Shown: piece after piece, positions 1 to 60,950 of the stretch
How the letters are laid out: each line of letters starts with the position of its first letter
Numbering within the stretch: position 1 is the first letter of the stretch
Origin: Dehalococcoidia bacterium
GTDB lineage: Bacteria > Chloroflexota > Dehalococcoidia > DSTF01 > JACRBR01
DNA length: 60,950 nucleotides
NCBI GenBank assembly: GCA_035286725.1
Contig: DATECV010000205.1
Span: forward strand, 1 to 60,950
Direction of reading: 5' to 3'
Made by a program: the position numbers and the translations under genes
Notes under the pieces: model-generated
Seen by the model: the letters and a program-made list of their open reading frames with translations, nothing else
Told to the model about the DNA's origin: nothing
The model's database searches: none

Positions 1-97
1 TCGCCTTCGAAAGGTGCAAAATTGCCGAGCAAACTCCCGGCGCCCCGGTGCGCGGTCCCGAAGAACCGAAGACTGCCGAGCAATTAACCCCAAATCT

Positions 98-127
98 ATC
101 TGTGAGAATCTGTGAGAATCTGTGGTT
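98..127. repeat. Tandem 10-bp repeat ATCTGTGAGA x3 (third unit degenerate: ATCTGTGGTT), 15 nt 3' of the WYL-regulator stop
   Basis: Read directly: aatctATCTGTGAGAATCTGTGAGAATCTGTGGTTcc. A near-identical 9-bp-unit version occurs at 33128-33154. Confidence 0.85.
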
Positions 128-142
128 CCGTCGTCTCGCCAA

Positions 143-1144
143 CTACCCCGCCCGCCCCTTGCGCCCCTGCCGCGCCTCGTTTGGCGCTCGCGAGTATGTC
201 CGCGCCAGCCGCACCGCCTCCTCACGCAGCTCCTCCCGGAGCGCTGGCGGCGATAACACCTCCACCGCATCGCCCCAGCCGCGCACCCACCGCCCCAGCT
301 CCATCAGGCTCGCCACGCTGACCGTCAGCAGCGCACCGCCGTCCTCCAGCTCCTCGATCTCCTGCGACGGATGCCAGCGCGACTCCTTCACCCGCCACGC
401 CACGCCCGGCGCGAACCGCAGCCGTACCTGCATCCCCTCCCCCCAGATGATCCCCCATGCCGACGACAGCAGGCGGTCCACGTCCAGCCCGGCCGGGATC
501 TCGAAGTGCTGCGCCAGCATCTCCGCCGACACGATCCGCTCGATCTTGAACGTCCGCATCTGCTCGTGCGTCCGCGAGTACCCGATCAGGTACGTCGAGA
601 ACCCCGCCGCGCTCGGCTCCAGGAAATACGGGTCGACCACGACCTCCTTCGGCCGCGCCTTCCCCGCCGACTTGTACGAAAGCCGCAGCGAGCGCCCCTT
701 CGACCATGCCTCTGTCACCGTCATCAGGTTCCGCGAGAAGTCGGCGTCGAAGGGCTTCTTCGACAGCGCCTCCACCGCCGCTCGCACCTGCGCCCGCACC
801 GCCGGGGGCATCACCCCCGCCAGCTTCTCCAGCGCCGCCGCCCCGTGCGGCTCCAGCTCGTCGCTGTACCGCAGGAACAGCCGCGTCGCGATGAGCAGCG
901 CCCGCGCCTCCTGCAGGTTCAGAGCCAGCGGGCCCAGCCGCTCCTCCTCGGCCAGCGAATACCGCCCGTCCCGGTGCTCCAGGACGACGCCGTCCTCCCA
1001 CTGCAGCACGTTCAGGTCGCGCTGGATCGAACGCACGGTGACGCCCGTCGCGCGGGCCATCTCCGCCGGCGTGTACCCCGCCTTGCGCCCGCGCAGCAGC
1101 TCCTTCAGCCGGTTCAGCCGTACCGATCGTCGCAGCGCATCCAT
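143..1144 (-). CDS. HTH-WYL-WCX family transcriptional regulator (PafBC/BrxR/CapW-like architecture)
   Basis: 333-aa ORF. N-terminal wHTH (YTPAEMARATGVTVRSIQRDL), central WYL-type segment (KEVVVDPYFLEPSAAGFSTYLIGYS...FKIERI) and a C-terminal extension (WHPSQEIEELEDGGALLTVSV...LGRWVRGWGDAVEVLSP). Confidence 0.85.
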   Translation of the reverse strand: MDALRRSVRLNRLKELLRGRKAGYTPAEMARATGVTVRSIQRDLNVLQWEDGVVLEHRDGRYSLAEEERLGPLALNLQEARALLIATRLFLRYSDELEPHGAAALEKLAGVMPPAVRAQVRAAVEALSKKPFDADFSRNLMTVTEAWSKGRSLRLSYKSAGKARPKEVVVDPYFLEPSAAGFSTYLIGYSRTHEQMRTFKIERIVSAEMLAQHFEIPAGLDVDRLLSSAWGIIWGEGMQVRLRFAPGVAWRVKESRWHPSQEIEELEDGGALLTVSVASLMELGRWVRGWGDAVEVLSPPALREELREEAVRLARTYSRAPNEARQGRKGRAG

Positions 1145-1235
1145 GTGGCCCCAATCCTACTCGTCGTGCATTCCCGGCAGAAAGCCGCGCTTGACGACAG
1201 GCCCTGACGCCGCCCCGCCACACCATAAGCACGAC

Positions 1236-1290
1236 AGTAGCGGCGGAGCTCGGCATCGCGGCGCAAGTAGCGGCGGAGCTTGAGCTCCGC
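1236..1290. promoter_or_regulatory. Candidate operator: perfect 15-bp direct repeat AGTAGCGGCGGAGCT (1236-1250, 1266-1280), second copy embedded in the palindrome GCGGAGCT-TG-AGCTCCGC (1273-1290)
   Basis: Lies in the 205-bp divergent intergenic region between the WYL regulator and the 83-aa ORF. Repeat spacing is 30 bp, about 3 helical turns. Confidence 0.5.
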
Positions 1291-1349
1291 TCGGTGTAGT
1301 TGAAAGACAAAGCAGCGGCATCACCACCCTGCCAGAAGGAGGAGATGAC

Positions 1350-1601
1350 ATGACAAGGCTCGAGTCCGTCCAGGCGTTCCGCTATGAGATCGGCGAAGAG
1401 GTCGTCGTCCGGCTCGAACGGCACGCCGCTGGACACCCCGTTGATACGCTGGCGTGGCGCGACCTGCCGAGCTGGACCATCGCCGAGATCACCTCGCGCG
1501 ACGCCGCCGACGGCACCATCACCTACGGCATCGCCTTCCTGCTCGACGGCGCTCGCCTCACCGCTCGCATCCTCGAGTCCGCCATCGAAGGCATCGCATG
1601 A
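1350..1601 (+). CDS. Hypothetical 83-aa protein, divergent from the WYL regulator
   Basis: ATG preceded by AGGAGGAG 5-6 nt upstream. No recognisable motif. Confidence 0.55.
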   Translation: MTRLESVQAFRYEIGEEVVVRLERHAAGHPVDTLAWRDLPSWTIAEITSRDAADGTITYGIAFLLDGARLTARILESAIEGIA

Positions 1602-1618
1602 CGAAGGCAACAGCGCAC

Positions 1619-1642
1619 GTAGGGGCGCAGCCTGCTGCGCCC
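1619..1642. repeat. GC-rich palindromic REP-like element, family 2 (GTAGGGGCGCAGCCTGCTGCGCCC)
   Basis: 9-bp arms GGGCGCAGC/GCTGCGCCC in a convergent intergenic region. A second copy is at 21954-21975. Confidence 0.7.
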
Positions 1643-1709
1643 AACATGACCCCGTGCTGCACGATAGCGTCGAAGATGGACGCGTGGCGGAACGCCCGCG
1701 CCGATGCGA

Positions 1710-3197
1710 CTACGCGTCCGCGCGTCGGTGCATCGTCGCCAGCTCGTCCAGCCGCAGCCCCGTCACGCGCCCGTCCGGCGTCCGGTCGAACGCCACGTAC
1801 GCCGGGTCCGCGTCCGGAAGCTGGATCGCGAAGAACCCCGGGTCGTCGGGATCGCACGGCGTCAGCCGCACGCCCTCCTTCCACTTCCCCCACCGCGACC
1901 GCAGGACCAGCGCATCGCCGTCCCGCTCGACGTTCACGCGCCCGATGCGCGTCTGTGGCCGGAAGTTCGTCAGCGGCCCCGGCATTGGCAGTTCGTACAT
2001 CCCCGGCGCCGCGGCCAGCAGCCCCGGATCCGTCGAGCCCTCCGCATACGGCGCGTCCTCGATGCCCAACACCGCCCGGACGATCCGCCGGAACACCGGC
2101 GCTGGTTCGTCCATCATGATGTTCAGGTGTTGCACGATCCCGATGTTCGCCTCCGGCAGCACGTCCAGGTGCGAGTTCCACCCCCCGAAGTACGCCCCGC
2201 CGTGCCCCAGCAGCGTCCGCCAGGCCGCGGGCCGCTCGCCGCTCACGCGCAGCGGCGTACGCGCGATCGACAGCCCCCAGCTCACCATCCGCCCGTCGTC
2301 GCCGCGGTGCGACGCCGTCATCGCCTCGAACGTCTCCGCTCGCACGATCCTTGCCCCGCCGCGCAGCAGCGCCGAAGCGTACTTCCCCATGTCCGGTACC
2401 GTCGACTGCACGCCGCCGGCCGCCCGCATCCCCTGGTTGAAGTCCGCCGTGAACTTCCCGCGGATGTTGTGCCCGTCCACGGTCGGTTCGTCCTTCACCA
2501 CCACGCCCGCGCGCTCCAGTTGGAAGCGGTTGTCTTCGTTGGGGGGCCGGTGATAGCACGTCGTGATCCGCTCGTCGTTCTGGTCCAGGATGTCCGTCGA
2601 CGTCATCCCCAGCGGCCCCCAGATCCGGCGCTGCATCACCTCCTGCAGCGATGCATCCTCGGCTCGTACGATGATCTCGCCCAGCAGCCCGTACCCGTTG
2701 TTGCAGTACGCCCACTTCGCCCCGGGCTCCACCTCCACGACGATCCCGTTCGGGTACAGCGTCGAGAAATCGCCGGGCGTGTTCACTGCCGCCCGGTCCG
2801 GATTCGCCGCGTCCGCCAGCCGCTCCCGCGTCGGCGCTTCGCCGATGCCGGACGTGTGCGAGAGCAGGTGCCGCACCGTCATCCCCTCCGCCGGTCCGTG
2901 AAACGTGACCTCGGGCAACAGCTCGACCACGCGCCCGTCCAGCGAGAGCTTCCCCTCGTCGACCAGCGCCATCGCGCACAGCCCTACCATCGTCTTCGTG
3001 ATCGATGCGATCCGCTGCCGGCGTTCCGGCTGCATGGGCTCTCCGGACTCGATGTCCGCCAGCCCGAAGCCCTCGCTGAACACCAGCTCGTTGCCCTCCA
3101 CCACCCCGATGCTGATGCCGGGTACGTGGTATCGGGCCAGGATCTCGGCTGCTGCGTCGCGGACGCGGCTCGCCGCCGCTGCGTCGAACGTGGCCAT
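1710..3197 (-). CDS. Serine hydrolase, beta-lactamase/DD-peptidase (class C-like) family
   Basis: 495-aa ORF with S-x-x-K motif (ASITKTM) in the typical N-terminal context (GISIGVVEGNELVFSEGFGLAD). Confidence 0.85.
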   Translation of the reverse strand: MATFDAAAASRVRDAAAEILARYHVPGISIGVVEGNELVFSEGFGLADIESGEPMQPERRQRIASITKTMVGLCAMALVDEGKLSLDGRVVELLPEVTFHGPAEGMTVRHLLSHTSGIGEAPTRERLADAANPDRAAVNTPGDFSTLYPNGIVVEVEPGAKWAYCNNGYGLLGEIIVRAEDASLQEVMQRRIWGPLGMTSTDILDQNDERITTCYHRPPNEDNRFQLERAGVVVKDEPTVDGHNIRGKFTADFNQGMRAAGGVQSTVPDMGKYASALLRGGARIVRAETFEAMTASHRGDDGRMVSWGLSIARTPLRVSGERPAAWRTLLGHGGAYFGGWNSHLDVLPEANIGIVQHLNIMMDEPAPVFRRIVRAVLGIEDAPYAEGSTDPGLLAAAPGMYELPMPGPLTNFRPQTRIGRVNVERDGDALVLRSRWGKWKEGVRLTPCDPDDPGFFAIQLPDADPAYVAFDRTPDGRVTGLRLDELATMHRRADA

Positions 3198-3242
3198 CGC
3201 TTCCTCCGTGCCACGAAGACTACGCCGGGAAAGCGCCCCGGT

Positions 3243-4877
3243 CTAGCGCTTCCCCGGTCCGTAGACCGCGCGCCCGGAAAACGCCCCTGTGTGCGCCCCG
3301 TCGCGGAGCACCGGCGTCCCGTTCACGATGACGTCGCGCACGCCCACCGCGTAGCTGTGCGGCTCCTGGTACGTCGCCGTGTCCGCCACCGTCGCCGGGT
3401 CGAACACGACGATGTCCGCGAAGAAGCCCGCTTCCAGGCGTCCGCGCCCGTCGAGTCCGAGGTTCTCCGCGGGAAACCGTGTCAGCCGCCGGATCGCCTC
3501 CGCCAACGGCGCCAGCCCCTCGTCCCGAACGTAGTGGCCCAGGAGTCGCGCGAACGTCCCGTACGCTCGCGGGTGCGTCGATGCGTTGAGAAACGCGCCC
3601 TCCGCCGCCGTCGAGGGCGAGTCCGATCCGAACGCCATCCACGGCAGCGCCACCTGCTTCCGCACGTTCTCCTCGGAGATCATGAAGTACGCCGTCGTCA
3701 CCCGCGACCGGTCCTTCGCCACCAGATCCATGATCGCGTCGATCGGGTCGACGCCCATCATCGACGCGATCTCCGTCAGCGTCTTCCCCTGGTACGCGCG
3801 GTTCTCTTCTTTGCGGACCGAAAGGACCAGCACGTTGTCGGCGCCTCTGCACCGTCCGTACAGGTTCTCCCAGCCGTCGTCCGAACCCTCGATCGCCGCG
3901 CGGATCTCTCGTCGCGCCCCCGCGTCTGCCAGCCGTTCGAACAGCTTCAGCGGGCCCCCGTCGTGAAACCACGGTGGTATGCAGTTGGAGAGCCCCGTCG
4001 CCCCCGCTGTATACGTGTACATGTCCGCCGTGATCGCGTCGCCCGCCGCCCGTGCCGCCTCCACCACCTCGATCGCCGCGTCGATCTTGTCCCAGTTCGC
4101 CGTCCCCGCCGCCTTCAGGTGGTAGATCTCCGCCGGAACGCCGCCCTCGCGCCCGATCCGCAGCAGCTCGTCGATCGCCTCCAGCAGTTCGTTGCTCTCG
4201 TTCCGCATGTGCGAGATGTACTTCCCCGCGTATGGAGCCGCCGTCCGGCAAAGCTCGATCAGCTCCCCCGTCGAGGCGAAGAACGCAGGCGGGTAGATCA
4301 GCGACGACCCGATGCCCAGCGCCCCGGCCGACATCTCGTCCCGCACCAGGCCGCGCATCGTATCCATCTCGGCGTCAGTGGGCGGCCGGTCATCCAGCCC
4401 CACCGCGTACGTCCGCAGCGTCGTCGCCCCGATGTACGACGCGACGTTCTGCGAGATCCCGCACTTCTCGGCGTGCTGCAGGTACTCCGCCAGCGAATGC
4501 CACGTCACATCCACCGGCATGTCGCCTTCGAGCATGCTCTTCTTCATGCGTCCGTGCATGTCCGGCGTCAGCGGCCCCATCGAGTTGCCCTCGCCGAAGA
4601 CCTGCAGCGTCACGCCCTGCTTCAGCTCTCCCAGCGACCGCGGGTCCTGAAGGATCGTCATGTACGAGTGGCTGAGCATGTTGATGAAGCCGGGCGCCAC
4701 GGCCAGGCCCGTCGCGTCCACGACAGTCGCCGCGCGGGCGTGCGAAAGTGGCCCGACGGCGGCGATCCGGTCGCCCGAAACACCGATGTCCGATCGGAAG
4801 GGCGGGCTACCGCTCCCGTCGTACACGGTCCCGTTGCGGATCAGGAGATCGAACGTTGATTCCGGCTCGTCAGTCAT
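3243..4877 (-). CDS. N-acyl-D-amino-acid deacylase (D-aminoacylase) family amidohydrolase
   Basis: N-terminus FDLLIRNGTVYDGSGSPPFRSDIGVSGDRIAAVG is typical of D-aminoacylases. Start set at MTDEPE (4877), giving an ATGA overlap with the upstream cyclase stop. The ORF-track start at 4895 is an alternative. Confidence 0.85.
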   Translation of the reverse strand: MTDEPESTFDLLIRNGTVYDGSGSPPFRSDIGVSGDRIAAVGPLSHARAATVVDATGLAVAPGFINMLSHSYMTILQDPRSLGELKQGVTLQVFGEGNSMGPLTPDMHGRMKKSMLEGDMPVDVTWHSLAEYLQHAEKCGISQNVASYIGATTLRTYAVGLDDRPPTDAEMDTMRGLVRDEMSAGALGIGSSLIYPPAFFASTGELIELCRTAAPYAGKYISHMRNESNELLEAIDELLRIGREGGVPAEIYHLKAAGTANWDKIDAAIEVVEAARAAGDAITADMYTYTAGATGLSNCIPPWFHDGGPLKLFERLADAGARREIRAAIEGSDDGWENLYGRCRGADNVLVLSVRKEENRAYQGKTLTEIASMMGVDPIDAIMDLVAKDRSRVTTAYFMISEENVRKQVALPWMAFGSDSPSTAAEGAFLNASTHPRAYGTFARLLGHYVRDEGLAPLAEAIRRLTRFPAENLGLDGRGRLEAGFFADIVVFDPATVADTATYQEPHSYAVGVRDVIVNGTPVLRDGAHTGAFSGRAVYGPGKR

Positions 4878-6274
4878 CCGCCGTCTCGGCGCCAACGCAC
4901 GTCGTACACCCGCACGGGATCCTCGAACCCGCGCAGCTCCGCCATGCCCTTGTCGGAGAAGAGGAAGCCCTTGCCCGCCACAAGCTGCCGCACCACGTCC
5001 GTCGTCAGGATTTCACCGGGTTCCGCTCGTGCGCAGACGCGCGCGGCCAGCTGCACCGCGGTCCCGAACAGGTCGTCGCCTTCGGCGACCGGTTCGCCGG
5101 CGTTGATCCCGATGCGGATCGAGACCGGCGTCTCGGGAGCCGCCTCGTTCCGCTGCCCGAACGCGCGCTGGATGCTCACGGCGCACTCCACGGCTCCCGA
5201 AGCCGTCGGAAAGGATGCCATGATGCCGTCGCCCGTGTGCTTGACCCGCCTCCCGCCGTGGCGTTCCAGCGCGTCCTCGACGATGTCGTTGTGCATCCGC
5301 ACCAGCTCCTGCGCCCGCACATCGCCCAGCCGCTGCGTGAACGCCGTCGACTCCTGCATGTCCGTGAACATGATCGTCCGGAACGTTACGCCCTGGTCGC
5401 TCGATCCGTCCGCGTGCCGGTGCCGCTGCTGTTGCAGTTGCACCAGCGTGTCCTCCGCCCGCACGCCCATGAAATCGGTGAACAGGTCCAGCGTGGCGCG
5501 AAGGTCGCCCATGTATGGCGAGAGCGATTCACCCGGCAGGACGGCGAGCCTCGCGTTCGGGATCGTCGCCGCCACCCGCTTCGACACCTCGACATCCAGC
5601 AGGGCGAAGTCCCGGCGATGCACAACGAGTGTCGGCGCCTGTACCCGCGGCAGCAGCGATCGCACGTCGTTGTGTTCGGCGCCTTCCCAGCAACTTCGGA
5701 ACGTCTCGTACGACATGCTCCCCTGCATGTACTGCGCCATCCGGTGCGCCGCCTCGCCGGAGTCCCATCCGAACACCGTGTGTGCCAGCGTCTCCGTAAA
5801 CAGGTTGTAGTCCAGGTCGCGGAGCCGATCCAGCGCTTCCTGGGTCGGGTTGTCATGGACACCGTCTTCGCCGTACGGCACCGGGCACCACAGGATCAGG
5901 TGCGAAACCCTCTCGGGATGCTGGACGGCGTACGTGATGGCGATCTGCGCGTTGTAGTACAGCCCGAACAGCACGAACCGGTCCAGCCCCAGGCGATCCA
6001 CCACCGCCTCGAGGTCCAGGATGTGTGTGTCGAGGTCGATCCTGTCCACGTCGCGGGTGGAGAGGCCCGCTCCGCGATTGTCATAACGGATGATGCGGAA
6101 CGTCTCGTTGAGGTGCTCGTAGTAGTGCCGCCACTCCGGTATCTGCCACTCTTCCTGCACGTTGCTCCACGGCAGTGCTGGTGGCGGATTCACGAGCGGA
6201 ATCCCCTCGCCGATCGTGGCGTAGGCGATACTAACCCCGTCGTCGGTCGTCGCGTACTCGATCCGCGGGTCCAT
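4874..6274 (-). CDS. Alpha/beta-hydrolase domain fused to a class III adenylate/guanylate cyclase domain
   Basis: The C-terminal half has cyclase motifs (FRTIMFTDMQESTAF...KHTGDGIMASF...IRIGINAGEPV...GTAVQLAARV). The N-terminal half is alpha/beta-hydrolase-like. Start chosen at MDPRIEY (6274), because the upstream 96 codons of the track ORF look non-coding. Confidence 0.85.
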   Translation of the reverse strand: MDPRIEYATTDDGVSIAYATIGEGIPLVNPPPALPWSNVQEEWQIPEWRHYYEHLNETFRIIRYDNRGAGLSTRDVDRIDLDTHILDLEAVVDRLGLDRFVLFGLYYNAQIAITYAVQHPERVSHLILWCPVPYGEDGVHDNPTQEALDRLRDLDYNLFTETLAHTVFGWDSGEAAHRMAQYMQGSMSYETFRSCWEGAEHNDVRSLLPRVQAPTLVVHRRDFALLDVEVSKRVAATIPNARLAVLPGESLSPYMGDLRATLDLFTDFMGVRAEDTLVQLQQQRHRHADGSSDQGVTFRTIMFTDMQESTAFTQRLGDVRAQELVRMHNDIVEDALERHGGRRVKHTGDGIMASFPTASGAVECAVSIQRAFGQRNEAAPETPVSIRIGINAGEPVAEGDDLFGTAVQLAARVCARAEPGEILTTDVVRQLVAGKGFLFSDKGMAELRGFEDPVRVYDVRWRRDGG

Positions 6275-6411
6275 GCAAAGCAGGGTAGCAGGTCTGCCCC
6301 GCCGCGTGGACAGGAGGCAGTTCCTGCGTTTTGCGCAGACTCGATGCGTCGCCCAGCGTGCGCGGAAGGTCGCTACCAACGGCCGATCCCGCACGGGGCA
6401 CGGCAAAGAAA

Positions 6412-6442
6412 TGCGAAAGAAAAGCCCGCCGGGCGGCGGGCT
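6412..6442 (-). terminator. Rho-independent terminator (stem AGCCCGCC/GGCGGGCT, loop GCCC, then TTTTCTTTCG on the minus strand)
   Basis: Read directly. It sits 10 nt downstream (minus strand) of the duplicated tRNA-Asp 3' end and is probably the ancestral tRNA-Asp terminator. Confidence 0.7.
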
Positions 6443-6452
6443 AGTGTTGCGT

Positions 6453-6471
6453 GCTGGCGACCCCGAAGGGA
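6453..6471. repeat. 19-bp direct repeat GCTGGCGACCCCGAAGGGA (distal att-like copy of the tRNA-Asp 3' end)
   Basis: Identical to 9625-9643, which is the 3' acceptor/T-stem of tRNA-Asp plus 2 nt. Confidence 0.9.
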
Positions 6472-6593
6472 ACGGGGGCCATCGAAGACACAAGCGAGCC
6501 AAGATTGACCCGAGGCTGGAGCGGTGGGGCATCACGGTCGTGCCGCTTTGGTCTCGCCGCACCGCCGAGAGCGAAACAACCTAAGATAACTGC

Positions 6594-7130
6594 ATGAGTA
6601 CGCTGAACAACAACAGGCTGATTCTCATCAGCGGAGCCATCGCAAGCGGCAAGACCACCCTTGCGTCGCGTTTAGCCGCGCGGGCGCGAGCGAGCAGCGT
6701 CCCAGCAGCGTCCATCGACATGGACGAGTTGATAAATGTGGCCGCCGGGCGGGACTGGAGCAGAATCACCAACACAGACAGACGCCTAGCAAGCGAGCTA
6801 GCAGCAGAAATCGCGCAATGGCTCTTCGCAAGAGACTACAGGTTCATTGCCATTGCTGGCTCCACCGTGTCGTCGCGCGAGTGGCAACAAGTTCTCAATC
6901 GTTTCCGTCTGACAGCGCGGAGCACCCGCGTCCTGCTCCGTGTATCGGTCGCTGAAGCTGTGCAAAGAGCGCGACAGGACCAAACGCGCGTCGCAACGCG
7001 AAGACCCGCTGTCCTCGCGCAACTTCATGCCGCCATCGATTGGTCTGATGTACCGGAGCCGGACATCGAACTGGACACTGACGGTTTGGGTCAGGATGAG
7101 GTGGCAGACACGGTCTGGCGCAAACTCTGA
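6594..7130 (+). CDS. P-loop NTPase/kinase (AAA_33 / zeta-toxin-like fold)
   Basis: Walker A ISGAIASGKTT near the N-terminus. 178 aa, in the lower-GC stretch. Confidence 0.7.
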   Translation: MSTLNNNRLILISGAIASGKTTLASRLAARARASSVPAASIDMDELINVAAGRDWSRITNTDRRLASELAAEIAQWLFARDYRFIAIAGSTVSSREWQQVLNRFRLTARSTRVLLRVSVAEAVQRARQDQTRVATRRPAVLAQLHAAIDWSDVPEPDIELDTDGLGQDEVADTVWRKL

Positions 7131-7327
7131 GGCCTTAGGGGAATGCGTATGGCCCCCCGGGTGCTGGGGGAAGTGGCGATCATTGCTGGACATAACACCT
7201 CAGCTACTTGGGGTGGCTGCACCCGGGGAGTCTCTCCGTGACATATCAAGTCGGGCCTTAGAGGGCCGAACATCCTGAAGAACTAGCTTGCTGGCGAGAC
7301 CGCACCGGAAACGCGCCGCTGCGGCGC

Positions 7328-7921
7328 ATGACGAGCGAAGGTGGGTGCAGGTTGCTGAATCGTATTCTTGGCGCCGCTGCTGTGATTGGCCTCGTTGGAG
7401 CGTTCTTTGGCTCGGGTGGCCTCGCGCTCTTTACCGACACGCAGAGCGTGGGCTCGAATACATTCACGACGGGTACGGTCGACATATCGTCCTCTCCGAC
7501 CACCGCACTTGTCACGTTTAGCGCGATGGCGCCGGGGGACCAGGTAACCGCGCCGATCACCGTGAACAACGCTGGAACGATGCAGTTCCGGTATGCCGTC
7601 ACGAGCACGACGACGGAGAACGTGCTCGCAGCAGAGCTCGACATGACGATTAAGTCTGGCGTGACGACCTGCACCACAGGCGGCTTCTCCGCCGATGGAA
7701 CCGTCGTGTACGCGACGGGTGACCTGGGCAGCACGGCCGGCGTCAATGTCATCGGTAACCCTGCACAGGGAACCCACGCCGGCGACCGCGTCCTCGCCGC
7801 TTCGGCGAGCGAGATCCTGTGCTTCAATGTGAGCTTGCCGCTGGGAGCGACGAACGCATCGCAAGGGCTGACGTCGACAGCCACGCTCGCCTTCGCGGCG
7901 GAACAGACCGCGAACAACTAG
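7328..7921 (+). CDS. TasA/camelysin (Peptidase_M73)-like secreted protein with SipW-class signal peptide
   Basis: The motif order matches Bacillus TasA. Signal peptide ending GGLALFTDTQ, then NTFTTGTVDI, then APGDQVTAPITVNNAGT, with C-terminal TATLAFAAEQT. Confidence 0.8.
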   Translation: MTSEGGCRLLNRILGAAAVIGLVGAFFGSGGLALFTDTQSVGSNTFTTGTVDISSSPTTALVTFSAMAPGDQVTAPITVNNAGTMQFRYAVTSTTTENVLAAELDMTIKSGVTTCTTGGFSADGTVVYATGDLGSTAGVNVIGNPAQGTHAGDRVLAASASEILCFNVSLPLGATNASQGLTSTATLAFAAEQTANN

Positions 7922-7934
7922 CCGGAGGAGCCGA

Positions 7935-8894
7935 GTGAGTCGCAGGGATGGCGATCTCCAAATGAACGCGGCCCGTTCATCAATTGTGGCGGCGTATCCG
8001 CCGCGGCTTTCGATGCCGCAGATCCCTCGATGGTTGCGGCTTGGTACTGTGGCCATCTTCTACGCGTTTGCGTTTCTTGTGGTAGGAGTCCTGCTGGCCG
8101 CCACCCTGCCTGCGTTCGCGGGTTTCCACACCGTTACGGTGTACGGCGGCAGCATGGGCGACGCGCTGCCGGCTGGCAGCGTCGCCGTCACGAGAACCGT
8201 AGACAATTCGCAACTCGTGGTGGGAGATGTCATCGCGCTTGGCAGGCACCAAGGCGGGCTGCCGACTCTGCATCGGATCGTCGCGATCGAGGAGGTGGAC
8301 GGCGGACGGCTCGTCTCCACGCGGGGTGACGCGAACCAGACGAATGATGCCCTGCCGATCAGGGTGTCAGGTGAGGGCGATCGTCTCGTGTACCACATCC
8401 CGTGGATCGGTTACTTCCTCCACTTCGTCGGCAGCCAATTGGGTTTGGCGCTCTTCATTGGCATTCCAGCCACCGTATGGACCGCGCGCGGGTTCATCAC
8501 CCTGCAACGAGCGATCAGGTGGATCGTGAAACACAGGGCTCCCGGCGAGCGGATTGCGAGTGATTTCTTGAGGCGCGGCGAACGCGGGGGAATCCCGATC
8601 TTGCACCGGAACGTCGCGATCGAGGAAGCGGGCGGCGAAACGGTCGTCACCACCCATGGCGACGCGAACGAGAAAAGGGAGCGCCCGCCGATCAGGGCAT
8701 CCGGCCGGGGAGATCGGCTCGGCCACCACATCTCCTGGCTCGAGCAAGCTCTTGCGTTTTCCCGCAGCGCGCGCGGCCTGGCGCTGCTTGTGGGTGTTCC
8801 GATTAGCGTGTGGGCAATCCACGAAGCGATCGCGGTGAGCATAGCGTTCAAGAGGCGCCGGAGCCGGCAGCCGGCGTTATCGCGGGCCGGCTGA
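7935..8894 (+). CDS. Signal peptidase I, SipW/archaeal-eukaryal type (S26B), with duplicated C-terminal half
   Basis: GTG start 4-5 nt after GGAGGAG. N-terminal TM, catalytic Ser box VYGGSMGDALPAGS, His box LPTLHRIVAI, GD box TRGDAN, C-terminal TM. Residues 218-300 repeat residues 107-190. Confidence 0.85.
   Translation: MSRRDGDLQMNAARSSIVAAYPPRLSMPQIPRWLRLGTVAIFYAFAFLVVGVLLAATLPAFAGFHTVTVYGGSMGDALPAGSVAVTRTVDNSQLVVGDVIALGRHQGGLPTLHRIVAIEEVDGGRLVSTRGDANQTNDALPIRVSGEGDRLVYHIPWIGYFLHFVGSQLGLALFIGIPATVWTARGFITLQRAIRWIVKHRAPGERIASDFLRRGERGGIPILHRNVAIEEAGGETVVTTHGDANEKRERPPIRASGRGDRLGHHISWLEQALAFSRSARGLALLVGVPISVWAIHEAIAVSIAFKRRRSRQPALSRAG
8253..8840 (+). repeat. Internal tandem duplication (period 333 bp / 111 codons) inside the signal peptidase gene
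   Basis: GGLPTLHRIVAIEEVDGGRLVSTRGDAN...PIRVSGEGDRLVYHI aligns with GGIPILHRNVAIEEAGGETVVTTHGDAN...PIRASGRGDRLGHHI. DNA-level identity blocks are also present (cgtcgcgatcgagga, gcgacgcgaac, ccgccgatcaggg). Confidence 0.85.
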
Positions 8895-9289
8895 TGAGAT
8901 CGGCATTGTTCATCCTCGCGTTCACGTTCGCTATCGCTGGCGCCTTGAGCATGGGCGTGTTGGCTCTGTTCAGCGAATCCATGGGCGTCGGCGCCAACGT
9001 ATTTAGCACCGACACGCTCAACCCACCGACCGACCTCTTGTCGACGGGCGTCACGTCTACGACGTTGAATTGGACTGCCACGTCGGACACGTACGCTTCG
9101 GGTCATCGTGTGTTTCGCGGCACAGTAAGTGGCGGACCGTATACGCAGGTCGGCCAGGTGACGCCGCGCACGACGACCACGTTCAATGAATCTCCGCCTC
9201 CGGGGACGTATTATTACGTGCTGCGTAGCTACGTAGAGAACTGGGAGAGCGTCGACAGCGCGCAGGTAACCGCGGTCGTCTCCCCATAA
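8894..9289 (+). CDS. Secreted FN3-like domain protein with SipW-class signal peptide
   Basis: Start MRSALF overlaps the peptidase stop (TGATG). Signal GVLALFSESMGVGANVFSTDTL parallels the TasA-like N-terminus. The rest is FN3-like (TLNWTATSD...YRVFRG-type...YYYVLRSY). Confidence 0.75.
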   Translation: MRSALFILAFTFAIAGALSMGVLALFSESMGVGANVFSTDTLNPPTDLLSTGVTSTTLNWTATSDTYASGHRVFRGTVSGGPYTQVGQVTPRTTTTFNESPPPGTYYYVLRSYVENWESVDSAQVTAVVSP

Positions 9290-9580
9290 GCGTGGTACCC
9301 GCTTCTACCGAGATCGTCACGACCCCGCCAGCGCCCTTGGCGGACCGCTTCCTGAATGCGCTCGAGCTGGCCAACGTGCGTTTGCCGTCCGACGAGCGTC
9401 TGGCACAGGAAACTGGGCTCGAGAGGCTCGGTCACGGTGCTCGCATCCTTTGGACCGTGTGGCCGTTTATCGCGCGTTCCGCCGGCCCGGAGCGAGTCGC
9501 GGTTATGCTCGCGGGGGCCCCACGGCCTTGGGCCTGACCTTATAACCTTCGGACCAGTGCGGCCGCCAGGCTGCACCTGC

Positions 9581-9613
9581 ACAGAAAAGGCGAAGCCCGC
9601 CGTATGGCGGGCT
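9581..9613 (-). terminator. Hairpin downstream of tRNA-Asp (stem AGCCCGCC/GGCGGGCT, loop ATAC, then TCGCCTTTTCTG)
   Basis: Same 8-bp stem as the terminator at 6423-6442. The U-tract is displaced and weaker. Confidence 0.5.
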
Positions 9614-9626
9614 GGATGCTGAAAGC

Positions 9627-9703
9627 TGGCGACCCCGAAGGGATTCGAACCCTCGATCTCCACCGTGACAGGGTGGCATGTTAGACCGCTACACCACGGT
9701 GCC
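9627..9703 (-). tRNA. tRNA-Asp: tRNA-Asp (anticodon GTC), CCA encoded
   Basis: Hand-folded 77-nt cloverleaf: GGCACCG TG GTGT AGCGGTCTA ACAT G CCACC CTGTCAC GGTGG AGATC GAGGG TTCGAAT CCCTT CGGGGTC G CCA. There is one A4:G69 mismatch in the acceptor stem. Confidence 0.9.
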
Positions 9704-9791
9704 GCGGTGTCCGCCCGAAACACGCCGAATGCCTGTCCCGGGCGCCTCCAGTCTAGTTACGGCCTTCGAGGGTGTCAATCGTGCCCGTCGC

Positions 9792-11438
9792 CTACTCCGC
9801 AATCCACTGCTCGTAGTTGTACTGCGCCAGGCTTCCCGGCAACCCTGGCCGGCGATTGCGCACCCGGCTCCACGCGGCCGAGTACCCCACGCTCGTGAAC
9901 AGCTCCATCATCGGCCGCTGGAAGATCATCAGCTTCTGCGCCTCCTGCACCGTCTTCCGCCGTTGCTCCCGCTCCAGCTCCCCCCACGAACGCTCGATGA
10001 GCGAGTCCGTCGTGCCGTCCGCGAACGCGAACGGGCTCCCGCTCCCGTCCGGCCCCCGCGAGTGAAAGAACCGCAGAGGGATGTCCGCCGTCTCATACGG
10101 CGGCTGGCTCACCAGCGTGAGTTGGAACGCCCCCCGCCTGAAGTTGGTGAACCACACCAGCAGGTCCTGTGGCTGCACCTCGACCGCGATGCCAATCTCC
10201 AGCAACTGCTCCTTCACCACGCCTGCCACGTCCAGCATCGGCGCCAGGTTCGCCACCTGCAGCGTGAACGCAGCTCGCTCCGCACCTGCCGCCATCAGGA
10301 GCTGGCGTGCTGCCGAGCGCCGCTCGTCCATCGTCGCCGAGCCGCCGAATGCCTCGCGCACGTCGTTCTCGAACAGGGCCCAGTACCCCTCCGCCAGGTG
10401 TGGGTTGACGGGGCCCAGGATGCGCCCGTCGCCACCCGCGATGTCCCGGATCATCGCGTCCCGGTCCAGCGCGAGGTCGATTGCCCCGCGCACCCGAGGA
10501 TCGTGCAGAGGCGGTACGTCCATGCGCGTCCCCAACGCCAGCCAGGAGAGGCTCGGTTCGGCCGTAACCTCGATCTCCTCCCGCTCCGCCGCCAACGTAC
10601 GCGCGTCCTGCTGCGCGCCAGCCGGAATGCTGTCAATAGCACCGTCCAGCATCGCGGCGTTCAGCGACGTGCCCTCGGTGAAGACCTCCCACTCCATCGC
10701 GTCCAGGTACGGCACGGGTCCGCGGTAGTACCCATCGTTGCGCACGATCCGCGCGCGCCCGGGCGGCTGGGCCTGCTCCAGCTGGAACGGCCCGCTGCCT
10801 GCCGCTGCCGTGTACAGGCTTACTTCCTGCTCGATCAGCTCCTTCGCCAGGATCGCCCCCGCCGAAATGTCGCCCAGATATGCCAGTGAATACGCGTACG
10901 GCCGCTTCGTCGTCACCCGAACCGTGAGCTCGTCCATCGCCTCAACCCGGTCCAGGACGGTCGTGTGGAACGTCTTCGTGGTGGCGATGGGGTTGCGGCG
11001 GAAGCGCTCGATCGAAGCGACCACGTCCTCTGCCGAAAGCGTACGGCCGTGCACGGGTTCGACGTCGTGGAACTCGATGCCTGGACGCAGCTTGAATACG
11101 AACGTCGTCGCGTCCGGCTGCTCCACCTGCGCGGCCTGGTCGTAGATGATGCTGTCGTCCCGCGGGTCGACGTGCAGCAGGTACCCGTACAGGCGCGCCG
11201 TGATCGCCAGCCCCGTCCCTGTCTCCGTCTGCGGGTCCAGCCCGGAGAAGGCCGCAGTCGTGCCCGTCCGAAGCGTCCCCCCGCGCCGGGGGCCGGCGTC
11301 CGCCGGTGGCGTGCCGTCGCCGCCGCCGCATGCGGCCCACGTCGCCGCGCCGGCCGTCAGCGAGAGGCCGCTCGCCAGCGCCCGCCGCCGCGAGATGCGC
11401 GCGGGCATGCGTTTCGACCAGTAGCCGCGATCCGTCAT
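9792..11438 (-). CDS. ABC transporter substrate-binding protein, family 5 (peptide/nickel, DppA/OppA-like) with Tat/lipoprotein signal
   Basis: Twin-arginine signal plus lipobox (ISRRRALASGLSLTAGAATWAACGG). Family-5 SBP-like body. Start is ambiguous (11438 or 11408); the track start at 11588 is unlikely. Confidence 0.85.
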   Translation of the reverse strand: MTDRGYWSKRMPARISRRRALASGLSLTAGAATWAACGGGDGTPPADAGPRRGGTLRTGTTAAFSGLDPQTETGTGLAITARLYGYLLHVDPRDDSIIYDQAAQVEQPDATTFVFKLRPGIEFHDVEPVHGRTLSAEDVVASIERFRRNPIATTKTFHTTVLDRVEAMDELTVRVTTKRPYAYSLAYLGDISAGAILAKELIEQEVSLYTAAAGSGPFQLEQAQPPGRARIVRNDGYYRGPVPYLDAMEWEVFTEGTSLNAAMLDGAIDSIPAGAQQDARTLAAEREEIEVTAEPSLSWLALGTRMDVPPLHDPRVRGAIDLALDRDAMIRDIAGGDGRILGPVNPHLAEGYWALFENDVREAFGGSATMDERRSAARQLLMAAGAERAAFTLQVANLAPMLDVAGVVKEQLLEIGIAVEVQPQDLLVWFTNFRRGAFQLTLVSQPPYETADIPLRFFHSRGPDGSGSPFAFADGTTDSLIERSWGELEREQRRKTVQEAQKLMIFQRPMMELFTSVGYSAAWSRVRNRRPGLPGSLAQYNYEQWIAE

Positions 11439-11568
11439 CAGAGCCTGTCGGGAGAGCCGTCGCGCCGTCCCTGCGCCACGGGAGCAAGAGGTCTGCGCCA
11501 TTGTAGCGCCGCCCCGGATTGGCGCTTCGCCGTCAAAGTCGGCCGGTGTTTCCCGTCCTCCTTGACGT

Positions 11569-12132
11569 TTGACGCTGTCGGACCGCATGCTATCGTGCGT
11601 TGACGAAAGTGCCAGACGAAAGGCCCAAACGTTGCCATTTCAGAAGCCCGACGGCGTCGATCAGCACATTCTCAGCATCCTCGAGCAAAACGGCCGCGCC
11701 ACGAACCGTGAGGTCGCCGAGTCCGTGGGCGTCTCCGAAGGCACCGTCCGAAACCGCATCGAACGTCTGATCAAGGACGACGTCCTCCGAATCGTGGGCG
11801 TGACCAACCCCGCCCGCCTCGGCCTCAATACCGCCGCCGTCATCAGCATCTCCGGCGAGCTCTCCCGCATTACGGACATCGCCGAGAGCATCGCCGAGGC
11901 CCCGGGCGTCGTCTACGTCGGCTACACCACGGGCAACGCCGATATCATCGCGCTCGCCTTCTTCCCCAGCAACGACGAGCTCACCGATTTCATGACGAAG
12001 ACCCTTGCGGCCATTCCAGGCATCCTCAAGGCCGAGACGAACATCATCCTCCGCCCGGTCCGCAGCCTCTTCCCCGCATCTCCGGTCAGCGTCCTCAGCC
12101 GCGGCATCCACGCCGTTGGTGCAAAGGCGTAG
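11569..12132 (+). CDS. Lrp/AsnC family transcriptional regulator
   Basis: HTH (DQHILSILEQNGRATNREVAESVGVSEGTVRNRIERL) plus a C-terminal RAM/ACT-like domain. The true start may be the TTG at 11632. Confidence 0.85.
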   Translation: MTLSDRMLSCVDESARRKAQTLPFQKPDGVDQHILSILEQNGRATNREVAESVGVSEGTVRNRIERLIKDDVLRIVGVTNPARLGLNTAAVISISGELSRITDIAESIAEAPGVVYVGYTTGNADIIALAFFPSNDELTDFMTKTLAAIPGILKAETNIILRPVRSLFPASPVSVLSRGIHAVGAKA

Positions 12133-12206
12133 CCCGCCCTCCCGGTTGCGCCCACTTGCCGCACGCGTCCCCCTGTCCGATCATCTCCTCGGATACCTGA
12201 CGGACG

Positions 12207-12653
12207 ATGGGAGCAAGAATGATCGACAGGATTGGCACGGAGCCGGCGAAGAAGGTCACCACCTACGACGACAAGAAACGGGAGAACGGCTGGCTCCTCG
12301 AGCTGTTCAAGGACGGCGAGAAGACCGTCGCCTATCTCACCGTCGCCTCGCCCGGCGCCTTCAAGGGCTACCATCTCCATCGCGTCCGCGTCGCTCGCTA
12401 TGTGTGCGTCCGCGGCCGCATGAGGATCATCCTCTACAGCGGCGGCCCGAAATGGCAGCGCGAGGAACACATCCTCGACGCCGCTACGCCGACCCGCCTC
12501 TTCATCCCCATCAACGTCGCAACCGGCCTCGAGAACATCGGCGACGAGGAGGGCTGGCTCATCAACTACCCCGATCCCCCCTACGACCCGAGCCTGAAGG
12601 ACGAGCAGGTCGAGTACACCCAGGAAGAGCTTGAAGCCGGAGTCGTGAAGTGA
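12207..12653 (+). CDS. Cupin-fold sugar epimerase/isomerase-like protein (WxcM/FdtA/RmlC-like)
   Basis: 148 aa with a cupin-like core (FKGYHLHR...RLFIPINVATGLENIG). Functional assignment is tentative. Confidence 0.55.
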   Translation: MGARMIDRIGTEPAKKVTTYDDKKRENGWLLELFKDGEKTVAYLTVASPGAFKGYHLHRVRVARYVCVRGRMRIILYSGGPKWQREEHILDAATPTRLFIPINVATGLENIGDEEGWLINYPDPPYDPSLKDEQVEYTQEELEAGVVK

Positions 12654-13534
12654 CCTCCCACGTTGGACCGGGCTCCCCCTCGGCCGCAGGCTCGCCGAAG
12701 ATGCAGGCGCTGGCCGCGCGTCTGCGGGAAATCAGCGGTGCCTACACGGCGAAATGCACGTGGGCCCTGACCGATCTCGTGACCGGCGAGCACATCGGTG
12801 AAGACGAGCACGACGTCATGCCCACCGCCTCGCTCATCAAGGCCCCGATCCTCACGGCGCTCTACCAGGCCGTTCATGATGGCAGGCTCAAGCTCGACGA
12901 ACGCGTGACCTACGGCGAGCGGCACCGGGTCCTCGGCTCCGGCGTCCTCGCCCGTCTCTCCTACGGTGTCGAAATGTCGGTTCGCGACGCCGCTACGCTC
13001 ATGATGATCATCTCCGACAACTCCGCAACCAACATGTGCATCGACCTCGCGGGCCTCGAGAACGTCAACGACCTCATGACCAGCCTCGGCTTGCGCAACA
13101 CGCACCTCTTCCTGCGCCTGGGCGACCGTTCGGCCGGCCTCGACGCTCGCAAGATGTCCGTCTCATCCGCTGCGGACATGTGCGCGCTTTTCGCGCTGAT
13201 CGGGCGACACGAGGCCGTCTCCCCCGACGCCTCCGAGGACATGCTCCGCATCATGAGGCGCAGCGACTACCGCCACGAGCTCTCGAGCGAGCTCGCCTGG
13301 AACGAGATGAACATGCTCGGCGACGACCCCAAGCAAGCGTGGGTCGCCGAGAAAGGGGGCTCCTTCCTCAACGGCGTCCGCACCGGCGCCGCCGTCATGA
13401 AGGGCCCCTCGGGCTCGTTCGCGATGGCTGCCTTCTGCGAAGGCGGCACCGGCCCCGGCACCGGCCGCAACGCCGAAGGCAACGTCACCTTCGGCGCCCT
13501 CGGTAAAGCCGCCTTTGACGCTCTGGCCTCCTGA
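12650..13534 (+). CDS. Class A beta-lactamase-like serine hydrolase
   Basis: GTG start overlapping the upstream stop (GTGA). S-x-x-K (ASLIKAP), SDN box (ISDNSATN) and a K(T/S)G-like EKGGS. Confidence 0.8.
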   Translation: MTSHVGPGSPSAAGSPKMQALAARLREISGAYTAKCTWALTDLVTGEHIGEDEHDVMPTASLIKAPILTALYQAVHDGRLKLDERVTYGERHRVLGSGVLARLSYGVEMSVRDAATLMMIISDNSATNMCIDLAGLENVNDLMTSLGLRNTHLFLRLGDRSAGLDARKMSVSSAADMCALFALIGRHEAVSPDASEDMLRIMRRSDYRHELSSELAWNEMNMLGDDPKQAWVAEKGGSFLNGVRTGAAVMKGPSGSFAMAAFCEGGTGPGTGRNAEGNVTFGALGKAAFDALAS

Positions 13535-13569
13535 CAGAGACGCCACACCACAACCGTAGCGGTAGATCT

Positions 13570-14463
13570 TCAGACCTGCGCGGCCGAGTCTCCCTGGGCG
13601 ACGCTCGCGTTCTGGCTTTCCACCCCCACCGCGGCGTCGATCCCCGCCTCGATCCGGTCGATCGCCACCGCCACCTGCGGCGACTCCCCGCCGTCCGCCT
13701 CAGCGATCGCGTCCAGAAACGCCAGGTCGTCTTGCACCTGCACCCGCGCGGTCCGCATCCCGTCCGATCCGATCTCGAACGACCCTGCCAGGGTGTCAAC
13801 CAGTGACCGCAGCGACTGCCGGTGCAGCTTGTAGTCCACGATCGCCTGCCGGATGTGCACCACGAGCGCCTCGTCGCTGGTTGCCCCATCATGCGCGCCG
13901 GCGGGCGCGGCTCCCACGACGCGAGCTGGCGCTCCCACAACCGTCACATTCGCCGGCACGTCATGTACCACGACCGCATTCGCCCCAATTCGCGCGTGAT
14001 CGCCTATACGCACCGGTCCCAGGATCTTCGCCCCCGTCCCGATGTGTACCTCATCGCCGATCGCCGGCCCGTCCGCGCTGAAGCCGTACCTCCGGCTATT
14101 CGAAAGACCGATCGTGACCCAGGGGTTGATCTGGCAATGCTTCCCGATCCGAGTCCGCCCGTCGATGACCACGTTGCCGTGCGTGATCATCAGCCCCGGC
14201 CCGATCTCCACCGCGTTCCCGATCGACACGCCGAACAGCGCCCGCGACAGCACGTCGCACGCCACCGGCAGCGCCGGAACGTGCGCCCGCCGCAGCTTCT
14301 GCTTCAGCCGGAACAGCAGGATTGCCAGCCACGATTCGGCGAACGCGATGAAGAACCAGCGCTTCACCCGCGCGGTGCGATTCGCCAACCCGGACGAGTC
14401 TGGGATCGCCGCAAAGGAGAACGGGATGTGCGCGTCGAAGTCCTGCGTCAGGTCGCCCGGCAT
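13570..14463 (-). CDS. Serine O-acetyltransferase-like hexapeptide-repeat acyltransferase with about 100-aa C-terminal extension
   Basis: Left-handed beta-helix repeats (IGKHCQINPWVTIG...IGDEVHIGTGAKILGPVRIGDHARIGANAVVVHDV). Confidence 0.8.
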   Translation of the reverse strand: MPGDLTQDFDAHIPFSFAAIPDSSGLANRTARVKRWFFIAFAESWLAILLFRLKQKLRRAHVPALPVACDVLSRALFGVSIGNAVEIGPGLMITHGNVVIDGRTRIGKHCQINPWVTIGLSNSRRYGFSADGPAIGDEVHIGTGAKILGPVRIGDHARIGANAVVVHDVPANVTVVGAPARVVGAAPAGAHDGATSDEALVVHIRQAIVDYKLHRQSLRSLVDTLAGSFEIGSDGMRTARVQVQDDLAFLDAIAEADGGESPQVAVAIDRIEAGIDAAVGVESQNASVAQGDSAAQV

Positions 14464-14470
14464 GGCGTCC

Positions 14471-15304
14471 TCACTCGTGCGCTCGCGGCCGCCGCCACAC
14501 CGAGATGATCATGTCCGCCTGTCCCGGCCGCTTGCGCGCGTATCGGTCCAGCGCGCGGAGCACGCGGTCCGCCGCGCCCGCGGGCACCCGTCCCAGCACG
14601 CTCTTCCACCCGAACAGCAGCCACAGCAGCGAAATACCCGTACAGCGCTCCAGATCCAGCCAGTCTCCGCCCAGCGACTTCACGTACGGCAGATCGCCCT
14701 TCACATTGTGGTCCTCGGGCGTTTCCCAGTATCGCCGCCAGGGCGGCCGTGGCCGACCCAGCTTCCACTTGGCCCGGTCGATCGTCCGCCCGAGCTTGCA
14801 CGACACGCTCTCGAAGTTCGCCAGCGCGATCACCACTCGCCCCCCCGGTTTGATCACGCGCGCGGCCTCCCGCATGAACGCATGCCCGTCGACGAAGTGA
14901 TCCAGCGAGCCCTGGCAGATCACCCGGTCGAACGAATCGCTCGCGAACGGCAGGTCCTCCGCGATGCTCCGTACCATCATGGCCGTGCTCTCGGGCTGCA
15001 CCCAGCGCCCCAGCCCAATCATCTCCATCGACGCCTCCGCACCAACCGAGAGGCACCCCCGCTCCGCGATGCGCATCGATACCTTGCCGGTGCCACAGGC
15101 GACGTCCAGCACCCGCCCGCCGGGCACGGCTGTCGCCAGCTCGACCATCGTGTCCTCGATCGCACGGTAGATGTACTGCGAGTCTCGCCCGTCGCTCGCG
15201 ATGAAGTCTTCGATCGAGTACGACAGGTCGAACTCGGGCGCGGTTGCTGGGGTGGGCGGGGGCGGCCTGTCGGTCTCGATACTCATGGCCTCATCGTAGC
15301 CCAT
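14471..15304 (-). CDS. Class I SAM-dependent methyltransferase
   Basis: Motif I VLDVACGTGKVS and post-I/II motifs. Start placed at 15304 (or 15286) because a REP-like palindrome occupies 15312-15337. Confidence 0.8.
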   Translation of the reverse strand: MGYDEAMSIETDRPPPPTPATAPEFDLSYSIEDFIASDGRDSQYIYRAIEDTMVELATAVPGGRVLDVACGTGKVSMRIAERGCLSVGAEASMEMIGLGRWVQPESTAMMVRSIAEDLPFASDSFDRVICQGSLDHFVDGHAFMREAARVIKPGGRVVIALANFESVSCKLGRTIDRAKWKLGRPRPPWRRYWETPEDHNVKGDLPYVKSLGGDWLDLERCTGISLLWLLFGWKSVLGRVPAGAADRVLRALDRYARKRPGQADMIISVWRRPRAHE

Positions 15305-15311
15305 CGATCCT

Positions 15312-15337
15312 GTAGCGCGGGCATTCAGCCCGCGCGG
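15312..15337. repeat. Palindromic REP-like element, family 1 (GTAGCGCGGGCATTCAGCCCGCGCGG)
   Basis: 8-bp arms GCGCGGGC/GCCCGCGC. Related copies at 21900-21929, 43022-43049 and 46432-46480. Confidence 0.75.
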
Positions 15338-15387
15338 ATTACCACTTGTTTCTGGAAGTGCCGATGGTCCACGCGGTGAAGGTGCCT

Positions 15388-16062
15388 TCAACCCGCGCGC
15401 TCCGTCTCGTTCGGAATCGACGCCCCGCGTTCCGAAGTCCCGTTCGTGCTGGTCGCCGCGGCAATGTGCTCCGGCCGGCGCCGATCCGGCTGCTTCACCA
15501 CGCCCAGCACCACCTCGAACTCCTCGAACCCTCCGAACAGCGGCGCGAACCAGCGCTCGAATCGGTACTGTGAACCCCGGCTCCCGTTCGCCAGCTTCTC
15601 GACGAGCTGCGCGAACGGCCCGCGCGCAAGCGCCAGCCCCCCGTCACCCTCTCCCCGTCCGCTGGCAACCCGCAGGCGCGCCCGCTCCACCGTAAAGGTC
15701 GCGGCCGAGTGAGCGTCCCACGGTTTGCTGCGCGGGTCGTAGTAGTTGAACGTGTTAAGCGTGAGCAGGGGCTTCGGCCGCGGGTCTCGTGACGCCGCGA
15801 TGACCGACGAAGCGTGCGGCAGCCGCAGGTGGATCAGCGCCCCGGCCTTGCTCACACGCCACAGCTCGTCCAGCGTCTCCGCGATGTCACTTCGGCGCGC
15901 GATCGCGTCGTCCACGAACAACTCGTCCACGCTCCCGTCCTTGAACGGCAGCCGCGGGCTGCATTCCGAGATCATCAGCACGCCCGGCAGCGCCGCAGGG
16001 CCGATCCGGATCGCCCGCGCGGCGCGCTTCGCCCGCCCTGTGAAGTCCAGCCGTACCATCAT
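15388..16062 (-). CDS. Methyltransferase-like protein lacking the N-terminal SAM-binding motif I
   Basis: Start MMVRLDF (ATGA overlap with the Wzt stop). It retains the Methyltransf_11-like distal half (LPFKDGSVDELFVDD...LDELWRVSKAGALIHLRLP), but no GxGxG precedes it. Confidence 0.65.
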   Translation of the reverse strand: MMVRLDFTGRAKRAARAIRIGPAALPGVLMISECSPRLPFKDGSVDELFVDDAIARRSDIAETLDELWRVSKAGALIHLRLPHASSVIAASRDPRPKPLLTLNTFNYYDPRSKPWDAHSAATFTVERARLRVASGRGEGDGGLALARGPFAQLVEKLANGSRGSQYRFERWFAPLFGGFEEFEVVLGVVKQPDRRRPEHIAAATSTNGTSERGASIPNETERAG

Positions 16063-16880
16063 GGCGCCACCGCCTGCGCCACCTTGAGCTGCTGCTGCTC
16101 CTCTACCCGCAGCGCCAGAAGCGCCTCCACACGCGCCAGGTACCCGTGTACCACCTGTTGTGGCGTCCCTTCGTCCGTGATGCGGCCCTGCTCCAGAAGC
16201 ACCGCCCGGTCGCAGAACTTCGGCACGCTCAACATGTCGTGCGTCACCAATACGAGCGTCACACCCCGCGAGCGCAGGCCGTGGATGTGGTTCATGCACT
16301 TCTCCTGGAACTGCGCGTCCCCCACCGCCAGTACTTCGTCGATCAGCAGGATCTCCGGCTGCACGTGTACCGCCACTGAGAACCCCAGCCGGAAAAACAT
16401 GCCCGACGAATACATCCGCATCGGCTGGTCGATGAACTGCCCCAGCTCCGAGAACTCCACGATGTCCGGTAGTACCTCGCGCGCCTCTGCCAACGTGAGC
16501 CCCAGCAGCACCGCGTTCAGCAGGGCGTTCTCCCGCCCCGTGATCTGTGGATGAAACCCCGATCCCAACTCCAGCAGCCCCACCACGCGCCCGTTGGCGG
16601 TCAGCTTGCCGGACGTAGGCGGCGTGATCCCTGCCATGATGCGCAGCGTCGTGCTCTTCCCGCTCCCATTCGGCCCCACGATGCCCAGGCTCTCCCCCCG
16701 GCGTACGCGCAGGCTCACGTTGTCCAGCGCCACGAACGGCCGTCGCGCGTTCGAAAGGAAGCGGGGCAGGTGCAGCAGCATCGACTTCAAGTCCGACGCT
16801 TCCTTCTGCAGTGATAGCGAGTAGTGCTTCGAAACGCCGTCCAGCGCCAGCGCCACGTCGCCCCCGATGTCAGAGCGCAT
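16059..16880 (-). CDS. Polysaccharide/teichoic-acid export ABC transporter ATP-binding protein (Wzt/TagH-like)
   Basis: Walker A GPNGSGKST, signature-like YSSGMFFRLGFSVAV, Walker B LLIDEVLAVGD. Confidence 0.9.
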   Translation of the reverse strand: MRSDIGGDVALALDGVSKHYSLSLQKEASDLKSMLLHLPRFLSNARRPFVALDNVSLRVRRGESLGIVGPNGSGKSTTLRIMAGITPPTSGKLTANGRVVGLLELGSGFHPQITGRENALLNAVLLGLTLAEAREVLPDIVEFSELGQFIDQPMRMYSSGMFFRLGFSVAVHVQPEILLIDEVLAVGDAQFQEKCMNHIHGLRSRGVTLVLVTHDMLSVPKFCDRAVLLEQGRITDEGTPQQVVHGYLARVEALLALRVEEQQQLKVAQAVAP

Positions 16881-17649
16881 CGGCGAAGCCTCCCTGCATC
16901 TGCCGGAACGAGAGAGACCCCAGCACGGCGAACCCGCCCGCGAACGCCAGCGCCGGCAGCATCGACAAGCCCGGCACCTGGTTCTGCAGGAACAGGTCTC
17001 GCCACCCTTCGACCAGCGACGCCATCGGGTTTAGGGCCAGGATCCAGTCGTGGTACTTGTCCGGCACGATCGACAGCGGGTAGATCACCGGCGTCAGGTA
17101 GAACCAGATTAACCCCACGAATACATCCGTCAGGTGCTCCAGGTCGCGGAAGTACACGTCCAGCGACGCGATGAACAGCACGATGCCCATGATCAGCACC
17201 GCCTCCACCGCGATCAGGTACGGGATCCCCACGAGCCACGTCCAGTTCGGCGTGTATCCGCTGATCGCCAGCAGGATGATCAGCACCGGGATCGAAAGCG
17301 CGAACTGCACGCCGTTGTTCAGCACCGTCGAGAACGGCAGCACGAACCGCGGAAAGTAGACCTTCTTGATGAGCGCCCCGTTCGAGGTGAACGATCCCAC
17401 GCACAGCGTCAACGACGTCTGGAACCACGTCCACGGGAACAGCGCCGCCAGCAGCACCAGCCCGTAGTCCTCGACGTCGATCCGGATGAACTTGCTCAGC
17501 ACGACGTACAGCACCGCGCCCTGCAGCAGCGGCCGGATCAGGGACCACAGGTAACCGAAGATCGTGTCCTGGTACCGCAGCTTCAGTTCACGGAACGTCA
17601 GGAGATAGAGCAGATCGTACGCCCTGCGGGCCTGCCGGTTCATGACCAC
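16870..17649 (-). CDS. ABC-2 type transporter permease (Wzm/TagG-like)
   Basis: 259-aa polytopic membrane protein with the typical N-terminus (LLYLLTFRELKLRYQDTIFGYLWSLIRP). Overlaps wzt by 11 nt. Confidence 0.9.
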   Translation of the reverse strand: MVMNRQARRAYDLLYLLTFRELKLRYQDTIFGYLWSLIRPLLQGAVLYVVLSKFIRIDVEDYGLVLLAALFPWTWFQTSLTLCVGSFTSNGALIKKVYFPRFVLPFSTVLNNGVQFALSIPVLIILLAISGYTPNWTWLVGIPYLIAVEAVLIMGIVLFIASLDVYFRDLEHLTDVFVGLIWFYLTPVIYPLSIVPDKYHDWILALNPMASLVEGWRDLFLQNQVPGLSMLPALAFAGGFAVLGSLSFRQMQGGFADAL

Positions 17650-17763
17650 CGTGCTCGACCTCGGACTGTCCGGCCGCCAGGCATCCCTCGAAGCGGCGCG
17701 CTTGCCCAGTCTGCAGGCAAGCGTAGCATATCCGTTCGATACGAACCGTCGGCGTGCGCGGTC

Positions 17764-18216
17764 CTAGTCGAGCGCGGACCTGATCCGCTGAGCGATGGAC
17801 ACGCGTTCTTCAAAGGGAGTCTCGGGCTGCTGAGCGGCAAGGATCCCCGGCGGCTGACCGTGGTAGCGCGGCGCGAGGTGCATGTGATAGTGCTCGACGC
17901 TCTGGCCCGCAGCGGTGCCGTTGTTCTGGAATACGCCTAGCCCAGGTGGCTCGAACGCTCGCTCTACGGCGACTGCCAGGCGGCGCATGTGGCGCGCTAT
18001 AGCAGCAGCCTCGTCGGCGGTGAGGTCGAGCAGGGTTGCAGCGTGGCGCTTCGGGATGACAACGAGATGCGGCGTGGCGATCTGCCGCGGAAGGAGGAAG
18101 GCGAACGTGTCCGCGAGATCCTCGATGACCGCACACTTGGTACCGGACGACGTCTCACCCTTCTCAATGTTCTCACAGAAGGGGCAGGACTCGTGCTGCG
18201 GTATCTCAAGCGCCAT
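17764..18216 (-). CDS. HIT family (histidine triad) protein
   Basis: Histidine triad VEHYHMHLAP. Start at MALEIPQ (18216); the upstream track extension is low-complexity. Confidence 0.85.
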   Translation of the reverse strand: MALEIPQHESCPFCENIEKGETSSGTKCAVIEDLADTFAFLLPRQIATPHLVVIPKRHAATLLDLTADEAAAIARHMRRLAVAVERAFEPPGLGVFQNNGTAAGQSVEHYHMHLAPRYHGQPPGILAAQQPETPFEERVSIAQRIRSALD

Positions 18217-18227
18217 GGGGCTCGGCC

Positions 18228-18518
18228 TTAGCAGGTGGCGGTCTCGACGACCTGCTCGCAGGTCGAGACTTCCTTCACCTCCACCGTCCCCACCATCCCG
18301 AACGGCTTCACGTACTCGTCGACCTTCGACTGCTCCGCGGCCTCCAGCACCAGCATCATCCGGTGCTCGCCCGGGTGTACCACGTCGGAGTGGATCTTGA
18401 TCCCGAACTGGTCGGCTGTCGGCTGGGTTACGTGCTTTCCCAGCATCAGCATCATCTCTCGGTTCTTCGTGGGGCACGTCTCCGCAGTGTGCCTGTGCTC
18501 AACGAAATACAGCGGCAT
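18228..18518 (-). CDS. Hypothetical small cytoplasmic protein (96 aa)
   Basis: Start MPLYFVEH preceded by AAGGAGAG. Coding-like composition. Confidence 0.6.
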   Translation of the reverse strand: MPLYFVEHRHTAETCPTKNREMMLMLGKHVTQPTADQFGIKIHSDVVHPGEHRMMLVLEAAEQSKVDEYVKPFGMVGTVEVKEVSTCEQVVETATC

Positions 18519-18581
18519 GGCGTCTCTCCTTGGTTGTCGTCTACTCATCAGTGTGTCGCATTGGGCATCCTCGACCAAGCG

Positions 18582-19637
18582 CTACCGCTTACGGCGAAGC
18601 GTCCGCCGTGCCGTTTCCACTGCCGCGATCCCGTCCATCGAGCCTTCCATCACGTCTCGCTGGCGCGCCTCCGTCACGTGCAGGTAGATCTGCGTCGTGT
18701 TCGGGTTACTGTGGCCCAGCAATTCCTGCACCACGCGCAGTTCCGCCCCGTTGTCCAGCAGGTGCGTGGCGAAGCTGTGCCGCAGCAAGTGCGGGTGAAC
18801 CCGGTCGTCGAGCCCGGCCTTCAGCGCGTACTTCCGCACCAGGATCTGGATCGCCCGCTGGCTCAACCGCGCCCCGAACCGGTTCACGAAGATCGCTCCC
18901 GCGCCGGCGGCTCCCGGCGGGACAGCGGATGCACTCCTCCCATCTTCCACCTTCGGTCGTGCATTCTCGCCATCACCCGACCGCCGGCTCAGGAGGGCAG
19001 TCCGCCCTTCGCGGAGATACGCCTCCAGCGCCGCGCGGGCCGGCGCCCCCATGACGACGATCCGCTCCTTGTTCCCTTTGCCCCGCACGCGGATGGCCCG
19101 ATGGTCCAGGTCCGCGTCGCCCACGTCCAGCCCGTGCGCCTCCGAAACCCGCAATCCGCTCGCGTACATCACCTCCAGCAGCGCCCGGTCGCGCAGGTCC
19201 TCCGGCCGCGTGCCCGTCGCCGCCGAGATCAGCGCCGTCACGTCCTCCAGCGTCAGCACGTGCGGCAGGCGTCGCCCCTGCTTTGGACCGCTCACCAGCG
19301 CCAGCGGGTCATCCCGCATCTCGCCCACCAGACGCAGCCATCGGTAGAAGCCCTTCACCGTGCTCACGCGCCGCGTGATCGAGCCCCGTGCAACGCCGCC
19401 CTCCTGCATCGCCGCGATGTACGATCGGAACCGCGAGCGCACGATCCCGGTCAGGCTCGCGCCGTGTTCGTCCAGCCACGCGAAATAGTGCCGCAAGTCC
19501 GACCGGTAGTTGCGAAGCGTGAACGACGAGAGGTTCCGCCCGCCGTGAAGATCCGCCAGGTAGCGCCCCAACAGCCGCTCCAACTCAGGGTTGTTGTGTT
19601 CTTGCTCAGCAGTTGCGTGAGGGGAGAGGCCTGCCAT
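18582..19637 (-). CDS. Tyrosine site-specific recombinase, XerC/XerD type
   Basis: Catalytic region HPHLLRHSFATHLLDNGAELRVVQELLGHSNPNTTQIYLHV. About 30-aa low-complexity insert (SGDGENARPKVEDGRSASAVPPGAAGAG). Confidence 0.9.
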   Translation of the reverse strand: MAGLSPHATAEQEHNNPELERLLGRYLADLHGGRNLSSFTLRNYRSDLRHYFAWLDEHGASLTGIVRSRFRSYIAAMQEGGVARGSITRRVSTVKGFYRWLRLVGEMRDDPLALVSGPKQGRRLPHVLTLEDVTALISAATGTRPEDLRDRALLEVMYASGLRVSEAHGLDVGDADLDHRAIRVRGKGNKERIVVMGAPARAALEAYLREGRTALLSRRSGDGENARPKVEDGRSASAVPPGAAGAGAIFVNRFGARLSQRAIQILVRKYALKAGLDDRVHPHLLRHSFATHLLDNGAELRVVQELLGHSNPNTTQIYLHVTEARQRDVMEGSMDGIAAVETARRTLRRKR

Positions 19638-19938
19638 AGTGCGATCATGGCACGCTGTGCGACCGGATTTCCATAAGGGATTCCCTGATGCCGCGGGAAT
19701 CCAACTGGTCCCGGGCCGCGTCAGGCGGAAGATAGTTCATTCGTACCTCACGGCCACCTTCACCTCTCGATAGCATTGAAGCGTTGGAGTGCGCGCCAAC
19801 GGCGCGGTGGGAGCATCGTCCCGCATAGGCGCGTAAGCAGTTTATACTTCAAGAACCCGGTACGAGGGGCCGGGACTCATCTCGGCGACCGAATCCACCC
19901 TGAAGCGCAGCGTGTGGCCCCGCAGGCCCGGGAGAAGC

Positions 19939-21888
19939 ATGAACATGGTGTTGGACAAATTGCGGCTGTTTGGCACGGACCGGCCAGATCGCGCCCCGGA
20001 CGCCCTCCGCGGCCCCGATGGCGAACCCCTGACCTTCCGCCACCTCCTCGACGACGTCCGCCGTCAGTGGGGCGACAAGGTCGCCTTCCAGCAGAAGGTC
20101 CGCCGCGAGTGGCAGCGCTTCTCCTACGTCCACGTGTACAACCAGAGCTACGAGCTGGGCGCCGGCCTCGCCACCCTTGGTCTGGCAAAGGGCGATCGCG
20201 TCGCCATCATCGCCGAGAACAGCATCGAGTGGGTCTGCGCGTACTACTCCATCGCCGTGAATGGCGCGGTTGGCGTGCCGATCTACTACGACCTGCAACC
20301 ATCCGAAGTCGACGACGCCCTCCAGCGCAGCGGCGCCCGGATCGCGTACGTCTCCGCCCGTTCGCTGAAGAAGTTCGAGGCCGCTCTCCAGCGCCTCGAC
20401 ACGCTCGTTGTCATCGGCGATCCCGTGCGCCCGGCGGACGATGTCCCCGCAGCTCTGCGCAAGTCAGGCCCTCAGTTCGTCCCGTTCGAGGAGCTGCCCG
20501 GCCGCGCCACCCGGCAGAGCAGGGACGCCGTAGCCCACGCCTCCGTGCAGCCCGACGACCTCGCGTCCATCGTCTTCACGTCCGGCACCTCCGGCGGCAT
20601 GAAGGGCGTCATGCTCACCCACCGCAACTTCATGGCCAATCTCCAGCAGGTCCGGAAGTCGATCCCCTTCAACGAGCGGGATCGCCTCGCCATCGTCCTC
20701 CCGATGCACCACGCCTTCCCCTTCACCGTCACGATGGTCGTCGCGCCGTATGTGGGTGGCGAGGTCACATTCGAGAATGACCTCCGCCGCATCCGCGACC
20801 GCATGGCCGAGATCAAGCCCACGCTCTTCCTGGGCGTCCCCCAGCTCTTCGAGGTGATGTGGCGCAACATCCTCCACAGTATCGAGGTGCAGGGACGCAT
20901 GGACACGTTCCAGAAGGGCATGCGCATCGTCGAGGCCACCAAGAAGCGGACCGGCGTCAACATCGGCCGCATCGTCTTCCGCGAGCTTCACAATCGCCTC
21001 GGCGGCAGCCTCCGGTTCGCCGTTAGCGGTGGTGCCGCGCTGAACCCGCAGGTAGGCCTCAACTTCGCGAAGATCGGCCTCCCGATCATCCAGGGATGGG
21101 GCCTCACGGAGGCCGCGCCGGTCCTGGCCGCACAACGGTGGTACCCACGCAAGTTCTACATGTCCAACTACTACGAGGAGCGTTTCGGCACGGTCGGCCA
21201 GGCGCTCGAAGGCGTCGAAGTCGGCCTCATCGACGTGCCTGAAAAGGAGCTCTACGTCCACCTTCACGGCGAGGGCGAGCTCGTCGCGCGTGGCGAGAAC
21301 ATCACGCCCGGCTACTGGCAGGCCGAGGACGTCACGCGGACGGCGAAAGTCGGCGAGTGGCTCCGCACCGGCGACGTCGGGCGCATCGACGACGAGGGTA
21401 ACATCTGGATCACGGGCCGCAGCAAGTTCGTTATCGTCCTCGACTCCGGCGAGAAGATCCATCCCGACGAGGTCGAAGAGAAGCTCGAGCTCAGCCCTGT
21501 CATCGAGGACGTCGTCGTCATCGGCCGTAAGGTCCGCGGCAAAGCTCAGCCCTGGGCCGTCGTCTACCCGAGTTACGACGCGGTCAAAGAACGCCTTGGC
21601 GACGCTCTGTTCACGGAAGCGGCCGTCCGCAGACTTGTGAAGTCGGAGATTGATGCTTGCGAGAGCGAGATTGCGCCCTACAAGCGCACCGTCGACGTCA
21701 TGCTCACCGACCAGCCGCTCCCCAAGACGCCTGGCCTGCGAAAGGTGGTCCGCGGCAGCATCCGCGACGAGTACACCTTCGACCTGGCGGGCTGGAGCGC
21801 CGGTTGGCCCGCCCACCTCGCCGCTATCGCCACGCCCAGCTCTGACGCAGACGAAGAAGCTGACCTCAGCGCTGCCGTCGCCGGGTAG
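19939..21888 (+). CDS. Long-chain-fatty-acid--CoA ligase (AMP-dependent synthetase/ligase)
   Basis: AMP-binding motif IVFTSGTSGGMKGVMLTHRN plus GWGLTE and TGDVG motifs. ATG at 19939 follows GGGAGA. Confidence 0.9.
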   Translation: MNMVLDKLRLFGTDRPDRAPDALRGPDGEPLTFRHLLDDVRRQWGDKVAFQQKVRREWQRFSYVHVYNQSYELGAGLATLGLAKGDRVAIIAENSIEWVCAYYSIAVNGAVGVPIYYDLQPSEVDDALQRSGARIAYVSARSLKKFEAALQRLDTLVVIGDPVRPADDVPAALRKSGPQFVPFEELPGRATRQSRDAVAHASVQPDDLASIVFTSGTSGGMKGVMLTHRNFMANLQQVRKSIPFNERDRLAIVLPMHHAFPFTVTMVVAPYVGGEVTFENDLRRIRDRMAEIKPTLFLGVPQLFEVMWRNILHSIEVQGRMDTFQKGMRIVEATKKRTGVNIGRIVFRELHNRLGGSLRFAVSGGAALNPQVGLNFAKIGLPIIQGWGLTEAAPVLAAQRWYPRKFYMSNYYEERFGTVGQALEGVEVGLIDVPEKELYVHLHGEGELVARGENITPGYWQAEDVTRTAKVGEWLRTGDVGRIDDEGNIWITGRSKFVIVLDSGEKIHPDEVEEKLELSPVIEDVVVIGRKVRGKAQPWAVVYPSYDAVKERLGDALFTEAAVRRLVKSEIDACESEIAPYKRTVDVMLTDQPLPKTPGLRKVVRGSIRDEYTFDLAGWSAGWPAHLAAIATPSSDADEEADLSAAVAG

Positions 21889-21899
21889 AGCGAGCCATT

Positions 21900-21929
21900 C
21901 GTAGCGCGGGCCTTCAGCCCCGCGCTACG
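21900..21929. repeat. Palindromic REP-like element, family 1 (11-bp arms CGTAGCGCGGG/CCCGCGCTACG)
   Basis: Read directly, 12 nt after the fadD-like stop in a convergent intergenic region. It may also act as a terminator hairpin. Confidence 0.75.
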
Positions 21930-21953
21930 GCCCGCAAGCGACAGCGCCGCCAG

Positions 21954-21975
21954 GGGGCCCAGCCTGCTGCGCCCC
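21954..21975. repeat. REP-like element, family 2 (GGGGCCCAGCCTGCTGCGCCCC)
   Basis: Near-copy of 1619-1642. Confidence 0.65.
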
Positions 21976-22058
21976 AAGCAACCGTGCAGGGTCGACGGAA
22001 GCCAGAGAGGGGCTCCCAATCGGGAGCCCCTCCTTCTGGTTTTGCGTGAATCGACCCA

Positions 22059-24335
22059 CTACGTCGCGATGAACAGTGGAGCCAGCACCAGCGTGATCGT
22101 CGCCAAGAGCTTGATCAGCACGTGCAGTGAGGGCCCCGCCGTGTCCTTGAACGGGTCGCCGATCGTGTCACCTACGACCGCCGCCTTGTGTGCTTCGCTC
22201 CCCTTGCCCAGCACGTTCCCGTTCTCGTCCTTCAGCCCGCCGGACTCGATGAACTTCTTCGCGTTGTCCCAGGCGCCGCCGCCGTTGTTCAGCACCGTCG
22301 CCATCAGGATGCCGCCGATCGTGCCCACGATGAGTACGCCGGCCACCGCCAGCCATCCCGAAGCGTCCTCGTACACAACGCCGTTCACGACGACTTCCGA
22401 GTCGCGCGTGAACCGGAAGATCAACCCGACCGCGACGGGAAGCCCAACCGCGAGAATCCCGGGGAGAATCATCTGGCGCAGCGCCGCCTTCGCCGTGATG
22501 TCCACCGCGCGGTGGTAGTCCGGCCGCGAGGTCCCCGCGAGGATGCCGGGGTCGGCCCGGAACTGTCGCCGGACCTCTTCGATGATCGCCCCGGCGGCGT
22601 TGCCAACCGCCCGGATCGCCAGCGAGCTGAACAAGAACACCAGCATCACACCCAGCAACCCGCCCACGAACACGTCCACGTTCGCCAGGTCGATCGGCAG
22701 CTCCTGCGTCAGCGGGATGCCGAGCCGTTCCTTCACCTTGTCCAGGTACGCCGAGAACAGCAGGAACGCGGCCAGGCCGGCCGACGCAACCGCATAGCCC
22801 TTCGTCAGCGCCTTCGTGGTGTTGCCCACGGCATCCAGCTTGTCCGTGATTTCGCGCGCGCTTTCGGGTGCCCCCGACATCTCGGTGATGCCGCCCGCGT
22901 TGTCCGTAATCGGCCCGAACGTGTCCATACTCAGGATGTAGGCCGCCGACATGAGCATGCCCATCGTCGCTACGGCCGTCCCGAAGATGCCGGTCGTGAA
23001 GGCGGGGATCGTCGCTTGTCCGTCGCCGAACACATCGGCCTGTGAGCCCAGCGTGAACGACACGATCAGCGCCAGGCCGATCGAGATCGCCGTCATGGCG
23101 GTCGTCTCGAATCCGACCGCCGTGCCGATAATCACGTTCGTAGCCGGACCCGTCCGCGAAGCCCGCGCGATCTCCTGTACCGGCCGCCACGAGCCCGACG
23201 TGTAGTACTGCGTGATGTACACGAAGGCGATTCCGGTGATGATGCCGGTGATTCCGCAGAAGAAAAACCAGTACCATTCGTCGCCCAGCATCGTGTACGT
23301 CGTGATGAACAACCCGACCACTGATAGCGCCGACACGATGAAGAAGCCGAAGTTCAACGGCTGCATCGGGTCCTGTTTACTGTGAGGGTCGCCGCTCGTG
23401 AAGAACGGCACCGAGATGAGCCCCGCCATGGTGGCGATAACCCCAAACGACCGCAGGATCAGCGGGAACATGATCCATTCGATGTCCCGCGTCACCGTGT
23501 AGATGGCCACACCGAGGATCATCGCGCCGATGTTCTCGGCCGACATCGACTCGAACAGGTCGGCGCCGCGCCCCGCGCAGTCGCCCACGTTGTCGCCGAC
23601 GAGATCCGCGACGACAGCCGCGTTCCGCGGATCGTCCTCTGGGATGCCCGCTTCCACCTTCCCGACGAGGTCCGCCCCCACGTCGGCGGCCTTCGTGTAG
23701 ATTCCACCGCCTAGCTGCGCGAACAGCGCCACGAAGCTGGCGCCGAATCCGAACCCGACGATGAGGAACGGGGTGATCTCGTACGGATTGTCGAGCAGTT
23801 TGCTGTAGGTGAAGAAGATGCCCGACACACCCAGCAGGCTCAGCGCCACGACGAGGAAGCCCGATACGGCGCCCCCTCGCAGCGACACCGTGATCGCCTC
23901 CTTTAGGCTGTTCTGGGCCGCGGCGGCCGTCCTGATGTTCGAGCGGACCGCGATGAACATGCCGATGTAACCCGCCAGCGCCGAGCAGAACGCCCCCACC
24001 AGGAAGGCGACGCCGGTCAGGACACCCTCCTGCCAGCGCCCTACGGCCTCCTCGCCAAAGATTGGCGCACCTGTCGTGGCGTCCGGGACGATCTCCTTCA
24101 CGCCCTCGGAGATCGAACCCACGAGAACGGCGACCGCGACCGCCGTGACCAGGGCCATGATCGCGATCGTCCGGTACTGCCTCGAAAGGAATGCCATCGC
24201 CCCTTCGAAGATCATGTCAGCGATCTCTTGCATCGCCGCCGTGCCTGTATCTCTCCGCAGCACGTCGTACGCCAGCCAGAGCGCGAACAGCCCGGCCGCG
24301 GCCCCCGTGACCGGCACCATGAAGATCAGTTCCAT
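22059..24335 (-). CDS. hppA: Membrane-bound proton/sodium-translocating pyrophosphatase
   Basis: 758-aa polytopic protein with hallmark H+-PPase motifs (GGIYTKAADVGADLVGKVE, DNVGDCAGRGADLFES, GDTIGDPFKDTAGPSL). Start MELIF follows GGGAGGAG. Confidence 0.95.
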   Translation of the reverse strand: MELIFMVPVTGAAAGLFALWLAYDVLRRDTGTAAMQEIADMIFEGAMAFLSRQYRTIAIMALVTAVAVAVLVGSISEGVKEIVPDATTGAPIFGEEAVGRWQEGVLTGVAFLVGAFCSALAGYIGMFIAVRSNIRTAAAAQNSLKEAITVSLRGGAVSGFLVVALSLLGVSGIFFTYSKLLDNPYEITPFLIVGFGFGASFVALFAQLGGGIYTKAADVGADLVGKVEAGIPEDDPRNAAVVADLVGDNVGDCAGRGADLFESMSAENIGAMILGVAIYTVTRDIEWIMFPLILRSFGVIATMAGLISVPFFTSGDPHSKQDPMQPLNFGFFIVSALSVVGLFITTYTMLGDEWYWFFFCGITGIITGIAFVYITQYYTSGSWRPVQEIARASRTGPATNVIIGTAVGFETTAMTAISIGLALIVSFTLGSQADVFGDGQATIPAFTTGIFGTAVATMGMLMSAAYILSMDTFGPITDNAGGITEMSGAPESAREITDKLDAVGNTTKALTKGYAVASAGLAAFLLFSAYLDKVKERLGIPLTQELPIDLANVDVFVGGLLGVMLVFLFSSLAIRAVGNAAGAIIEEVRRQFRADPGILAGTSRPDYHRAVDITAKAALRQMILPGILAVGLPVAVGLIFRFTRDSEVVVNGVVYEDASGWLAVAGVLIVGTIGGILMATVLNNGGGAWDNAKKFIESGGLKDENGNVLGKGSEAHKAAVVGDTIGDPFKDTAGPSLHVLIKLLATITLVLAPLFIAT

Positions 24336-24519
24336 ACGGCGTCTCCTCCCGCTCGCTGCCCGGCGAGCCACGTCGTGGTATTGTCTCCGCGCTTGTCAAG
24401 TCGCGGGGTTTCTTGGACACACAAAAGGGAGTGCCGGGGCACCCCCTCGAAGCGCGGCAAGTCTATCGTGCGATCAGGCCACAATCAAGAATTCGCAGCC
24501 GGAACCATCTTTACCTTCG

Positions 24520-24548
24520 TTGACGGTAACCGGGCCCGGTCGTATTAT
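24520..24548 (+). promoter_or_regulatory. Sigma-70-like promoter TTGACG-17 nt-TATTAT for the hot-dog/SDR operon
   Basis: Hexamers and the 17-nt spacer were read directly, 73 nt upstream of the first ATG. Confidence 0.6.
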
Positions 24549-24563
24549 CTCGAAGCTGCGAAC

Positions 24564-24579
24564 CTCACGTTAACGTGAG
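24564..24579. promoter_or_regulatory. Perfect 16-bp palindrome CTCACGTTAACGTGAG, 15 nt downstream of the -10 (candidate repressor operator)
   Basis: Read directly. Its position over the predicted transcription start is typical of TetR/FadR-type operators. Confidence 0.5.
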
Positions 24580-24620
24580 ATTCCGCTCGCGTCTCGCGGG
24601 TGGCCCGCACGAGGTGCCTC

Positions 24621-25118
24621 ATGACCGCCGCCAACCCCTCTATCATCACCGACGAAATGCGCGCCGCTATCGGCGTCGAAGGCCCGCCCTCCATCATGGA
24701 GGTGGAGAAGACGAACTGCCGCATGTTCGCCCGCTCCGTCGGCCACAAGGATCCCATCTTCTACGACGAGGACGCCGCGAAGGCGGCCGGCCACCGCGGC
24801 GTCGTCGCTCCTCCGGGCTTCCTCGGTACCCCGATCTTCAACCCTAACCGGCCTCCCGGAGCGCCCGGCGAGATGGGCGGTCGGGGCTTCTCCATCCCGT
24901 ACAAACGCGTCCTCAACGGTGGTACCGAGTACGAGTACTTCCCCGAGAACGATGTCATCTGCGCCGGCGATACGATCACGGCGCGCACAAAGGTCGCCGG
25001 GTTCGAGGAGACCGTCGGCTCGCTAGGCCCGATGCTTATCACGCGCCGCGAGACGACCTACACCAACCAGCACGGCAAGGTCGTCGCCAAGCTCTACGGC
25101 ACGGTAATCCAGTACTAA
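24621..25118 (+). CDS. MaoC/FAS1-like dehydratase N-terminal-type hot-dog protein (pair 1, subunit A)
   Basis: 165 aa, paralogous to 25670-26155 (shared ...GF(R/L)...APPGF/APMGY...GGTEYEYF/GGTETEYF...ICAGDT). GAGGTG SD. Confidence 0.8.
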   Translation: MTAANPSIITDEMRAAIGVEGPPSIMEVEKTNCRMFARSVGHKDPIFYDEDAAKAAGHRGVVAPPGFLGTPIFNPNRPPGAPGEMGGRGFSIPYKRVLNGGTEYEYFPENDVICAGDTITARTKVAGFEETVGSLGPMLITRRETTYTNQHGKVVAKLYGTVIQY

Positions 25119-25166
25119 CCCGAACCGCCGTGGCGCGGGTATGGAGCCCGCGCGTGTTCTCGGAGG

Positions 25167-25601
25167 ATGGTCATGCCACAGGTCTACTTCGAAGATGTCC
25201 AGGAGGGCCAGGAGATCCCGGAGATCAAGAAGAACTGCTCTACCCAGCAGCTCGTCCTCTGGGCCGCCGGCTCCGGCGACTTCTACCAGATCCACTACGA
25301 CAAGGACTTCGCGCAGGGCACCGGCCTTCCGGGGCTCATCGTCCACGGCGCCCTCAAGCACGCCTTCCTCGGCCAGCTCGTCCACGACTGGATTGGCCCC
25401 GGGGGGCAGATTCGCAAGTTCGGCTGCTCCTATCGCGGCATGGACTACCCCAACCAGGACATCCGTTGCCGCGGCGTCGTGAAGAAGAAATTCACCGAGA
25501 ACGGCAAGAACCTCGTCGAGCTCGACGTCTGGACCGAAAATCCGGACGGCAAGAAGACCTCCCCCGGCACCGCCACAGTGGCGCTGCCCTCGAAGGCGTG
25601 A
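25167..25601 (+). CDS. MaoC-like (R)-specific enoyl-CoA hydratase hot-dog protein (pair 1, subunit B)
   Basis: Motif GSGDFYQIHYDKDFA...IVHG. About 50% identical by eye to 26174-26611. Confidence 0.85.
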   Translation: MVMPQVYFEDVQEGQEIPEIKKNCSTQQLVLWAAGSGDFYQIHYDKDFAQGTGLPGLIVHGALKHAFLGQLVHDWIGPGGQIRKFGCSYRGMDYPNQDIRCRGVVKKKFTENGKNLVELDVWTENPDGKKTSPGTATVALPSKA

Positions 25602-25669
25602 TAGCACGATGGTACGGGCGCCGGGCCCAACGGCCCGCCTGCCCGGGGGACAACGACAGGAGAACAGAT

Positions 25670-26155
25670 TTGGCTGACGTATTCGAGGTCACAGACGAGA
25701 TCAAGGCCCAGTACGGGAAGGAGACCGAGCCCTGGGTGTCGGAGGTCACGACGACCAGCGTGCGTATGTACGCCCGCGGCATCGGCTCGACCGACCCCCT
25801 CCACTATGATGTCGACTACGCAAAGTCGCAGGGCTTCCGCAGCATCGTCGCCCCGATGGGCTACGTGGGCACGCCCGTGTTCCACCCGGACACCAATGAC
25901 GGGACGTTCGGCTTTCCCCGCCGCGGTGGTGGGGCACGCCTCAACCTCCCGACGAAGGGCCTCCTCGATGGCGGCACCGAGACCGAGTACTTCGACTACA
26001 TTTGCGCCGGTGACACACTCGTCGAGACGTCACACCTCGCCGAGGTGAAGGTCCGTGGGAACATGGTCTTCGTCACCAACGAGGCAGTGTTCAAGGACCA
26101 GGCCACCGGTAAGGTCGTTGCCAAGCAGCGCCTGACATCGATTCACCTCGGCTAG
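25670..26155 (+). CDS. MaoC/FAS1-like dehydratase N-terminal-type hot-dog protein (pair 2, subunit A)
   Basis: TTG start 7 nt after AGGAG. Only the last 161 codons of track ORF 25130-26155 are coding-like. Confidence 0.75.
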   Translation: MADVFEVTDEIKAQYGKETEPWVSEVTTTSVRMYARGIGSTDPLHYDVDYAKSQGFRSIVAPMGYVGTPVFHPDTNDGTFGFPRRGGGARLNLPTKGLLDGGTETEYFDYICAGDTLVETSHLAEVKVRGNMVFVTNEAVFKDQATGKVVAKQRLTSIHLG

Positions 26156-26173
26156 CACGAAAGGCAACATCGC

Positions 26174-26611
26174 ATGGCTGACCAGACGTATTTCGAGGAC
26201 GTAAAGGAAGGGCAGGAGCTGCCGTCGTTCACCATCGCGCCGGATAAACAGCAGCTCGTGAAGTTCGCAGCCGGCAGTGGCGACTTCAACCCGCTGCACT
26301 TCGATGAGAAGTTCCCGATGCTCAAGGCGATGGGCCTCCAGGACAACATCGTGCACGGGCGATTCAAGTACGCCCAGGTCGGGCGTCTGGTGTTCGCCTT
26401 CGCCGGACCAAAGGGGCGGGTGAAGAAGTTTGGCGTCAGCTATCGCGGCATGGACCTCATCGGCAAGCCCATCACCGTGAAGGGCGTCGTCACGGCCACT
26501 CGTAAGGACGGTGGTGAGAACCTCATCGACCTCGACGTTTGGACCGAGGATGCCGACGGCAAGAAGACCACCCCTGGCACCGCAACCGTTATCCTCCCCA
26601 GCAAGGGATAA
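26174..26611 (+). CDS. MaoC-like (R)-specific enoyl-CoA hydratase hot-dog protein (pair 2, subunit B)
   Basis: GSGDFNPLHFDEKF...IVHG. The C-terminus DVWTEDADGKKTTPGTATVILPSKG mirrors pair 1. Confidence 0.85.
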   Translation: MADQTYFEDVKEGQELPSFTIAPDKQQLVKFAAGSGDFNPLHFDEKFPMLKAMGLQDNIVHGRFKYAQVGRLVFAFAGPKGRVKKFGVSYRGMDLIGKPITVKGVVTATRKDGGENLIDLDVWTEDADGKKTTPGTATVILPSKG

Positions 26612-26655
26612 GATGCCAATCTGACAGGCTGACTAGCTGACAGGCTGAATGGCTC

Positions 26656-27621
26656 ATGCCCGCTCTCGAAGGCAAGGTCGCGATAATCACCGGCAGCGGC
26701 CGTGGCATTGGCCGCGGCATGGCGCTCCTCTTCGCGCAGGAAGGCGCGAAGGTCATCGTCAACGACCCCGGCGTCAACACCGATGGCTCCGGTCACGACA
26801 ACGGCCCCGCCGACCAGGTCGTCGCCGAGATCAAGGCCGCGGGAGGCGAGGCCGTCGCCAGCTACGACTCGGTCGCGACCGTCGATGGCGGTGAGCGCAT
26901 CATCCAGACCGCGCTCGACGCGTTCGGCCAGCTCGACGTCCTCGTGAACAACGCGGGCATCCTCCGCGACCGCATGATCTTCAACATGGGCGAAGAGGAG
27001 TGGGACGCCGTCATCGCCGTGCACCTCAAGGGCCACTTCAACTGCACCAAGCCCGCATCGATCATCTTCCGCCAGCAGCGCCACGGCCGCATCATCAACT
27101 TTTCTTCAGGCTCCGGTATCATCGGCAACGCCGGCCAGGCGAACTACGGCGCCGCCAAGTCCGGCATCGCTGGCTTCACCCGCGTCGTCGCGAAAGACCT
27201 CGGCCGCTACGGCGTCACCTGCAACGCGATCGCCCCCGGCGCCGCCACTCGGATGACCCAGAGCGTCACCGACCAGGCGCGCGAGCTGCGACAGCGCGCC
27301 GGCATCGCCGGTCCCGCGGGCGGTGCCTCGCGCCCCGCCGGTCCGCCACCTCTGCGCGACCCCGAGTACATCGCGCCGATGGCGGCTTACCTCGCCAGCG
27401 ACGATGCCTGGAACATCAACGGACAGGTCTTCCACGTCGCCGGTGGCACCGTCGGTCTCGCCTGGCATCCCACACCGATGCGCACGATCTGGAAGCCGGC
27501 GATGTGGACCCTCGACGACCTGTGCGCGATCGTCCCGTCCCAGCTCATGGCCGGCATTCCAAATCCCGCCCCGCCCCCACCTGATCTCGAGATCCCGGGA
27601 AGGCCTCAGGCCAGCTCCTAG
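26656..27621 (+). CDS. SDR family oxidoreductase, MFE-2/Hsd4A-like 3-hydroxyacyl-CoA dehydrogenase type, copy 1
   Basis: TGSGRGIGRG cofactor motif, NNAGILRDRMIFNM, YGAAK catalytic motif, about 70-aa C-terminal extension. Confidence 0.85.
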   Translation: MPALEGKVAIITGSGRGIGRGMALLFAQEGAKVIVNDPGVNTDGSGHDNGPADQVVAEIKAAGGEAVASYDSVATVDGGERIIQTALDAFGQLDVLVNNAGILRDRMIFNMGEEEWDAVIAVHLKGHFNCTKPASIIFRQQRHGRIINFSSGSGIIGNAGQANYGAAKSGIAGFTRVVAKDLGRYGVTCNAIAPGAATRMTQSVTDQARELRQRAGIAGPAGGASRPAGPPPLRDPEYIAPMAAYLASDDAWNINGQVFHVAGGTVGLAWHPTPMRTIWKPAMWTLDDLCAIVPSQLMAGIPNPAPPPPDLEIPGRPQASS

Positions 27622-27653
27622 CGACGCGGAAGATTGAGCACCGCGAACTGTCA

Positions 27654-27681
27654 ACTGACGACTGACGACTGACGACTGAGA
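27654..27681 (+). repeat. Tandem heptamer (ACTGACG)x3 + ACTGAGA between the two SDR paralogues
   Basis: Read directly. The 7-nt period places TGA in all three frames. Confidence 0.85.
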
Positions 27682-27687
27682 ACTACA

Positions 27688-28656
27688 ATGAACAGACTCG
27701 AAGGACGCGTAGCAGTAGTCACCGGAGCGGGCCGCGGCATCGGCCGTGGCGTCGCGAAGCTCCTCGCCGAAGAAGGCGCCAGCGTCGTCGTCAACGACTT
27801 CGGCGTGAACGTCGACGGCACGAAGCCCGACGCCGGTCCCGCGAAGGACGTCGCCGACGAGATCCGCACTGCCGGGGGCAAGGCCGTCCCCAACTTCGAC
27901 ACCGTGGCGACCGTCGACGGGGGCGAGCGCATGGTCCAGCAGGCCCTCGACGAGTTCGGCCGCCTCGACATCCTCATCAACGTTGCTGGCATCCTCCGCG
28001 ATCGCATGATCTTCAACATGGCCGAGCAAGAATGGGACGACGTGATCGGCGTCCACCTCAAGGGCCACTACTGCACCACGAAGCCCGCCTCTATCGTTTT
28101 CCGCCAGCAGCGCTACGGCCGCATCATCAACTTCTCGTCCATCTCCGGCCTCGGCGGACTCCCCGGCCAGGCGAACTACGGCGCCGCGAAGGCCGGCATC
28201 GCCGGCTTCACCCGAGTCGTCGCCCGCGACCTCGGCCGCTATGGCGTCACCTGCAACGCCATCTCGCCCGGCGCCGCCACCCGCATGACGGCTACCATCC
28301 CGCAGAACACCGGACAACTCCGCCAGCGCGCCGGCACCGCCCCCGTCGCCGCCGCCGCTCCGCGCGAGAGCACCGTCCCGCCCATGCGCGAGCCCGAGTA
28401 TGTCGCCCCTATGACGGTCTTCCTTGCCTGCGATGAGGCTTGGAACATCAACGGCAAGATCTTCTACGTCGCCGGCGGCCGCATCTCCCTCGCCCATGAG
28501 GAATCCCCGATGCGCCAGATCCAGAAGCAGGGCATGTGGACCGTCGACGAGCTCCGCGACCTTGTCCCCTCGCAGCTCACCTACGGCCTCACGAACCCCG
28601 CCCCACCGGCCCCCGATCTGGATCTTCCAGGACGGCCCGTAGCTACAGGAACGTAG
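27688..28656 (+). CDS. SDR family oxidoreductase, MFE-2/Hsd4A-like, copy 2
   Basis: TGAGRGIGRG, NVAGILRDRMIFNM, YGAAK. About two-thirds identical by eye to copy 1. Confidence 0.85.
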   Translation: MNRLEGRVAVVTGAGRGIGRGVAKLLAEEGASVVVNDFGVNVDGTKPDAGPAKDVADEIRTAGGKAVPNFDTVATVDGGERMVQQALDEFGRLDILINVAGILRDRMIFNMAEQEWDDVIGVHLKGHYCTTKPASIVFRQQRYGRIINFSSISGLGGLPGQANYGAAKAGIAGFTRVVARDLGRYGVTCNAISPGAATRMTATIPQNTGQLRQRAGTAPVAAAAPRESTVPPMREPEYVAPMTVFLACDEAWNINGKIFYVAGGRISLAHEESPMRQIQKQGMWTVDELRDLVPSQLTYGLTNPAPPAPDLDLPGRPVATGT

Positions 28657-28783
28657 TTCAACCGTCCCACTCAACTAGTCCATCTGCAACTGGTGCCATT
28701 CTGCGCTGAACCCGACCATAACTCTGGAGGGTCGGAGGACGCACCGCGCGAGTCCCAAGCGGCGAATCCCGATAGCCGCGCTG

Positions 28784-29221
28784 TTGTTCGCTGCCTCGCC
28801 CCTGTTGCTCATAGGGAGCGTGGCAAGCTGCATCGTGGTCATATACGTCGTGAATGACTTCAAGACCGTCGCTGCGGGAGAGTTCCGGGCATTAGCCCGG
28901 CGTGAATTGCCACTCGGCTCATCCGAGCAGGAAGTCGTCGCGTTCCTGCAAAGGGTCGAGGCTTCACCACCGGAGGAAGCGGCGGCGCACATAGGTGTCA
29001 GATCAGAGGTAGCAGCGACGTTTGAACGGGGGGCCGGATGTTACTCCGGTTGTGTGCTCGCGCACGTCGAGCCGACGGCATTGGTACTGTTCGCTCGTTT
29101 GGACAACACGCGAGGCGGCGTCCCCCTCTGCGATGCCGGTGGCGTGTTCGCGTGGTTCATCCTCGATACTGAGCACCGGTTACAGGAGATCGTGACGGAG
29201 GACTTCAGAGCCTGCCTCTGA
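28784..29221 (+). CDS. Hypothetical membrane-anchored protein (145 aa)
   Basis: TTG start, one N-terminal TM segment (LLLIGSVASCIVVIYVV), lower-GC patch, no recognisable domain. Confidence 0.45.
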   Translation: MFAASPLLLIGSVASCIVVIYVVNDFKTVAAGEFRALARRELPLGSSEQEVVAFLQRVEASPPEEAAAHIGVRSEVAATFERGAGCYSGCVLAHVEPTALVLFARLDNTRGGVPLCDAGGVFAWFILDTEHRLQEIVTEDFRACL

Positions 29222-29233
29222 CGACTATAGGAG

Positions 29234-29734
29234 TTACAGGTCGATCCCGTGCTCGACGTCCAGCAGCGCCAGCCGCTGCATGAGCTCCGCCCGGTGGTGA
29301 ATGTCGTGCTCCAGCAGGTGGAACGCGATCCAGTGCCCGCTGTATGTCCGGCCGTCCCAGTCGCTTGTATGCGTCGCGTCAAGCTGGGCCTGGTTCGCCA
29401 GAAACCGCTGCAGGCGCGTATACGTGCGCTCCAGTTCGCGCTTCAGGTCATCCTTCGACCGCGCCGTCGTCCAAATGTTGGGATACGGTTCGCCGTCCTG
29501 AACATCACGCGTCAACCAGCGATCACGAGCGTCCGACACATGGATGAGGATCCCGCGGAAGTTCCACAGCCCCTCTTTCGGGCTCCAGTCGACCTTGTCG
29601 GCTGGCACCAGATCAACGATCCGTAGTAGGTCCTCGTGAACAGACTCCCAGTACGGTGCGATGTCGAGCTGTGGATGTCCGTCGTTCGCCACAGGTACCT
29701 CCAACGACAGGAGCCGCCAATCGGCGACTCCCAC
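29234..29734 (-). CDS. DinB/YfiT-like metal-dependent four-helix-bundle protein
   Basis: DinB-superfamily His motifs (HVSDARDRW..., HWIAFHLLEHDIHHRAEL). Confidence 0.8.
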   Translation of the reverse strand: MGVADWRLLSLEVPVANDGHPQLDIAPYWESVHEDLLRIVDLVPADKVDWSPKEGLWNFRGILIHVSDARDRWLTRDVQDGEPYPNIWTTARSKDDLKRELERTYTRLQRFLANQAQLDATHTSDWDGRTYSGHWIAFHLLEHDIHHRAELMQRLALLDVEHGIDL

Positions 29735-29759
29735 AACCTACAACCGATAACCTACAACC

Positions 29760-31244
29760 TCAGAAGTCCCCTTCGCCCCGCAGATTCCCGTTCGACCGCC
29801 GCAGCTTCTCGAGCGCCTGCGCCTCGATCTGCCGCGCCCGCTCCCGCGTCACACCCAGCTCGTTGCCGACGATGTCCAGCGTCCGCGGCCGCCCGTCCTT
29901 GATCCCGAACCGCAGCTCGATCACCGTCCGTTCGCGCGGCGTCAGCACGTCCAGCGCCGACCGCACGCGCTCACGCAGGAGTTGCCGCCCCGCCTCTTCT
30001 TCAGGCGAAGGCGCCATCACGTCCTCGAGGACGCTGCCCAGCGTGCCTTCCTCTTCCTCGCCCACCGGCGTCTCCAGCGACACGACCGACTGCCGGAGGG
30101 CCCGGGCGGCCTCGCGGACCTTGTCCGGCGGCATGCCCATAAGTTTTGAAAGCTCCGTCGTCTTCGGCTCACGCCCGAGCCGCTGAAACAGCCGTTCCCG
30201 AGCCTGCGAGTACTTCGAGATCAACTCCGTGATGTGGATCGGCAGCCGGATCGTCCGGCCCTTGTCCGCGATCGCCCGGCCCACAGCCTGCCGGATCCAC
30301 CACGTCGCGTACGTGCTGAACCGGAACCCGCGCCGGTGCTCGAACTTCTCCACCGCGCGCATCAGGCCGCCGTTGCCCTCCTGGATCAGGTCCATCAGGG
30401 GCATGCCGCGGCCCGCGTACTTCTTCGCCACGCTCACCACCAGGCGCAGGTTCGCGTTCACCATGTGCTCTTCCGCGCGCTGCGCGATGTGCCGCGCCTG
30501 CCGCACGTACGGCACCAGCACCTTGATCGCCGCGTCGTACTCGCGGTTCGCTTTGCGCGCCGCCGCCTGCGCTTCTTTCAGCTCTGCCTGCGCGCGCTTG
30601 CTCAGCGGCCGACCCGGCCGCGTCTCCAGCGACTTCACGTCCGGCACCCTGGGTGGACCGGCGTACAGGTAGTGCAGCCCATCCTCCAGCGCCTTGTGCG
30701 CCCCCTCCGGGAAGATGCGCTGCGCGACAGACAGCGTGATCAGCAGGTTGCGCACCTGCGTCACGTCGCGCTTCGTCGCCTTCCGGATCTCCTCTTCAGA
30801 GGGCTCATCCATCTTGTCCTGGATGTTGTCCCACAGTTGCTGGAAGAACAGTTGGTTGACCAGCGGCGGACGCAGCGGGTAGCCCTTCAGCACCTTCGAT
30901 CGCCGGACCAGGCTCAGCCCCTCCAGCACCTGCAGCAGCAGCGCGCCGGCGAGCTGCTCCAGCGTCGGTACCATCAGATGCTGCTCCATGTACGCGTCGC
31001 TCAGCTCGTCCAGGATGCGCCCGTTCTCGATCTCCTTCGCCAGCGACACCTCTTCCTCGGGCCGCAGCAGCTTGTAGCGCGCGATCTCATTCAGGTACAG
31101 CTCGACCGAGTCGGGCGTCTCGCCGACCGCCTCTTCTTCGGGCTTGATCGTCGGGAGGGGGATGCGCGTCGTTTCGACGAGCAGGCCTTCCTCCGCGGCC
31201 AGGATCTCCGCCAAGTCTTTCTCGCGCTCTTTCGGCTTCACCAT
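29760..31244 (-). CDS. rpoD: RNA polymerase primary sigma factor (sigma-70)
   Basis: Regions 1.2-4 are present: [72 protein letters not shown]. Confidence 0.95.
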
Positions 31245-31324
31245 CTCAGTTCTCGCTCAATCGCTCACGCGCGCAATCAATTACGGCCGGATCGCTGTCG
31301 TTCGGATCCCAGGTGGTCCAGGAG

Positions 31325-31450
31325 CTACACCACGTCTGGCAGGGGCCACTTGAGGTCACAGCTCAGGCAGCGCGCCTGAATCATCACCCCGCCGTTCCAG
31401 TAGCTCGCCGTGAAGGACTTTCGGCAACGGGGGCATTCCACGCCGCCCAT
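31325..31450 (-). CDS. Possible 41-aa zinc-ribbon protein
   Basis: MGGVECPRCRKSF...ARCLSCDLKW (CxxC...CxxC). ATG preceded by GGGAGGTG at 6 nt. Sits upstream of rpoD. Confidence 0.4.
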   Translation of the reverse strand: MGGVECPRCRKSFTASYWNGGVMIQARCLSCDLKWPLPDVV

Positions 31451-31670
31451 GCGCACCTCCCGCGCGGTAGGCGCCCGTCCGGAAGTCGCCGTCGCCTCTT
31501 CCTTGCCGTCCGGGGCGGTCATACCCCCTCCAACCCACATTCTACAACGAGTCTCGGATGCCTTCTATAGCTTGCTAGACCTGTTATCGCGGCGTTTCGA
31601 TTGTTTGTTTGACGTAACGGCCATCCAGGCGTCGAATTAGGCTAACTTTAGCGATAAGTCGCCACGGGAA

Positions 31671-32000
31671 TCATGCATCCGCGGCCTCCGGGTCAGCTTC
31701 CTCATCATCCTCATCCTCGTCCGCAGCCGCCCATTCTTGCATGGAGACGCACTGGCCGTCCTTCTCGGGGTGCCGGATCACGAATCGCCCCTGGCGCATC
31801 ATCCCCAGTAAGTGCCACTCGAACTGGATCAGCGACCGCGCCTCGTCGTCGGCGGGAATATCCTCGAACGCCACCGGGTACAGGGGCGGCTGGTACCGCG
31901 TCGCCGCCAGCGACCCGACATAACGCCCGCACCGCTCGCACACGAGCCCCGCCCGTATCGTCTCGATGTACTCCGCCATGTTCCGCGGCACGTCCTCCAT
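31671..32000 (-). CDS. Hypothetical protein with acidic C-terminal tail (109 aa)
   Basis: Coding-like ORF with a CERCG motif and a DEDEDDEEADPE tail. Divergent from the methyltransferase. Confidence 0.55.
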   Translation of the reverse strand: MEDVPRNMAEYIETIRAGLVCERCGRYVGSLAATRYQPPLYPVAFEDIPADDEARSLIQFEWHLLGMMRQGRFVIRHPEKDGQCVSMQEWAAADEDEDDEEADPEAADA

Positions 32001-32169
32001 CGGGCGCCATTCTACTCGCCTGCGTCCTTACGTTCGCCCGCGCGACGCCTTCCCGGGTCCGAAGTGCTCGGCCCTGGTTCTCAGTCCTCAGTTCTCGGTT
32101 CTGGGTTCTCCAAAAAACTAAGGGTGTTCCCTCATTCCCGCCGGATCTACTCCCTGATCTAATACGCCC

Positions 32170-33015
32170 ATGGTCCAATCACTTGAACGTCCGCGCCGTG
32201 TCGGCCGGCCCGAACAGCCGTCAGGCCCGGTCCGCATCAGGCGCGACGCCCCTGAGCCCAACCGGATTATCACCGGCGACTGCCTGGACGTCATGCGCGC
32301 CTGGCCCGACGGCTGTATCGACCACTGCATCGTCGACCCGCCCTTCAACATCGGCTCCGGCAGCGGCCGCAAGAGCAAGAACGGCCTCGGCTGGGCCTTC
32401 TCCTCGCACGTCACTATGGCCGAGGGGTGGGACGCATACTCGAAGGACGAGTTCTACGCCTTCAACGTCGAGTGGCTGAAGGAAGTGGCCCGCGTCGTGA
32501 AGCCCAACGGCAACATCCTCGTGTTCGGCACGTATCACAACATCTACCAGCTCGGCTTCATCCTCCAGCACGTCCTCGAGCGCCGCGTACTCAACTCCGT
32601 CATCTGGTCGAAGCCCAACGCCCAGCCCAACATCACCGCGCGCATGCTCACCGAGAGCACGGAGCAGATCATCTGGGCCGTGAACAACCCTCCCGCGAAG
32701 GCCACGGGCTGGACGTTCAACTACTGGGACGCCAAGGAGATGAACGGCGGCAAGCAGATGCGGAACCTGTGGGAGTTCCCCGTCACCGCAAAGCGCGAGC
32801 GCGCCGAGGGCAAGCACCCGTCGCAGAAGCCGGTCGCCCTGCTCGAGCGCGCCGTCCTCCTCGCCTCCAAACCCGGCGAGTTGCTCCTCGACCCCTTCGG
32901 CGGCGCCGGCACCCTCGCCGTCGCTTCACAGAAGCACGCCCGCGACTGGCTCCTCATCGAAAACGTCGAGGCATACGCCGAAATCGCCCGCCGCCGCCTC
33001 ACCGCCGCCGGCTAG
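32170..33015 (+). CDS. Site-specific DNA methyltransferase, beta-class (N6-adenine or N4-cytosine), apparently orphan
   Basis: Motif IV DPPFNIG is N-terminal, followed by GKHPSQKP and motif I LDPFGGAGT near the C-terminus, which is the beta-class order. Confidence 0.85.
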   Translation: MVQSLERPRRVGRPEQPSGPVRIRRDAPEPNRIITGDCLDVMRAWPDGCIDHCIVDPPFNIGSGSGRKSKNGLGWAFSSHVTMAEGWDAYSKDEFYAFNVEWLKEVARVVKPNGNILVFGTYHNIYQLGFILQHVLERRVLNSVIWSKPNAQPNITARMLTESTEQIIWAVNNPPAKATGWTFNYWDAKEMNGGKQMRNLWEFPVTAKRERAEGKHPSQKPVALLERAVLLASKPGELLLDPFGGAGTLAVASQKHARDWLLIENVEAYAEIARRRLTAAG

Positions 33016-33127
33016 GGAGATGTGGCACAGCCGCCCCTCGAAGAGTCGCCGCAGGAGACCGGCTGTGGATGTGCGGGCGGGCCATCCGCCTCGTGAAAGG
33101 CCCGCCGCCCGTCGGTCGCAAAGACCC

Positions 33128-33154
33128 ATCTGTGAAATCTGCGAAATCTGTGGT
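33128..33154. repeat. Tandem 9-bp repeat ATCTGTGAA/ATCTGCGAA/ATCTGTGGT abutting the dinB stop codon
   Basis: Read directly. Same motif and same terminal ATCTGTGGTTC as 98-127. Confidence 0.85.
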
Positions 33155-34231
33155 TCAGTCCTCCCCGTGAAGCGGCTCCCACAGCACCCCCTGCACGCCT
33201 CCCTCATCCACCAGCTTTGAGCACTGGATCCCCAGCAGCCGGAACATGTCCCCCGGCTCCACCACCGAGTCCAACAGTTGCCCCGCCACCGACGCGATCG
33301 TCGCCGTATCGTCCGTCGGCGCCGCCAGCGTCTGCTGGCGCGTCACTGTCTTGAAGTAGCTGTACCGCAGCTTCAAGGCGACCGTGCTCGCACGCGCTCC
33401 CGACTTCCGCAACCGCCGGCCCACCTCATCCGCCGTCTCGCGCAGTACACGCCGCAGCTCCGGCCCATCCGGCAGGTCCACCGCGAACGTCGTCTCCGCC
33501 CCGATCGACTTCCGCTCGTGCTCGGTGATCACCTCGCGCGGGTCGATGCCGCGCGCCATGTCCCGCAGGAACAGCCCGCTCGACCCCAACAGCCGCTGGG
33601 CCTGCGCGTCGCCGCAGGCCGCCAGCTCGCCGATCGTCCGCACGCCCGCGCGCACCAACCCCTGCTCGGTCTTCGGACCGATGCCCCACAGCGCCCGCAC
33701 CGGCAGCGGCGCCAGGAAGGCCGCCTCCGTTCCCGGGGCGACTGCGACCAGCCCGTCAGGCTTCCGCATGTCCGACGCGATTTTCGCCACGCTCTTGCTG
33801 CTGCCAACCCCGCACGACAGTGTCAGCCCCGTCTTCTCCCGCACTTCGCGCTTCAGTTCGCGGGCCAGTGTTTCGGGATCGGCACCATCATCGACCCACC
33901 CCGTCACGTCGAGGTACGCCTCGTCCAGCGACAGCGGCTCCACCAGTGGCGTCAGCGCCCGGAACACCGCCATCACCGCCCGTGACACCTCCGCGTACCG
34001 CCCGAACCGCGGCGAGACGCGCAGCAACTCAGGGCACAGCCGCACCGCCCGGCTCATCGGCATTGCGGACCGCACGCCGAACGCCCGCGCCTCGTACGAT
34101 GCCGCCGCCACCACCCCGCGCCCCTCGGGTGACCCGCCGACCGCCACCGGCTTCCCGCGCAGCGCCGCGTTGTCGAGCTGTTCCACCGACGCGTAGAAGG
34201 CGTCCAGGTCGGCGTGGATGATCGTCCGCAT
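33155..34231 (-). CDS. dinB: DNA polymerase IV (Y-family)
   Basis: IIHADLDAFYASVEQL, SYEARAFGV, LSLDEAYLDVT and little-finger-region motifs. Confidence 0.95.
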   Translation of the reverse strand: MRTIIHADLDAFYASVEQLDNAALRGKPVAVGGSPEGRGVVAAASYEARAFGVRSAMPMSRAVRLCPELLRVSPRFGRYAEVSRAVMAVFRALTPLVEPLSLDEAYLDVTGWVDDGADPETLARELKREVREKTGLTLSCGVGSSKSVAKIASDMRKPDGLVAVAPGTEAAFLAPLPVRALWGIGPKTEQGLVRAGVRTIGELAACGDAQAQRLLGSSGLFLRDMARGIDPREVITEHERKSIGAETTFAVDLPDGPELRRVLRETADEVGRRLRKSGARASTVALKLRYSYFKTVTRQQTLAAPTDDTATIASVAGQLLDSVVEPGDMFRLLGIQCSKLVDEGGVQGVLWEPLHGED

Positions 34232-34343
34232 AGCCCCGATCGTACCCGCCGCGGCCCACTATTTCAGCGCGATAGCACCGGAAGCCCTACGGTGCGCCGC
34301 CGGTGCGCCGACATCGGTAACAGAAGACTCGGGGGAGCGGACC

Positions 34344-34571
34344 ATGGAACCCCTGCTCGTCGCAATCGCCGGTGTGCCCTGGCAGCACTGGGCCGTTCTC
34401 GCCGCCGCGGGCTGGACGCTCGCCCTCGTCTGCTTCGTTGGATATCACCTGCCCCGTCGTCCAGCTTCGCCGGCCGCCCGCGCCTACCTGCAGCTCGTGC
34501 GGCATCGCCCGCCCGACGATCTACGCATCGAGCACGACCGCCTCTTCCACCCACGCGGCCGCGCCGCCTGA
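34344..34571 (+). CDS. Possible small membrane protein (75 aa)
   Basis: MEPLLVAIAGVPWQHWAVLAAAGWTLALVCFVGY has two hydrophobic segments, with GGGGGAG upstream. Weak support. Confidence 0.3.
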   Translation: MEPLLVAIAGVPWQHWAVLAAAGWTLALVCFVGYHLPRRPASPAARAYLQLVRHRPPDDLRIEHDRLFHPRGRAA

Positions 34572-34699
34572 GGAAGACCAAAGCTGCCCCCGTCGTTCCC
34601 ACCGAACCGTGCAGCGCACGCCGCGCCACACCAGGTCGATGGCCAGCGTGAGCCCCACCGGCCCGCTCCCGGCGATGAGCACCTGCACGTCGTGCGTCG

Positions 34700-35872
34700 T
34701 CATGCCCGCGTCCCCACTTCGTCCAGCAGCGTGCCGCGTTCCACGACGGGCAACGGCAGCAGCACCCGCGCCCGAAACTCGTCGTCGCGTGCACACCGCA
34801 GCAGCGCTTCCCGGTCACGGAACAGCCGCAACTGCAACCGCACCATCTCCGCAAGCGAGACGACCTCGGCATTTCGCGCTTCTATGTACTCCGCGAACGC
34901 CCCCGCGCTCAAATCACCCGCACGCAACGCGCGGCCGACCGTCGTCGCCGCCAGCCGCCCCATCCGCATCGCGAACTCGATCCCCTGTCCCGTGATCGGC
35001 GACAGGTACCCGGATGCGTCGCCCACGAGCACCAGCCGGTCCCGCACCACCTCCGGCACACGGTACGCCAGCGGCGCCATCGCCCAGATGCCGCCTGCAC
35101 GCGGTTCCCGCTCCAGCCGCTCCGCCAGCCACGGGTCGTACTTGCGCGCCACGTACTCGTAGTACTCGCCTGGCTTCATCTGCTCCTGCTGTTTGACGCC
35201 CAGATCCGCTTCCAGGATGTACCGAAACAACCCCGGCCGGATCTGGGAACCGCTGATCATCGCGCCGGCGTCACCATACAGGTGCCGGTCCCACGCTTGC
35301 TCCGGCGTCCCCTCGAACGACTCGAAGAAGCGCGCCACCGCTATCTGCTGGAACTCCGGCTCCGGCTGCTTCAACCCCAGCGCGTTCAGCGCCACGCTGT
35401 GCCGCCCGCTCGCGTCGATGAGCACCTTGCCCTGGTACTCTCCACCGTCGCGCGTCCGCACCACGACGCCGTCAGCACGAAGTTCCAGGTCCTTGGCCGT
35501 CGCGTCGCAGACGATCCGCGCCCCCGCCTGCCCCGCGCGCTTGCGCAGCGCCGCGTTGAAGCCTCCGCGGTCGATGGCCAGATGCCCCAGACCCTCCGGA
35601 ATCGCGTGCATCGTCCAGGAGAGGTCGGGATAGACGTTCCGCACGAAGCGAAAGCGCTCGTACGCCCACTCGGCGTTCAGGTCGATGCCGAGCTGCCCGC
35701 ACTCGATCTGCGTCTGCAGCGCCAGCACTTCGCCCGATGTCACGTCCGGCCCCGCATCCAGCGGGTCTCGCTCGAGCATCAGCACGTCGTGCCCGCCCTC
35801 GGCCAGCCGTATCGCCGCCGAGCATCCGCCCGGCCCGGCGCCCGCAATGAGGACCTCTGCGTCGTAGCTCAC
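34700..35872 (-). CDS. FAD-dependent oxidoreductase (geranylgeranyl reductase/aromatic hydroxylase family)
   Basis: N-terminal dinucleotide fold VLIAGAGPGGCSAAIRLAEGGHDVLMLER and a later GDASG motif (LVGDASGYLSPITGQGI). Confidence 0.85.
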   Translation of the reverse strand: MSYDAEVLIAGAGPGGCSAAIRLAEGGHDVLMLERDPLDAGPDVTSGEVLALQTQIECGQLGIDLNAEWAYERFRFVRNVYPDLSWTMHAIPEGLGHLAIDRGGFNAALRKRAGQAGARIVCDATAKDLELRADGVVVRTRDGGEYQGKVLIDASGRHSVALNALGLKQPEPEFQQIAVARFFESFEGTPEQAWDRHLYGDAGAMISGSQIRPGLFRYILEADLGVKQQEQMKPGEYYEYVARKYDPWLAERLEREPRAGGIWAMAPLAYRVPEVVRDRLVLVGDASGYLSPITGQGIEFAMRMGRLAATTVGRALRAGDLSAGAFAEYIEARNAEVVSLAEMVRLQLRLFRDREALLRCARDDEFRARVLLPLPVVERGTLLDEVGTRA

Positions 35873-35881
35873 GCGGCCCTC

Positions 35882-36781
35882 CTACGGCTCTTCGACGACG
35901 GGATTCTCCAGGGCGCCGAGCCCGGTGATCTCCACGCGCACGGTGTCGCCCGCTTTCAGGAACACTGGCGGCTTGCGAGAGACACCCACGCCGGCCGGCG
36001 TTCCCGTGAACACGACGTCGCCCGGCTCCAGCGTGAACGCAGTCGAGATGTACTCGATGAGCGCCGGCACGTCGAAGATCAGGTGCTTCGTGTTCGAAGA
36101 CTGCACTTGCGCGCCGTTCACGAAGCACTTCACGTCCAGGTTTGCCGGATCGACCTCGTCTCTTGTCACCAGCCAGGGCCCGGTCGGCCCGTGCGTGTCG
36201 AACCCCTTGCCGATCATCCACGTCGGATTGTGGAACTGCCAGTCCCGCACCGAGACGTCGTTCCCGCACATGAACCCGGCGACGTACTCCATCGCCTCCG
36301 CCGCCTTGATGTGCCGCCCCTTCTTCCCGATGACGAAGCACATCTCCGCTTCCCAGTCGACCGACGTGCTGGCCTTCGGCCGGTGTACCGGCATCCCCGG
36401 TCCCGTGATGCACGTCGAAACCTTCGAGAACACCACCGGGTACTTCGGCAGCGCCTGTCCCGACTCCTCCGCGTGGTCACGGTAGTTCAGTCCGATCGCG
36501 AGGACTTTCCCCGGCCGCGGTATGGGCGCCTCCAGCCGGGCACCGTCGTGACTCAGCGAGACGATTATCCCGTTCGCCGAGGCCTCGCTCTTCGCTGCGG
36601 CCTGCGCCGCCTCCAGCGTGTCCCGCACCGCCGCCATCGCAGCTTCGCCCTCACCCAGCAGCTCCAGCATGCTCGTCGGCAGTCGGCCCCCGCTGCCCCG
36701 GTTCAAGTCCACGACGTTCTCGTCGTCCAGCATCACCCCCGTCCGCGACACCCCGCCCTGCGAATACGTCACAAGCCTCAT
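35882..36781 (-). CDS. Fumarylacetoacetate hydrolase (FAH) family protein
   Basis: Start MRLVTY after AGGTGGA. FAH motifs (GLNYRDHAEE, DWEAEMCFVIGK, VFTGTPAGVG). Confidence 0.9.
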   Translation of the reverse strand: MRLVTYSQGGVSRTGVMLDDENVVDLNRGSGGRLPTSMLELLGEGEAAMAAVRDTLEAAQAAAKSEASANGIIVSLSHDGARLEAPIPRPGKVLAIGLNYRDHAEESGQALPKYPVVFSKVSTCITGPGMPVHRPKASTSVDWEAEMCFVIGKKGRHIKAAEAMEYVAGFMCGNDVSVRDWQFHNPTWMIGKGFDTHGPTGPWLVTRDEVDPANLDVKCFVNGAQVQSSNTKHLIFDVPALIEYISTAFTLEPGDVVFTGTPAGVGVSRKPPVFLKAGDTVRVEITGLGALENPVVEEP

Positions 36782-36857
36782 CCATCCACCTTTGCCATCG
36801 CGCTCGCTCACTCTGTTGTCTGTCGCCTGTTATCCGGCCTCGGCCGCGGGCCCGCGC

Positions 36858-37790
36858 CTAAGCGCGCGCCGGGTGCATCCCCGCCATCAGCTCCGCCAGG
36901 TCGTCCGGCCGCAGGAACGATGCCGGCGGCGGCGGCCCCCACGAGTACAGTGCCCGCATCCCCTCCCACACCTGCGGCTTCCAGAGCTGGTCGTCGATGA
37001 TGCAGTCCAGGTCGCTGTAGTACTCCGCAAAGTTCCCCGCCGGGTCCCGGAAGTACCAGAAGAAGTTGCTCCCGATGTGGTGCCGGCCGAACCCCCACAC
37101 GTGCCGGGACGGGTCCTTCGTCAGCAGCGACTGCGCCCCAAGTCCGATCTCGTCCACGTCCTCCACCTGCCACGACGTGTGGTGCAGAAATTGCACCGGC
37201 GCCCGCTGCACCAGCAGGTTGTGGTGGTCTTCCGAGCAGCGCATGAAATACGCGTGCCCCTTCACCTCGTCGCTGATCTTGAACCCGATGCCCTCCAGGA
37301 AGAACTTGTTGCTCGCTTCGGGTTCCGTCGACCCCACCACCACGTGTCCCAGCTTCCGCGGCCGCGCCCGCACCATCTCGTCGCCCTTCGGCAGCCGTGG
37401 AGCGCGCCCCTGCCGGTCGATGCGGCCCGGCCCGTTGTACACGGGCACCGGCGCGGGCGCCTGATTCAACCGCCGCGCCACCTCCACCGTTACCTTCACA
37501 CCCGAGCCGGAGTCGATCGCCGAGACCGCCGTCTCGCCGTGCTCGTGCGTCACGTCCAGTTTCGCGAGCTGGCCCGCCACTCGGCTCACGTCATCCGGGT
37601 CGTCCGCCCCGATGCGCAGCTCCACCAATTGCCGCACCGGCGTCTGTACCAGGCGCAACTGCTCGCCACCGTCCGCCGTCTCGAACCGCCCGGGCGACGT
37701 CTCCGTGAGGTTGAAGTCGCGGTAAAACTCCGCCGTCTTTGCCACGTCCGGGACCCCGATCACCACCTGGTTCAGCCGGTGCAACGCCAT
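36858..37790 (-). CDS. VOC-family extradiol ring-cleavage dioxygenase-like protein (two glyoxalase modules)
   Basis: 310 aa, two VOC repeats (LNQVVIGVPD..., LGHVVVGSTEP...HHTSWQVEDVDE). Confidence 0.8.
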   Translation of the reverse strand: MALHRLNQVVIGVPDVAKTAEFYRDFNLTETSPGRFETADGGEQLRLVQTPVRQLVELRIGADDPDDVSRVAGQLAKLDVTHEHGETAVSAIDSGSGVKVTVEVARRLNQAPAPVPVYNGPGRIDRQGRAPRLPKGDEMVRARPRKLGHVVVGSTEPEASNKFFLEGIGFKISDEVKGHAYFMRCSEDHHNLLVQRAPVQFLHHTSWQVEDVDEIGLGAQSLLTKDPSRHVWGFGRHHIGSNFFWYFRDPAGNFAEYYSDLDCIIDDQLWKPQVWEGMRALYSWGPPPPASFLRPDDLAELMAGMHPARA

Positions 37791-37812
37791 GGTGCCACTC
37801 CTTCCGCGAGCC

Positions 37813-38328
37813 TCAGGCTCTCTCGCAGTCCGTCGTGCGCGCCGCCTCGCTCAGCTTCCGCAGCAGCCGCGCCAGCGTCCGCTGCTCCTGCCTGGTCAGC
37901 GTCCCCGTCAGTGTCCGCTCGGACTCGTGGGCCGAGCGTTGCGCCCGTTCGACCAGCCGCCGCCCCGCCGCCGTCAGCTCGATGATCACGAGCCGCCGGT
38001 CGACCTTCGACCGCACCCGCTGCACGTGCCCGCCGCGCTCCAGCGTGTCCACCGCGCTCACCACGGCCGGCCGGCTCACCCCCAATACGCGCGCGAGCAC
38101 CCGAGTCTCCAGCGGCCCCATCGTCCACAGCGACATCAGCAGCACGAATCCCGCGTGCGTCAGGCCCAGCGGCCGCAGTACGACGCTCTCGATCGTCGAG
38201 AACACGTCCGCCTGCGCCCGGAACAGGTTGAACGCCACCGCCTGCGCGTCCAGGTCGACACCTCGCGGCCCGAAGAACGACCGCAGGTGGCTCTCGTACG
38301 TCTCGGCCTGTTGACGCTCGGCGACCAT
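37813..38328 (-). CDS. MarR family transcriptional regulator
   Basis: Winged HTH (LARVLGVSRPAVVSAVDTLERGGHVQRVRSKVDRRLVIIELT). Confidence 0.9.
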   Translation of the reverse strand: MVAERQQAETYESHLRSFFGPRGVDLDAQAVAFNLFRAQADVFSTIESVVLRPLGLTHAGFVLLMSLWTMGPLETRVLARVLGVSRPAVVSAVDTLERGGHVQRVRSKVDRRLVIIELTAAGRRLVERAQRSAHESERTLTGTLTRQEQRTLARLLRKLSEAARTTDCERA

Positions 38329-38407
38329 ATCGTTAGAATCCTAATGATATAGCCGGAGTATGTCAATACCACGGGGGCCAACCTGCGCCCGGATCGATGG
38401 AGCGACC

Positions 38408-38833
38408 ATGAACGACGAACAACGCCAGTTCCTCTACACCAACCGCCTCTGCATCGTCGGCGTCGGCCGTAAGGCTGGCCCCCCGCACATGTCCCCCGTC
38501 TACTACGTCATGGACGGCGACGACATCCTCATCTCCACCACGCATTCCCGCTTCAAGGCCAAGGCCGTCAAGCGCAACCCCGATGTCTCGGTCTGCGTCC
38601 TCGCCGAGCAGTACCCTTTCCCGTACTTGCTGGTCTACGGCCGCGGGCAGATCGAGGAAGAGGGCGCGCCCGATCTCATGATGAAGGTCGGCGAGCGCAT
38701 GACCGGCAACCCCGTGCCCGAGGCCGCCCGCCCCGCCATCGAGCAGCGCGCCAAAGACGAAGGCCGCCTCGTCCTCCGCGTCAAGCCATCGGAGTTCCGC
38801 TCCACCCTCCCCCTCACCCAGCAGAAGAAGTAG
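38408..38833 (+). CDS. PPOX-class (pyridoxamine 5'-phosphate oxidase fold) probable F420-dependent enzyme
   Basis: Start MNDEQRQFL after GGAG. Split-barrel motif context (GPPHMSPVYYVMDGDDILIST). Confidence 0.75.
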   Translation: MNDEQRQFLYTNRLCIVGVGRKAGPPHMSPVYYVMDGDDILISTTHSRFKAKAVKRNPDVSVCVLAEQYPFPYLLVYGRGQIEEEGAPDLMMKVGERMTGNPVPEAARPAIEQRAKDEGRLVLRVKPSEFRSTLPLTQQKK

Positions 38834-39024
38834 CCGCGTTCAGGGCGCCGTCCGTCGCGGCAGCCCAAGCCATGTAGTCATGCGCGCAACAGCGTGCGCC
38901 GTAGCCGCCCTCGGCTGTGCTCGGTCCCGGAGAATGGAGCGCGGGCGCCCCGCCTGCGCCTCGGTGGCGATGGATTGGCCTCGGCCGCGAGTGCTGGTCG
39001 CGAAACGGAGGCCGCCTGGCCCGG

Positions 39025-39405
39025 CTATGACGAAGGCCGCGTTAGCTCGGCGATCAGCGCCTCAGGCTCCCGCACCGACACCGCGATCCACTCCACCTCA
39101 AACGGTGTCGGCAGCAAGATCCGCACCCGCCTCCGCTTCGTTAGCCGCAGCCTCACAACATCCCGCGTCGAGCCGATGAGCCCGACCCCGCGCCACGCCA
39201 GCCGCCACCCGATCCCGCCCAGGAAGCTCCACTGCATCCGCTCGACGCCCGCGATCTCGCTCCGGGGTACGGTCTCGTCCGTCAGCAGCCCGAACCGCAA
39301 TCGCACCTCAGTCTCCGAGGTCTCGACGAACGAGTTCTCGCGTGTCGCCCCGCCAACGAAGAGCAGCCCCCGCCAGATCGCGTCCAACCGCATCGGATAC
39401 CGCAT
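39025..39405 (-). CDS. Hypothetical protein (126 aa), co-transcribed with the upstream hydrolase
   Basis: 3-nt gap to the upstream gene. Coding-like, no recognisable motif. Confidence 0.55.
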   Translation of the reverse strand: MRYPMRLDAIWRGLLFVGGATRENSFVETSETEVRLRFGLLTDETVPRSEIAGVERMQWSFLGGIGWRLAWRGVGLIGSTRDVVRLRLTKRRRVRILLPTPFEVEWIAVSVREPEALIAELTRPSS

Positions 39406-39408
39406 CGC

Positions 39409-41370
39409 TTACTCCACCACCAGATCCACGTTCTGGCCGAACTTGTTGTTGATCGCCGTCGCTGCCACCTCGCGCCCATCGACATTGAATCGCACGGTCC
39501 CGTCCCGCGTGCATCCCGGCGCAGACTCCGGTCCGGCCACCAGCACGTCGAACGAGTCCGGACCGCTGAACTCCATCACCACCGGCGTCAGTGAACCCAC
39601 CCCGCATAGCGTCTCGCCGATATACGCCTCGATCCGGGTCCCCGGGCCCAGGTGCGAGCCGTCCGGCCCCAGCACCGTCCCGTACACGGGCGTATCCTCC
39701 GGCCCCGTCATCCCCGCGTCCGTCGTTGCGAACGATAGGTCAACGTCGATGCTCCCGCCGCCAGCCCGCCACGTGATCGGCCCCGACAACCGCACCGCAT
39801 CCTTCTCCCAGATCGCGGCGTAGATCGCCGAGCCATCCTCGCCGCAGCCCGCCGCTTCCTCCGCGCTCGCGATCACGCGCTCGTACGCGCCCGCGCGCAC
39901 AACGTCTCCTGGGTACGAGCACAGAGCCCGCAGCCCGTCCCGCTCCACCAGGAACCAGAGGAACCGTCCATCGTTGCCCGGCTTCCCGTCGATCGTGATG
40001 TTCCCTCGCAACGTGACGCGTTCGCCCGCGCCCGCCACAGCCTCCGCGCCCGGCAGCCCCAGCCGTGGCGCCAGCGTGAACGTCGCTCCGGCGTTGCGCA
40101 GATCGTCTACCAGAACGTCCTCACCTGCCGGCTTCACGCCGTGCTCCACCCACGCCACAAGGTCATCCAGGCCGCGCTCCCACTCCGTCACCGTCGTGTT
40201 GCAGTGATACGGGTCGCGGATCACGCGCTGCACCAGCAGATCACCCTTCCCCGCTTCGTCCACCTGGCGCCGCAGGATCTGCTCCTGGTCGATCGGCACT
40301 TGCCAGTCGCCAGTCGTGTGCAGCGTGATCATTGGCATCTGTAGCTCGCCCGTGATCTCGTTCCCACGGGTGAAGTTCCTCAGCCGGTCCGGGTCGTCCG
40401 CCAGACGGATCACCCCGCGGTTGAACTCCTCGCTCGAAACCGCGGTTCCCGGCGCCAGGGTGTACGTCCGCTCCGCATTCATCCCGATGCGCGTCGCCAC
40501 CAGGATTTTCGCGCGCTCCCAGTTCGTCGCTTCTTCCGCGTGGATGCCCGCCCGGTCGAATGCTCGCGGCCCGCCCGTCATCCCGATCAGGATCGACTCG
40601 AACGTCTCGCGCCTCTCCGGATCCTCTAGCGCCGGGACGATGCGGCCGTAGATCAGCTCCGCCAGGTCTCCGTTCGGGTCGAACTCCTCTGGCTTCACGC
40701 CTGCCGCATACGCCGCTGCGAAGAACCAGTCGTTCACGATCTCGGCCTGCGCCGTCTGTCCCGCGAATCCGCAGATCGACAGCGCTCCGTCGAACCGGTC
40801 GCCGTACCGCTCCGCCGCGATGTTCGTCGCGCCCCCGCCCATCGAGTGCCCGGTGACGTACGTGTACGCCGGTCGCCCATACGCCGCCGCGAAGTAGTCC
40901 CACAGCGCAGCCGTCTCGTCCGCCGCCCGGCCCGGGATGAGCGATGTGCTGCTGAAGCTTGACGCGCCCCAGGCGTACCCGTGCCGTATCAGATACCGCC
41001 GCAGTCCCGGTGGCTGCACCGATGCCTTCGGCGCCAGCCCCTGGAACCCGTGCATGTACAGCACCAGCCGCCCGTTCCAGTCGTCCGGCACCTCGATCTG
41101 GTACACCGCGCCGCTCAGCCGCCCGAAGTCCGCCTTCGCCCCTGGCAGCGCCGTGAAATCGGGATCTTCCAGCCCGATGTCCTGCGGCTCGGGGCTCACG
41201 GCGACGGGTGGGGGCAACGGCCGTGCGGTCGCCGTCGCCGCCGGCGTCGAAAGTGGCGTCGTCACCGCTGCTTCGGGCTTGGCGTCGCTGCACGCGCTCG
41301 ACACCGCCATCGCGAAGGAAAGCGCGGCGAGCATGAGGAATGCGGCCGTGCGGCCGCGTCTCGAGGGCAT
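39409..41370 (-). CDS. Secreted lipoprotein, alpha/beta-hydrolase N-terminal domain plus large C-terminal domain
   Basis: Lipobox signal MPSRRGRTAAFLMLAALSFAMAVSSAC. Nucleophile elbow GHSMGG. Start follows GGGAGA. Confidence 0.8.
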   Translation of the reverse strand: MPSRRGRTAAFLMLAALSFAMAVSSACSDAKPEAAVTTPLSTPAATATARPLPPPVAVSPEPQDIGLEDPDFTALPGAKADFGRLSGAVYQIEVPDDWNGRLVLYMHGFQGLAPKASVQPPGLRRYLIRHGYAWGASSFSSTSLIPGRAADETAALWDYFAAAYGRPAYTYVTGHSMGGGATNIAAERYGDRFDGALSICGFAGQTAQAEIVNDWFFAAAYAAGVKPEEFDPNGDLAELIYGRIVPALEDPERRETFESILIGMTGGPRAFDRAGIHAEEATNWERAKILVATRIGMNAERTYTLAPGTAVSSEEFNRGVIRLADDPDRLRNFTRGNEITGELQMPMITLHTTGDWQVPIDQEQILRRQVDEAGKGDLLVQRVIRDPYHCNTTVTEWERGLDDLVAWVEHGVKPAGEDVLVDDLRNAGATFTLAPRLGLPGAEAVAGAGERVTLRGNITIDGKPGNDGRFLWFLVERDGLRALCSYPGDVVRAGAYERVIASAEEAAGCGEDGSAIYAAIWEKDAVRLSGPITWRAGGGSIDVDLSFATTDAGMTGPEDTPVYGTVLGPDGSHLGPGTRIEAYIGETLCGVGSLTPVVMEFSGPDSFDVLVAGPESAPGCTRDGTVRFNVDGREVAATAINNKFGQNVDLVVE

Positions 41371-41432
41371 GGATCTCCCTGGCTCGGTGTGCTTGCGGCA
41401 GCGTAGCACAACGCCCCTGATACCATGCACGG

Positions 41433-43007
<1,575 letters not shown>

Positions 43008-43021
43008 CTCCCTCTGGCCAC

Positions 43022-43049
43022 CGTAGCGCCGGCTTCCCAGCCCGCGCGG
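43022..43049. repeat. Degenerate REP-like element, family 1 (CGTAGCGCCGGCTTCCCAGCCCGCGCGG)
   Basis: Shares the CGTAGCGC...CAGCCCGCGCGG frame with the other copies. Confidence 0.55.
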
Positions 43050-43132
43050 CACACGGTTAACGGCAAGGCATCCATCGCCCATCCGCGGGCGTATCATGTC
43101 CAGCAGGCACACCCTCGCACGGAGGCCTCCCT

Positions 43133-43978
43133 ATGCGCACCTACACCCGCCGAGAGTTCATCGCCATCACCGCCACTGGCGCCGCCGCGGCTGCCGTTGC
43201 CGCCGCATGCGGTGGTGACGACTACGGGGACGACGACAAACCCAGCAGCACGGCGACGCTCGCCCCCGCGGGCGCCGCGGCCACAGCCGCATCCACCGTC
43301 GATGCCGGCGAGGACAACGCTGCCGTCGGCCTTCGCTGGTTCGGACAGGCAATGTTCGTCCTCACCAGCCCCGGCGGCACGACCGTCCTCCTCGATCCTT
43401 TCAACGACATCGGGTACACCGTCCCGCCACCCTTGAACACCGACGTCGCGACCATCACGCACGAGCACCCCGATCACAACAACGCGGGCCTCGGTGGCAC
43501 CGCGACGTTGTTCCGCGGACTCACCGCTGATGGCTGGACGGATCTCGACGAGACCGTCGGCGACGTCCGCATCCGCACCGTCCGCACCTATCACGACGAT
43601 GCACAGGGCGCCCAGCGCGGCCGCAACAGCGTCTTCGTCTTCGAGACGGCCGGCATCCGCATCGCACACCTCGGCGACCTCGGCCACCAGCTCGACGATC
43701 AGCAGCTCGGGGCGATCGGCAACGTCGACGCGCTGATGGTCCCGGTCGGCGGCACCTTCACGATCGACGCGGCCGGCGCCACCGCCGTTACGAACGCCCT
43801 CAACCCTAAGATGGTCTTTCCCATGCACTACAAGACCGAGAAGGCCGGAGGCTCCCTTGCTACCGCCGACGCCTTCCTCGAGGGCAAGACCGTCCAGCGC
43901 GTAGGCAGCACCGACCTCCGCCTCGCCCGGGCCGACATCCCCGACACGCTGACGGTGTACGTGCTCGACTACGAATAG
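43133..43978 (+). CDS. MBL-fold metallo-hydrolase with Tat signal
   Basis: RREFIAITATGAAAAAVAAACGG signal and HxHxDH motif (THEHPDHNN). Confidence 0.85.
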   Translation: MRTYTRREFIAITATGAAAAAVAAACGGDDYGDDDKPSSTATLAPAGAAATAASTVDAGEDNAAVGLRWFGQAMFVLTSPGGTTVLLDPFNDIGYTVPPPLNTDVATITHEHPDHNNAGLGGTATLFRGLTADGWTDLDETVGDVRIRTVRTYHDDAQGAQRGRNSVFVFETAGIRIAHLGDLGHQLDDQQLGAIGNVDALMVPVGGTFTIDAAGATAVTNALNPKMVFPMHYKTEKAGGSLATADAFLEGKTVQRVGSTDLRLARADIPDTLTVYVLDYE

Positions 43979-44351
43979 CTGGCCGGTTGCTTTCGCGGGG
44001 CGTCGCGCCCGCCGCGTCGCCGGTTATAGCGGCTTAAGTTTGGTCGCCCGACATAGATTCGATGCTGCTCCTTTCAGATTCGGTTGCTCGGCAGTTTTGT
44101 GTTTTTTTCGGGCGGACGCAGAGCACCTCGTCGGTCTGGTGCTGGTTGACGGAGTGTGAGGTCCGCCGAGGCGACCGTAACGGGACGGACGGGAGAGCTC
44201 CAAGTGCGCTGGATCACATTGGGAGAAAATTCGGTGAGAGCAGAAAGCTGATCGGCTGACAAGCCGCCGAGCCGACGGAATCTACTTCCTAACTCGGCGG
44301 CCGACTATCATTCCGGCCAGTCACCCATCCCTGAGGGAACAGGACATAACG

Positions 44352-45377
44352 ATGAAACTCGGACTCTCCGCCGGATACTGGAGCAGCGGCCCGCCTCCTG
44401 GCGCTGAAGAGCAGATCGCCGCCGCCGAAGACCTTGGCTTCGACTCCGTCTGGACCGCTGAGGCGTACGGCTCCGACGCGCTGACGCCGCTCGCCTGGTG
44501 GGGCAGCAAGACGAAGAAGCTCAAGCTCGGCACGTCGATCGTGCAGCTCTCCGCGCGGACGCCCGCCGCCACCGCCATGGCCGCCATGACGCTCGACCAC
44601 CTCTCCGGCGGCCGCGTCATCCTCGGCATCGGCGCCTCCGGCCCGCAGGTCGTGGAAGGGTGGTATGGCCAGCCGTACCCGCGCCCGCTCGAGCGCACGC
44701 GCGAGTACATCGACATCCTGCGCATGATCTTCGCGCGCGAAAAGCCCGTCGAGTACTCCGGCCACCACTACCAGATGCCCCTGCACGGAGGCATGAACCT
44801 CGGCAAGGCGCTGAAGTCGACCATCCACCCGCTGCGCACAGAGATCCCCGTCTTCCTCGCCGCCGAGGGCCCCAAGAACGTCGCGCTCGCGGCCGAGATC
44901 GCCGATGGCTGGCTCCCGCTCTTCATGTCCCCAAAGAGCGACAGGTTCTACCGCGACGCGCTCGCTGAGGGCTTCAAGCGGCCGACGGCACGCCACAAGC
45001 CGGAGGACTTCGAGGTCGCCGCCATCGTCCCGGTGATCGTGAACAAGGACGTCGAGGTCGCCGCCGACATGGTGCGCCCCATGCTCGCGCTCTACGCCGG
45101 CGGCATGGGCGCCCGCAACGCCAACTTCCACTTCGACGTGCTCGCCCGCCTGGGCTACGAGGAGGTCTGCCTCCGTGTTCAGGATCTCTACCTCAACGGC
45201 AAGAAGCGCGAAGCCATGGCCGCGATTCCGACGCAGATGGTGGAGGACACCGCCCTTATCGGCCCCATCGAGAAGATCCGCGACGACCTGGCCGCCTGGA
45301 GGTCCACCTGCCTCACGACGATGCTCGTCGGCGGCCCTCCACCGCTCCTCGAACAGATCGCTAAGGCGGTGCTGTGA
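44352..45377 (+). CDS. LLM-class (luciferase-like) F420-dependent oxidoreductase, copy 1
   Basis: TIM-barrel LLM motifs (GFDSVWTAEAYGSDALTPLAWW, LDHLSGGRVILGIGASGP). Confidence 0.85.
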   Translation: MKLGLSAGYWSSGPPPGAEEQIAAAEDLGFDSVWTAEAYGSDALTPLAWWGSKTKKLKLGTSIVQLSARTPAATAMAAMTLDHLSGGRVILGIGASGPQVVEGWYGQPYPRPLERTREYIDILRMIFAREKPVEYSGHHYQMPLHGGMNLGKALKSTIHPLRTEIPVFLAAEGPKNVALAAEIADGWLPLFMSPKSDRFYRDALAEGFKRPTARHKPEDFEVAAIVPVIVNKDVEVAADMVRPMLALYAGGMGARNANFHFDVLARLGYEEVCLRVQDLYLNGKKREAMAAIPTQMVEDTALIGPIEKIRDDLAAWRSTCLTTMLVGGPPPLLEQIAKAVL

Positions 45378-46423
45378 CCGGATCGGCGCCGAAGAAGCTC
45401 AAGCTCGGCTACGCCGCCGGCTATTGGGCCAGCGGTCCGCCCCCCAACATCGAGGAGGCGCTCGCGGCGGCCGAAGACCTCGGCTTCGACTCGTTCTGGA
45501 CCGCCGAGGCCTACGGCTCCGACTGTCTGACACCGCTCGCCTGGTGGGGCGCGAAGACCTCGCGCATCAAGCTCGGCACGTCCATCATGCAGCTCTCCGC
45601 CCGCACCCCCGCGGCCGCGGCGATGGCCGCGATGACGCTCGACCACCTCTCCGGCGGGCGTTTTATCCTCGGCCTCGGCGCTTCGGGCCCGCAGGTGGTC
45701 GAGGGTTGGTACGGCCGGCCCTACCCGCGCCCCCTCGAGCGCACGCGGGAGTACGTCGAGATCCTGCGGCGCACCTTCGCGCGAGCAGCGCCGGTCGAGT
45801 ACGCCGGACGCCATTACCAGATGCCGTACCCCGGCGGCATGAACCTGGGCAAGGCGCTGAAGTCCACCATCCACCCGCTCCGCACCGACATTCCGATCTA
45901 CCTCGGCGCGGAAGGCCCGAAGAACGTCGCCATGACCGCGGAGATCGCCGATGGCTGGCTGCCGGTCTTCTTCTCGCCGGGCATGGACCGGTACTACCGC
46001 GACGCCCTCGCGGAAGGCTTCGCGCGTCCCGGGGCGCGCCGCACGCCCGAGACCTTCGAGGTGCCGCTGGCGCTGTCCATCGTCCCCAACGACGACCTCG
46101 AGGCCGCGGCCGACATGGTGCGCCCCATGCTGGCCCTGTACATCGGCGGCATGGGCGCGCGCGAGATGAACTTCCACTTCGAGGTCTTCGCCCGCATGGG
46201 CTACGAGGAAACGTGCGTGCGTGTGCAGGAGCTGTTCCTGTCCGGCGACAAGCGCGGCGCGACGGCAGCGATCCCCACGAAGATGGTCGAAGAGATCGCC
46301 ATCATCGGCCCCGTGGCCAAGATCAAGGATGATCTGCAGCGCTGGACCGACACCATCGCCACCTCGCTCCTGATCGGCGGCCCTCCACAGTTCCTCGAGC
46401 TGATATCGAAGGTCGTCTGGTGA
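45374..46423 (+). CDS. LLM-class F420-dependent oxidoreductase, copy 2 (tandem paralogue)
   Basis: GTGA start/stop overlap. More than 60% identical by eye to copy 1. Confidence 0.85.
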   Translation: MTGSAPKKLKLGYAAGYWASGPPPNIEEALAAAEDLGFDSFWTAEAYGSDCLTPLAWWGAKTSRIKLGTSIMQLSARTPAAAAMAAMTLDHLSGGRFILGLGASGPQVVEGWYGRPYPRPLERTREYVEILRRTFARAAPVEYAGRHYQMPYPGGMNLGKALKSTIHPLRTDIPIYLGAEGPKNVAMTAEIADGWLPVFFSPGMDRYYRDALAEGFARPGARRTPETFEVPLALSIVPNDDLEAAADMVRPMLALYIGGMGAREMNFHFEVFARMGYEETCVRVQELFLSGDKRGATAAIPTKMVEEIAIIGPVAKIKDDLQRWTDTIATSLLIGGPPQFLELISKVVW

Positions 46424-46431
46424 CGACACGT

Positions 46432-46480
46432 CGTAGCGCGCTCATTAGATTCCGTAGCGCGGGCTTTTCAGCCCGCGCGG
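46432..46480. repeat. REP-like family 1: partial unit (CGTAGCGCG, 46432-46440) plus full unit CGTAGCGCGGGCTTTTCAGCCCGCGCGG (46453-46480)
   Basis: Read directly in a convergent intergenic region. Confidence 0.75.
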
Positions 46481-46564
46481 TGGTCGCATGAAGGGAGAGC
46501 TCCACGCAGGATTGGTGCACTTGAACCCGCCTGTATGGAGCAGGGGTTATGACGGGGCGATGGC

Positions 46565-46978
46565 TTAGTGGGCGGGTGACTCCACGCCTTCCTGTACCCA
46601 GTCGTACACTCGAAGCGCCATCGTCATCCGCGGCTTCCAGTCGACCGTGCCGTACTGCGGGAACTTCCGCCGGATGCCCGCCCACGCCGCGTCCTTCTCC
46701 GCGCCGGTGATCTCCTCCGCCCGGCACTTCAGGATCACCTTCCGCAGCTTCGTCCAATCCTCGTCGTACTCATCGATGAGGACAACGATCCGCGCATCGT
46801 GGCGCAGCGCCATCCCCGTCGCCGACTTCGGCCCCAGATCCACGTATACCGTCGCCTCGCCGTCGAACACCGGGCACACCGGGATGACGTGCGGCGCCCC
46901 GTCCGCCCGCACCGTCGCGATCCGGCAGACTCGCGCCCCGTCAATGAACTCTCGGACGCTGTGAGGTATGGGCTTCAA
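46565..46978 (-). CDS. Pyridoxamine 5'-phosphate oxidase family (split-barrel) protein
   Basis: ARVCRIATVRADGAPHVIPVCPVFDGE is the typical PPOX N-terminal pattern. Confidence 0.75.
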   Translation of the reverse strand: MKPIPHSVREFIDGARVCRIATVRADGAPHVIPVCPVFDGEATVYVDLGPKSATGMALRHDARIVVLIDEYDEDWTKLRKVILKCRAEEITGAEKDAAWAGIRRKFPQYGTVDWKPRMTMALRVYDWVQEGVESPAH

Positions 46979-47037
46979 AGTGACCCCCGCTGCTCAATCG
47001 CACTGATGACTGATAGTTGAGAACTGATGGCTGACGT

Positions 47038-47550
47038 CTACACCAGGTGCGGCGCCAGGTGCCGGAACACTTCCCTGATGCTCACGACGGCCTTGGGCGT
47101 GCCGGTCTGCAGGAGCGGGATGTGCCGGAACCCGCCGACCGACATCTTGTTCAATGCCACGGCGATGTCATCGTCGTCGCGCAGGAACACCGGGTCGGCC
47201 GTCATCACCTGACCGCACGTCACCGCGTTCAGATCCTCCGTAGGCCCCGCCACTTTGTGCAGCACGTCCCACGGCGTGATGATCCCCGCCAGCGAGTTCC
47301 CGCTCATGACCAGCACGCACTCCGTGTCCGAGTTCTGCATCAGCCGCACCGCCAGCCCGACGGGGTCGGTCGTCTGCACCCGCACGGGCGACTGCGCGGG
47401 CAGTTCAGCCAGCCGCGCGTTGATGAACGCCGGCCCCGAAGCCCGCCGCTGCGCCGATGCGGGATCGTCGAGCGAGTACAGGTCCTGTCCGCAGTTCGCG
47501 CAGCTATCCACGCCCTCGATGTTGTCGAATTTGCACTCGGGACAGATCAT
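47038..47550 (-). CDS. CBS-pair domain protein with N-terminal zinc ribbon
   Basis: MICPECKFDNIEGVDSCANCG, followed by two CBS motifs. Confidence 0.8.
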   Translation of the reverse strand: MICPECKFDNIEGVDSCANCGQDLYSLDDPASAQRRASGPAFINARLAELPAQSPVRVQTTDPVGLAVRLMQNSDTECVLVMSGNSLAGIITPWDVLHKVAGPTEDLNAVTCGQVMTADPVFLRDDDDIAVALNKMSVGGFRHIPLLQTGTPKAVVSIREVFRHLAPHLV

Positions 47551-47554
47551 GGCC

Positions 47555-48592
47555 CTACTCCACCGTCCAGGTGTCGCCTTCCAGGAAGATCTCCCGCAGC
47601 TCGCCTTCTCCCTCCGCCTTGATGACGTCTTCGATCTGCTTCGTCATCAACGCGTCGTAGGTCGGCCGCTGCACGGCCCGGAACACGCCCATCGGCACCG
47701 GGTACTCCGGCCACTCCATCCTGCTCAGCAGGAACGCGATCGCCGGGTCCGGCCGTGCCTCGTCGTGGACCAGCAGGTCGCCTTCGGTGATGCCATCTTT
47801 GCCGATCTCTACGACCTCGATGTGCATCCCGCTGAACCGCAGCCCCTTGTCCTTCTCCTTGCCGAAGATCATCGGCTTCCCGTGTTCCAGCGTGATCGTG
47901 CGGTCCGCCCGCACCTCCTTCGCCGTGAAGTCGCGGAAGGCGCCGTCGTTGAAGATGTTGCAGTTCTGGTACACCTCGACGAACGCGGCCCCACGGTGCT
48001 CGTACGCCCGCTGCAGGCAGTGTTGCATCAGCTGCGCGTCGGCGTCGATCGCCCGGGCAACGAACGTCGCCTCCGCGCCGATCGCCACGCTCAGCGGGTG
48101 CAGCGGCGCGTCGATCGTCCCGTACGGCGACGACTTCGTGCGCTTTCCCAGCTCCGACGTGGGTGAGTACTGCCCCTTCGTCAGGCCGTAGATCTCGTTG
48201 TTGTGCAGGATGATCTGCAGGTCGACGTTCCGCCGCAGCACGTGAAGGATGTGGTTGCCGCCGATGCTGAGCGCGTCGCCGTCACCCGTCACCACCCACA
48301 CGCTCAACTCGGGCCGCGAGGCCTTCAACCCCGACGCGATGGTCGGCGCCCGGCCGTGGATGCTGTGGAAGCCGTACGTGTTCATGTAGTACGGCAGCCG
48401 GCTGCTGCAGCCGATGCCCGAGATGAACACGATGTTTTCGCGCGGGATGCCCAGCTCCGGCATCATCTTCTGCGTCTGCGCCAGGATCGCGTAGTCGCCG
48501 CACCCCGGACACCACCGGACCTCCTGGTCCGTGACGAAGTCCTTGCGCGTCAATACCTGGATCTGCCCGCTTCCGCGTTCCGCCGTAACCAT
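47555..48592 (-). CDS. korB: 2-oxoacid:ferredoxin oxidoreductase subunit beta
   Basis: TPP-binding subunit with WCPGCGDYAIL and GDGDALSIGGNH motifs. Confidence 0.9.
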   Translation of the reverse strand: MVTAERGSGQIQVLTRKDFVTDQEVRWCPGCGDYAILAQTQKMMPELGIPRENIVFISGIGCSSRLPYYMNTYGFHSIHGRAPTIASGLKASRPELSVWVVTGDGDALSIGGNHILHVLRRNVDLQIILHNNEIYGLTKGQYSPTSELGKRTKSSPYGTIDAPLHPLSVAIGAEATFVARAIDADAQLMQHCLQRAYEHRGAAFVEVYQNCNIFNDGAFRDFTAKEVRADRTITLEHGKPMIFGKEKDKGLRFSGMHIEVVEIGKDGITEGDLLVHDEARPDPAIAFLLSRMEWPEYPVPMGVFRAVQRPTYDALMTKQIEDVIKAEGEGELREIFLEGDTWTVE

Positions 48593-48604
48593 CGCTCTGC
48601 TCCG

Positions 48605-50479
48605 CTAGCCGATCATCTCGGCGATCTTGCGCTCTACCTCGGCGATCGTGAACGGCCGCCCCGATACCTTGTTCAGCCCCTCGATGTCCACGAGGAACTT
48701 CGCCCGCAACAGCATCCGCATCTGCCCGAGATTGATCTCCGGCATCAGCACCCGGTCATACCGCCGCATCAACTCGCCCAGGTTCGGCGGGAGCGGGTTC
48801 AGGTGGCGGAAGTGTGCTGCCGATACCTTCTTGCCCTGGGCCCGCGCGCGCTGCACGGCCGTCGTGATGACGCCGTACGTGCTGCCCCAGCCCAGCACCA
48901 GCAGGCCGCCGGACTGATCGCCGTCCACGACGACGTCAGGGATGTCCTGCGTGATGCGCTCGATCTTCTCTGCCCGCAGGTGGACCATCTTGTCGTGATT
49001 GGCCGGGTCGTAACTCACGTTGCCCGTGATGTCCGACTTCTCGAGACCGCCGATACGGTGCTCCAGGTCGGGCGTGCCCGGGATCGCCCACGGCCGCGCC
49101 AATGTCTTCGGGTCGCGCGCGTACGGCTTGAACGTCGCCGGGTCGCTCGCGAAGTTCGGCTCGATCTTCGGGAGCGAGCTGATGTCCGGTACCAGCCACG
49201 GCTCCGACCCCATACCGAGGTACGCGTCCGAGAGGAAGATCACCGGCGTCCGGTACTTGATCGCGATCCGCCACGCCTCGACCGCCATGCTGAAGCAGTC
49301 GGAGGCCGTCGCCGGCGCGACGATCGCCACGGGCGACTCGCCGTTGCGCCCGAACATCGCCTGCAGGAGGTCGGCCTGTTCCGTCTTCGTCGGCATGCCC
49401 GTGCTCGGGCCCGCCCGCTGTACGTCCATGATCACCAGTGGCAGTTCCACCATCACCGCCAGCCCGATGGCCTCGCTCTTCAGCGCCAGCCCGGGCCCGC
49501 TCGTGCCCGTCAGCCCCAGCGATCCGCCGAACGACGCGCCGATCGCGGCGCCGATCGCGGCGATCTCGTCTTCCGCCTGAAACGTCTTCACGCCGAAGCG
49601 CTTGAAGCGCGACAGCTCGTGCAGAACGTCGCTCGCCGGCGTGATTGGATAGCTGCCGTAGAACAGCTGCCGCCCGGCCAGCTTCGACGCCGTGATGAAC
49701 CCCAGCGCGGTCGCCTCGTTGCCCGTGATGTTCCGGTACAGCCCCGGCTTCAACTTCGCCTTCGGCACGTGGTAGTGCGTCGCGAACATCTCGGTCGTCT
49801 CGCCGAAGTGGTAGCCGCTCTTCAACGCCGCCTTGTTCGCCTCGCAGACCGCCGGGTTCTTCCCGAACTTCTCGTCGATCCAGTGCAGTGTCGTCTCCAG
49901 CGGCCGGCTGTACATCCAGAACATCAGCCCCAGCGCAAACATGTTCTTGCACCGGTCGACCTGCACCGGCGTCAGCCCGCTGTCCTTCAGCGCACCCGAG
50001 TTCAGCACTGAAATCGGCACCCGGTACACGCGGTACGCCTGGAGGCTTCCGTCCTCGAGTGGGTTGCTCGCGTACGCGGCCTTCTTCAGGTTCGTCTCGT
50101 TGAACTCGTCCTCGTTCACGATGAGCAACCCGCCGCGCGGCAGGTCTCCGAGGTTGGTCTTCAGCGCCGCCGGGTTCATCGCTACCAGCACGTCCGGCTG
50201 GTCGCCCGGCGTGAAGATGTCCTGGCTCGAGAAGCTGACCTGGAAACCGCTGACGCCCGGCAAGGAGCCCTGCGGCGCACGGATCTCGGCGGGAATGTCG
50301 GGGAAGGTGCTGATGTCGTTGCCGATGACGGCGGAGGTCTTCGTGAACTGCGTCCCGGCGAGCTGCATCCCGTCGCCGGAGTCGCCCGCGAACCTGATGG
50401 TCACTCGTTCCAGTTCGAGGATCTCCTGGTGTCCGGGGCTTACCGTGTCCTTCGTCGTCACTGTGGCCACTCTACGCAC
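48605..50479 (-). CDS. korA: 2-oxoacid:ferredoxin oxidoreductase subunit alpha
   Basis: 624 aa with fused gamma/alpha-type domains ([12 protein letters not shown]..., YPITPASD). An alternative GTG start is at 50470. Confidence 0.9.
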
Positions 50480-50939
50480 CCTCCGGTTCCGCGATCAGTT
50501 GGTGGGGGCGCGGTGGCAGGTTCAGCACCTGTGCCGGAAAGGCCTCCGCCAGGAAATGGATAATGTCCAGCGTCCGCAGCACCGCCACGGCGACCCCCTG
50601 GCCGTCCACAATGGGGATGTTGCGCTCGCCGCCTTCGTTCATCATCTGGATCGCCTTCGCGATGGGATCCTTTACGGTCAGCGTCTCCAGCCCGTGCGAC
50701 AGATACTTATCGACGTCTTCGTCGTACTTCACGTCGCGCGCGACGATTCTCATCAGGACCTCGCGCTCGCTCAGGATGCCGACCGGGCGCCGTTCCGCGT
50801 TCACGACCAGCACGTAGCCCTGGCCGCGCTGCTGCACCGCCGCCAGGGCGGCGCCAACGCTGGCATCACGTCCGATAGAAACGGGAGGAGGAAGCCCAAG
50901 GGCGCTGATCGGGTCGGTCTGAAAGATCTCTTCGACCAC
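50472..50939 (-). CDS. CBS-pair domain protein
   Basis: Two CBS repeats. Overlaps the korA start by 8 nt. Confidence 0.8.
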
Positions 50940-51167
50940 GGTTTGCCTCTGCCGCGCACATCCCTGCCGCGGCCCGGCAGCTTCGCGTGAAGCTCCTCAT
51001 GAAATTGTAACCGAAGGCGCCCACCCTCACGAATTCATTTCTCCGATAGCCGCGATTGACCGCGCACCTTCAGAAGCTGTATCAAGGGGCACCGCCGGGA
51101 AGTATCGGTCGCTACGCCCACACAGGCAAGTGCTAAGACCGTTGAGCCAAAACGCAGGAGGCGCGTC

Positions 51168-51401
51168 ATGATCAAGGCCTACGTCCTCGTCGTCACCAAC
51201 CCCGGCGAGACAAAGAACGTGTACACCGCCGCCAAGGCCACCCCGGGGGTCGTGGAGATTCACGAGGTGATGGGCCCCTACGACATCGTCATCGAGATCG
51301 AGGTCGAGTCCCTCAGTGACGTGCCGCCTATCCTCAGCGACAAGATCCGCGTCATCCCCGGTATCGAGAGCACCACCTCGCTCGTCACCTTCCCGGACTG
51401 A
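51168..51401 (+). CDS. Stand-alone Lrp/AsnC ligand-binding (RAM) domain protein
   Basis: 77 aa, MIKAYVLVVTNPG...VVEIHEVMGPYDIVIEIE, the typical RAM fold pattern. GGAGG SD. Confidence 0.8.
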   Translation: MIKAYVLVVTNPGETKNVYTAAKATPGVVEIHEVMGPYDIVIEIEVESLSDVPPILSDKIRVIPGIESTTSLVTFPD

Positions 51402-51448
51402 CCTCCGGGGGAACGTGGGTCATTTCCCTGCCGCGTAGAGGCCTCGTT

Positions 51449-52810
51449 TCAGTCGAGCGCGCCGTCGGCTCGCATCGCCCGCAACGTGTTGCGGAATGCC
51501 TCGACGGTCCGGCCCACGTCGTCGGCCGTGTGCGCCGATGACACCATCATCCCGCCGTCCATCAGATGCACGCCCTCGTTGATCATGCCGAGCTTGAGCG
51601 CGTGTGACGCCTCTTTTGGCGGTTCCGCGATCGGCGTGGGTGGGGCGCTGCCTCCCCACGAATACCCATCCGGCGGCGGCTCCGTCGCGCCCAACGCGAT
51701 GTGCAACATCGACGAGAAGCCGTACACACACCCGCGCACGTGCTCGTCACGGAGCACGCCGTTCAGGTCGCGCGCGAGCGTCGCCGCCGTGTCGGCCGCG
51801 CGCTGCTGCGGCGTTCCGTCCGCGATGATCGCCAGGCACGTGGCGCCCGCCACGGCCGACAACGGATTCGCGTTGAAGGTCCCCGGATGCGAGATGCGGC
51901 CACCGGGGGTGTATGCGCGCGACACGGAATCCCGGATGGCGATCTGCTCGATGATCTCCGCTCGCCCGGCGACGCAGCCTCCCGGCAACCCGCCGGCCAC
52001 GATCTTCGCCATCGTCGTCATGTCGGGCGTGATGCCGTACGCCTGCTGGGCGCCCCCGGGTGAGACCCGAAACCCGGTGATCACTTCGTCGAAGATCAGC
52101 ACGACACCGTGACGGGCAGTCAGCTCGCGCGCCGCTCGCACAAACCCAAGATCGATCGGCTCCGTTCCCCAGTGCGCCCCCGTCGGCTCCAGGATCATCG
52201 CCGCGATGTCACCGCCGTCCTCACGGAGCGTTCGTTCGAGCGTCTCCGCGTCGTTCTGGGCCACGACGATCGATGCCTCCAGCGTTCCGTGGGGCAGCCC
52301 GGGCGACGCGGGAAGTGTGCCTTCCGCGTCCGGTTGCCCCATCACGCTGTCGTTCCATCCGTGGAAGTGCTCGCGCAGTCGCAGCACCTTCTCACGCCCG
52401 GTGTACGCGCGCGCCAGCCGCAACGCCATCATCGTCGCTTCGGTCCCGGACGACGTGAATCGCACACGCTCCGCCGAAGGCACAAGCCGCAGCACCAGTT
52501 CGCCCCAGCGGATCTCCGCCTCGTGCGAGGCGCCGAAGTGCGTCCCGAGTGAGAGCTGCGCCTCCACCGCTTCCATGATGCGCGGCTCGTTGTGGCCCGG
52601 GAGCAGCGCCCCGTGGCCCATCACGTAGTCGACGAGCTCGTTTCCATCTACGTCGGTCTTGTGGCTGCCCGAGGCCTGCCGCACGTACAGCGGAAAGGGA
52701 GCGTTGTGGCGGATGTCGTGGGTGACGCCGTTTGGAAACACCTCCGCCGCGCGGCTGGCTAGTGTGCGCGATCCAGGGTGTAACTCCACATAACGTTTCA
52801 AAATGCTCAT
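51449..52810 (-). CDS. Class III PLP-dependent aminotransferase (glutamate-1-semialdehyde aminomutase-like)
   Basis: VLIFDEVITGFR motif and TMAKIVAGGLP (PLP lysine context). Confidence 0.85.
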   Translation of the reverse strand: MSILKRYVELHPGSRTLASRAAEVFPNGVTHDIRHNAPFPLYVRQASGSHKTDVDGNELVDYVMGHGALLPGHNEPRIMEAVEAQLSLGTHFGASHEAEIRWGELVLRLVPSAERVRFTSSGTEATMMALRLARAYTGREKVLRLREHFHGWNDSVMGQPDAEGTLPASPGLPHGTLEASIVVAQNDAETLERTLREDGGDIAAMILEPTGAHWGTEPIDLGFVRAARELTARHGVVLIFDEVITGFRVSPGGAQQAYGITPDMTTMAKIVAGGLPGGCVAGRAEIIEQIAIRDSVSRAYTPGGRISHPGTFNANPLSAVAGATCLAIIADGTPQQRAADTAATLARDLNGVLRDEHVRGCVYGFSSMLHIALGATEPPPDGYSWGGSAPPTPIAEPPKEASHALKLGMINEGVHLMDGGMMVSSAHTADDVGRTVEAFRNTLRAMRADGALD

Positions 52811-52883
52811 CCGCGGTTGTCCCTTGACTCCGTGCCGGCCAACACGGGCATTCTACGAGCAGGGTAGGGCATGGGGGATCCCC

Positions 52884-53270
52884 CTATAGCGAGAGCAGCT
52901 CGTTTTCCACGTGGTCGAGGAGGTCCATCGCGTCGCCCTCCAGTTTTCCCTCGGGACGAAGATCGAGGCAGCGTCGAAACGATAGGGCGGCGGTCGTGTA
53001 CAGCGCTCGTGCGTCGGCCTTTGTGTCGGCCGCCGCGTTGGGCCGGCGTGCACGCCGGATCTCGTGAGCAGCGAACTCGTACAACCAGCCGCGCGCGTAC
53101 CACAGTCCCGCATCGCCGGAGCGCAGCCCCACGGCGCCGTCGATCAGATCGAGGCCTTCCGCGTACTTGTGGCGCCGCGTGACCAGCACCGTCGCCAGGT
53201 GTTCCAGGGCCTCGACGCACCCGGGGTCGATGGCGATCGCTTCGCGCGCCAGCGTCAACCCGCCCGCCAC
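52884..53270 (-). CDS. Hypothetical TPR-like helical protein
   Basis: Helical-repeat-like sequence (AIAIDPGCVEALEHLATVL...WYARGWLY). The start is uncertain. Confidence 0.5.
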   Translation of the reverse strand: MAGGLTLAREAIAIDPGCVEALEHLATVLVTRRHKYAEGLDLIDGAVGLRSGDAGLWYARGWLYEFAAHEIRRARRPNAAADTKADARALYTTAALSFRRCLDLRPEGKLEGDAMDLLDHVENELLSL

Positions 53271-53335
53271 GTCACCGGCCGCGTGCCGCTCCTGCGCACG
53301 TCTGACCAGGTCGTGCGATTGTCCTTCCGGGGGAT

Positions 53336-53629
53336 TCAGCGCAGTCCCTCGACCAGGCCCAGCGTCTCATCTTCCGTGAACACGCGGAACGAGTTCGTGC
53401 GTACGTTTCCCTGGGCGCTCACGGCCAATGAAACGCGCGTCATCGCTTCGTCGTCGGGCGCCTCCGCCACGATCACGTAGTCGTACACGCCCATCGCGAA
53501 GTAGAGCTGCTTCAGCTCCGCGCCATACGCCGCAAACGTGCTGCGCGCATTCTCCAGCCGCCGCTGGAGGTCCTGCATCGTCCGTACGCCTTGATCGGTC
53601 AGGCTCGCGAGCACAATGTACGTTGCCAC
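53336..53629 (-). CDS. GYD domain protein
   Basis: GTG start 5 nt after GGAGGA. VATYIVLASLTDQGVRT...GVYDYVIVAEAPDDEAM...GNVRTNSFRVF is the GYD-family pattern. The rest of track ORF 53336-54667 is antisense to the transporter. Confidence 0.8.
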   Translation of the reverse strand: MATYIVLASLTDQGVRTMQDLQRRLENARSTFAAYGAELKQLYFAMGVYDYVIVAEAPDDEAMTRVSLAVSAQGNVRTNSFRVFTEDETLGLVEGLR

Positions 53630-53700
53630 GGGGATCCTCCTTTGTCTGCGGCCGGAACATACGCCCGCAGGCACACATTCCGCCGAGGAGGGAGGATCTG

Positions 53701-54924
53701 TCAAGAAGGAGGGCGTGCCAATCCGGTACCGCCTGCCGCACGACGGGCCAGACGGCCCTCGCCGACGAACGGCCGCATCTCGATGAGCTGCCGGATCGCG
53801 AACACGCCCGCGAGCGAAATGTACATAATGGAAAAGAGGTCGCGCGAGACCAGTGAGTGCGGCGTCAGGAACTGCGCCATGAACAATACCGCCAGCACCG
53901 CCGCCTCCAGCACCGACATCCGAAGGTTGATCAACAGCACCACGGCCAGCAAGCTCTGGGCGGCCGTCAGCAGCACCTCCTCGGTCTGCCGCGTGTCCGT
54001 CGGCAGGGGATTGATGCTCCCGCTCGAGATTGCGTAGGCGATCGGTAGGCAGCCGATGAGCAGCGTCCACTGGTTCACCTTCGACGACACCAGCGCACCC
54101 AGCCCCGCGTCGGCTCGCATCCTCCAGGCCAGCAGTCCGGCGACGAGGAACTCCGGGAACTCCGATGCCAGCGGCGCCAGCCACTGGACGAGCTGATACT
54201 CGTCGATCCCCAGCTTCGCGCCCGATTCGATCAACCCCTCGGCGAACGGCTCGGCCGCGACCAGTATCGCGGTGCCGGCATAGACGAACATCCCGGCCAG
54301 CACCGCCCGTCGCTGGCCCGTGGGCAGGTTGGCGATCTGCTCCGCCGGTCCGATGATGTCGGATTCTTCTTCGATCTCGCCGCGTGAGGCGAGATACACG
54401 TACACGCAGAACAGGCCCACAAGGAAGGCCGCGTCGAACAGGGTGATCCCGCCGCGGATCGGAATGATGAAGGAATAGACCGTCGCGATGCCCAGAATGC
54501 CGACCTCGGTCCGGTGCATCGCCGCCAGTTTCAATGGGTTCTGGCGCGTACGGAACGCGAAGATCCCGACGACCATCGTCCAGCCCAGTCCGACCAGTAA
54601 TCGGTTGCCGCCCGTCATGTTCGCCGTGGCGTACGACGCGTAGGACGGGTCGTCGCCCGCCTTCCACGCGAACAGCATGTCCACCGCGTACTCCGGCAGC
54701 ACCGCGATGAGCGCCAGCCCCGCCAGCGCGAGCGTCCGCGGGACGTCGCGTTCCGCCGCTTCCGCGGTCCAGGTCAGCAGGAACGCGGCCGAAACGATCC
54801 CCATCCCGTACAGCAGCGTTTCAACGGGTACGGACGCGCTCCAGAGGTGGAATCGAAGTGAAGCGGCTGGCCATGCCAGCAGCGCCATGACGAGCGGCCA
54901 CTGCCACCGCCGCACAAAGGCCAA
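53701..54924 (-). CDS. Sodium/calcium-exchanger (CaCA)-like polytopic membrane protein; putative Mn2+/cation exporter
   Basis: 407 aa, about 10-11 TM segments, two alpha-repeat-like motifs (AVLPEYAVD and ASEFPEFLVA). TTG start after GGAGGA. Preceded by a yybP-ykoY riboswitch. Confidence 0.75.
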   Translation of the reverse strand: MAFVRRWQWPLVMALLAWPAASLRFHLWSASVPVETLLYGMGIVSAAFLLTWTAEAAERDVPRTLALAGLALIAVLPEYAVDMLFAWKAGDDPSYASYATANMTGGNRLLVGLGWTMVVGIFAFRTRQNPLKLAAMHRTEVGILGIATVYSFIIPIRGGITLFDAAFLVGLFCVYVYLASRGEIEEESDIIGPAEQIANLPTGQRRAVLAGMFVYAGTAILVAAEPFAEGLIESGAKLGIDEYQLVQWLAPLASEFPEFLVAGLLAWRMRADAGLGALVSSKVNQWTLLIGCLPIAYAISSGSINPLPTDTRQTEEVLLTAAQSLLAVVLLINLRMSVLEAAVLAVLFMAQFLTPHSLVSRDLFSIMYISLAGVFAIRQLIEMRPFVGEGRLARRAAGGTGLARPPS

Positions 54925-54933
54925 GCATCCTCC

Positions 54934-55078
54934 AACAAAAAGACCTCTGATGACACACCAGGGTCATCAAAGGTCTCACTTCCCCGTCGCGCGGGGTGTC
55001 CGGACCGGGCCTTGAGGCCGGGTTTGGCGATCCGGACTGCGCGCGCACTGCGCGCGCCAGTTACTCCCCTTTGGGTGC
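54934..55078 (-). promoter_or_regulatory. yybP-ykoY (Mn2+) riboswitch with intrinsic-terminator expression platform
   Basis: The minus strand reads CCCAAAGGGGAGTAAC...CCGGACACCCCGCGCGACGGGGAAGTGAGACCTTTG. This matches the conserved AAAGGGGAGUA, GACA and AGACCUUU blocks and the P1 pairing (CAAAGG/CCTTTG). A terminator follows (AGACCTTTGATGAC-8 nt-GTCATCAGAGGTCT-TTTTGTT), and its 5' arm overlaps the P1 3' strand. Confidence 0.75.
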
Positions 55079-55082
55079 TTGA

Positions 55083-55111
55083 ACGCTACGGTAACGCGGC
55101 GCGGCCGTCAA
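55083..55111 (-). promoter_or_regulatory. Candidate promoter TTGACG-17 nt-TAGCGT driving the riboswitch
   Basis: Hexamers were read on the minus strand. The predicted start falls at the first riboswitch nucleotides. Confidence 0.45.
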
Positions 55112-55143
55112 TTCCCGCGTGCGGGCACAGATGGTCCGATGCG

Positions 55144-55353
55144 TCAGCTCGCTCGCCGCGCTCGGAGACAGCTCACGTGGCCCAGGTTGTCCAGCAGCTC
55201 CGCCTCGAAGTACTCGTCCCGCGTCTCACCGCAGTCCGGAAGCCGCAGGCCGTGCTCGAAGACGTCGTCCGCGGTTAAGGCCTCGCCGCAATCCGGGCAG
55301 ACGAACATCGGCCGTCCATGTCTGTCACGCACTGTGTCCTGGGAAAGCGTCAT
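55144..55353 (-). CDS. Possible small zinc-binding protein (69 aa)
   Basis: MTLSQDTV...FVCPDCGEAL...LPDCGETRDEY. GGAGAGGTG upstream of the ATG. Confidence 0.4.
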   Translation of the reverse strand: MTLSQDTVRDRHGRPMFVCPDCGEALTADDVFEHGLRLPDCGETRDEYFEAELLDNLGHVSCLRARRAS

Positions 55354-55603
55354 TCCGGCCACCTCTCCCTTGTCATAACGCGTCGGACCTCCTGGCGTGT
55401 CAGGCCTTGAAGGCCGGCCTTCCGCCAGCCCCCGGGGCCGCATCAGATCCCGCCCCGTCGTCCGATGCTGAAGGTAGGGAATCAGGGGGACCAGTTCCTG
55501 CGCTTGTCGTCTCTCGGAACGCGCGTCAATCCGCTGCGGATACGTCGCGTGTACGCTCGACGTTCTTGGAGATAGACAGTGTTCGGGTTTGTGGGGTAGA
55601 GGG

Positions 55604-56302
55604 ATGACATCGCGAAACTATTACGAGGTCCTGGGTCTGGCCAACTTCGCCGACGGCCCCATGGTCGACCAGGCGTACTGGCACCTGGCGAAGACCTACC
55701 AGACGCTGGCCGTCACCGACCCGCGCGCGCGCAAGCTCCTCGACGAGCTCAATGAGGCGTATGGTGTCCTCGGAACGCCTCGCCTGCGTGAGGAGTACGA
55801 CCAACAGCTAGCTGGCGCCTCACCGAGTCCGCGAGGCAAGGCAGGGAGGCGACCCAGAGCCGCTTCGCGACCCTCCAAGCCTTGGTTCACGATCGCTCTG
55901 CCGTCCTGGCGCCCGTTCGCTGGCCGAGGACGGGACGCCGCTCCCGAGTCCCCCGAGCCATCGCGCGCGGTGCGCCCGGTCGTGGTGTCCGCTTCGGCGC
56001 GCCAGCCGGCTTCAGCCAGCAGCACGGCGCGCCCGACACCCCAGCCTCCGACCGTCACGGCACGCTCCGGGACATCCGACGTCGGGGACCTGCGGGCGTC
56101 CACCGCTCGCATGCTGGAGCGATGGCGGGCGAACGCCGGCATCCGGCCAGGTGGCGCCTCGGCGGCGGCTGAGCCGGACACGACACTCGTGGACATCTTC
56201 AAGACCGAGAGGGAGCTGGAGGCCCACGGCGACCCGCTGACCGCGGTCATGGAGATCCTCCGCGCCCCGAAGGACGTCGTCCCGGCGAAGTCGAAGCCCT
56301 GA
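55604..56302 (+). CDS. J-domain (DnaJ-like) protein with Pro/Ala/Ser-rich tail
   Basis: NYYEVLGL...EAYGVLGTPRLREEYD, but HPD is not evident (the sequence reads VTDPRARKL), so it may be a degenerate J domain. Confidence 0.7.
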   Translation: MTSRNYYEVLGLANFADGPMVDQAYWHLAKTYQTLAVTDPRARKLLDELNEAYGVLGTPRLREEYDQQLAGASPSPRGKAGRRPRAASRPSKPWFTIALPSWRPFAGRGRDAAPESPEPSRAVRPVVVSASARQPASASSTARPTPQPPTVTARSGTSDVGDLRASTARMLERWRANAGIRPGGASAAAEPDTTLVDIFKTERELEAHGDPLTAVMEILRAPKDVVPAKSKP

Positions 56303-56440
56303 AGTCGATCGCCCAGGCCACCGGGGGGGAGACGCTGCGCTGCGGAGGGCTCTCGCCGCTCGCCCGATGATCGCACTATAGCTGTTATGTAGTATCGCGA
56401 ACCCGCGGTCGCTCAAGTCAACGCAGATTCAAACCGATAC

Positions 56441-57340
56441 TTGCCTCGGAAGGAGGCGCCGGGTTACCGCGCCGCTGAGCGCCGCCAGACGGCCCGCGGC
56501 CGACGCACGATGCAACCGGCCCGCGCAACACGGATGGCCGCACGACACCGCAGCATCCTCGACACCATTGGCAACGCATCGCCCGCCCGCCGTCCCCAGA
56601 TCGGCCTCACGATGTGGTTGCTGGGGGCCGCCCTGCTCGCGCTCACAGCGGCGCTGGTCATCGTCGGGCCCAGCGTTATGTCGAGACCGATGTCCACCGC
56701 GCTCGAGCTTGCCGCCATGGCCCTCGGCGTCGCATACGGCCTCCTCGTCGCCGTACACTCCCGCCACGGACACCTCAAGACCGAGCGCGCCTACTCCACC
56801 CATCTCGAGGAGCTGAGCCAGCGCCTCCGCACCATGGCCTACCGCGACGTCCTCACCGGCCTGTACAACCACCGCTACTTTCACGAGCAGCTCACGCACG
56901 AGATAGACCGTTCCATTCGGTATGGCCAACGGCTCACTGTCCTCCTGTTCGACATGGACAACTTCAAGACGATCAACGACACCTACGGTCACCTCGTCGG
57001 CGACAAGTTCCTCAGTCTCGTCGGGCAGATCGTCGCCAAGCAGATCCGCAGCAGTGACATTGGTGCCCGCTACGGCGGCGACGAGTTCGCCATTATCCTG
57101 CCCAACACGAACGCCGAAGAGGCTCGCACCACCGCCGCCAAGCTGGAAGAAGCGGTTGCTCGCTCCGCCGCCATGACGCCGGGCGAGGAGTCCGTCCGGC
57201 TCGGCATCTCCATCGGCTACGCCTGCTGCCCCGACGACTCGCGCCTCCCCGGTGAGCTCATCGAGGCCGCGGATCGCCGCCTCTACGAGATCAAGATGGC
57301 GCGCCGCAGCGGCGCCAGGCGCCTGCGTGAAACGGCGTAG
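56441..57340 (+). CDS. Membrane-anchored GGDEF diguanylate cyclase
   Basis: Two N-terminal TM segments followed by GGDEF-domain motifs (DMDNFKTINDTYGH, RYGGDEFAIILP). The start is uncertain (56441, 56510 or 56609). Confidence 0.85.
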   Translation: MPRKEAPGYRAAERRQTARGRRTMQPARATRMAARHRSILDTIGNASPARRPQIGLTMWLLGAALLALTAALVIVGPSVMSRPMSTALELAAMALGVAYGLLVAVHSRHGHLKTERAYSTHLEELSQRLRTMAYRDVLTGLYNHRYFHEQLTHEIDRSIRYGQRLTVLLFDMDNFKTINDTYGHLVGDKFLSLVGQIVAKQIRSSDIGARYGGDEFAIILPNTNAEEARTTAAKLEEAVARSAAMTPGEESVRLGISIGYACCPDDSRLPGELIEAADRRLYEIKMARRSGARRLRETA

Positions 57341-57432
57341 CGCGCTATGTACACAAATGCACGGATGTTAGACTGCCGTTATCCACTTCCCACGGCGGCA
57401 GCCCCCTGTCCCCGCTGAAGGAGCGCCTCGCT

Positions 57433-58758
57433 ATGTCCATCAAGGCCGTCCAGGCCGCTGTCTTCGGACTGCTCACCGTTGCCGTCGTCGTTCTCGTCTT
57501 CGCGGTCGGTTACGTCGTTGGTGACAGCGGCGAGAGCGCCGGCGCCAATGGCGCCCCGGATCCCGGCGTGGAAGTCAGTGATGGCGCGGAACCCCAGGAT
57601 GCCGACTTCGCCAACCTCAACGAGATCTTCGACATCCTCGAGGACAAGTACGTCGATCCCGATCTGGTTGACCGCCAGACGCAGTACCAGCAGGCCATCA
57701 ACGGCATGCTGGACACCTTCCCCGACAGCGGCACCTTTTACGTCGATCCCCAGACCGTGGCTACCAGCATCGGCACCTCCGGCAAGTTCGAGGGTATCGG
57801 CGCCACCGTCGCCTCCCAGAACGGCGATATCGTGATCGTCGCTCCCATCGAGGACACGCCGGCGGAGCGCGCGGGCATCCTCCCGGGCGATGTCATCCTC
57901 GAGGTCGACGGCGAGACGACGGAAGGCTGGAGCCAGGAGAAGGCCGTGCTGAAGATCCGCGGCCCCGCCGGCACCAGGGTCACGCTGAAGGTCCGCCACG
58001 CCGAATCCGGCGAGGAGGAGACGCTGGAGATCGAGCGCGACGAGATCAAGGTCAAGAGCGTCACCACCGAGCCCCCCGGTGGCGCCCTGAAAGACGGTTC
58101 CGGGGCCGACATCACGGACCTCGCGTACATCTATCTCCGAGAGTTCACCGAGCCCTCCAAGGAAGAGATGCGGCAGGCCCTCCGTGACGCGGTCGAGAGC
58201 GGGAAGAAAGGCATCATCCTCGATCTCCGCAACAATCCCGGAGGCTTGCTGCGCACGACGATCGACATCGCCGACGAGTTCCTCGATGGCGACAAGATCA
58301 TCCTCACAGAGCGTGACGGCGACGGTTCCGAGGAGGTGTACAAGTCCAAGGACGGCGGCATCGCGCTCGACATCCCCGTCGTCATCCTCATGAACCGCTT
58401 TAGCGCCAGCGGATCGGAGGTGCTGGCCGCCGCCCTGCAGGACAACGGCCGCGGGCAGCTCGTCGGCGAGAAGTCGTTCGGTAAGGGGACCGTGAACGTC
58501 TCGAGCGATCTCACGGACGGCGGCCAGCTCTACGTCAGCGTCGCCAAGTGGCTCACCCCGAACGGCGTGCAGATCGATGGCGTCGGCATCCGGCCGGATG
58601 TGGCCATCCAGTTCAGCGATGAAGACATCGACCTGCGCCAGGATGTGCAGCTGTGGAAGGCGATCGACGTCCTGCGCGGCACCGACTTCACGCCTCCGCG
58701 TACGCCCGTCGCCGCATCCGAAACTCCCGTGGCAACGCCCACCCGCGCGGGCGGCTGA
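57433..58758 (+). CDS. S41 family C-terminal processing peptidase
   Basis: N-terminal TM anchor, PDZ (GIGATV...GDVILEVDG) and S41 catalytic region (GIILDLRNNPGG, ASGSEVLAAALQDN). Confidence 0.9.
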   Translation: MSIKAVQAAVFGLLTVAVVVLVFAVGYVVGDSGESAGANGAPDPGVEVSDGAEPQDADFANLNEIFDILEDKYVDPDLVDRQTQYQQAINGMLDTFPDSGTFYVDPQTVATSIGTSGKFEGIGATVASQNGDIVIVAPIEDTPAERAGILPGDVILEVDGETTEGWSQEKAVLKIRGPAGTRVTLKVRHAESGEEETLEIERDEIKVKSVTTEPPGGALKDGSGADITDLAYIYLREFTEPSKEEMRQALRDAVESGKKGIILDLRNNPGGLLRTTIDIADEFLDGDKIILTERDGDGSEEVYKSKDGGIALDIPVVILMNRFSASGSEVLAAALQDNGRGQLVGEKSFGKGTVNVSSDLTDGGQLYVSVAKWLTPNGVQIDGVGIRPDVAIQFSDEDIDLRQDVQLWKAIDVLRGTDFTPPRTPVAASETPVATPTRAGG

Positions 58759-58781
58759 TGAGCCCGCTACCCTAGCGCCAC

Positions 58782-59240
58782 ATGGCCGAGATCACACAGG
58801 TCGCATCCAACCGGAAGGCGTTCCACGACTACGAGATCTTCGAGCGCCTCGAGGCCGGCATCAGCCTCACTGGCACCGAGATCAAGTCGATGCGGGCGAA
58901 CGGCGCCAGCATTCGGGAGGCCTATGCCCGCCCGCAGGACGGCGAGATGTGGCTGTATGGCGCGCACGTCGCGGAGTACGCGCCCGGCAGCTATCAGAAC
59001 CACGATCCGGTCCGACCCCGGCGCCTCCTGCTGCACAAGAAACAAATACGCGAATGGGCTCGCGCCATCACCGAGCGCGGCCTCACCGTCGTCCCGCTGA
59101 GCCTCTATCTGAAGGACGGTACGGCGAAGGTAGAGCTTGGCCTCGTCCGCGGCCGCAAACAGTACGACAAGCGTCAGGCCATCGCGAAGCGCGAGGCCGA
59201 TCGCGATATCGCCCGCGCCCTCCGCCACCGCAATCGCTGA
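58782..59240 (+). CDS. smpB: SsrA-binding protein
   Basis: NRKAFHDYEI...GTEIKS...LLLHKKQI...KQYDKRQ, the canonical SmpB pattern. Lies immediately upstream of ssrA. Confidence 0.95.
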   Translation: MAEITQVASNRKAFHDYEIFERLEAGISLTGTEIKSMRANGASIREAYARPQDGEMWLYGAHVAEYAPGSYQNHDPVRPRRLLLHKKQIREWARAITERGLTVVPLSLYLKDGTAKVELGLVRGRKQYDKRQAIAKREADRDIARALRHRNR

Positions 59241-59437
59241 TGGCCCCTCGACCGCCGCTTGGCGATCCGCGCGCAGACGGGTCAGACCGCACGCCACGCG
59301 ACCTTCCGTGCCCCTACTGGTCCGCGACGCCACGTCCGTCCTCCTCGCTGCCGCGCTGACTGCACGCGGCGGAAGCGGTGACAGCGGCGCGTGGCGGCCA
59401 GCGCCTCCGGAAGCCGGACGAGTAATAGCGCTATACT

Positions 59438-59816
59438 GGGGGTGTCAGTCCGGTACTGACCTGCTCGGGGACGAAAGGGCTCGACAGGGATCGACGGATC
59501 TGAGTTGCAGGCGGAGGACGGCTGCACCCTCCTTAATACGCGGCCAAACCATATTTGGCGAATCTGAACTCGCCCTCGCTGCCTAGGCAGTGACGTTCAT
59601 CCCGTTCCAACCCCGGCGGGGCGGGAATGAGCGACGAAAGCCCGGGGTGCTGCACCCGCAACGCCGGTAGCGGGAGCCTAAGACCACCGGCTGGCCTCGT
59701 ACGCACAGGCCCGCAGTGGACGTACGAGGCGAGACCTAACTGTCGGGATAAGCCTGTAGGAGACTCAGGGCGGCGGTTGCCTGGACGGGGAGTTCAACTC
59801 TCCCCCGTCTCCACCA
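59438..59816 (+). ncRNA. ssrA: tmRNA (transfer-messenger RNA)
   Basis: The 5' GGGGGTG pairs with the 3' CGTCTCC-A-CCA, including G3:U. T-arm GGGGAG-TTCAACT-CTCCCC and GGGCTCGACAGGG near the 5' end. The tag ORF ends ...GESELALAA-TAG (stop at 59584-59586). The resume codon is not determined (GGC at 59557 or 59542). Confidence 0.9.
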
Positions 59817-59822
59817 CTAATC

Positions 59823-59868
59823 AACGCCCTCCCGAATCTGAAATAGGGGTTCGGGAGGGCGTTTCGGC
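59823..59868 (+). terminator. Strong hairpin after ssrA (14-bp stem AACGCCCTCCCGAA/TTCGGGAGGGCGTT, then TTCGG)
   Basis: Read directly. The U-tract is poor. Confidence 0.6.
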
Positions 59869-59873
59869 AGCTT

Positions 59874-59895
59874 TGACAGTCACGGTGACAGTCAC
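59874..59895. repeat. Direct repeat TGACAGTCAC-GG-TGACAGTCAC upstream of the orphan ORF
   Basis: Read directly. It overlaps a TTGACA hexamer (59873-59878). Confidence 0.7.
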
Positions 59896-59913
59896 CAAAA
59901 CGAAGGAATCGCT

Positions 59914-60531
59914 TTGGCTAACCGAGATCTTCGCCACGAGCTCATCGCAGACGTCGAACAAATCGAGGACAACGCGCGGCTGTTTCTCGCGGGTCGCAAC
60001 TCCGCCTACCAGGCGGTGGCGATTCAACTGCGGAACCTCTTGCTGAAGGGGCCACGTGGCCTGATGCTTCGAGTGTTCCCTGGCGCAACGCTGCATCCCC
60101 TGTCCGCCGAGCCCGGGCGCGAGGAGGGGGCGGACGGCCTGATAAGGGTCACACTGTTGGGACATGCGGATCTCGTCCTGAGACCTACGCCGCACGTTCA
60201 GCTGCCAGTTCAATACGACGCGGAACCGATTCCGATCTCGCAGTGGATTGGCCAGTGGGTAATCGATTCACAGATCAGGATTGACAAGTTGATCAACGAA
60301 ACCGCCGATCAGGAGGTTGCGCACACCCAGGAAGAACGAACAAGGATGTTGGAACGCCTGAACAGTGCCGGATTCTACTTCGGGATCTCTGATCCAAACG
60401 ACATCGGCAACCGGCGCCCCGACCGCTACATGTACCAGATGATGATCGTCGCGATCGGCGAGTACGTTGCCAAGCGTTGCCGCCAGTTACTGGCCGCGAC
60501 TCCGGTCCCCGACCCTGCTGACTCCAAGTAA
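59914..60531 (+). CDS. Hypothetical protein (205 aa), island cargo
   Basis: TTG start 6 nt after GAAGGA. Lower GC than the genome. No recognisable domain. Confidence 0.5.
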   Translation: MANRDLRHELIADVEQIEDNARLFLAGRNSAYQAVAIQLRNLLLKGPRGLMLRVFPGATLHPLSAEPGREEGADGLIRVTLLGHADLVLRPTPHVQLPVQYDAEPIPISQWIGQWVIDSQIRIDKLINETADQEVAHTQEERTRMLERLNSAGFYFGISDPNDIGNRRPDRYMYQMMIVAIGEYVAKRCRQLLAATPVPDPADSK

Positions 60532-60567
60532 AATTCTCGCTGGGCCCCGTTGGCTCTCGATTTGTTG

Positions 60568-60950
60568 TTACCGCTCGATCGCCACCCCCTGGAACACGCG
60601 ATCCATCGCCTCGGCCGCCGCGCCTTGCATGTCGGGCAGAACGTGCGAGTAGATCCGCAACGTCGTGCTGATGTCGGCGTGGCCCAACATTTCGGACGCG
60701 ACCTTCACCGGCACCCCTTCGGCCATAAGCAATGTCGCCGCGGTGTGCCGCAGGTTGTGGAAGCGCATCGGTGGGAGGCCCGCGCGACCCAGCAGGCGCG
60801 CGAATGACCGCGTGCGTACGTTGTTCCCGTCGAGCGGCCGTCCGCGGCCCGTGGTGAACACAAAGCCATGATCCTCCCACAACGGGCCAGCGGCTAACCG
60901 TTGTTCGAGCTGGCGCGGTCGATGTGCGCGCAGAGATTCCACGGCGATCG
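60568..60950 (-). CDS. Tyrosine-type integrase, C-terminal catalytic part (5' end beyond the window)
   Basis: RFHNLRHTAATLLMAEGVPVKVASEMLGHADISTTLRIYSHV is the H-x-x-R ... Y catalytic signature. The ORF is open to the window edge. Confidence 0.9.
   Translation of the reverse strand, partial: IAVESLRAHRPRQLEQRLAAGPLWEDHGFVFTTGRGRPLDGNNVRTRSFARLLGRAGLPPMRFHNLRHTAATLLMAEGVPVKVASEMLGHADISTTLRIYSHVLPDMQGAAAEAMDRVFQGVAIER

Follow-up and report, generated by a model that had tools for sequence, protein, structure and literature searches.

Probable remnants of a recombinase-less cassette array at a tRNA-Asp gene in a Dehalococcoidia bacterium

The window (the whole 60,950-nt stretch of contig DATECV010000205.1 from a Dehalococcoidia bacterium) carries a short islet (3.2 kb) beside a tRNA-Asp gene, flanked by a solute-binding protein (SBP) gene and a host cyclase gene. 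Features are listed by window coordinate and strand.

6423..6442, minus: intrinsic terminator after the displaced fragment (AGCCCGCC-GCCC-GGCGGGCT followed by TTTCTTTC; 8-pair stem, T tail)
6453..6471, minus: displaced tRNA-Asp 3' fragment, distal core copy A (17 nt of tRNA plus 2 nt; 100% identical to 9625-9643)
6472..6584, plus: conserved cassette arm A (reads ...GDPEG-NGGHRRHKRAK-IDPRLERWGITVVPL...; stop codon at 6582-6584)
6594..7130, plus: 178-aa P-loop kinase, cargo of the distal cassette (SKI/AAA_33-like; PDB 1zp6)
7150..7159, no strand: deletion scar (single TGGCCCCCCG; sibling strains have two copies flanking 220 bp)
7180..7327, plus: upstream region travelling with the tasA operon (homologous to the same region in related locus L033)
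7328..7921, plus: TasA/camelysin-family secreted protein with SipW-type signal peptide
7935..8894, plus: SipW/archaeal-type signal peptidase I (TIGR02228, 86.7 bits, cut-off 51.85)
8897..9289, plus: small secreted FN3-like protein (weak FN3 match, PDB 3mpc, E=1.7e-4)
9298..9588, minus: start of an AAA_16 ATPase gene left as a relic (~45 codons and the 5' leader), cut off beside the FN3 stop codon
9589..9613, minus: terminator directly 3' of the intact tRNA-Asp
9625..9643, minus: proximal 19-mer copy C, within the tRNA 3' end (repeat search and ARAGORN)
9627..9703, minus: tRNA-Asp(GTC), anchor of the array (ARAGORN, Rfam)
9750..9778, minus: promoter-like site for tRNA-Asp (TTGACA-17-TAGACT)

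The 19-mer GCTGGCGACCCCGAAGGGA occurs exactly twice in the window, at 6453-6471 and 9625-9643, with no other copy when up to three mismatches were allowed; at least two matches were obtained in 0 of 100 shuffles. The tRNA-Asp(GTC) gene was placed at 9627-9703 on the minus strand (ARAGORN; Rfam score 57 bits), so that the second copy consists of the final 17 nt of this gene and 2 further nt. The 17 nt comprise the end of the T-loop, the 3' strands of the T-stem and acceptor stem, the discriminator and the encoded CCA. Both the repeat pair and its placement had been claimed in the original prediction, and both were confirmed. An intact tDNA at one end and a displaced fragment in the same orientation at the other, the definition used by Islander (PMC4383910), is what was found. 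One change in the tRNA gene, C4>A (window position 9700), is unique to the window strain. The terminator at 6423-6442 is a paralogue of that after the intact tRNA (similarity to 9593-9613), and the same stem was found after tRNA-Asp in the related locus L016. The predicted empty site, tRNA-Asp directly followed by the 6412-6442 terminator, was seen in no contig, and neither a circular junction nor an empty site was seen for the window species. The islet is present in all 11 distinct same-species contigs that reach it, with no excision or occupancy polymorphism among them.

With 62.8% GC, 6472-9624 is the stretch of lowest GC in the window, whose mean is 66.4% (sd 1.5%, 3.15-kb windows). No sliding window reaches its tetranucleotide distance; the composition is atypical on both measures, in keeping with the lower GC of the original prediction. 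GC3 is 0.65-0.77 in the four islet genes and 0.84-0.90 in the flanking genes. Homologues of the tasA operon in relatives also have GC3 below that of their neighbours; the GC dip is partly intrinsic to this operon family.

Three of the four proposed gene labels (P-loop NTPase, here a kinase; TasA-like protein; SipW-type peptidase) were upheld, and 'FN3' is weakly supported. The TasA/camelysin-like gene matched PF12389 at 39.8 bits (cut-off 22.5) and TIGR04088 at 20.2 bits (cut-off 19). A TasA/camelysin protein with a SipW-dependent signal peptide next to a SipW-type peptidase gene is the combination that defines a secreted-fibre operon of the tasA-sipW type, and both parts are present here. An old duplication lies inside sipW (8253-8409 and 8586-8742; 72% identity, 333-nt spacing). 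The N-terminus of the FN3-like protein, ALFSESMGVGANVFSTDTL, resembles the TasA signal motif ALFTDTQSVGSNTFTTGTV (direct reading of the translations), which makes the protein a probable second SipW substrate. Its homologues lie downstream of sipW in three related loci (L030, L031, L033). With 1,548 homologues, the tasA-sipW-FN3 block is an operon typical of the clade; in two relatives it adjoins an S41 peptidase gene, i.e. another locus. Through this cargo the cell would gain a secreted TasA-type fibre system along with a small kinase.

Scanned against Pfam and NCBIfam, none of the ORFs in 6412-9703 showed a recombinase domain, and tblastn with a tyrosine-recombinase probe gave no significant match in the interval, as expected from the prediction of an islet without a recombinase. 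A tyrosine recombinase within the interval, which Islander looks for, is lacking. In the window, the closest such gene is XerC/D-like and lies at a distance of 9 kb.

The 337 bp adjoining the tRNA (9290-9626) had been thought to hold no convincing gene, yet a truncated AAA_16 gene relic is recognisable there. Its match in L016 covers the terminator, the 5' leader and the initial ~45 codons of an AAA_16 gene (88 bits), which in that relative lies intact downstream of tRNA-Asp (60% identity over 30 aa, E=2e-11), and the GC of the relic is native (0.666). A decayed integrase in this segment was ruled out by the same homology and GC. The relic is a remnant of the ancestral neighbour of the tRNA. 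Being shared with L016, the portion of the proximal cassette nearest the tRNA appears to be of vertical descent; the tasA operon therefore probably entered by a separate, non-site-specific event. The array model set out below does not by itself account for the arrival of the tasA operon.

A third tRNA-Asp fragment with its arm is retained in 4 of the 11 distinct same-species contigs (L001, L004, L007 and L014), whose strains are >99.4% identical to the window strain. In L001 (9217-9446) the extra 220 bp contain a 21-nt match to tRNA-Asp and a diverged arm, arm B. The window strain lost these 220 bp between two 10-bp TGGCCCCCCG repeats. The 19-bp pair therefore brackets two cassettes and not one element, and the islet is a kinase cassette fused to a tasA-sipW-FN3 cassette. 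Islander expects a single element to contain no internal tDNA fragment; the sibling fragment falls at window 7150-7159.

Related loci contain arrays as well. In L017, L020, L023 and L028, two or three cores lie behind tRNA-Asp, beside the same SBP gene (48-57% identity to the window SBP). The cassettes are 0.7-2.7 kb, often with one gene, and every one terminates in a tRNA-Asp fragment with a conserved arm of ~80 nt just before it. On its tRNA-body side, no displaced fragment continues into tRNA sequence. Cargo at the same locus in distant Chloroflexota includes APH, OsmC, DinB, VOC and methyltransferases, in mixed orientation relative to the arm, and L028 has a double core, its copies 34 nt apart. 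In L020 a 1,011-bp OsmC cassette lies exactly between the tRNA-Asp 3' end and a terminator, and the terminator after this distal core is the one directly following the tRNA in L017. Read side by side, the two sequences differ by a precise insertion of 1,011 bp at the 3' end of the tRNA. The att-type geometry that had been proposed was upheld by this site-specific insertion at such a locus, and by the repeat being a true displaced tRNA 3' fragment.

Homologous arms were found in L017, L020, L021, L023, L028 and L034, and in short ORFs (P0001-P0006 and P0127-P0134). The distal 48 nt are 81-94% identical at the nucleotide level among diverged hosts, far above the conservation of host genes. The arm encodes ...IDPRLKRWGITVVPV, and variation falls mainly at third codon positions (7 of the 8 variable columns in the RWGITVVP block). 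In the frame running from core to arm, pN/pS is 0.20 (about nine DNA sequences). The core-spanning frame is open as GDPEG in most arms, but in three the open frame is another one (LATPK). Where the core is imperfect or absent, the neighbouring arm shows a frameshift, W>C or W>stop, as expected for relics. RNAalifold gave no supported hairpin in the arm, with an unfavourable covariation term. No longer protein that terminates in the arm peptide was found in the protein searches. The sense-strand peptide search returned no matches, and comparison with phage records showed no similarity.

Taken together, we favour, with a probability of roughly 0.6, a reading in which the 19-bp repeats are the outer limits of a recombinase-less cassette array, built by serial site-specific recombination at the last 17-22 nt of tRNA-Asp and now reduced to fixed relics. 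Incoming DNAs, which we infer to have been circular, would each have carried a copy of the tRNA 3' end (core) beside the conserved ~80-nt arm. Recombination with the tRNA would have regenerated the tRNA and shifted the previous 3' end and older cassettes distally. A recombinase, its type likewise inferred, would have been supplied from outside the array. Outward from the tRNA, the array would comprise the terminator and 45-codon AAA_16 relic, the tasA-sipW-FN3 operon (presumed to have replaced the rest of the AAA_16 gene), arm B and core B (deleted in the window strain), the P-loop kinase gene, arm A and core A, the terminator and finally the host cyclase gene. At present the islet appears to be fixed rather than mobile.

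The original prediction had suggested a decayed island or an element mobilised in trans; the first amounts to a single 3.15-kb island whose integrase, once in 9290-9626, had decayed past recognition. The displaced att-type fragment, the absence of a recombinase and the odd composition all stand, and the attL/attR-like geometry, the lower GC and 337 bp without a called gene speak for such an island. The single element is contradicted by the tRNA-Asp fragment and arm that split the interval in the siblings; in addition, the 337 bp match the L016 terminator, leader and AAA_16 start at native GC, and the tasA block, promoter region included, is homologous to operons elsewhere in relatives. We regard this explanation as very unlikely. 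An origin without site-specific recombination, in which slippage or unequal crossing-over duplicated the tRNA 3' end and terminator locally and unrelated genes gathered between the copies, would explain the similar terminator stem after both copies, and the cargo has clearly been remodelled by other processes. It would not explain why the tRNA-body side of each displaced fragment carries, in place of tRNA, the same arm in genomes with such divergent SBP genes and different cargo, or why the L020/L017 insertion is bounded exactly by the core, and we consider it extremely improbable.

The array might instead be live: a recombinase whose gene lies elsewhere in the genome would still be inserting and excising cassettes at the tRNA-Asp 3' end. 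The system would be integron-like, the tRNA end acting as attI and arm plus core as attC, and the arm would be kept because the recombinase, or the encoded peptide, needs it. Perfect cores beside intact arms in several genomes, the closely spaced double core of L028, an arm conserved far beyond host genes and the mostly single accessory genes of integron-cassette type (APH, DinB, OsmC, VOC, methyltransferases, kinase) are all consistent with this, as are the XerC/D-like gene in the window and another at the array edge in L023. However, no recombinase is consistently linked (none within 10 kb on each side of the L017 array), and the 11 same-species contigs are uniform in occupancy. Mixed cargo orientation, an arm with neither hairpin nor covariation, third-base periodicity unlike that of a binding site and the in-place decay of older arms also argue against a live system, which we judge doubtful.

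Arrays of this general kind are already known; what is distinctive here is the conserved, coding-looking end piece on every cassette. Its closest counterparts are the recombinase-less islands beside ssrA (the tmRNA gene) in Dehalococcoides, which occur in tandem and 15 of which, lacking an integration module, have been put forward as cis-mobilizable elements (McMurdie et al. 2011, PMC3146451). Both are found in the same phylum, as tandem units downstream of a small RNA gene, with a ~20-bp direct repeat of the RNA gene 3' end whose cut falls within or close to the T-loop, a conserved motif on the island side of each repeat, and many members without a recombinase. Unlike the ssrA islands, the target here is tRNA-Asp, the units are of 0.7-2.7 kb and often single-gene rather than multi-gene, the conserved flank is ~80 nt and coding-looking rather than a 15-bp motif, and none of the units found comes with an integration module, be it the DsiB serine recombinase or another. 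Partial tRNAs are likewise scattered, together with elements in decay, through the tycheposon islands of Prochlorococcus (Hackl et al., bioRxiv 10.1101/2020.12.28.424599). There too, serial tRNA integration pushes older elements inward and accessory cargo is niche-adaptive; in contrast to tycheposons, which carry a tyrosine recombinase and often replication genes, the units here are cargo-only, with no recombinase-bearing parent seen.

Cis-mobilizable elements (CIMEs), known along with accretion from Streptococcus integrative and conjugative elements (ICEs), have flanking att sites but no recombination or transfer genes, and are arrayed one after another at a single integration site. The term presupposes a known helper ICE with the same att site. 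The islet is similarly flanked by core repeats, with an element-type arm at the distal junction and no recombinase. Unlike for CIMEs, no autonomous parent or cognate recombinase was found in 20 related loci, mostly short contigs beyond which one could just lie, or in 5.8 billion protein clusters, 1.84 billion representatives, IMG/VR and phage and plasmid collections. With integrons the array shares mostly single-gene accessory cassettes, each with a recombination-site end, at one anchor site. It differs from them in that the anchor is a tRNA gene, no intI or attI lies beside the array (the neighbours are SBP and cyclase genes), there is no attC-type hairpin, the ends are conserved in sequence rather than structure, and gene orientation is mixed.

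Myxophage Mx8 also targets tRNA-Asp genes and, like archaeal SSV-type elements, has an integrase gene that spans attP. The attP site of Mx8 is internal to int, which acquires a new 3' end on integration (PMC6070905; PMC4383910). This provides a route by which a coding remnant could end up beside a displaced tRNA fragment, and the arm has the look of such a remnant, the C-terminal end of the coding sequence of a donor gene running across attP in the manner of Mx8 int. Unlike in the Mx8/SSV type, the displaced piece is ~40 codons, the arm peptide lacks phage similarity, and no recombinase body was found next to the intact tRNA-Asp in any of the related loci. A speculative extension, to which we give little credence, is an undescribed tRNA-Asp-anchored gene-capture system in this Chloroflexota clade, with single-gene cassettes, each closing with the ~80-nt arm and a 17-22-nt tRNA-derived core, placed at the tRNA 3' end by a never-linked recombinase, the arm encoding the C-terminal ~25-40 residues (...RRKH..KIDPRLKRWGITVVPV) of a protein intact only across the joined ends of the free circle. 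If true, bacteria would have, at cassette size, an equivalent of the split integrase genes known from archaeal SSV-type elements.

Alone, the islet is an ordinary degraded tRNA-associated islet with a TasA-type fibre operon and a kinase. It also shows that a perfect att-like repeat pair may enclose a composite whose internal att site was only recently lost. With its relatives, the islet shows the tRNA-Asp locus of one uncultured Chloroflexota lineage to be a long-lived dock for tiny accessory cassettes, with a shared end piece that looks once translated. Should the parent or recombinase be found, the locus would offer a tractable case for the build-up of recombinase-less cargo at tRNA genes, and would show how cassette-sized units arise outside integrons and whether attP-spanning genes leave scars.

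The features used in this analysis are as follows.

6423-6442, minus strand: hairpin following the left-hand repeat copy
6453-6471: left-hand copy of the 19-mer GCTGGCGACCCCGAAGGGA
plus strand: gene for a P-loop kinase (SKI/AAA_33)
plus strand: gene for a TasA/camelysin-family protein with a SipW-type signal peptide
plus strand: gene for a SipW/archaeal-type signal peptidase I
plus strand: gene for a small secreted protein that matches FN3 weakly
9594-9613, minus strand: hairpin following the right-hand repeat copy, with the same 8-bp stem (AGCCCGCC/GGCGGGCT)
9625-9643: right-hand copy of the 19-mer
9627-9703, minus strand: tRNA-Asp(GTC)
18582-19637, minus strand: XerC/D-like recombinase gene, 9 kb from tRNA-Asp

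The 19-mer was counted over the whole 60,950-bp window, yielding exactly these two copies even when three mismatches were allowed, and two matches were obtained in 0 of 100 dinucleotide-preserving shuffles. The tRNA was located with ARAGORN and confirmed with Rfam (57 bits), which detected nothing else in 6000-10000. The right-hand copy consists of the final 17 nt of the tRNA (last T-loop base to the encoded CCA) and two further bases, and the perfect repeat ending in tRNA-Asp is confirmed as first noticed. The base directly after the distal copy is polymorphic in the species (A in the window, 6471-6472; G in the same-species contig L001, 8539-8540). The tRNA begins with GGCACCG in the window and with GGCCCCG in all 17 other copies from the same species and relatives; the change, at window position 9700 (tRNA position 4), produces an A4.G69 mismatch in the acceptor stem and reflects a mutation private to this strain or an error in the sequence.

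GC content in 6472-9624 was 62.8% (window mean 66.4%), the lowest among all 3.15-kb windows, and the tetranucleotide deviation of this stretch was the greatest in the window. GC3 was 0.65-0.77 in the four islet genes versus 0.84-0.90 in flanking genes. The lower GC noticed by eye was thereby upheld by sliding-window computation. The description of four co-oriented genes also stands, with the FN3 label weak; no recombinase domain was detected in the islet by domain scans or a tyrosine-recombinase probe. A second, milder low-GC stretch (0.62-0.65) lies at 17000-18500, just downstream of the xer-like gene, and carries ABC-2 transporter, HIT-family and small-ORF genes. The SipW-type peptidase gene contains an in-frame tandem duplication of its C-terminal half (8253-8409 and 8586-8742, 72% nucleotide identity, 333-nt spacing), which is old; the product is 319 aa long, and relatives' homologues have 218-302 aa.

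The 337 bp beside the tRNA (9290-9626) had been read as the usual place of an integrase gene, with no convincing gene in it. The adjoining solute-binding protein (SBP) was used as query in a genome scan, which returned Chloroflexota metagenome-assembled genomes (MAGs) with the same neighbourhood. In the relative's locus L016 (SBP 76% identical), tRNA-Asp is followed by a terminator of the same stem and an AAA_16 ATPase gene. Minus-strand 9298-9626 aligns to the L016 terminator, leader and first ~45 codons of this gene (60% identity over 30 residues, E=2e-11), and the homology breaks off some ten bases away from the stop codon of the FN3 gene. The GC content of the relic (0.666) is native. From the homology and native GC, the foreign-looking DNA stops near 9290-9300, short of the tRNA, and the 337 bp is, on this alignment, an inherited, truncated gene neighbour of the tRNA.

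The islet was present in all eleven distinct same-species metagenomic contigs (>99.4% identical). In four of these (L001, L004, L007, L014) the position of window 7150-7159 is expanded by 220 bp, with TGGCCCCCCG on either side; the window retains a single copy of this repeat. Within the 220 bp the 3' end of tRNA-Asp occurs a third time (21-nt match, TGGCGACCCCGAAGGGATTCG), and the sequence past it is related to that after the window's left-hand copy. In what follows, a displaced tRNA-Asp 3' fragment is called a core and the conserved ~80 nt beside it an arm; A is distal, and B is internal and lost in the window strain. The third core in sibling strains points to an ancestral layout of two units, which would therefore have run, from the tRNA, tasA-sipW-FN3, arm B, core B, kinase, arm A, core A, terminator and cyclase gene. 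In the window strain the two units are evidently fused via a 220-bp deletion between 10-bp repeats. The islet is thus two cassettes and not one element. A core-like 17-mer at 7286-7302 was rejected as a chance resemblance because it lies within the tasA upstream region common to L033, another relative's locus.

The predicted empty-site junction was 6412-6452 + 19-mer + TTCGAACCC, and the junction expected for a whole-islet circle was 9590-9624 + 19-mer + 6472 onward. No empty site or alternative occupancy was found in the same species, and an exact look-up of the SBP protein gave no match. As the eleven contigs show no occupancy polymorphism and the interval has no recombinase, the islet looks fixed in the present species.

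Of 1,548 homologues of the TasA-like protein, many are 65-89% identical; the few that bear a source name come from Dehalococcoidia MAGs. In the relatives' loci L031 and L033 the same three genes come after an S41 peptidase gene, in L030 their setting is yet another, and none of these three loci has tRNA fragments or arms. Nucleotide homology with L033 extends from about window 7180 to 9299, upstream region included. Relatives' tasA operons are also somewhat GC3-poor within their own genomes, so the GC dip of the islet is partly intrinsic. The block is an operon typical of the clade, with other locations in relatives. It most likely entered a pre-existing cassette, replacing most of the AAA_16 gene, and its arrival was most likely not a site-specific insertion at the tRNA. 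In L031 (7258-11339) and L033 (2030-7079) the operon is directly 3' of the S41 (CtpA-like) gene, which may be its usual place in the clade; its third gene encodes ~305 aa there versus 131 aa in the window and L030.

In loci whose SBP is 48-57% identical to that of the window, tRNA-Asp adjoins the SBP gene and is followed by more direct copies of its 3' end, arranged as follows.

L017: APH gene, then arm and 22-nt core
L020: OsmC gene with arm and core, then hydrolase/VOC unit with decayed arm and core
L023: Gly-rich secreted protein, core, APH gene, arm and core, DinB-like gene
L028: DinB gene, arm with double core, methyltransferase gene, decayed arm with core
L021 and L034: further example arrays

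The sequence after the L020 distal core, gagacactattcgaatcggccctttcgagggccgg, is the terminator directly behind the tRNA in L017; compared with L017, L020 therefore has 1,011 bp inserted, with the core as the exact boundary. The proposed comparison of occupied with empty sites was thus answered at a sister locus but not within the species, where every contig is occupied. No recombinase was found inside the arrays of L017, L020, L021, L023, L028 or L034. Cassettes common to several genomes were considered and rejected, since neither the APH nor the DinB cargo is closely related from one array to another. Two L028 cores (1473-1523) stand 34 nt apart with nothing between them, the second with a 1-nt deletion, which would fit the loss of a cassette or the collapse of two junctions. 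L034 2001-3260 has two cores and two arms without an intact tRNA-Asp; its innermost core runs on into decayed tRNA-Asp-like sequence (3186-3260), and its arm at 2545-2625, which no longer has a core, shows W>stop.

Each well-preserved displaced fragment is flanked, in the place of the tRNA body, by the same ~80 nt, and the distal 48 nt of this arm are 81-94% identical between genomes whose SBPs share about 50% amino-acid identity. A decayed tRNA body was rejected as its source, local alignment being no better than shuffles; the arm is not tRNA-derived past the T-loop. It matched no Rfam family, and the consensus structure of eight arms contained no supported helix. Variable sites mostly recur with a period of three: of the eight variable columns within CGG TGG GGC ATC ACG GTC GTG CCG, seven are third codon positions. 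In the frame running from core into cassette (KIDPRLKRWGITVVPV) pN/pS was 0.20, versus 0.35 in the best opposite-strand frame (16 codons, six arms), and four frame-discriminating substitutions (CTG/TTG, AGG/CGG, GGC/GGT, CGG/CGT), read directly from aligned codons, are all synonymous solely in the former. The higher opposite-strand value counted against the arm as the N-terminus of a tRNA-sense-strand gene (an SSV-like split), for which a profile search matched no protein.

The arm peptide profile matched short ORFs of 31-113 aa and one readthrough out of a hydrolase gene. The short ORFs are more arms, whose usual form is GDPEG, which the tRNA core encodes, plus IRGRRKHKK.K(I/V)DPRLKRWGITVVPV, with a stop 0-20 codons on. 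No long protein with such an end was found, and the arm as part of one was rejected; matches to proteins of 1241 aa (merely 16 profile positions, repetitive protein) and 578 aa (11 matched stretches) were judged spurious. DNA and peptide searches of IMG/VR, phage and plasmid collections with arm or core plus arm gave no match. Arms by imperfect or absent cores have a frameshift, W>C or W>stop, and this decay suggests that integrated copies are not under the constraint.

The XerC/D-like gene was rejected as a dedicated recombinase: the window and L023 have it close to the array, but it is absent near L017. The L023 orthologue (71% identical; 6-791) borders the array, and its last ~120 bp is repeated twice (2135-2252, 2455-2498), bracketing methyltransferase/PNPOx and small-ORF units, which looks like a second type of cassette boundary; the window has no repeats of the xer 3' end. 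At 59467-60950, behind a tmRNA gene (59467-59816), come a hairpin, an unknown ORF of 204 aa (59917-60531) and, on the minus strand, a tyrosine recombinase gene of which the C-terminal part (stop near 60571) lies within the window before it runs off the end. The tmRNA gene thus probably hosts an integrated element that includes its integrase.

The observation is confirmed, and the integrated-element interpretation is supported in part, its single-element and decayed-integrase parts being unsupported. In the likeliest mechanism, donor DNAs with core and arm would have recombined repeatedly with the 3' end of tRNA-Asp, between T-loop and CCA, a crossover of a type common among tyrosine integrases. 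Every integration would regenerate the tRNA and displace the older end. The best explanation for the arm is that it was the C-terminus of a donor gene spanning attP, whose body would be split off on integration and then lost. Cargo was later remodelled by ordinary deletion and replacement, as the truncated AAA_16 gene and the incoming tasA operon show, and small deletions such as the 220-bp loss erase internal att sites. The circular donor, recombinase class and arm origin are inferred.

tRNA-Asp genes are also a target of Mx8. The integrase genes of Mx8 and SSV span attP (PMC6070905, PMC4383910). The closest described case, in the same phylum, is that of the Dehalococcoides ssrA islands, 15 of which are without an integration module and were suggested to be cis-mobilizable elements (PMC3146451). 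Prochlorococcus islands built by tycheposons likewise contain partial tRNAs and degenerate elements, from serial integration (bioRxiv 10.1101/2020.12.28.424599). The present arrays differ from described islands in their tRNA-Asp target, very small, often single-gene units, lack of a known recombinase-bearing member, and long, coding-like conserved arm. They fall outside the Islander island definition, with integrase absent and an internal fragment present, and have neither intI nor attC-type structure, and their gene orientation is mixed. An undescribed tRNA-anchored cassette-capture system, whose arm would complete a gene in the free form only, is unlikely, at perhaps one chance in five. The islet itself is ordinary and the arm is the unexplained part; the arrays are classed as a variation on a known kind, not as integrons.
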